Made by a program: the position numbers and the translations under genes
Notes under the pieces: model-generated
Seen by the model: only the letters and a program-made list of their open reading frames with translations
Database searches by the model: none
What the model was told of the DNA's origin: nothing
Shown here: piece after piece, positions 1 through 26,767 of the stretch
Layout: each line of letters starts with the position of its first letter
Position numbering within the stretch: position 1 is the first letter of the stretch
NCBI GenBank assembly: GCA_037441705.1
Contig: JBBIRR010000049.1
Span: 1-26,767 of the forward strand
Reading direction: 5' to 3'
Length of the DNA: 26,767 nt
From: Ignavibacteriales bacterium
GTDB lineage: Bacteria; Bacteroidota; Ignavibacteria; UBA10030; UBA6906

Positions 1-894
1 GACGGTCTCGGTGGTCGCCTGAAAGGACTCGGGCGTGATGCCGCGTCGATGCAGTTCCTCGCGCAGGCGCAGCAGATTCCATTGCCGCATTGCTTCGTTG
101 TAGGTGAGCAGCGGGATATGCGGGATGCGCGGCACGCCTTTGATTTCGATGCGCGTACCTCCGCTCACGCTCACGTTCACATCCTGCCGCGCAGCGCCCA
201 TCCCCGTTCGCACCCTGCCGGTGCTGCGGACCATCCAGCGGCACAACTCGGCGACTTCGGCAACCTCGTAGGGCGTCTTCATGTCCGGCGCTGTCACGGT
301 TTCAATCAGCGGCATCCCGAGGCGATCGGTCAAGTACACGCGTTGGTGCCCGATGTCGCTCACTTCACGACATGAATCTTCTTCAATCGACATCTGCACA
401 ACGCGCACCTCCCGACCTTTGAACGGAATCCTGCCGTTGAGCGCGAAGATCGCCGTGCGTTGAAAGCCGGTCGGAATGCTGCCGTCCAGATATTGTTTGC
501 GGGCGATATGAATTTCATCCACCAGATCACAGCCATACATCATGCCGATGCCGAGCGCGATGTCCAGTGCTTCCTCGTTCATGGGGAACGGCGGCGTGTC
601 GTCCATCTCGTAGGTGCAGACCGTTTCGCGGTTGATTCTGTAGATGATCTCTTTTTTGGTCTTGAATTCCATCAGCGCCGTGCCATCGTACTCGCCCAGC
701 TCGGAAAGTGTCGGCCGCATGTGGCGGAGAATCTCGGCGTCGTGGCGCTCGCTGTATCTGCCGGCAGGGCAGCGACAGAAGAGCTTCTTGGAGGTGAGGA
801 GTTGTTGATGGATTTCGAGACCGGACGTGAAGCCGACTGCGGCATAGTCGGCGTCGGTCATTTCGTGAAATGGCTTGAAGTGAAAACCGTGCAT
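1..894 (-). CDS. gatE: Glu-tRNA(Gln) amidotransferase subunit E (GatE)-like protein, runs off the left edge of the window
   Basis: Manual minus-strand translation from ATG at 894 stays open to position 1: MHGFHFKPFHEMTDADYAAVGFTSGLEIHQQLLTSKKLFCRCP...MRPTLSELGEYD...RKQYLDGSIPTGFQRT...EEDSCR...DRLGMPLIE...RQDVNVSVSGGTRIEIKGV. The SELGE and DGS..TGFQRT motifs are GatE-type; GatB has RKNYFYPD..KGYQ there. Start codon is uncertain. Confidence 0.88.
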   Translation of the reverse strand, partial: MHGFHFKPFHEMTDADYAAVGFTSGLEIHQQLLTSKKLFCRCPAGRYSERHDAEILRHMRPTLSELGEYDGTALMEFKTKKEIIYRINRETVCTYEMDDTPPFPMNEEALDIALGIGMMYGCDLVDEIHIARKQYLDGSIPTGFQRTAIFALNGRIPFKGREVRVVQMSIEEDSCREVSDIGHQRVYLTDRLGMPLIETVTAPDMKTPYEVAEVAELCRWMVRSTGRVRTGMGAARQDVNVSVSGGTRIEIKGVPRIPHIPLLTYNEAMRQWNLLRLREELHRRGITPESFQATTETV

Positions 895-1074
895 GAAGAT
901 GATCGGGTATTTGACGTCAACGGATTCATTGTGCAGGTCGGTGAAACGATTTGCGCAAATTGCGCAAATCGGGGATGACTCGACCAGGATCGTCATTTCC
1001 ACTTCTATTCTACTGACTTTTTGGGTGTGGTGCAAAAGAGATACGCTTATGGCAGTGGTGGAAATTCAACTCTG

Positions 1075-1103
1075 TTGCATCTTCCGTTCCTTCGTGGTAT
1101 TTT
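1075..1103 (+). promoter_or_regulatory. Putative sigma70-type promoter (TTGCAT-N17-TATTTT)
   Basis: -35 at 1075-1080, 17-nt spacer, -10 at 1098-1103. The same arrangement precedes the second copy of the leader hairpin. Confidence 0.45.
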
Positions 1104-1111
1104 CATTTTGG

Positions 1112-1171
1112 AAGCCGTTCTCTGTTACCATAGACTTGTATGTTGGGTGGCAGAGCGCGGCTTTTGTTTTT
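1112..1171 (+). ncRNA. Structured leader/small RNA, copy 1 (hairpin followed by U-rich tract)
   Basis: AAGCCG (1112-1117) pairs with CGGCTT (1158-1163), CTCTGTTACC pairs with GGTGGCAGAG, then TTGTTTTT. The first 20 nt match copy 2 at 19/20. Confidence 0.6.
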
Positions 1172-1321
1172 GGGTCGCCGCCGTATGTCACCCCTCGTTG
1201 CAAAGCCTATCGGAGCTTCCCTGTTGCGAAGAACCGTCAGGGGACTTATGCCCGCCCTACGATCTCTGCAAAGAGAACGGCCGCTTTCACACACATCGTT
1301 CAACGACCATTGGAGCGTGCC

Positions 1322-1642
1322 ATGTTGCACAAGGTGTCTTCCTGCTTGCTCATACTTGTTTTTGTTTGTGCGTCACCTCTCGTTGCGCAGACAGTCAAGA
1401 AGGACGAGAAAAAAGAATCGAAGCCGGCCGCCGTCAATCAGGCAAAGGATGTGAAGAAACCATCCGCGCCCCGGACGATGAAGTTCGTCTCGTGCAGCCA
1501 GTCCGGGTGTGGATTCTGGGCAAAGAGTCACAGCGCGAAAGAGCTGAGGATTATCATGAAACGCCATGCACGGGTTTACCACAAGACGGCATTGGCGTAC
1601 AAGCAACTGAAAGAGATGGTCAAGAAGCACGAGGCGAAGTAG
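1322..1642 (+). CDS. Small secreted DUF1059-like putative metal-binding protein (106 aa)
   Basis: ATG at 1322 follows GGAG. Signal peptide MLHKVSSCLLILVFVCASPLVA, Lys-rich linker, C-x4-C-GF...EL...H-x4-H pattern. Confidence 0.7.
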   Translation: MLHKVSSCLLILVFVCASPLVAQTVKKDEKKESKPAAVNQAKDVKKPSAPRTMKFVSCSQSGCGFWAKSHSAKELRIIMKRHARVYHKTALAYKQLKEMVKKHEAK

Positions 1643-1645
1643 CCG

Positions 1646-2860
1646 ATGTCCGAAGGCGTCCTCGTCACCCCTGCCAGCGAGCGTGATCTTGGACTCGTGC
1701 CGGGCAAGCCGCCGAGATTGGATTCGGTGGATTTGCTGCGCGGTCTTGTCATGGTGATTATGGCGCTCGACCACACGCATCACTTCTTCACCGCTGCGCG
1801 GTTCAGTCCCGTCAATCTCGATGAGACGACGGTGGGCCATTTTTTCACTCGCTGGCTCACGCATGTCTGTGCGCCGGCTTTCGTCTTTCTGGCCGGGACG
1901 GGAGCGTTCTTGTCCCGCTCCCGCGGCAGGACGAAGCGCGACCTTGCCTGGTTTCTCTTGACTCGCGGCGTATGGCTCATCGTACTGGAGCTGACCGTGA
2001 TGCGCATGGGATGGCAGTTCAGCTTTGACTATTCGTACGCTGTTGGCCAAACACTTTGGGCGATCGGCTGGTCCATGGTGGTTCTTGCTGGTCTCGTCTT
2101 CCTTCCGATTACGGTCACTGCGGCGTTCGGCGTTGTAATGGTTGCCGCGCACAACGCGCTCGACGGTCTTCGGCCGAAGATGTTCGGCGATCTGGCATGG
2201 CTGTGGAAGATACTGCATCATGGAGGGCGCGTGCAAATTTCGGACAGCTACACGCTGAGCGCCATGTATCCTTTGATTCCCTGGATCGGCGTAATGGCGC
2301 TCGGCTATGCATTCGGTGTCCTCTTGCGCAAAGATGCACACGAGCGCAGGAAGATGCTCTTGTGGCTGGGTGGCGGTGCAACGGCGGCGTTTGTTCTTCT
2401 TCGCTGGCTGAATATCTATGGCGACCCGAAGCCCTGGCAAACGTATGACGCCGCGATCTTCACGATCATGAGCTTTCTCAATTGCGACAAGTACCCTCCG
2501 TCGCTTCTGTTTCTGTTGATGACGATGGGGCCGGCGATTGCCTCGCTGGCCTTCTTTGAAAAGGCTCGGGGGAGGGTAGCAGACTTTTTCATCACGTTCG
2601 GGCGGGTGCCGTTGTTCTTCTACGTCGTCCATATCTTTCTGCTCCACGCACTCGCCGTTCTTGCCGCGTACACAACGATCGGAGGCCCCGGCACGCTCGT
2701 GGGGAGCGCCAAACCGTTAGAGCTGCCTCAAGGCTACGGGTTCAGTTTGCCGGTTGTGTACCTTGTGTGGATCGGAGTGGTAGCAATGCTTTATCCGGTT
2801 TGCCGTTGGTATGCAGAGGTGAAGCGGCGGTCGAGAAGCCCGCTGCTCAGTTATCTCTGA
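1646..2860 (+). CDS. DUF1624 / HGSNAT-like multi-pass membrane protein (putative acyltransferase)
   Basis: RLDSVDLLRGLVMVIMALDH, TRWLTHVCAPAFVFLAG, KYPPSLLFLL and FGRVPLFFY motifs; many TM segments; starts 3 nt after the previous stop. Confidence 0.88.
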   Translation: MSEGVLVTPASERDLGLVPGKPPRLDSVDLLRGLVMVIMALDHTHHFFTAARFSPVNLDETTVGHFFTRWLTHVCAPAFVFLAGTGAFLSRSRGRTKRDLAWFLLTRGVWLIVLELTVMRMGWQFSFDYSYAVGQTLWAIGWSMVVLAGLVFLPITVTAAFGVVMVAAHNALDGLRPKMFGDLAWLWKILHHGGRVQISDSYTLSAMYPLIPWIGVMALGYAFGVLLRKDAHERRKMLLWLGGGATAAFVLLRWLNIYGDPKPWQTYDAAIFTIMSFLNCDKYPPSLLFLLMTMGPAIASLAFFEKARGRVADFFITFGRVPLFFYVVHIFLLHALAVLAAYTTIGGPGTLVGSAKPLELPQGYGFSLPVVYLVWIGVVAMLYPVCRWYAEVKRRSRSPLLSYL

Positions 2861-2888
2861 GCGTTTACGATCGTGATCGAAGGTGTCC

Positions 2889-2917
2889 TTGATTCTTGAG
2901 TGGACACCCCGTATTTT
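2889..2917 (+). promoter_or_regulatory. Putative sigma70-type promoter of the pgs operon (TTGATT-N17-TATTTT)
   Basis: -35 at 2889-2894, 17-nt spacer, -10 at 2912-2917. Same -10 hexamer and near-identical spacing to the hairpin as at 1075-1103. Confidence 0.5.
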
Positions 2918-2926
2918 CTAAACAGA

Positions 2927-2989
2927 AAGCCGTTCTCTGATACCATTTGTTCAAAAGCATCGAGGTGTCGTGGAGCGGCTTGATTTTTT
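2927..2989 (+). ncRNA. Structured leader/small RNA, copy 2 (hairpin followed by U-rich tract)
   Basis: AAGCCGTTC pairs with GAGCGGCTT (2973-2981), TGATACC pairs with GGTGTCG, then GATTTTTT. Confidence 0.6.
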
Positions 2990-3126
2990 CTCCCCACACA
3001 ATCTCCTCGGGCTGCTCTTACGCGTCCCTCCGTGCTGCGATAACGTTCAGGGTTGCGCGCGCGTACTATCGGAAATTCCTCTCCGTTCCTTCGGCTACCG
3101 AGGGGTTAATCAAGCGACGGTAGAAC

Positions 3127-4362
3127 ATGTACACATCTTACGTACTGCTGCTGTTCCTCATTCTCTTCATGGTCTATGGGGTGATAGAGTACCATCGTCA
3201 CCAGCGTATGGTTCGTTCGATCTCCATTCGCGTGCACGTGAATGGAACGCGGGGCAAGTCGAGCGTAACGCGCCTCATCGGTGCAGGACTCCGTGCAGGC
3301 GGCATCAAAACGATCACGAAGGTGACAGGAACCTATCCGCGTCTCATTCTTGAGGACGGGCGCGATGTTCACATTCATCGTCGGGGGGATGCAAACATCA
3401 TCGAGCAGGTGGCGATCGTTCGGTTTGCCGCCGAGCGCAATGCACAGGCGCTTGTCGTCGAGTGTATGGCGCTCGAGCAGCTTTATCAGCGGCTGGTGGA
3501 GCGGCAGATGCTGCACGCCACCGTCGGCGTGATTACGAATGTCCGGCTGGATCATATTGACATCATGGGCCGGACCCTCCCGCAGATCGCAAGCGTGTTA
3601 GCCGAAACGATACCGGCTGGCAAGCCTCTCTTTACGGCCGAGCATGTTGTGTCGGACGTCTTGAGGCGATTTGCGGAGAAGAAAAATTCAACGCTGATCT
3701 GTACCACCGAAGATTCCGTCTCCCGAGAGGAGATGAACGGATTCGGTTATATCGAACATCGAGAGAATGTTGCACTGGCGCTCGCCGTTTGCCAGCATCT
3801 CGGCGTTGATCGGCAGGTGGCACTGCGCGGCATGTACGGCGCGACGCCCGATGCAGGCGCCCTGAAGCGCTTCGTCGTTCAGGCGTTCGGGAAGCGGCTC
3901 GTGTTCTACAACGCATTTGCTGCGAACGATCCCGACTCGACCTATCTCGTGTGGAAACGCTTGAGAGACGAGATCGGATTTGAGGGGACACGCATCGTTC
4001 TTCTCAATACACGCCAGGACAGAATGGACCGTGCCCGTCAGCTTGCCGAGCTTGCAGGGAAGAAACTCACGCACGACATGGATTATCTGATGCTGATCGG
4101 CCAGTGTCCCGAAGTGGTGCGAGGGATGGCAATCCGGTACGGGGTGGATGCGGATAGAATTCTCACCGTCGGGTGGACGACACCGGAGCATGTGTTCGAG
4201 CAGGTTCTTCAGGCAACGAACGCAGTTTCGACGATCGTCGCGATCGGCAACATGGGAGGGATGGGCGGTCGCGTCGCGGATTTTTTTGAAAACAGGAGTC
4301 TGAACAAACATGATCGAGTTGGCAATTACGTTGGGTCTGGTTCTGAGTCTGCTGTCGTATGA
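3127..4362 (+). CDS. pgsB: Poly-gamma-glutamate synthase PgsB/CapB
   Basis: N-terminal TM; RVHVNGTRGKSSVTRLI P-loop, KVTGT, NIIEQ, VVECMAL, ITNVRLDH, NAFAAND; Mur-ligase fold. Confidence 0.95.
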   Translation: MYTSYVLLLFLILFMVYGVIEYHRHQRMVRSISIRVHVNGTRGKSSVTRLIGAGLRAGGIKTITKVTGTYPRLILEDGRDVHIHRRGDANIIEQVAIVRFAAERNAQALVVECMALEQLYQRLVERQMLHATVGVITNVRLDHIDIMGRTLPQIASVLAETIPAGKPLFTAEHVVSDVLRRFAEKKNSTLICTTEDSVSREEMNGFGYIEHRENVALALAVCQHLGVDRQVALRGMYGATPDAGALKRFVVQAFGKRLVFYNAFAANDPDSTYLVWKRLRDEIGFEGTRIVLLNTRQDRMDRARQLAELAGKKLTHDMDYLMLIGQCPEVVRGMAIRYGVDADRILTVGWTTPEHVFEQVLQATNAVSTIVAIGNMGGMGGRVADFFENRSLNKHDRVGNYVGSGSESAVV

Positions 4363-4765
4363 GGTCTTCGGGCTGGCGGCCGGCGGCATCGTCGTTCCCG
4401 GCTACATCGCCTTGCATCTGTCGCAGATTGACCGCATGGGCGGTGTCCTGCTTGTCAGTCTGCTGACGTTCGTGATCGTCAAAGTAGCCGGCAACTATAC
4501 GTTTCTGTACGGACGTCGCCAGATGGTGGTGAGTTTGCTGATCGGCGCCCTGTTGGCCAACTTCTCGCGGCAATTTCTAACGCTGGATGTTGCCTCGTCC
4601 GTTGTCGAGTTGACGGCCATCGGGTGGGTGGTTCCCGGACTTATTGCCCATTGGTTTGGTAAGCAGGGAATCTTCAAGACACTCTGTGCTCTGTTCGTCA
4701 CGTCGGTCATGGTACGGTTTACGGTCATCGTGCTGTTCGGCGGCGATCTCTTTCCGGGCGGATAA
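4310..4765 (+). CDS. pgsC: Poly-gamma-glutamate biosynthesis protein PgsC/CapC
   Basis: GLAAGGIVVPGYIAL, LYGRR, IGWVVPGLIA...KQG motifs; 151-aa membrane protein overlapping the end of pgsB. Confidence 0.95.
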   Translation: MIELAITLGLVLSLLSYEVFGLAAGGIVVPGYIALHLSQIDRMGGVLLVSLLTFVIVKVAGNYTFLYGRRQMVVSLLIGALLANFSRQFLTLDVASSVVELTAIGWVVPGLIAHWFGKQGIFKTLCALFVTSVMVRFTVIVLFGGDLFPGG

Positions 4766-4783
4766 CTTTGATAGTGAAAATGT

Positions 4784-5917
4784 ATGGCATCACCAAATTC
4801 AAACTCGAATCCTCTGCTGGCCGTGTTTGCCATTGCGGCGCTGCTTGCGCTCTTGGCGGTCGAGAACTCGAAGCTCGACGTCAAACAGAAGTGGTACAGC
4901 GAGAAGCTTGAGGCAGCGAGGCTGGCGCAAGCGGCCGAGCAGTGCATCAAGAACCATCGGCTCGAACGCGGCGTGTACGTAGATAACGTCAACGACCCGA
5001 ACGAGACGGCCCTCATCGGCCAAAACCTCACGCCGATCACCACCGATCGGGGCGACATCGAGGCCAAACTCGCGTCCACCAATCCGAATTTTGCTGCCGT
5101 CGTAGTCGAGCTGCTGAAGCAAGCAGGCGTCAAGGAGAAGGACTACGTTGCCGTTGCCATGACTGGCTCGTTTCCCGCCCTCAATATTTCGGTCTTCGCC
5201 GCGCTGACGACGCTGAAGCTCAACCCCATAGTGATTACGTCGGTCGGCGCGTCCAATTGGGGAGCCAATGATCCGTCCTTCACATGGCTCGACATGGAAC
5301 GCCTGCTTCAGGAAAAGAATGTCTTTCGTATCCGATCGGTTGCGGCATCCATCGGAGGCGGCGAAGATCTGGGAAGAGGGCTGAGTCCCGAAGGGCGCGA
5401 GATGATTGTTCAAGCCATCAAGCGAAACAACGTTGCTCTCATCCGCGAGGAGCATCTCGAACGCAGCATCGAACGGCGCCTCAAGATGTACGAGGAACAC
5501 GCAAGGGGCAAGCCCATCAAGGCGTACATCAATGTGGGGGGAGGGATCGCGAGCCTTGGGACGGTGGTCAACGGTGAGCTTATCCCCAGCGGACTGTCGA
5601 AGGAACTTCCCGTGAGAAACTATCCGGTGCGCGGGGTGATTGTTGAGATGGCCCGGCGCGGCGTTCCGATCATTCACCTTTACAACATCCGCCAGTTGTG
5701 GGCTGCCCACGAGCTTCCTCTGAATCCCATCCCCCTTCCAGAACCCGGCTCGGGCGGCGTCTTTGTCCGCACGAAATACAATGTGACCATCGCCGCGATA
5801 GCGCTCTGCGTTCTCACAGCAACGATCCTTGTTGCCGCGTACATCGATAGGCGAAGGCATCGCTTGGGGACGGAGCTGGTTCCACGACTCAGTCCGGAGG
5901 TCGGCCATGATCTATAG
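4784..5917 (+). CDS. pgsW: Poly-gamma-glutamate system protein PgsW
   Basis: DPNETALIG...TPITTDRGDIEAKLASTNPNFAA, GSFPALN, SVGASNWGAN, SIGGGEDLG, YINVGGG; N- and C-terminal TM; follows pgsBC. Confidence 0.88.
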   Translation: MASPNSNSNPLLAVFAIAALLALLAVENSKLDVKQKWYSEKLEAARLAQAAEQCIKNHRLERGVYVDNVNDPNETALIGQNLTPITTDRGDIEAKLASTNPNFAAVVVELLKQAGVKEKDYVAVAMTGSFPALNISVFAALTTLKLNPIVITSVGASNWGANDPSFTWLDMERLLQEKNVFRIRSVAASIGGGEDLGRGLSPEGREMIVQAIKRNNVALIREEHLERSIERRLKMYEEHARGKPIKAYINVGGGIASLGTVVNGELIPSGLSKELPVRNYPVRGVIVEMARRGVPIIHLYNIRQLWAAHELPLNPIPLPEPGSGGVFVRTKYNVTIAAIALCVLTATILVAAYIDRRRHRLGTELVPRLSPEVGHDL

Positions 5918-6836
5918 TCGTTCCAACAACAATCTCATGTGCGTTCTATACCTATCGCTCATGATTGCAGCGGTGGCCGTCGGGCCATCCGCTGCCGCAG
6001 CGAAGAAACGTCTTGAACTGAAGCCGAAGGATGCAGCAGAAATGTCCATTGTCAACGCGGGAAAGAAGCGAACGTACTACCAGCTCAGCGCTACCAGACC
6101 GATCGTTGTGTCGGTGAAAGGTCCAGGTCAGCTCCGCATCATCACCCGCACACGTTTTGCAGACAGGGCTGCAGAACCGATGAATTATCGTGTCGTGTAC
6201 AGGATTGATCGAGGCGAAGATCAGGTGGTTGCGTTCGAAGGCATAGTGCCGTCGGTCGTAGCCAGATATCAGAACGGCGCGGCGGGCATTCCCGGCACAT
6301 CACGGAGTCTCTCGTTGAAAATCGGGCGGGGCGTGCACACGGTTGCGTTGAGGATGGAAAGTCCGCTTCCCGATATCTGTGCACGGTTTCTCTTTGCGCC
6401 GCAGAGCGACAGAACAACAAAGTGGATCAGCCTTTCTCCTCTTGCGCCCATCGAGCCGGTGGATCTGTTTGTCGGTGAAGAAACCGTGCATTACTACCGG
6501 TTTTCTTCACGCAAGCCCTTGAAGTTTGACATCATCGGGCCGACGGTGGTACGCGTCTTTACCCGCACAGAGAATACCTACGATATGAAAGGCCAGGTTG
6601 CCTACCGCCTGCAGGTGCGTCAGGACGGCCACGTGCTGCAGTCGTTTCAGCTTAGCAGCAAGCGCTCGCAAACAGCAACCTATAAGAACAACCCTAAACT
6701 CGTTCCGGGGAAGGCACGGGAAATCACATTCAAGGTTCCCAAGGGCAGACACCAATATGAAATCGTACCGCTTGACCATCTGACGTTGTTGGGGGAAATC
6801 TTGTTTCCGAGAAAGGATGCCAAACTTGGACTCTGA
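5907..6836 (+). CDS. Hypothetical secreted basic protein with two tandem beta-rich repeats
   Basis: GGAGG at 5896-5900 before ATG 5907, overlapping the pgsW stop. Signal-like segment ending PSAAAA. Internal repeat YYQLS..RPIVVSVKGPGQLRIITR versus YYRFS..KPLKFDIIGPTVVRVFTR. Confidence 0.8.
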   Translation: MIYSRSNNNLMCVLYLSLMIAAVAVGPSAAAAKKRLELKPKDAAEMSIVNAGKKRTYYQLSATRPIVVSVKGPGQLRIITRTRFADRAAEPMNYRVVYRIDRGEDQVVAFEGIVPSVVARYQNGAAGIPGTSRSLSLKIGRGVHTVALRMESPLPDICARFLFAPQSDRTTKWISLSPLAPIEPVDLFVGEETVHYYRFSSRKPLKFDIIGPTVVRVFTRTENTYDMKGQVAYRLQVRQDGHVLQSFQLSSKRSQTATYKNNPKLVPGKAREITFKVPKGRHQYEIVPLDHLTLLGEILFPRKDAKLGL

Positions 6837-7938
6837 CCTGGTAATCGACCGGAAGGCGCGCGCAATCCTGTCTTGCCTGACGTTGATGCTGGCGCTTGCC
6901 GTTCTTCCAGCACGGGCGCTCTCAGCCGGCATCATCGGCTCCTGGAAGGTTGACATCGGCCTCTCTTCGATCTACGATGACAACATTGTCCGATACTCCG
7001 ATAAGTACATCAGTCGGTTCGACAATCGCCAGGACGAGGGGCGCTTTCACATCAACACCCGCGATGACCTGATTCTCGTAAGCTCGCTGCGCACATCTGT
7101 TGTGATGAAGATGTTCGGCACGCTGAACACGACGGCGACTCTGGATGTTCGCCGACGAACGTACACGCACAACCCCATAAAGGATTGGTCATCCTACAGC
7201 TTCAGGATACGACAAGAACTGTCGAAACAACTTGTCGTGACGGTTGGGTACAACTACCTCCCCGCGTTCTACATTCGTCACTATCGCGACGATGATTGGG
7301 TGAAGGAATACGGCTACACGCCGGTGACGTTTCAACCGTTTGGCTTCAAGAAGGATGAGGCCTCCGGTACGGTGCAATATGCTATCTCGTCGAACACGCG
7401 AGTGACCGCGCTTATCTCCTATGCGCGGTACTACTACAACGAGCACTTCACGGAATACGATTCCAAGAATTCTTCGTTCGGTATCGAGATTGTGCAGAGC
7501 GTTTCCAAGACCATCAAGCTTACAGGCGATATCGGCGTGGTGTATTCGCGAGGTGTCGGGACGCCGGATATGGATCCCTCGTATCACGAAAACAACGTTG
7601 CCGTCAGCGTCAGCGTTGGGTTGCCGAAAGTCTTTGGCCGCACCAATAGCATCGAAGTAGGCGGAGAGTATGCGCGGCGTGTGTTTACCTCCACACATTA
7701 TCTTGAGCTGGACCCGAACCATGCCGGTCGGCGCGACTACGATTACCGCGTATCGGTGAAGTACAGCTACCAGCTTCTCAGCCAGTTCGCTCTCGCTCTC
7801 ACGTACGCCTGGCATCGGCGAGATGCGGTGACCTCGGCCGCGGCGAATGCTGAATACCTTGCCGAAGAAAAAGACTATCGGCAATACCAGATCGGATTGG
7901 ATCTGCGATTTACATTGAATGTACTTCCATCAAAATGA
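6817..7938 (+). CDS. Putative outer-membrane beta-barrel protein
   Basis: Signal peptide; N-terminal IGLSSIYDDNI motif; alternating amphipathic Tyr/Gly-rich strands; last strand YQIGLDLRFTL. Confidence 0.75.
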   Translation: MPNLDSDLVIDRKARAILSCLTLMLALAVLPARALSAGIIGSWKVDIGLSSIYDDNIVRYSDKYISRFDNRQDEGRFHINTRDDLILVSSLRTSVVMKMFGTLNTTATLDVRRRTYTHNPIKDWSSYSFRIRQELSKQLVVTVGYNYLPAFYIRHYRDDDWVKEYGYTPVTFQPFGFKKDEASGTVQYAISSNTRVTALISYARYYYNEHFTEYDSKNSSFGIEIVQSVSKTIKLTGDIGVVYSRGVGTPDMDPSYHENNVAVSVSVGLPKVFGRTNSIEVGGEYARRVFTSTHYLELDPNHAGRRDYDYRVSVKYSYQLLSQFALALTYAWHRRDAVTSAAANAEYLAEEKDYRQYQIGLDLRFTLNVLPSK

Positions 7939-7954
7939 TGAAAGGGAACCTGTG

Positions 7955-8971
7955 ATGTTCAAGAGCCTGTCGTTCATCTTCTGCTGTGTGATCGTGTTCA
8001 GTTGTGCTAAGCCGGTTGACCCCGAATCGCTGACGCCGGGGACGGGAGGGTATTCGATTGTTGCCAGAGTACCGACACCGGGCTCCGCACAGGATGTCGA
8101 AGTGATGGACACGCTTGCCTTTGTTGCTCAGGGGGAAGGAGGGCTGGCTGTCGTGAGTGTGGCCGATGGAGCTCGGGCGCGCATCCTCTCCATTTGCATT
8201 GATGGGGTCCGCGGCTACTCATACAAACTGGCGCGCAGGGACTCCATTATCTACATCGCTGCGGGAGGGTTCGGTATCAACACGATCAACGTTGCCAGGC
8301 CCGACACGGCTGCGTTCGTGGCCCACTATGGCGGCGCAAGCAGCACGACGGATGTGGAGGTATTCGGGACGTGGCTGCTGGAAGCCAAAGGAGAAGCCGG
8401 GTTACGCTTCGATGCTCTCGCGGGCGTTGATCCGGGCTATGTGGATGCACGAGGCTCGATCCTCGGTCCGGGTTATGCGCGCGGCATGGCCATTACTGCC
8501 GATAGCACGCTCGCCCTCACCTGCGGTGAAATGGGACTGGCGATTTATGACCTGCGCGACATTGGACGCGTCGAGGGCTTCTATGATTCCGGGAAGAGGT
8601 ATGACGCGTGGATTGATCTCCCCGGGTATGCTGTTGACGTCGCAGTGCCCGAGAACCAGAAGATTGCCTACGTTGCGTGCGGCACCGCCGGGGTTCAGGT
8701 CGTGGATTTCTCCGACACGGCCAACGTTCGCGTGATCGGCAGCTACGCGACGAGGGGCTACGCGAAAGAAATCGCGTACAAGGATCGTCGCGTCTACGTT
8801 ACGACCGAACTCAGGGGCTTGCAAATTCTCTCGGTCGAAAATCCCGCGGCACCCACTCTTGTGGGTGTTGTCGGCACGAGCTATGCGTTAGGCCTTGCGG
8901 TTGATCAGCGATACGTGTACGTGGCGGACCAGGATGAAGGATTGGTGATTGTCGCAATCCCTCAATACTAA
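7955..8971 (+). CDS. LVIVD-repeat (beta-propeller) lipoprotein
   Basis: Lipobox VFSC; repeats AFVAQGEGGLAVVSV, AYVACGTAGVQVVDFSD, VYVTTELRGLQILSVENP, YVYVADQDEGLVIV. Confidence 0.85.
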   Translation: MFKSLSFIFCCVIVFSCAKPVDPESLTPGTGGYSIVARVPTPGSAQDVEVMDTLAFVAQGEGGLAVVSVADGARARILSICIDGVRGYSYKLARRDSIIYIAAGGFGINTINVARPDTAAFVAHYGGASSTTDVEVFGTWLLEAKGEAGLRFDALAGVDPGYVDARGSILGPGYARGMAITADSTLALTCGEMGLAIYDLRDIGRVEGFYDSGKRYDAWIDLPGYAVDVAVPENQKIAYVACGTAGVQVVDFSDTANVRVIGSYATRGYAKEIAYKDRRVYVTTELRGLQILSVENPAAPTLVGVVGTSYALGLAVDQRYVYVADQDEGLVIVAIPQY

Positions 8972-9006
8972 CTGACTCCCGCTTGTTCAATTCTTTGAGG
9001 TGAACG

Positions 9007-12000
9007 ATGACGCGCACATTGTGCATTCTTGGCTTGATCCTCGCGGTTCTTTCCTGCCCCTCGCGAGGCGAATGGGTCGCACTCAGCCGGGGCTCAGCGC
9101 TGCCGGTTGCTCCGGTCGTTTCACTCCTTGACGATGATCAGCTACATACTACGTTGAAGGTAGAGCTGTCGGGGTTTGATATGGACGAGTTTGTTGCTGG
9201 CGGGAAAACTTATCACTCCATTGACCTGCTGACGGACATTGCCACAAACGAAGCGGGAAGCCCGGAAGTCCCGTATGTTGCCACGATGCTTGCCGCTCCC
9301 GATCAGGGCGATGTGACAGTCGAGGTGATTGCACATGGAGAAATCCTCAAGTTTACGGACGTGCTGCTGCCGCCTTCGCGACCGAGCTGGCAGGAGGGGG
9401 AGCCGGAGCCGGCGTATGTGGAAAACAACGCGGCGTACACGTCAGGCGCGGCGTATCCGTCGTCGTATGTTGCTGTTGACGAGCCGGTGGTGTTTCGTGA
9501 TTTTCGTGTGGCGCGTGTTGCCATCTATCCGGTGCGTTATGTGCCGAAGTCAAAGCAACTGGAGGTGAGTTCTTCAATGACGATTCGAGTGACCTATGGT
9601 GGAGGAGAGGGAACCAACCCGCGCACGGCACCGAGACGCGCCATTCCGCCGTCGTTCGGGAGCATCTATCGTCACACGTTGTTGAACTACGAGCGTGTGT
9701 TGAATAGACTGTACGGCGGCATGGAACTCGGACGCGAGGTGATGCTCTGCATCCTGCCCGATACGTTCGCCACAACGTTCAAGACGTATGCGGAATGGAA
9801 ACACAAGACGGGCACGTTTGTCATCGTCACCAAGTTCAGCCAGATCGGTGCCAACAGCACGAACCCCGACATCATCAAGAACTACATAGCGCAGTGCTAT
9901 CACAACTGGGCGTTTCCTCCAACGTATATTCTGCTCGGCGGAGATTACGGGTACGTGCCGCGCAAGTATGCGGAAGGGCAATCGTTTTCCAACGAGGATT
10001 ACTTCGTGGAGATCGATGGCAACGATGTCTTTCCGGAGATGTACATCGGGCGGTTGACGCATCAGACCAACACGGTTCTGCAGACCATCATCAACAAACT
10101 CATCAAATACGAGCGGCAGCCGTACCGCGAAAATCAGACGTGGTTCAAGCGTGCGGTTGTGTGTGCGAACAATGCCTATCCCACACAACCGGAAACCAAG
10201 CGCTGGGTCTCGGCGGTGATGCGAGAAAGCGGCGGCTTCATCGTTGATACGCTGCTGAATTCCTACGGCAGTTCGTGCATCTACAACCTGCCGCAGGTGA
10301 TCGGTGCTATCAACAGCGGACGCAGCATCCTCAACTACCGCGGCGAGGGCAACTACGCGGGCTGGTGGGCTTCCTGTTATCCGTTCAACACGAGCAACGT
10401 CTCGAGCTTGAATAACGGCGAGATGCTGACGTTCGTGACCAGCATTGGATGCGGCGTTGCAATGTTCGACTACAGCGGCGGCAACTGTTTCGGCGAGCAA
10501 TGGTTGGAACTCGGTACGCCGACAAGCGCCCGCGGCGCCTGCGCCTTCGTTGGCCCGACGTGGAGCAACACGCACACGAAGTACAACAATGCGATCGACA
10601 AAGGACTCTACGTTGCCCTCTTTCAGGAAGGACTGGAGACGCCGGCTCAAACATTACTGCGCGGCAAAATCCGGATGTACACTCTCTATGGAGGCACGGA
10701 CCCTCAAGTGCCGCTGCATTTTAGGGCGTACACCGTGTTAGGCGATCCCAGCACTCACATCTGGAAAGACGTTCCTCGAGCTGTTCAGCTTACCTACGTT
10801 CCTCAAATCGCCGTCGGCTACAATCAGGCGGAAATACGCGTCCTTGATTCTGCAACGCACGCACCCGTCAGTGGCGCCGAGGTTTGTCTCGCCGGCAAAA
10901 CTGTGTACGTCACCGGGCGGACGGATGCCTCCGGTCTGGCAGTCATACCCGTCACTCCCACGGCCATTGACACGCTGTCCCTCCTTGTCCGAGGTGTCAA
11001 CGTCGTGCCTGCAGAAGGAACAATCTATGTCGTGCAAGAACAAGAGCATGTGGCTCCCCTGGGCGACCCACAGATTGCCGATCTCGATGGGAACCTAGAC
11101 GGCAAGGTGAACCCGAACGAGCACATTCAGATTTCGTATGTGCTGAAAAACTGGGGGACGCAGCCGTCGGTGAATGTCGAAGCGCGGCTGTCTGTTGTCG
11201 ACACGATGTATGGCCAGATCGTCAATGGCGGACCGGTTGCGTATGGGACCCTCGGTCCAAATGAATCCGGTACCGGCTCGGGCACGCCTCTTCAGTTCTT
11301 CGTCAATCCCACGACACCTGTTGGGACGACGTTCCATGTGCGCTTGCATGTCTCCAGCGCGACTCGTTCGTGGAGCTACACGACTCGAACGGATGTTGTC
11401 GGCTGCAGCCTGCAATACGGCGCAACGATTGTCAACGATCAAAACTCCTCGAATCCGAACGGACGGCTTGACCCGGGCGAGACGGCCGTCATCTATGTGA
11501 GAATTCGAAATGAGGGACAGGACGCAGCGCCGAACGTTACCGGCATTCTGCGCACGTCCGACCCATATCTCACGATTCTTGACTCGACGGGAAGTTTCGG
11601 TACACTTGCCATTGGCGACAGCGCGTTGAATACGGCTGATTACTTCGTGGTTGCCGCTTCCGATTCTACTCCTCTTGCCTCGATTCATTCTCTTGCTATT
11701 TCGCTGCGTACGCAGAACGGCAACTATCCTTACGCTGTGGTTCGCGATTTCTCGATTGCTGTCGGACTTCCGAGCGCAACCGACCCGACCGGCCCCGATG
11801 CGTACGGCTATTATGCCTATTCCAGCGACGACAGCCTCTATGTTGCGGCCCCGCGATTTGATTGGGTGGAAATCAGAAGCACCGGAACGCGCGTCCCGTA
11901 CGTCTCGCCCGGGGACTTTACGGTCAATCCCACGCTTCCGTTCACGTTCAAATATTATGGGAGAAATTACACGCGCGTGCGCATCAGCAGCGACGGCTGG

Positions 12001-12783
12001 ATAGCATTCGGGACCGGAACCCAGACGGCCTTCAACAACTATCCTCTTCCGAACAGAGATGGTGTGACCAACATGGTGGCTGCGTTCTGGGATGATTTGT
12101 TTGAGAGTACCAACAATCCGACCAGCAAGCTCTTCTATTACAATGACGCCGTCAATCGCCGTTTCATTGTGGAGTGGGACTCTGTTGCTCACTACAGCGG
12201 CACGCAGTTTCGGGAAAGTTTTCAGATCATCCTCTACGATCCTGCCTTCTATCCAACGCCGACGGGAGACGGGGAGATTCTCGTGCAATACCGGATTGTC
12301 GGTGAGGAGGGGTCATGTACGATCGGCATCGAGGACAGCACGCAGACGATCGGCTTGCAGTACCTCTACAACAGTACGTATGATCAGACGGCGTCGGAGA
12401 TTCGCGACGGTGTGGCAATCAAGTTCACAACAAAACCTCCCGATCGCTTGGTGAGTGTCGGCGAGCGGACAAGCTCCGGCGCGCTGCCGCAAGAGTTCAG
12501 TCTGGAACCGAACTATCCCAATCCGTTCAACCCGGCAACGACGATCACGTACGCCCTGCCGATGGGCGGCCACGTCTCGTTGAAGCTGTACGACATTGTT
12601 GGCCGGGAGGTGTGCACGCTGGTTGATGAGGAACAGCAGGCAGGCGTAAAGTCTGTCCGCTGGGATTCGAAAACACGATACGGCACGCAGGCTGCGAGCG
12701 GCGTCTACTTCGTGCGTTTGGATGTACACGCAGCGAAAGGTAAAGTCTTCTCAAAGGTGCGCAAGATTATGCTCTTGAAATAA
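9007..12783 (+). CDS. Gingipain-like peptidase C25 family protein with propeptide, Ig-like domains and T9SS C-terminal sorting domain (paralog 1)
   Basis: Signal peptide; propeptide (GSPEVP); YILLGGD, PEMYIGR, LNYRGEG, SIGC, LGDPS; C-terminal NYPNPFNPATTITY...ASGVYFVRL...KIMLLK. Confidence 0.9.
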   Translation: MTRTLCILGLILAVLSCPSRGEWVALSRGSALPVAPVVSLLDDDQLHTTLKVELSGFDMDEFVAGGKTYHSIDLLTDIATNEAGSPEVPYVATMLAAPDQGDVTVEVIAHGEILKFTDVLLPPSRPSWQEGEPEPAYVENNAAYTSGAAYPSSYVAVDEPVVFRDFRVARVAIYPVRYVPKSKQLEVSSSMTIRVTYGGGEGTNPRTAPRRAIPPSFGSIYRHTLLNYERVLNRLYGGMELGREVMLCILPDTFATTFKTYAEWKHKTGTFVIVTKFSQIGANSTNPDIIKNYIAQCYHNWAFPPTYILLGGDYGYVPRKYAEGQSFSNEDYFVEIDGNDVFPEMYIGRLTHQTNTVLQTIINKLIKYERQPYRENQTWFKRAVVCANNAYPTQPETKRWVSAVMRESGGFIVDTLLNSYGSSCIYNLPQVIGAINSGRSILNYRGEGNYAGWWASCYPFNTSNVSSLNNGEMLTFVTSIGCGVAMFDYSGGNCFGEQWLELGTPTSARGACAFVGPTWSNTHTKYNNAIDKGLYVALFQEGLETPAQTLLRGKIRMYTLYGGTDPQVPLHFRAYTVLGDPSTHIWKDVPRAVQLTYVPQIAVGYNQAEIRVLDSATHAPVSGAEVCLAGKTVYVTGRTDASGLAVIPVTPTAIDTLSLLVRGVNVVPAEGTIYVVQEQEHVAPLGDPQIADLDGNLDGKVNPNEHIQISYVLKNWGTQPSVNVEARLSVVDTMYGQIVNGGPVAYGTLGPNESGTGSGTPLQFFVNPTTPVGTTFHVRLHVSSATRSWSYTTRTDVVGCSLQYGATIVNDQNSSNPNGRLDPGETAVIYVRIRNEGQDAAPNVTGILRTSDPYLTILDSTGSFGTLAIGDSALNTADYFVVAASDSTPLASIHSLAISLRTQNGNYPYAVVRDFSIAVGLPSATDPTGPDAYGYYAYSSDDSLYVAAPRFDWVEIRSTGTRVPYVSPGDFTVNPTLPFTFKYYGRNYTRVRISSDGWIAFGTGTQTAFNNYPLPNRDGVTNMVAAFWDDLFESTNNPTSKLFYYNDAVNRRFIVEWDSVAHYSGTQFRESFQIILYDPAFYPTPTGDGEILVQYRIVGEEGSCTIGIEDSTQTIGLQYLYNSTYDQTASEIRDGVAIKFTTKPPDRLVSVGERTSSGALPQEFSLEPNYPNPFNPATTITYALPMGGHVSLKLYDIVGREVCTLVDEEQQAGVKSVRWDSKTRYGTQAASGVYFVRLDVHAAKGKVFSKVRKIMLLK

Positions 12784-12828
12784 GCATCACCACACCGAAC
12801 CCACTCACTGGTCAAAAGGAGGCACACG

Positions 12829-15800
12829 ATGATACGAGTGATTTGCTGGAGCATCTTTGCGTCGCTGATTGTTATCTCGCCCGTACACAGCGACTGGGTG
12901 TCGCTGAAAGGACATGTTTCGCAACCTGCCGCCCCGCACGTAACACTTCTGCAAGACGATGCAACGGCAACCGTGCTGCGGATTGACGTATCGGGTTTTG
13001 AGGTGCGCGATGTTGTAGCGGCAGGTCGAACCTACACGGCCGTTGACCTCCTCACACACGCGTTCATGACGGAGGCCGGTTCTCCTGAACTGCCCTGTGT
13101 AACGAAGATTCTTGCAGTCCCGGATCGCGGCGACGTGTCACTCGAAGTCGTTGAAACGGGTGAAGAGTTTACCTTCTTGGGGTATCATGTGCCGCCCGCA
13201 AGGATTTCGTGGATGGAGGGAGACACGGAGCCGCCGTATGTCGAGAGCGCAGACGTGTATCGCTCGGCCGAAGTTTATCCGCCGAGAGCCGCTTCGCTCG
13301 ATCCGCCGGCGGTGTTTCGTGACTTCCGCATCGTGCGTATTGCCGCGTATCCTGTCCGCTACGTTGCCGCGAGGAACGAACTACGCGTAGCGTCATCACT
13401 CACCATCCGCCTCACGTACGGCTCCGGCGATGGAGTGAATCCCCGAACCGGCGCACGCAAACCGATCGCCCCGTCCTTCGCCGCTCTCTATCGTAGCTCC
13501 ATTTTCAATTACCAGAGCATTCTCACCAGAGAATACGGCGGCATGGAGACAGGACGTGATGTGCTCATCTGCATTGTGCCCGATGCGTTTGCCAACAGCC
13601 TGATGCCGTTTGCGAACTGGAGACATAAGACAGGCACGTTCGTGAAGGTGACAAAGTTCAGCGAGATTGGCGCGACCGCAACGAACCCCGATATCATCAA
13701 GAACTATCTTGCGCAGGTCTACAACACGTGGGAGTATCCTCCGACGTATGTGCTGTTAGCAGGCGACTACGGCTATGTTCCCATCAAGCAGGTGACGTAC
13801 GACTACACGATTGTCAGCGAGAATTACTTCGTCGAGATTGAAGGGAATGATTTTCTGCCCGAGATGATGATTGGACGCTTCACGCATGAAAGCGACGTCA
13901 CCGAGCAGAACATCGTCGGCAAAACGGTAAGCTACGAGCGGACACCGTTCACCGCCAACACCGCATGGTTCAAGAAAGGCGTAGTCGCGAGCAACAATGA
14001 GTACGAGTCGGCGATTGTGACAAAGCGGTTCACGCGCGATCGCATGATGCTCGACGGCGGCTTCACGCAGGTGGATACGTTCATGAACCACAGTCCGTGC
14101 TATTCAACGTTGAGCGATCTGATCAACACGATCAATAACGGACGGAGCTTTCTGAACTACCGTGGGGAAGGATGGTACACAGGATGGTGGGCATCGTGTT
14201 ACAACTTCCAGACCTCGAACGTTTCTTCCATAAACAATGGCCGGATGCTCACGTTCGTGACGAGTATTGGCTGCGGGGTCGGCGCGTTCAATCAGGCGTC
14301 CTGCTTTGGCGAAGCATGGCTCGAGCTGGGAACCGTTGCCTCGCCGAGGGGAGCGGTGGCGTTCATTGGGCCTACCTCCAACACACACACGGCCTACAAC
14401 AATAAGATTGACATGGGCATCTACATGGGCTTGTTTCAGGAAGGGTTGGAGACCGCGGGGCAGGCGCTTGAGCGAGGTCGGCTCTTCATGTACGAAGTCT
14501 TCGGGAATCAACGATGGACGGAGTACCAGACGCATGTGTACTGCATCCTCGGCGATCCCAGCTTGCACGTCTGGAAGAATGTCCCGCGTCCGGTTGCGGT
14601 TATTCACCCCTCGTCCATCTCCGTCGGGTATAATCAGGTGTCGTTCAAGGTGACGGATTCTGCAAGCGGCGCGCCGATAGCCGCAGCGCAGGTGTGCCTG
14701 GCCGGAGACAGCCTCTACGCATCAGCGTTCACCGATTACGCCGGGGTTGCCGTTCTTCCAATCACGCCTCCGATGATTGATACGCTGACTGTCCTGGTGA
14801 GAGGCGGCAATGTGATTCCGTATGAAGGTACAATCTCCGTTGCCGCCAACACCGAGTACGTTGCGCCCAGCGAAGAACCTGTTGTGGTTGATCTCGACGG
14901 CAATCTTGATGGGCTGATCAACCCCAACGAGCATGGGCAGATACGCTTCACACTGAAGAACTGGGGAACGCAGACGGCATTGAATGTGCGGGCGACGCTG
15001 AGTGTGGACACATCAAGGGTTGAGCTGCAAACCGCTGCGCCCGTCGAATTTGGAGACATTCCCGGCGGTGCGACGGTTGCCGGTGCTCCGTTCCGCTTCT
15101 TTGTGAAGCCGACGTCGAGCGTTGGTGATACACTGACCTTCGGCCTGCATGTGAGCAGCGCAACGGGCGCGTGGGATTATGTTTACACGCTGGAAGTGAA
15201 AGGTTGCAGGCTGAAAAGCGTTCACTATCTTGTTGACGATCGCGCGTATCCGAGGCCGAACGCCCGGATGGATCCGGGGGAGACGGTGCGGCTGTACCTT
15301 ACGCTGAAGAATGTCGGAGAAGACGTCGCACCGGATGTACGGGCGGTGCTTCGCTGCTCAAATCCAAACATCACGATCCTCGACTCGCTTGCATCCTTTG
15401 GCACGCTGCCAATGGACAGCTCGCTAACCAACTATACAGATTACTTTGTGGTGAAGGTGGACAGTGTATGTCCGCCGGGGTACGTGATGCCGTTCAGTCT
15501 TCTGCTCTCCACGCAGAGCGGGTTGTACGCATACCGCGCTGTTGACACGTTTTCGATTCGCATCTCCGTCGGACGACGCGGCGATCCGACCGGGCCCGAT
15601 GCTTACGGGTACTACGCGTATGCCTCCGATGACACGATGTACCGACAGGCGCCTCGCTTCAACTGGATCGAGATCAGCAGCATCGGCACGCGCGTAACCA
15701 TCCCCTCAAGCGGGAACGTCACCGCCACCGTGAGTCTGCCGTTTACGTTCAGGTACTACGGGACAAATTACACGCAGGTACGCATCAGCAGTGATGGGTG

Positions 15801-16584
15801 GATCGCATTCGGCAGCGGCACGCAAACAGCGCCCTCCGCCTATTGCCTTCCGCGCAGCGATAACGTGAATGCGATGGTTGCAGCGTTCTGGGACGATCTG
15901 TTCTTTCCCACCAGCGTCGACACGAGTCAGAGATTGTACTACTATCATGACGCCGCGAGCCAACGCTTCATCGTCGAGTGGGACAGATTCGGCCACAACA
16001 ACACTCACATCGGGCGATGGAACCAGGAAAAGTTCCAGATCATACTCTCCACCTCCAGTCCCACAGTAGATGGAGAAATCCTCTTCCAGTACAAAACAGT
16101 TGCCTATCCGGTGGAATGCACGGTTGGTCTGGAGGATCATACTCAGACCACCGCGCTTCAGTACATCTGCTACGACCAGCCCAATGATGAGACCGTCACG
16201 CCGTTGAGAAATTCGCTGGCGCTTCTGTTCACAACGCAGTCGCCGCAACTGCTGGTCGGGGTAGATGAGTTACGGGAAGGGGATGGAGAGGTTCCGCGGG
16301 GATTTGCGCTCTTGCAGAACTATCCGAACCCGTTCAATCCCTCCACGCGCATTCCCTTCTCGGTTGGCGGTTCGAGTGGTTCGGCATCCCCCGCCACATG
16401 GTTCGTGAGCTTGAAGGTCTACGATATTCTCGGTCGAGAGGTGCGAACGTTAGTGAATGAGAATCTTCAGTCCGGAAATTATCAGGTGACATTCGATGCC
16501 GGCACACTCGCAAGCGGCGTCTATATCTACAGGCTCACTGCCGGAAGTTTTGTCGCCGCGCGCAAGCTCATTGTGCTCAAGTGA
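12829..16584 (+). CDS. Gingipain-like peptidase C25 family protein with T9SS C-terminal sorting domain (paralog 2)
   Basis: AGGAGG RBS; colinear with paralog 1; YVLLAGD, PEMMIGR, LNYRGEG, SIGC, LGDPSL; NYPNPFNPST...LASGVYIYRL...KLIVLK. Confidence 0.9.
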   Translation: MIRVICWSIFASLIVISPVHSDWVSLKGHVSQPAAPHVTLLQDDATATVLRIDVSGFEVRDVVAAGRTYTAVDLLTHAFMTEAGSPELPCVTKILAVPDRGDVSLEVVETGEEFTFLGYHVPPARISWMEGDTEPPYVESADVYRSAEVYPPRAASLDPPAVFRDFRIVRIAAYPVRYVAARNELRVASSLTIRLTYGSGDGVNPRTGARKPIAPSFAALYRSSIFNYQSILTREYGGMETGRDVLICIVPDAFANSLMPFANWRHKTGTFVKVTKFSEIGATATNPDIIKNYLAQVYNTWEYPPTYVLLAGDYGYVPIKQVTYDYTIVSENYFVEIEGNDFLPEMMIGRFTHESDVTEQNIVGKTVSYERTPFTANTAWFKKGVVASNNEYESAIVTKRFTRDRMMLDGGFTQVDTFMNHSPCYSTLSDLINTINNGRSFLNYRGEGWYTGWWASCYNFQTSNVSSINNGRMLTFVTSIGCGVGAFNQASCFGEAWLELGTVASPRGAVAFIGPTSNTHTAYNNKIDMGIYMGLFQEGLETAGQALERGRLFMYEVFGNQRWTEYQTHVYCILGDPSLHVWKNVPRPVAVIHPSSISVGYNQVSFKVTDSASGAPIAAAQVCLAGDSLYASAFTDYAGVAVLPITPPMIDTLTVLVRGGNVIPYEGTISVAANTEYVAPSEEPVVVDLDGNLDGLINPNEHGQIRFTLKNWGTQTALNVRATLSVDTSRVELQTAAPVEFGDIPGGATVAGAPFRFFVKPTSSVGDTLTFGLHVSSATGAWDYVYTLEVKGCRLKSVHYLVDDRAYPRPNARMDPGETVRLYLTLKNVGEDVAPDVRAVLRCSNPNITILDSLASFGTLPMDSSLTNYTDYFVVKVDSVCPPGYVMPFSLLLSTQSGLYAYRAVDTFSIRISVGRRGDPTGPDAYGYYAYASDDTMYRQAPRFNWIEISSIGTRVTIPSSGNVTATVSLPFTFRYYGTNYTQVRISSDGWIAFGSGTQTAPSAYCLPRSDNVNAMVAAFWDDLFFPTSVDTSQRLYYYHDAASQRFIVEWDRFGHNNTHIGRWNQEKFQIILSTSSPTVDGEILFQYKTVAYPVECTVGLEDHTQTTALQYICYDQPNDETVTPLRNSLALLFTTQSPQLLVGVDELREGDGEVPRGFALLQNYPNPFNPSTRIPFSVGGSSGSASPATWFVSLKVYDILGREVRTLVNENLQSGNYQVTFDAGTLASGVYIYRLTAGSFVAARKLIVLK

Positions 16585-16608
16585 CTTGTTCATCGTCGCC
16601 GCACAAAT

Positions 16609-16643
16609 CAAACCTCACTCGTGCGGGTGAGGTTTGTTTTTTT
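16609..16643 (+). terminator. Rho-independent terminator closing the pgs-C25 operon
   Basis: CAAACCTCAC (16609-16618) / GTGAGGTTTG (16627-16636) perfect 10-bp stem followed by T7. Confidence 0.85.
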
Positions 16644-16713
16644 GGTTAAACCAACGTCGGTTCCCGTGACTCTAATTCCTGACAAGATCATCATTCATAC
16701 CAATGAGGAATTC

Positions 16714-17094
16714 ATGCGATCTTCATTTCTTCACATAGCGCTGGTCTCCCTGCTCGTGCTTCTGGCTCAACCGAGCGTCCTTGCGCAGGGCCCGGGACGT
16801 GGCCGTCCTGCGCCCGACGAGCGAGCGGCGGAGCTAAAGACGCTGCTGAAGTTGTCGGACGAACAGACGACAACGGTGAAGAGGATCTTCGAGCAGCAGG
16901 ACAAGGAAGTGCGCAAGCTGTTCGAGTCTGCCGCCGGTGATCGGGCTGCCATGCGCGAGGCGATGCAGAAGAATGCCCGAGAGACAGACGAAAAGATTCT
17001 CGCTCTGTTGAATGGGGAGCAGCAGACTAAGTACAAGCAGTGGGTGGACGAGCGGCGGGCGCGCTTCGAGCAGCGTCGTTCACGGCGGGAGTGA
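16714..17094 (+). CDS. Small periplasmic helical protein, Spy/CpxP (LTxxQ)-like
   Basis: GAGG before ATG 16714; signal peptide ending VLA-Q; LKLSDEQ and LLNGEQQ motifs; charged helical composition. Confidence 0.75.
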   Translation: MRSSFLHIALVSLLVLLAQPSVLAQGPGRGRPAPDERAAELKTLLKLSDEQTTTVKRIFEQQDKEVRKLFESAAGDRAAMREAMQKNARETDEKILALLNGEQQTKYKQWVDERRARFEQRRSRRE

Positions 17095-17170
17095 TGGAGG
17101 CTCACGGGCGCAAATTCCCATAAATATGGTATTGCGACTGTACGCGTTGTTGGGTTAATTGTTTGCCGAT

Positions 17171-17253
17171 GGCGGTGAGTCCTTTGTCTCAGCAGCAAAG
17201 GATCAGAATCCCGACGGGCGAGTTCCCGCAGACCCCTCGCCCGGCTCACCGCC
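17171..17253. ncRNA. Putative structured RNA (three-way junction) upstream of the sensor kinase
   Basis: GGCGGTGAG/CTCACCGCC closing stem with TCCTTTG/CAAAGGA and CGGGCGAG/CTCGCCCG inner stems, all perfect Watson-Crick. Strand cannot be determined. Confidence 0.45.
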
Positions 17254-17343
17254 TGCATTATTTCCCGAGACGCTTCGCTTCTCTCTTCCACTTGTTTTTC
17301 CATCCCTACTCCGCTACATTGAGATAGCGTATTCGTTGTTGCG

Positions 17344-19227
17344 ATGGTCAGAACCATTCGTACAAAAATCATCTGGGCTTTCGGGCTGCTGGTGTCGCTT
17401 AATCTCGCGGCGGGGTTCCTTTCTATCTACAAATACTACGAGCTGGGGACAACGGTGGCGACGATCCTGCGTGAGAACTACCTGAGCGTGTTGGCCGCCG
17501 AAAACCTGGTGAAGTATCTTGAAGGTCAGGATAACGCGCTTCTCGTTGCGAGCCAGGGCGAGGAGGCCGGCGTGAGCGGGACGTTTGAGGATAACAAGAT
17601 GTCCTTCTACTACTGGTACGAGCAAGCGTTTCGGGCGATGCCGGAAGGGCAACTGCTGGGCGTTCGAGACTCGCTCCAGAGTGTGCGCAAGAAGTACCTT
17701 GCCGTGACGGACACAATGCGCGGCATGATCCAGCAAGGCGCCTTCACCCAGGCGAAGAACTACTACTACGAAGCGGTGCGTCCCGTCTCCGAGGAGTTGC
17801 GAACGTTGTGTTTCCGCCTCTTCGAGTACAACCAGGCCGCCATGTACAAACTCGAAAGCAAAACACACGTCATTGCCAACCAATCCGCTTACGGGATGAT
17901 TGTTGCCTCCATCATCTCGCTGGCGCTCAGCGTCATAGCCACCGTGTGGTTGACGAAGGTGTTGATCAAGCCGGCGGAAGCGTTGACCGAGCGCGTGAAG
18001 CAAATCGGCGCGGGGCAACTGGATCTCAAGATCGACGTGCTGTCGAATGACGAGATCGGGGCGCTGAGCCGGGAGTTCAACAAGATGACCGAACGCCTTC
18101 GCCGCTTCGAGCAGATGAACATCGATAAGATCCTTGCCGAGAAGCGGAAGTCGGAGGCGATCGTGGACAGCATCTCCGATGGCATCATCGTGACCGATGC
18201 CCAGATGAATATCCTCCACATCAACAACCTTGTGGCGGAGCTGTTTGGGTACAAGGATGTTGAAGCAATCGGCAAGCCGGTTGCGTCGGTGATCAAGGAT
18301 GAGAGAATCATGAATCTGATCGAGTCGGCGTCGAGCGACAGCGGCGGGAACGGGGCGGAAGAGCCGGCGCCAACCGACAAAGTGAACCTGCTGCAATTTG
18401 CCCACGGCGAGAGGCAGGTGTATTTCCGGCCCAAACTCACCCGTGTGTTCGACAGCGAAGGGAGGTTATATGGTGTGTTGACGATCCTGCAGGACGTCAC
18501 ACAGTTCAAGGAGTTGGACCGGTTGAAATCCGATTTCATCGCCACGCTTTCGCATGAATTCCGTACGCCGCTGACGTCCGTGAACATGAGTGTCGACATT
18601 TTGAACCAGGAACTGTTAGGCCCGCTCAACGAGCGGCAGAAGGAATTGATTCGCTCGACAAAGGAAGATGTCCAGCGGCTGACCAAGCTGGCGCGTGAAT
18701 TACTGCAGCTCTCCAAACTCGAATCGGGAAGGCTGCAGTTCAAGAACGAGGAACTGAACGTTCGCTCGCTTATCGAGGCAACGACCAAGACACTGCAGAT
18801 CCAGTTTCAAGAAAAAAACGTTCGGCTGCTGACCGAAATTCCCGAAGACCTCCCGACTCTCATCGCGGACGAGCAGCAGCTCTCCTGGGTCATCAACAAT
18901 CTTGTCACCAACGCATTGAAGCATACCGACGACGGCGGACGGGTGACCGTGCGTGTGAAGCACCGTTTCACGGACATGCTCTTCGAAGTGGAGGATACCG
19001 GGCACGGCATCCCGCGGGATTATCTCGACAAAATCTTTGATAAGTTTGTGCAGATAAAAAGCGTCTCCGCTTCAACGCCCGGCAGTGTGGGATTGGGCCT
19101 GGCCATTGCCAAGGAGATTGTGGAGACATACGGCGGGCGCATCTGGGTAACGAGTGAAGTGGGGAAGGGCAGCACGTTCTCGTTCACACTGCCGCTTCAG
19201 CCCGCTGTGGTGCCCGCAATTCAGTAA
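17344..19227 (+). CDS. Membrane sensor histidine kinase (periplasmic sensor-HAMP-PAS-HisKA-HATPase), KinB-like architecture
   Basis: Two TM; HAMP (DEIGALSREFNKM); PAS (DSISDGIIVTD); H-box SHEFRTPLT; N-box NLVTNALKH; DTGHGI; GLGLAI. Confidence 0.93.
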   Translation: MVRTIRTKIIWAFGLLVSLNLAAGFLSIYKYYELGTTVATILRENYLSVLAAENLVKYLEGQDNALLVASQGEEAGVSGTFEDNKMSFYYWYEQAFRAMPEGQLLGVRDSLQSVRKKYLAVTDTMRGMIQQGAFTQAKNYYYEAVRPVSEELRTLCFRLFEYNQAAMYKLESKTHVIANQSAYGMIVASIISLALSVIATVWLTKVLIKPAEALTERVKQIGAGQLDLKIDVLSNDEIGALSREFNKMTERLRRFEQMNIDKILAEKRKSEAIVDSISDGIIVTDAQMNILHINNLVAELFGYKDVEAIGKPVASVIKDERIMNLIESASSDSGGNGAEEPAPTDKVNLLQFAHGERQVYFRPKLTRVFDSEGRLYGVLTILQDVTQFKELDRLKSDFIATLSHEFRTPLTSVNMSVDILNQELLGPLNERQKELIRSTKEDVQRLTKLARELLQLSKLESGRLQFKNEELNVRSLIEATTKTLQIQFQEKNVRLLTEIPEDLPTLIADEQQLSWVINNLVTNALKHTDDGGRVTVRVKHRFTDMLFEVEDTGHGIPRDYLDKIFDKFVQIKSVSASTPGSVGLGLAIAKEIVETYGGRIWVTSEVGKGSTFSFTLPLQPAVVPAIQ

Positions 19228-19232
19228 GCCTT

Positions 19233-20552
19233 ATGTCCGACAAAGCCACCGTTCTGCTGGTTGATGACGAGCAGAACATTCTGAAAACCGTCACCATCGG
19301 CCTCGAAGCCGTCGGCTTTGCTGTCACCGCCTACGCCGATCCGCTGAAGGCTCTCGATGCTCTGCACGAGACGTCCTTCGATCTCGCCTTTTACGATCTC
19401 AAGATGGCGCCCGTTGACGGCATGGAGCTGTTGAAACAGACGCGAAAGCTTTCGCCTGCCACCACGGTGATTCTCATGACGGCACACGGGAGTATTGATT
19501 CGGCGGTGGAGGCGATGAAGCTGGGTGCCGCTGATTACATCCAGAAGCCGTTTGAGTTTTCGGAACTGAAGCTGTTTGTCGAAAAGGTGTACGAACACCA
19601 CAAGCTCAAGCGGGAGCTTGCGGACCTGCGCGAGGAGCTGCAGCGCTTCCAGGGCGTGGGCGAGATTGTCACGCGCAGCGGACAAATGCGCGCTGTCGTC
19701 AATCTTGCGCTGCAAGTAGCACCCGGCAACATCACGGTGCTTCTGCAGGGCGAAAGCGGTACAGGCAAAGAGTTGCTGGCCCATCTCATCCACGATAACA
19801 GTCCCCGACGCGAGAAGCCGTTCATCGTTGTCAACTGTGCGGCGCTTGCTGAGCAACTCCTGGAAAGCGAACTGTTCGGACATGTGAAGGGTGCGTTCAC
19901 CGGTGCAACGAAGGATCGGCAGGGACGCTTTGAAGCGGCCGATGGCGGAACGGTGTTCCTCGATGAAATCGGAGAAGTTGCCCCTTCGACGCAGGTGAAG
20001 CTGCTGCGCTTTCTGCAGAGCAAAGAATTCGAGCGCGTCGGCGAAACCGAAACACGCAAAGTTGATGTGCGCGTGATTGCAGCGACGAACAAGAACCTCG
20101 AGGAGGCAGTACAGGCGGGAACGTTTCGCGAAGATCTCTACTACCGGCTGAATGCCGTCACATTGAAACTTCCGCCGCTGCGGGAGCGCATGGAAGACAT
20201 TCCTCTGCTGGTGACGCATTTCCTGAGGAAGTTCGGCAGCAATAGCGAGCTTTCGAAGGAGGCGTTCACAGCCCTGCGCGCCTATACGTGGAAGGGAAAC
20301 GTGCGTGAGTTAGAGAATGTCATTGAGCGCGCTGTTTTGCTTGCACGTGATGGAGAGATCCGACTCGAGCATTTGCCGGAGCAGTTTCAGCAGCTTGCGG
20401 CGCCCTCGGCCGGTCCGCTGTCCCTCGAAGAAGCCGAGCGTCAGCACATTATCAAAGTCCTTCGGATTGCGCGAGACCTCGAAGAAGCTGCCGCGATTCT
20501 CAACATTGATCCTGCAACACTCTGGCGGAAGCGAAAAAAGTTTCAACTGTGA
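19233..20552 (+). CDS. Sigma54-dependent response regulator (NtrC family, AlgB-like)
   Basis: Receiver (LLVDDE, YDLKM); GESGTGKE; ESELFGHVKGAFTGA; FLDEIGE; Fis-type HTH LNIDPATLWRKRKK. Confidence 0.95.
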   Translation: MSDKATVLLVDDEQNILKTVTIGLEAVGFAVTAYADPLKALDALHETSFDLAFYDLKMAPVDGMELLKQTRKLSPATTVILMTAHGSIDSAVEAMKLGAADYIQKPFEFSELKLFVEKVYEHHKLKRELADLREELQRFQGVGEIVTRSGQMRAVVNLALQVAPGNITVLLQGESGTGKELLAHLIHDNSPRREKPFIVVNCAALAEQLLESELFGHVKGAFTGATKDRQGRFEAADGGTVFLDEIGEVAPSTQVKLLRFLQSKEFERVGETETRKVDVRVIAATNKNLEEAVQAGTFREDLYYRLNAVTLKLPPLRERMEDIPLLVTHFLRKFGSNSELSKEAFTALRAYTWKGNVRELENVIERAVLLARDGEIRLEHLPEQFQQLAAPSAGPLSLEEAERQHIIKVLRIARDLEEAAAILNIDPATLWRKRKKFQL

Positions 20553-20758
20553 GCCGGAGGAGCGGCGTCGTTGCGCCTCCTACATCCAAAGTCAAGACCT
20601 CGCTCGAAAAACCTCCTCGCCCGAACGTTTGACTTACACCCTTGCGACCGTCTCGCGGGGTCCATTGTCGCGTCATGCCGAGAGCGAGTTCGGCAAGGAA
20701 TCCTTTCTTCCTTTCAATATCGGTTCTGTCCTACGCAGGCACGCTCACATCCCGGGAA

Positions 20759-21781
20759 TCAAAGTCCACCAAGATGTTTCTCGATATCGAATGAATACTC
20801 GGGGAACTTCGTCTTTAAGAACGACATGATCTGCGGCTTGTCTCGAACAAGAGCTTTGAATTGATCTGTGTCTAAACCAAGTTGGCGAGTGCACTTGTCT
20901 CGCACTGTGTTGGGATGGACGTCTTTGTGTCTGGCAACTTCGTTTACAGCGCTGACAAAATCACGACCTTTTACCATGAGTCCGCTAACTTCCAGAATCT
21001 GGCTTAGCGCGGCGCTTCCGGGAACGATGTCAGGAGTTGCGGAAACACCACCTAGCGGACGCGGAGTAGGCGGGACAGGAGAGACCGGCGAGGGTTTCTC
21101 AGCTGGTTTGTAACTCTTGATGAACTCAATTGCCTCATCAAGCGTGACCTTGTGGCCAGCCTTTTGGACCAACTCGACAAGTGCTTGTGGGAGACTTGGA
21201 AAGGGTGGCTCATCCACCATTCGACGGGCTTGTGGCAGAGCGTCATCCATCGCCCTTTGTTTAAGTGTGAACTTTAGGTAATTCTTTGCCTCCTGTTCAG
21301 CAGTTCCGTTCTCAATCTCAGACTTTGACAAGAACGCTTTCAGAAATACTTCCGTGTCTGCGACATCATCGGTGAGCAAATCTACCACTTTGAAAACCTT
21401 CTGATTGAAGGCGCCGCTTGTTTGGGGATAGTAGAACCTCCATTTCCTGCCATCCGTGATTATTGAGAACATAGCTGTTAGATTGGTGTTGTAGTCACGC
21501 ATCTGAGTCTCAATTGCGGGTAGATTTGTATCGACAAGCCCGACAGCTTTGACCTCAATGAAGACCCATGGAATGTCTGAGCTTGTAAAGAGTGCATAAT
21601 CCACTCTGGATTGATTCTCGTTCGGGATTGGCTTGTATTCAGTGAATACTTCCTTGGGATTCCATACGTCCCATCCAAGCGCCTGCAAGATCCTGCCAAC
21701 GAGTGCGAACCTGACATGTTCCTCGTTCTGATAGACATTGGTGCGCAGCTTCGATTGGATGTCTGTGATGATTTCCTTCAT
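20759..21781 (-). CDS. Cassette protein with HsdR N-terminal-like PD-(D/E)xK nuclease domain and unknown C-terminal domain
   Basis: NEEHVR...LQALGWD...EY...RVDYAL...FIEVK...QMRDY...ITDGRKWRFY; Pro-rich linker; helical C-terminus; no helicase motifs. Confidence 0.8.
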   Translation of the reverse strand: MKEIITDIQSKLRTNVYQNEEHVRFALVGRILQALGWDVWNPKEVFTEYKPIPNENQSRVDYALFTSSDIPWVFIEVKAVGLVDTNLPAIETQMRDYNTNLTAMFSIITDGRKWRFYYPQTSGAFNQKVFKVVDLLTDDVADTEVFLKAFLSKSEIENGTAEQEAKNYLKFTLKQRAMDDALPQARRMVDEPPFPSLPQALVELVQKAGHKVTLDEAIEFIKSYKPAEKPSPVSPVPPTPRPLGGVSATPDIVPGSAALSQILEVSGLMVKGRDFVSAVNEVARHKDVHPNTVRDKCTRQLGLDTDQFKALVRDKPQIMSFLKTKFPEYSFDIEKHLGGL

Positions 21782-21815
21782 TGAGTACCCTCGCTAGTGT
21801 TGTGAGCGTGCTTGC

Positions 21816-21946
21816 GCATAACGTTTGGCAGCGCAACGCAGTGGCACGCCGAACTATAATAAATCAATTTCTCGTGAAGGCGTGCCATTGAGCGACCTCT
21901 TTATTCCTTTTCAAATGTGGGAGCGTCGTTGCGCTGCCTGTTATGC
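21816..21946 (-). repeat. attC site
   Basis: Minus strand reads GCATAAC AGGCAGCGCAACG ... CGTTGCGCTGCCAAAC GTTATGC; 131 bp; begins 16 nt after the DUF5655 gene stop. Confidence 0.9.
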
Positions 21947-21962
21947 GCCGCTTGCCCGTGAA

Positions 21963-22877
21963 TTATGCGTTGAGTTTGTACGACTGACGGACGAGTGAAA
22001 CGATATACTCCAATTCGTCGTCGGACGTTATTTGAATTTGATAATCGCCGTTGCCCCAATGTCCCACGGAAGAAACATCGCGGGCGAGCTTTTTGGGATC
22101 ATCGAGCTTGCCCTTCGCTAGGTTGAGATAAATCTTGAGCGACTTCTGGAGAACGACAACATCCGTGATATTGGTCTTGGAACGAAAGGCGATGTACTGT
22201 TTCATCGGACGGACGGTAATGTCTGGACCGATTGACAGCACAAGTTCTTTGAATCGGTTGTACAGCTCCGCAATCTTGGGTTCAGCAATCTTGAGATGGC
22301 CCTCTTCCGTGTAAGTCTTCACTTCCTTGCTGATCTTCTCTACGACCGCACCTTTCTTTGAGACAGTCTTGATCGATGCACTCGCCTGAGATGGCTTGTG
22401 CTGGTCGAATCGCACGGTATTGTTGGCGTATCGGTGGACTTCCCACAGTTCAATGGGCAAGTCCTTGAAGTTGATTGCATCGAGTTGGAAGTTTGTGAAA
22501 GAAGGGGAGATGAACATAACTTTGGACTGCGACCAATCGACATCGTCTCGCTTGAGTGAAGCATTGCAACGCTCGTTGTACTCAAGAATGAACTCTGCTT
22601 TATTGTTGAGCATCAGTCCGAGATAACTCATACCCTGATCGACAACAGAGAAGTTACGGTCTTTCTTGTATTCGATGATGACGAAGGATTTCGCTTCCTT
22701 GTCGAATGCCAACGTGTCGATTCGCAGGCCGTTGAGTGAGAATTCGCCCCGGACAAGCTGCAATCCAAAAAGCGAGCCCAGATTGGTCTCGACAATTTCT
22801 TGAATCTCCTTCTCAACTTTAAAGGGATTCTCTTTGATCGGTTCGACTTTGTTCTCAGACAGCTTGAATAGTGGCAT
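21963..22877 (-). CDS. Cassette protein: NucS/DUF91-like PD-(D/E)xK domain fused to a DUF5655-like domain
   Basis: EKEIQ...RIDTLAFD...VIIEYK...DQGMSY; C-terminal KQYIAF...LDDPKKLARDVSSVGHWGNGD. Confidence 0.8.
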   Translation of the reverse strand: MPLFKLSENKVEPIKENPFKVEKEIQEIVETNLGSLFGLQLVRGEFSLNGLRIDTLAFDKEAKSFVIIEYKKDRNFSVVDQGMSYLGLMLNNKAEFILEYNERCNASLKRDDVDWSQSKVMFISPSFTNFQLDAINFKDLPIELWEVHRYANNTVRFDQHKPSQASASIKTVSKKGAVVEKISKEVKTYTEEGHLKIAEPKIAELYNRFKELVLSIGPDITVRPMKQYIAFRSKTNITDVVVLQKSLKIYLNLAKGKLDDPKKLARDVSSVGHWGNGDYQIQITSDDELEYIVSLVRQSYKLNA

Positions 22878-22913
22878 TGGGGCAACGTTCCTTATTCAGT
22901 TCGGGCAAATGGC

Positions 22914-23063
22914 GCATAACGTGTGCGGGCACTATGCCGCCCCGCCGACTATGCTTTTCTATCAACTGACGGCGGGGTGGAACGAGTACAACCGATGGAG
23001 CCAAACCGAGAATGAACATTTCCTTACCAAATGAATCGAGTGTCATAGTGCCCGCTGTTATAC
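22914..23063 (-). repeat. attC site
   Basis: Minus strand reads GTATAAC AGCGGGCACTATG ... CATAGTGCCCGCACAC GTTATGC; 150 bp. Confidence 0.9.
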
Positions 23064-23131
23064 GTTCGTGGCCGCCATCAATCGCGGTGACTCCTTTGGG
23101 TTGTGGCACACCAAAGGCGCGGAAATACTGG

Positions 23132-23941
23132 CTATGATTCTGTCGGCGGTGGTTCGTCGTGTTGGTCCAACGGAAGCTGGTCCTCGGTTCTATCATGTGC
23201 CATGCGTCTACTCATGCAAGCTATGCACATACATTGCGAGTTTACCTTCTGCTTGTGGGCAAGACCATGAACGACATTCTGATGCGAATAGAATTTGTGA
23301 GCAATCACGTCAAAGTAATTTGTGTCCGAGGCATTGTACCTACGAAAGACGGCATATGCTATCGCGTCGGCAACTTGAACTAAGCGTGAAGCTGTCGATG
23401 TTACAAACAGTGGTGTTTCTGCCAAATTGCGAATGAACCCCCATTGTGTTCCAAGCGTTCTGAAATCTCTCGCCATTCTCTGGAGGGTAGTTTCGTGAGC
23501 GCTTTCATCGAGAATCAAGATGCCTCGTTGGCGGTCGCCTTGCTCTTGGAGACGAGAGAGATAGCGGTCGAAGCGGCTACACAAATCCTCAAATGCCAGT
23601 TGCATCACATCCGTACCCGGGTAGGAGGCCTTGTGAATTGCACATGCGAATACCTTGGCACTATCATAGGATCGCTTGACGACATCGAGAACTGCCTTGA
23701 TTACTCCTTGGGCTTCTTCACGGCGCATAGAATCCCATGGGGCAATTCGGCGTGAGTAGATTTCCGACGCATGAAATTCGATAGCATGGGGATTTGCAGG
23801 ATCTATGGTTGAAGCCAACTTATCGAGTTCTTGAACAAACCAATTAGCTTGTGCTTCATAGACAGAGATCCCGCCAAGCACCAAATATTGCTCAGCAACG
23901 TTGGCAGCGGATCCTGCATCGTCAAGATAAAGGAGGTGCAT
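23132..23941 (-). CDS. DUF3800 domain-containing protein
   Basis: LYLDDAGS at the N-terminus, EFHASEI, ILDE, LVQVADAIAYA (QxxD motif); C-terminal H...C-x-C-x2-C putative Zn site. Confidence 0.85.
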   Translation of the reverse strand: MHLLYLDDAGSAANVAEQYLVLGGISVYEAQANWFVQELDKLASTIDPANPHAIEFHASEIYSRRIAPWDSMRREEAQGVIKAVLDVVKRSYDSAKVFACAIHKASYPGTDVMQLAFEDLCSRFDRYLSRLQEQGDRQRGILILDESAHETTLQRMARDFRTLGTQWGFIRNLAETPLFVTSTASRLVQVADAIAYAVFRRYNASDTNYFDVIAHKFYSHQNVVHGLAHKQKVNSQCMCIACMSRRMAHDRTEDQLPLDQHDEPPPTES

Positions 23942-23965
23942 AGGAGGTCATTTGGTGGTGGGGAC

Positions 23966-24030
23966 AAAAAAAATGCAGCCGGGTGGAGTTGCCTCCAACG
24001 GACCGCCTAACAGCAGCCCTCCCAACCGCA
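23966..24030 (-). ncRNA. Putative DUF3800-associated small structured RNA ending in U8
   Basis: Minus strand: UGCGGUUGGG/CCCGGCUGCA closing stem, GGGCUGCU/GGCGGUCC stem, UGGAG-GCAA-CUCCA GNRA hairpin, then U8. The G-U pairs form only on the minus strand. Confidence 0.8.
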
Positions 24031-24035
24031 GGTAA

Positions 24036-24064
24036 AAGGTATCGAATGGTCATACGAATGTCAA
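24036..24064 (-). promoter_or_regulatory. Cassette-internal sigma70 promoter TTGACA-N17-TACCTT
   Basis: Perfect -35 at 24064-24059, 17-nt spacer, -10 at 24041-24036; predicted start coincides with the 5' end of the RNA stem. Confidence 0.75.
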
Positions 24065-24164
24065 GAAGAAAATCTGAATTGTGAGGTTACTCAATACATA
24101 CATGGGTGTGCCACAATCCTACTGCGACATATTTGTCGGTTTTGTTTTCAGTGGCGGCCATGAC

Positions 24165-24319
24165 GTATAACGTATCGGCAAACAACGCCGTTGCTTTTGG
24201 CGCTATGAACAACTAATTCTCTCGCGCCAAAAGCAATGGAACGAGCACAACTGGTTTTCTTACTGAGCTTCACCATAGCCATATCAAATGAGCGAGTGTC
24301 GTTGTTTGCCGTGTTATGC
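24165..24319 (-). repeat. attC site
   Basis: Minus strand reads GCATAAC ACGGCAAACAACG ... CGTTGTTTGCCGATAC GTTATAC; 155 bp. Confidence 0.9.
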
Positions 24320-24335
24320 GCAGTGCCAACACTAT

Positions 24336-24974
24336 CTATGTGTTGGTTCTGATGGCGATGTACGCCTTTGTGAAGAAAAGGAACCTTTCCTTGAAGATGA
24401 CGCAATCAGGAAAGAGTGTTGTCATTTCCTTATATGTAAGAAGACGAATTTCATTGAGAAATTGCTCAACTTGGGCTTGAGAGGGTCGGGTGATCAAACC
24501 CCACACGGTGAAATTCCTGATAAGATGCTTCTGCCACTTTTTCGGAAGAAAATGAACAAACGGCGTTATGAGATGCGGTTCGACGAAAAATTCCCTCGCA
24601 GGTGTCTGCACCCAAATATTTCTTGAGACTCTCCGTATTTCGTTTGCAAAGCGAACCTGGTTCTCCCAAGAGAACAAATGTTCGATGACGGAATTCGAGT
24701 AAGCAATATCAAATGAGTCGTCGGGATAGTCTAGGGAAGTTCCGTCGCCTTTGACAAACGTGAAATGTGGTGAGAATGAAGTTGTGTCTGTTGGAACTGA
24801 CAAATTGAGTATCGTAATCTGGCAGTTAGCGTCGATGAGATTCCAGTTTAACACTCCACCTCCAATATCAAGTATTCGCGTGTTAGGCTTGGGCTTGAAC
24901 GTGCGAAGAAAATGTCTCATCCTCTTTCGGCGGAAAAATGGCAAGAACAGTAAGTAGACTTTATGTATGTTCAT
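24336..24974 (-). CDS. Class I SAM-dependent methyltransferase (cassette)
   Basis: ILDIGGG, GDGTSLDYPDDSFDIAYSNSVIEH, VQTP motifs; GGAG upstream of the ATG. Confidence 0.88.
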   Translation of the reverse strand: MNIHKVYLLFLPFFRRKRMRHFLRTFKPKPNTRILDIGGGVLNWNLIDANCQITILNLSVPTDTTSFSPHFTFVKGDGTSLDYPDDSFDIAYSNSVIEHLFSWENQVRFANEIRRVSRNIWVQTPAREFFVEPHLITPFVHFLPKKWQKHLIRNFTVWGLITRPSQAQVEQFLNEIRLLTYKEMTTLFPDCVIFKERFLFFTKAYIAIRTNT

Positions 24975-25003
24975 CTATAAGTTCTCCATGGTGTTGGCAT
25001 TGC

Positions 25004-25151
25004 GCATAACGTCTCGCCGCACCACGCAGCGGCGAGCACTATGCTTTTCTATGAATGTGCGAGCCGTTGAGCGCACTCAACTTATCACGCCAAACATTGC
25101 TTCAACCCCGCCTTTGCAAATGTGTGCGCGACGTGGTGCGGCGTGTTAGCT
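25004..25151 (-). repeat. attC site
   Basis: Minus strand reads AGCTAAC ACGCCGCACCACG ... CGTGGTGCGGCGAGAC GTTATGC; 148 bp. Confidence 0.9.
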
Positions 25152-25169
25152 GCCGTTTGCGCCCGTAGC

Positions 25170-26630
25170 TCAAGCTTGCGAATCCAAGCTATCGAGATTC
25201 ATCAGCCCCTCAAAAGAAACATCTGCGTGCCAAACAATATCAGACCAGTTTCCAATTTGGTAACGTTTTGCACCTTCTGCGAAACGATTGATTAGGTCGG
25301 CCTTGTCCTTTACGTTGAGCAATTTGGCCAGTTCGACAAAATACGAATGCGAAGACGCTCGAATAAACAGCTCGAATGACTTGGAGTAGCCTGCATAGAT
25401 TAAGCTCGACGGATACCAAGGACGGCGATCCGTCTGATTTAGGAGACTGAACAACATCAGAAGAAAGTCGGCCTGCATAAACTGGTCAAATGATATTTCC
25501 TTAATAGTGGCCCGTTGGTGAAGCAGATCCGCCTTTACGCTAAGACGATTCAATTTGAGTCGATCGTTGCGATGTCTAAGTGTCGGCATAGGTGCGAATA
25601 GTGCTCTGAATCCTATGAGACCGTCTCGTCCAGACCTGATATTGTCAGGCATTAGGTACTGTTGCTCAGTGAATTGCTTTATCTCAGAAAATCTTTTGTA
25701 TTTGACAAGAACGGCAATGAGATAGATGAAGAGTTCATTGACGAAGAAGTCAAGATGATCGGCCCAAGCATCGTTCCACGTGCCTGCTCGTTCTTTGGGA
25801 CCTTTGAATTTGAGACACTGCTCGAAAAAGAGAAAAATGTGGTTGTAAACTTCTGGATCGTTCTTGTATTTCGCTTGGTAAACAAAGAATTCGATAACCT
25901 CATCCCGAAGCGGCAGCAAATCAGCGATTGAAGTGAAAATAAACTCATCCAACTCGATTCCATCAGGTGGCTTGGAGATTCGTAGTTCGTCAAGGTGTGA
26001 GATTACAGAATCAAGGTAGTCCAACGCCAAGCCTCGATAGGAAGGTTTATCGTTGCTCACAGCGCTCTTAAAGAGCTCCAGCTTAGCTGTCGTTGGAAGA
26101 GATAGCTTGGTTGCATCGGAGATGAACTTTGGTGGAGCACCTATTTTCGGTTTCTTGAAGAGCGGTTTGTCAAAGATGATGCGTAAGAGTTGCTCGTAGT
26201 TTTCGTGGTACTTCTCTGGCGAAGAAAAGTCTACGAATATACGACTGGCAAGAAAAACGGGAACGCAGGGTTTCCCCTCTGAGTCGAATTCAAGAACGAT
26301 CGGGATGAACTTTTCCTGTTTGACTTTGGCATATATCTCGGCGGAAATAATCTGGGATTCAGTACCGACTCCACCTTTGCGTTCGTCCGCCTTCTGTGCA
26401 TAGACAGCATCGGAAAAGATCAGAACTTTTGACACCGATGGGTCGGTCACCATCTGTTCCATAAAGGCATATTTGTCGTGGCCTTCCTTCAGTTCCCACT
26501 TATCAAGAACGACATCAACACCGTCTCCAACCAGCCGCTCAGCCCAGGCGACAATGCGATTGACGTGTTCTGGAGAAGTCCAGCTGTATGAGATGAATGC
26601 TCGTGGTGCTTGCTGGTTTTCGTTTGTCAT
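25170..26630 (-). CDS. SEFIR/TIR-domain protein (cassette), candidate anti-phage protein
   Basis: AFISYSW..PEH...LVGDGVDVVLDKWELKEGHD..AFME...YAQKADERKGGVGTESQII...KFIPIV; long helical C-terminus. Confidence 0.88.
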   Translation of the reverse strand: MTNENQQAPRAFISYSWTSPEHVNRIVAWAERLVGDGVDVVLDKWELKEGHDKYAFMEQMVTDPSVSKVLIFSDAVYAQKADERKGGVGTESQIISAEIYAKVKQEKFIPIVLEFDSEGKPCVPVFLASRIFVDFSSPEKYHENYEQLLRIIFDKPLFKKPKIGAPPKFISDATKLSLPTTAKLELFKSAVSNDKPSYRGLALDYLDSVISHLDELRISKPPDGIELDEFIFTSIADLLPLRDEVIEFFVYQAKYKNDPEVYNHIFLFFEQCLKFKGPKERAGTWNDAWADHLDFFVNELFIYLIAVLVKYKRFSEIKQFTEQQYLMPDNIRSGRDGLIGFRALFAPMPTLRHRNDRLKLNRLSVKADLLHQRATIKEISFDQFMQADFLLMLFSLLNQTDRRPWYPSSLIYAGYSKSFELFIRASSHSYFVELAKLLNVKDKADLINRFAEGAKRYQIGNWSDIVWHADVSFEGLMNLDSLDSQA

Positions 26631-26665
26631 ATGACTTCTGATTAATGATCAAGGGCGCAAATGGC

Positions 26666-26767
26666 AGCTAACTCCCGTAACTACGCAACGCCTATTGCGT
26701 CTATTATCCCAAAACGGCATGATAGACGCAATGCGTTTATTTCTCTCTTGGTGCTCTGCGGCAAGCT
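26666..26767 (-). other. Integron recombination site at the start of the first visible cassette (attI, or right half of a further attC)
   Basis: G/TTAGCT core at 26672-26666 is complementary to the AGCTAAC that ends the SEFIR cassette. The upstream sequence differs from the four attC sites and has an 11-bp inverted repeat (26694-26704 / 26722-26732). Confidence 0.6.

What the first reader, a model, noticed from the sequence alone, without database searches (positions are those of the whole stretch)
3127..16643. Candidate undescribed diderm poly-gamma-glutamate synthesis, export and anchoring system
Seen: eight co-directional genes that overlap or are 16-45 nt apart (pgsB, pgsC, pgsW, basic repeat protein, beta-barrel, LVIVD lipoprotein, two T9SS-cargo C25 proteins), with one leader and one strong terminator. 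No capA/pgsA, capD or capE is in the window. Established: PgsBC make PGA; Bacillus anthracis anchors it with the transpeptidase CapD; the C25-family protein PorU acts as a sortase-like transpeptidase in T9SS. Inference: the extra genes carry PGA across the periplasm and outer membrane, and the atypical C25 proteins trim it, transfer it, or act as surface carriers in place of CapD.
Basis: partly seen in the sequence, partly recalled or inferred. Interest (0 to 1): 0.85.

Follow-up and report, generated by a model that had tools for sequence, protein, structure and literature searches.

The report
Two-membrane polyglutamate export and surface module
A sharply bounded gene cluster in Ignavibacteria-like bacteria joins the poly-gamma-glutamate synthase to undescribed periplasmic, outer-membrane and surface-secreted proteins, suggesting how two-membrane bacteria might export and handle this polymer.

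Summary
In detail: pgsB, pgsC, pgsW, a basic two-domain protein (g4), a 14-strand barrel (g5), an LVIVD lipoprotein (g6) and two C25/T9SS-tail proteins (g7, g8) run head to tail from 3127 to a strong terminator at 16609-16636.

The linkage is conserved.
- Anchored on g4: pgsBCW precede it in 14 of 14 genome loci, and g5 follows in 14 of 14.
- Anchored on the C25 protein: 62 of 67 informative metagenome loci have pgsB adjacent. 33 of 34 with enough flank carry all six partners.
- Flanking genes are not conserved.

The usual order is C25-pgsBCW-g4-g5-g6-acyltransferase-lipoprotein. The window is a rearranged form. The C25 gene is duplicated downstream, and the ninth gene is missing.

The C25 clade keeps the catalytic Cys but has Glu or Gln where gingipains have His. 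An invariant Glu sits where the RgpB prodomain puts Arg126 into the S1 pocket. This suggests a glutamyl-recognising site.

Function is inferred throughout: no polymer, transport, enzyme activity or transcript was observed. I found no description in print. It is a new variant of PGA systems, worth experiments.

The parts
1646..2860 (+). HGSNAT-like (DUF1624-type) membrane acyltransferase.
   Evidence: Pfam HGSNAT_cat 61.5 bits, cut-off 22. A homolog follows g6 in 26 of 30 full metagenome loci, 21 of them on the same strand. The family was confirmed in L055 and L107. It lies directly upstream of pgsB in the sister species as well.
2861..3126 (+). 266-nt leader between the acyltransferase gene and pgsB.
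   Evidence: Sequence read. No Rfam family. No sigma-54-like site here. No promoter-like site above chance.
3127..4362 (+). pgsB, the poly-gamma-glutamate synthase ligase subunit.
   Evidence: TIGR04012 equivalog 411.9 bits, cut-off 222.7. Mur_ligase_M also matches.
4310..4765 (+). pgsC, the membrane subunit of the synthase.
   Evidence: TIGR04011 110.8 bits, cut-off 96.45. Caps_synth_CapC 104 bits.
4784..5917 (+). pgsW (TIGR04332 'poly-gamma-glutamate system protein'). It has hydrophobic segments at both ends and a domain of about 300 aa between them, which I infer to be periplasmic.
   Evidence: TIGR04332 341.9 bits, cut-off 100. No Pfam family, no PDB relative, no Atlas lead. Natural PgsW-g4 fusions P0096 and P0131 exist.
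5907..6836 (+). g4: basic secreted protein with two CBM-like beta-sandwich domains. The ORF opens at TTG 5829; the likely start is ATG 5907.
   Evidence: No Pfam or NCBIfam family. Model pLDDT 93.3: N-terminal helix plus two beta-sandwiches. Foldseek: tandem CBM51, tandem CBM22, PNGase F. pI 10.2, and 90% of 87 homologs have pI above 8. pgsBCW precede it in 14 of 14 loci.
6817..7938 (+). g5: 14-strand outer-membrane beta-barrel with a signal peptide.
   Evidence: Model pLDDT 91.5 with 14 strands. Foldseek: OmpG, PgaA barrel 4y25, CymA, chitoporin, BcsC, PelBC. Pfam OMP_b-brl only 25.2 bits, below the 28.7 cut-off. Follows g4 in 14 of 14 genome loci.
7919..8971 (+). g6: LVIVD-repeat (beta-propeller) lipoprotein. 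The likely start is 7955.
   Evidence: LVIVD 65.8 bits, cut-off 20.2. A lipobox Cys followed by a Pro-containing motif recurs in homologs. Follows g5 in 12 of 14 genome loci.
9007..12783 (+). g7: T9SS cargo made of a C25 prodomain, a C25 domain with Cys kept and Glu in place of His, Ig/CARDB-like domains, a NIDO-like domain and a type A C-terminal sorting domain.
   Evidence: for domains. Alignment to RgpB. Invariant residues. NIDO lead. Orthologs adjoin pgs loci.
12829..16584 (+). g8: second copy of the same C25 clade, 52-53% identical to g7. It is a lineage-specific duplicate.
   Evidence: The sister species has a PKD+PGA_cap+T9SS-tail protein in this slot.
16609..16646 (+). Intrinsic-terminator-like hairpin with a T run.
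   Evidence: 12-bp stem with 6 G-C pairs, a loop of 4, then a T run. It is the top-listed site and has the longest stem of those listed.

Best explanation
The region is a lineage-specific arrangement of a conserved, sharply bounded module of Ignavibacteria-like Bacteroidota. The module makes poly-gamma-glutamate (PGA) and takes it through a two-membrane envelope.

Shown:
- The gene families.
- The conserved linkage and the module borders.
- The predicted folds of g4 and g5.
- The altered active-site residues of the C25 clade.
- A T9SS in the same genome.

Inferred mechanism:
1. PgsB and PgsC, with PgsW standing in for PgsA/CapA, polymerise glutamate at the inner membrane.
2. g4 is strongly basic, has two CBM-like domains, and is fused to PgsW in some organisms. 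It would bind the polyanion in the periplasm.
3. g5, a 14-strand barrel, would be the outer-membrane exit. g6, a beta-propeller lipoprotein, would be its accessory.
4. The C25 proteins would be delivered to the cell surface by the T9SS. There a glutamyl-recognising Cys site would act on PGA, either trimming and releasing it or attaching it.
5. The HGSNAT-like membrane acyltransferase would modify the polymer or its acceptor.

My odds:
- The module is a PGA-dedicated functional unit: about 0.85.
- g4-g6 mediate passage across the envelope: about 0.55.
- The C25 proteins act on glutamyl substrates: about 0.45.
- They anchor PGA covalently: about 0.15.
For: Families:
- PgsB, PgsC and PgsW all score above the NCBIfam cut-offs.

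Linkage anchored on g4:
- pgsBCW precede g4 in 14 of 14 genome loci. g5 follows in 14 of 14 and g6 in 12 of 14. The C25 homolog is adjacent in 12 of 14.

Phylum sample of 301 genomes:
- pgsW in 8, g4 in 4, close g7 homologs in 3. The sets are nested and the genes adjacent.

Linkage anchored on C25 in metagenomes:
- 62 of 67 informative loci have pgsB adjacent.
- 33 of 34 loci with at least 7 kb downstream hold pgsB, pgsC, pgsW, g4, g5 and g6.
- The acyltransferase follows in 26 of 30.
- The 60 pgsB segments form 27 clusters at 80% identity.

Borders:
- Against each of three reference loci, module genes recur in 9 to 13 of the 13 other loci that have 10 kb on both sides. Flanking genes recur in 0 or 1 of 13.
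- Linkage survives rearrangement: C25 lies upstream of pgsB in 61 loci and downstream in 1, as it does in the window.

PgsW-g4 fusions:
- P0096 and P0131. The second has 3 members from ENA and JGI.

CapA-like cargo:
- A PKD+PGA_cap+T9SS-tail protein lies next to C25 in at least 8 distinct places.

C25 clade:
- Cys482 in 97 of 97 copies.
- Position 447 (RgpB His211) is E in 91, Q in 6 and M in 1 of 98.
- Arg445 (RgpB Thr209) in 97 of 98.
- His523 (RgpB Trp284, the S1 lid) in 93 of 97.
- Lys398 in 96 of 96.
- Prodomain Glu130 in 85 of 85, aligned to RgpB Arg126.
- Published passages say Arg126 enters the S1 pocket like a substrate and that the loop matches the enzyme's specificity (PMC4138498, PMC4357240).

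Own genome:
- PorU scores 967 bits and SprA 881 bits.
- All other C25 paralogs aligned across that position keep His.
Against: - No polymer, transport, enzyme activity or transcript was observed. Every function is inferred from family, fold, charge and synteny.
- Clan CD peptidases use a His/Cys dyad. This clade has Glu or Gln at the His position, so it may be catalytically dead.
- The mapping of S1 residues rests on a sequence alignment at about 25% identity, not on a model.
- g5 resembles generic porins as much as it resembles polymer secretins.
- g4's fold matches are generic jelly-rolls with TM-scores near 0.25.
- Four of the 8 pgsW-bearing genomes in the phylum sample lack g4. The module is therefore not needed wherever pgsBCW exist.
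- Two C25 loci, L073 and L098, show no pgs genes nearby.
- The metagenome loci are related to one another, and they were the 80 best of 532.
- From recall: for the Francisella pgsBCW-type locus no PGA product is established.
Confidence: 0.6

Rival explanations
1. The C25 proteins are pseudo-proteases. They would be surface-anchored T9SS cargo that binds PGA non-covalently or scaffolds it. The old active-site cleft would have been turned into a glutamyl or carboxylate binding pocket without catalysis.
For: The His of the clan CD dyad is replaced by Glu (91 of 98), Gln (6) or Met (1). Gln and Met cannot act as a general base. The clade has large extra domains (CARDB-like, NIDO-like) typical of surface proteins. 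Other T9SS cargo with no protease domain occupies the neighbouring slot in other lineages: Sortilin/BNR and PQQ-type propellers.
Against: Cys482 is invariant in 97 of 97 copies. A full gingipain-type prodomain with an invariant loop Glu is retained; this is easier to explain if an activity has to be held in check. His523 (93 of 97) lies at an S1-lining position and could take over as the base.
Confidence: 0.2
2. The cluster does not make a free exported PGA capsule. PgsBCW would instead gamma-glutamylate another envelope acceptor, or make short oligomers. g4-g6, the acyltransferase and C25 would process that product.
For: PgsA/CapA is absent. PgsW is of unknown function: no Pfam family, no PDB relative. 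A membrane acyltransferase belongs to the module. From recall: PGA has not been established for the Francisella locus whose third gene NCBI names 'poly-gamma-glutamate system protein' (PMC5362203, table passage only).
Against: PgsB and PgsC pass equivalog-level models. g4 is a strongly basic two-domain binder, and a dedicated barrel is present; both fit a long polyanion. A CapA-like domain is recruited to the cluster in sister lineages.
Confidence: 0.12
3. The C25 genes are ordinary secreted proteases, for instance for nutrition. They would lie next to the pgs genes without acting on the same product.
For: T9SS cargo genes are numerous in this genome: about 45 further ORFs match only the tail part of the PorU model. 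C25 proteins are named as peptidases by the sources.
Against: Adjacency holds in 62 of 67 informative loci and through a change of gene order. Flanks are unconserved. Close homologs occur only in genomes with the g4 locus, 3 of 301. The active site is not that of a standard C25 peptidase.
Confidence: 0.06

Closest known systems
Bacillus PgsBCA(E) / CapBCADE poly-gamma-glutamate systems
   Same: PgsB and PgsC are equivalog-level matches. The genes form an operon, and a dedicated post-synthesis factor is encoded beside the synthase. In B. anthracis that factor is CapD (PMC4928254, passages).
   Different: No PgsA/CapA in the genome and no CapD in the cluster. PgsW stands in the third position. 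The envelope has two membranes. There are added periplasmic, barrel and lipoprotein genes, T9SS cargo and an acyltransferase.
pgsB-pgsC-pgsW trios of other Gram-negative bacteria (NCBIfam TIGR04332). The Francisella 'capBCA' locus is one, and CapBC are reported in Cloacimonadota MAGs.
   Same: The same three-gene core. NCBI names the Francisella third gene 'poly-gamma-glutamate system protein' (PMC5362203, table passage). [quoted passage not shown]
   Different: I found no report of g4, g5, g6, the C25 clade or the acyltransferase with such trios. In this phylum 4 of 8 pgsW genomes lack g4 and have other neighbours, for example a DUF6305 protein in G153.
Synthase-dependent exopolysaccharide exporters (PgaABCD, alginate AlgK/AlgE, cellulose BcsC, Pel PelBC)
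   Same: The logic is the same: an inner-membrane synthase, a periplasmic polymer-binding part, an outer-membrane barrel and a lipoprotein partner. PgaA, BcsC and PelBC barrels are among the Foldseek hits of g5.
   Different: The polymer is a polyamide, not a polysaccharide. There is no sequence homology. g5 has 14 strands and no TPR domain. From recall: those secretins have 16-18 strands.
Gingipains RgpB/Kgp and the T9SS sortase PorU (peptidase family C25)
   Same: A prodomain, a C25 catalytic fold, an Ig-like domain and a type A T9SS tail. The catalytic Cys aligns.
   Different: Glu or Gln stands in place of the catalytic His. Basic residues stand at S1-lining positions. The prodomain loop has Glu where RgpB has Arg126. 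NIDO-like and CARDB-like domains are added. The PorU model scores only 73.5 and 54 bits against a cut-off of 420, and the genome has its own PorU.

Membership tests
PgsB (TIGR04012) | Equivalog model score above the curated cut-off | tested here: met
   411.9 bits against 222.7, covering model positions 2-380 of 380.
PgsC (TIGR04011) | Equivalog model score above the curated cut-off | tested here: met
   110.8 bits against 96.45. Pfam CapC 104 bits.
PgsW (TIGR04332) | Model score above the cut-off, and encoded next to pgsB/pgsC | tested here: met
   341.9 bits against 100. The gene lies 18 nt after pgsC.
PgsBCA/CapBCA-type system | PgsA/CapA (PGA_cap, PF09587) present | tested here: not met
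   No match in the 100%-complete own genome. The control rang in 7 of 14 reference genomes.
B. anthracis-type anchoring (CapD) | A GGT-family gene linked to the pgs genes | tested here: not met
   The single GGT gene is on contig C20. GGT is present in 2 of 3 pgs-bearing and 1 of 2 pgs-lacking relatives. One distant locus, L030, has a GGT gene two genes upstream of pgsB.
Peptidase family C25 | C25 catalytic domain and prodomain recognisable | tested here: met
   PF01364 183.5 and 194.2 bits. PF08126 66 bits. RgpB E = 1e-24.
Peptidase family C25 | Catalytic Cys (RgpB Cys244) | tested here: met
   Cys482 aligns to it and is present in 97 of 97 copies.
Peptidase family C25 | Catalytic His (RgpB His211) | tested here: not met
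   Glu447 aligns to it. The position is E in 91, Q in 6 and M in 1 of 98 copies. Among the 120 top homologs 119 have E and 1 has D.
PorU, the T9SS sortase (NF033707) | Equivalog-domain score above the cut-off | tested here: not met
   73.5 and 54 bits against 420. The real PorU, on contig C19, scores 967 bits.
T9SS type A cargo (TIGR04183 / PF18962) | C-terminal sorting domain, and a T9SS in the genome | tested here: met
   TIGR04183 30.5 and 37.1 bits against 23. SprA and PorU are present. Actual secretion is not testable here.
Outer-membrane beta-barrel | Signal peptide plus a closed antiparallel barrel | tested here: met
   Model pLDDT 91.5 with 14 strands. Foldseek to OmpG gives E = 1e-9 and TM 0.67. 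Pfam OMP_b-brl is below its cut-off, 25.2 against 28.7.
Polymer secretin (PgaA/BcsC/AlgE-like) | A barrel shown to pass a polymer, with a partner domain | tested here: inconclusive
   PgaA, BcsC and PelBC appear among the hits, but no better than generic porins. There is no TPR domain.
LVIVD-repeat lipoprotein | LVIVD repeats and a lipobox Cys | tested here: met
   65.8 bits against 20.2. The lipobox recurs in homologs.
HGSNAT_cat / DUF1624 acyltransferase | Pfam score above the gathering cut-off | tested here: met
   61.5 bits against 22 in the window. 51.5 and 35.2 bits in L055 and L107. Neither substrate nor activity was tested.

The most novel reading that the evidence does not exclude
The C25 clade is a new kind of clan CD enzyme. 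It would be glutamyl-specific, with the nucleophile Cys kept and the classical His replaced, perhaps with His523 as a relocated base. It would be delivered by the T9SS and would covalently tether or tailor poly-gamma-glutamate at the surface of a two-membrane bacterium. Together with PgsW, g4, g5 and g6 this would be the first defined route for export and anchoring of a polyamide capsule across an outer membrane.
Probability: 0.15. Interest if true: 0.9.

Novelty: new variant of a known kind. Interest (0 to 1): 0.72.

Why it matters
I found no account of how PGA crosses and stays on a two-membrane envelope. Work on PGA centres on Bacillus, where PgsA and CapD do the post-synthesis steps.

This cluster offers named, testable candidates for each step:
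- a periplasmic binder that is fused to PgsW in some organisms;
- a dedicated barrel with a lipoprotein partner;
- a membrane acyltransferase;
- surface-secreted proteins.

It also links PGA to the type IX secretion system. It points to a large, strictly conserved C25 clade: more than 650 clusters at 90% identity. The active-site changes of that clade suggest a specificity or chemistry not known in clan CD. The g4 family has 651 representatives at 50% identity. Neither g4 nor g5 matches any Pfam or NCBIfam model above its cut-off.

Tried and rejected
- Complex prediction of mature g5 with mature g4: no verdict. This says nothing either way.
- The look-up of sequencing runs for RNA: five attempts were unanswered. 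The sixth listed no RNA holder. Co-transcription therefore remains untested, and read laying was not used.
- VIA-align wide search for g4: the machine was busy twice, so no result was obtained.
- The protein-atlas search gave no usable hit for PgsW. For the g7 C-terminal domain it gave only a NIDO lead, score 0.92.
- PDB sequence search found nothing for PgsW, and nothing for g7 residues about 680-1185.
- Rfam found no family in the leader.
- A sigma-54 consensus scan gave 8 matches against 13.8 expected, none of them in the leader.
- The listing of cluster members gave no organism names for distant g4 relatives. The only pointer is that the pattern-limited scan of 185,579 species returned loci labelled Ignavibacteri*, 'Chlorobi', 'Bacteroidetes' or Chitinophagales only.
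- The 430-aa protein after the DUF6305 gene in G153 is not a g5 homolog.
- The window ORF 893-1642 is not the ninth module gene.
- I considered g5 as a PorP/PorQ/PorV-like anchor for T9SS cargo. No such family or structure appeared. In addition, g5 stays with g4 in loci that lack C25.
- Literature searches returned no paper that ties pgsBC(W) to T9SS, C25 or the g4-g6 genes. Only titles, abstracts and the quoted passages were seen. Supplements are closed and may hold gene tables.

Full report
**Observation.** The window carries eight head-to-tail ORFs on the + strand between 3127 and 16584. They overlap or lie 16-45 nt apart. A hairpin with a 12-bp stem and a T run follows at 16609-16636. It is the top-listed terminator-like site and has the longest stem, while consensus promoter and terminator sites as a whole are no more frequent than in shuffles.
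- PgsB scores 412 bits (cut-off 223), PgsC 111 (96) and PgsW/TIGR04332 342 (100).
- g4 matches no family.
- g5 gives only a sub-threshold OMP barrel hit.
- g6 is an LVIVD-repeat protein.
- g7 and g8 each have a C25 propeptide, a C25 peptidase domain, CARDB-like and NIDO-like stretches and a type A T9SS sorting domain.

**Is the linkage real?** I tested it from three independent anchors.
1. *pgsW in the phylum.* In an even sample of 301 genomes, pgsW occurs in 8, g4 in 4 and close full-length g7 homologs in 3 (only two candidates per genome were scored). The sets are nested, and the genes are adjacent in each case.
2. *g4 across species genomes.* A pattern-limited scan of 185,579 species genomes with the g4 alignment gave 14 loci. 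All are labelled Ignavibacteriales or Ignavibacteriaceae, 'Chlorobi', 'Bacteroidetes' or Chitinophagales.
   - pgsB-pgsC-pgsW immediately precede g4 in 14 of 14.
   - g5 follows in 14 of 14: 13 by tblastn, and L030 by profile comparison at 99.7% probability.
   - g6 follows in 12 of 14.
   - A 47-66% identical full-length C25 homolog is adjacent in 12 of 14. G097 has one as well.
3. *The C25 clade in metagenomes.* The scan returned the 80 best of 532 confirmed places.
   - 67 loci had enough flank to judge, and 62 of them have pgsB adjacent.
   - 33 of 34 with at least 7 kb downstream hold pgsB, pgsC, pgsW, g4, g5 and g6 in that order.
   - An HGSNAT-like gene follows g6 in 26 of 30.
   - Of the five exceptions, L112 and L117 end inside or just after a PGA_cap gene that follows C25. 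L118 ends 263 nt after a second tandem C25. Only L073 and L098 look like true exceptions.
   - The 60 pgsB segments fall into 52 clusters at 90% identity, 27 at 80% and 7 at 70%. The loci are related, but they are not copies of one another.

**Borders and canonical order.** Fourteen loci have 10 kb on both sides. Taking three of them in turn as reference, the conserved block in the 13 others runs as follows.
- C25: 13 of 13.
- pgsB to g6: 12 of 13.
- The acyltransferase: 10 of 13.
- A ninth gene: 9 of 13.
- Genes outside the block: 0 or 1 of 13.

The ninth gene encodes a repeat-containing lipoprotein of 320-420 aa with no confident family. The canonical order is C25-pgsB-pgsC-pgsW-g4-g5-g6-acyltransferase-lipoprotein.

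The window and its sister species G145 have a permuted form.
- The acyltransferase (1646-2860; HGSNAT_cat 61.5 bits) lies upstream of pgsB.
- C25 lies downstream of g6.
- The ninth gene is not found in the genome.
- The window has a second C25 (g8). G145 instead has a 1000-aa PKD+PGA_cap+T9SS-tail protein in that slot.

That CapA-like T9SS cargo recurs next to C25 in at least eight distinct places, often between C25 and pgsB.

**The unnamed proteins.**
- *g4.* The family has 651 representatives at 50% identity in 1.84 billion proteins. With 87 sequences it folds at pLDDT 93.3 into an N-terminal helix and two beta-sandwich domains. The nearest solved folds are tandem carbohydrate-binding modules and PNGase F, but with low TM-scores, so this is a generic jelly-roll resemblance. 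The mature protein has pI 10.2, and 90% of the 87 relatives have pI above 8. This fits a binder of a polyanion. Two representative clusters are natural PgsW-g4 fusions. One of them has three members from two archives.
- *g5.* It folds at pLDDT 91.5 into a 14-strand barrel. It resembles OmpG, CymA and chitoporin, and among many others the PgaA, BcsC and PelBC polymer channels.
- *g6.* It is an LVIVD beta-propeller protein with a conserved lipobox.
- *PgsW.* It has no Pfam family, no solved relative and no Atlas lead.

**The C25 clade.** The alignment to RgpB can be read by chain numbers. They reproduce the published positions Cys244, Asp163, Trp284 and the inhibitory loop Lys121-Tyr135. The PMC4357240 passage prints the catalytic His as 221. 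The chain index gives 211, between Gly210 and Gly212, and I use 211.
- The catalytic Cys is kept: Cys482 in 97 of 97 copies in the loci.
- The catalytic His is replaced: E in 91, Q in 6 and M in 1 of 98 copies. Among the 120 top database homologs 119 have E and 1 has D.
- Thr209 becomes an almost invariant Arg445.
- The S1 lid Trp284 becomes His523 (93 of 97).
- Lys398 and Arg399 are conserved near the Asp163 loop. The alignment is gappy there.
- In the prodomain, the residue aligned with Arg126 is Glu130, present in 85 of 85 copies. [quoted passage not shown]

By analogy, the pocket of this clade would take a glutamyl group. That is what one would expect of a protein that acts on, or holds, PGA. 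This is an inference from a low-identity alignment, and no model was available to check it. In the window's own genome the other C25 paralogs aligned across that position keep His: PorU at 967 bits, C36a and C75 (the C36b match stops short of it). A SprA translocon is also present.

**Genome context.** The genome is 100% complete.
- It has no PGA_cap domain.
- It has one GGT gene, on another contig.
- GGT is present in 2 of 3 relatives that carry pgs and in 1 of 2 that do not, and it is never adjacent in those. It does not travel with the cluster.
- In one distant locus, L030, a GGT gene lies two genes upstream of pgsB, next to a Sortilin/BNR T9SS cargo.

**Mechanism and rivals.** My best reading is a PGA synthase with a dedicated envelope route and surface factors delivered by the T9SS.
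- PgsBC and PgsW sit in the inner membrane.
- g4 is a periplasmic binder attached to PgsW.
- g5 is the exit barrel, with g6 as its lipoprotein partner.

The rivals are:
- a catalytically dead C25 scaffold;
- a product other than free PGA;
- mere co-location.

No experiment or expression data bear on any of these. The complex prediction gave no verdict, and no RNA run was listed; both are recorded under Tried and rejected only.

**What is known.** Reviews describe PgsBCA, CapD anchoring and Fusobacterium nucleatum as a Gram-negative producer (PMC4928254, passages). NCBI's TIGR04332 name is applied to the Francisella 'capA' gene (PMC5362203, table passage). Cloacimonadota MAGs were reported to encode CapBC and transport proteins (PMC8542988, passages). 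Seven full-text searches found nothing that links pgs genes with T9SS, C25 or the g4-g6 genes. Supplements could not be read.

**Verdict.** The function is plausible but unproven. It is a new variant of a known kind.

Noticed in passing
window 23976-24028 (-): Rfam DUF3800-VI RNA motif (65.5 bits, gathering score 35). It lies just upstream of the DUF3800 gene at 23132-23941 (-).
   Followed up: no
window 20759-26767: G+C drops from about 56% to 44-50%. The genes change to HSDR_N, DUF5655 and DUF3800 types on the minus strand. This may be a mobile or defence islet.
   Followed up: no
window 16621-20552: An LTXXQ/Spy-like periplasmic protein, a PAS-HAMP histidine kinase and a sigma-54-dependent response regulator follow the terminator. 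This set is not part of the conserved module elsewhere. In G089, however, a histidine kinase lies directly upstream of pgsB.
   Followed up: partly
L010 11485-14487 (G145); L037 10227-13262 (G097); L019; L103; L112; L117; L027: A protein of about 1000 aa with PKD, PGA_cap (CapA/PgsA family, 202 bits) and a T9SS tail recurs beside the C25 gene. This would be a CapA-like domain exported to the cell surface.
   Followed up: partly
P0096 (693 aa), P0131 (672 aa): Natural fusions of PgsW (TIGR04332, 297 and 307 bits) with the g4 domain pair. The P0131 cluster has three members from ENA and JGI.
   Followed up: partly
L055 21036-22289; L090 21049-22305; L107 19779-20747 (-): A ninth module gene: a lipoprotein of 320-420 aa with internal repeats and no confident Pfam family. 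It is found in 9 of 13 full loci, but not in the window's genome.
   Followed up: partly
L013 4110-4880 (G153): In a pgsW genome without g4, a DUF6305 protein (148 bits) and a polytopic membrane protein follow pgsW. This may be an alternative accessory set.
   Followed up: no
L030 1727-7196: A GGT/CapD-family gene (567 bits) and a Sortilin/BNR T9SS cargo lie directly upstream of pgsBCW-g4-g5 in a distant Ignavibacteriales MAG that lacks the C25 gene.
   Followed up: no
L118 6285-15874; proteins P0274-P0292: A longer form of the same C25 clade, about 1550 aa, is common. It can occur as a tandem pair.
   Followed up: no
L011 8312-12079; L019 15557-19324; L012 6291-10637: Other large T9SS cargo follows g6 or g5 in some lineages: a PQQ/BamB-like propeller with a CarboxypepD_reg domain, or Sortilin/BNR with Flg_new_2 repeats.
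   Followed up: no
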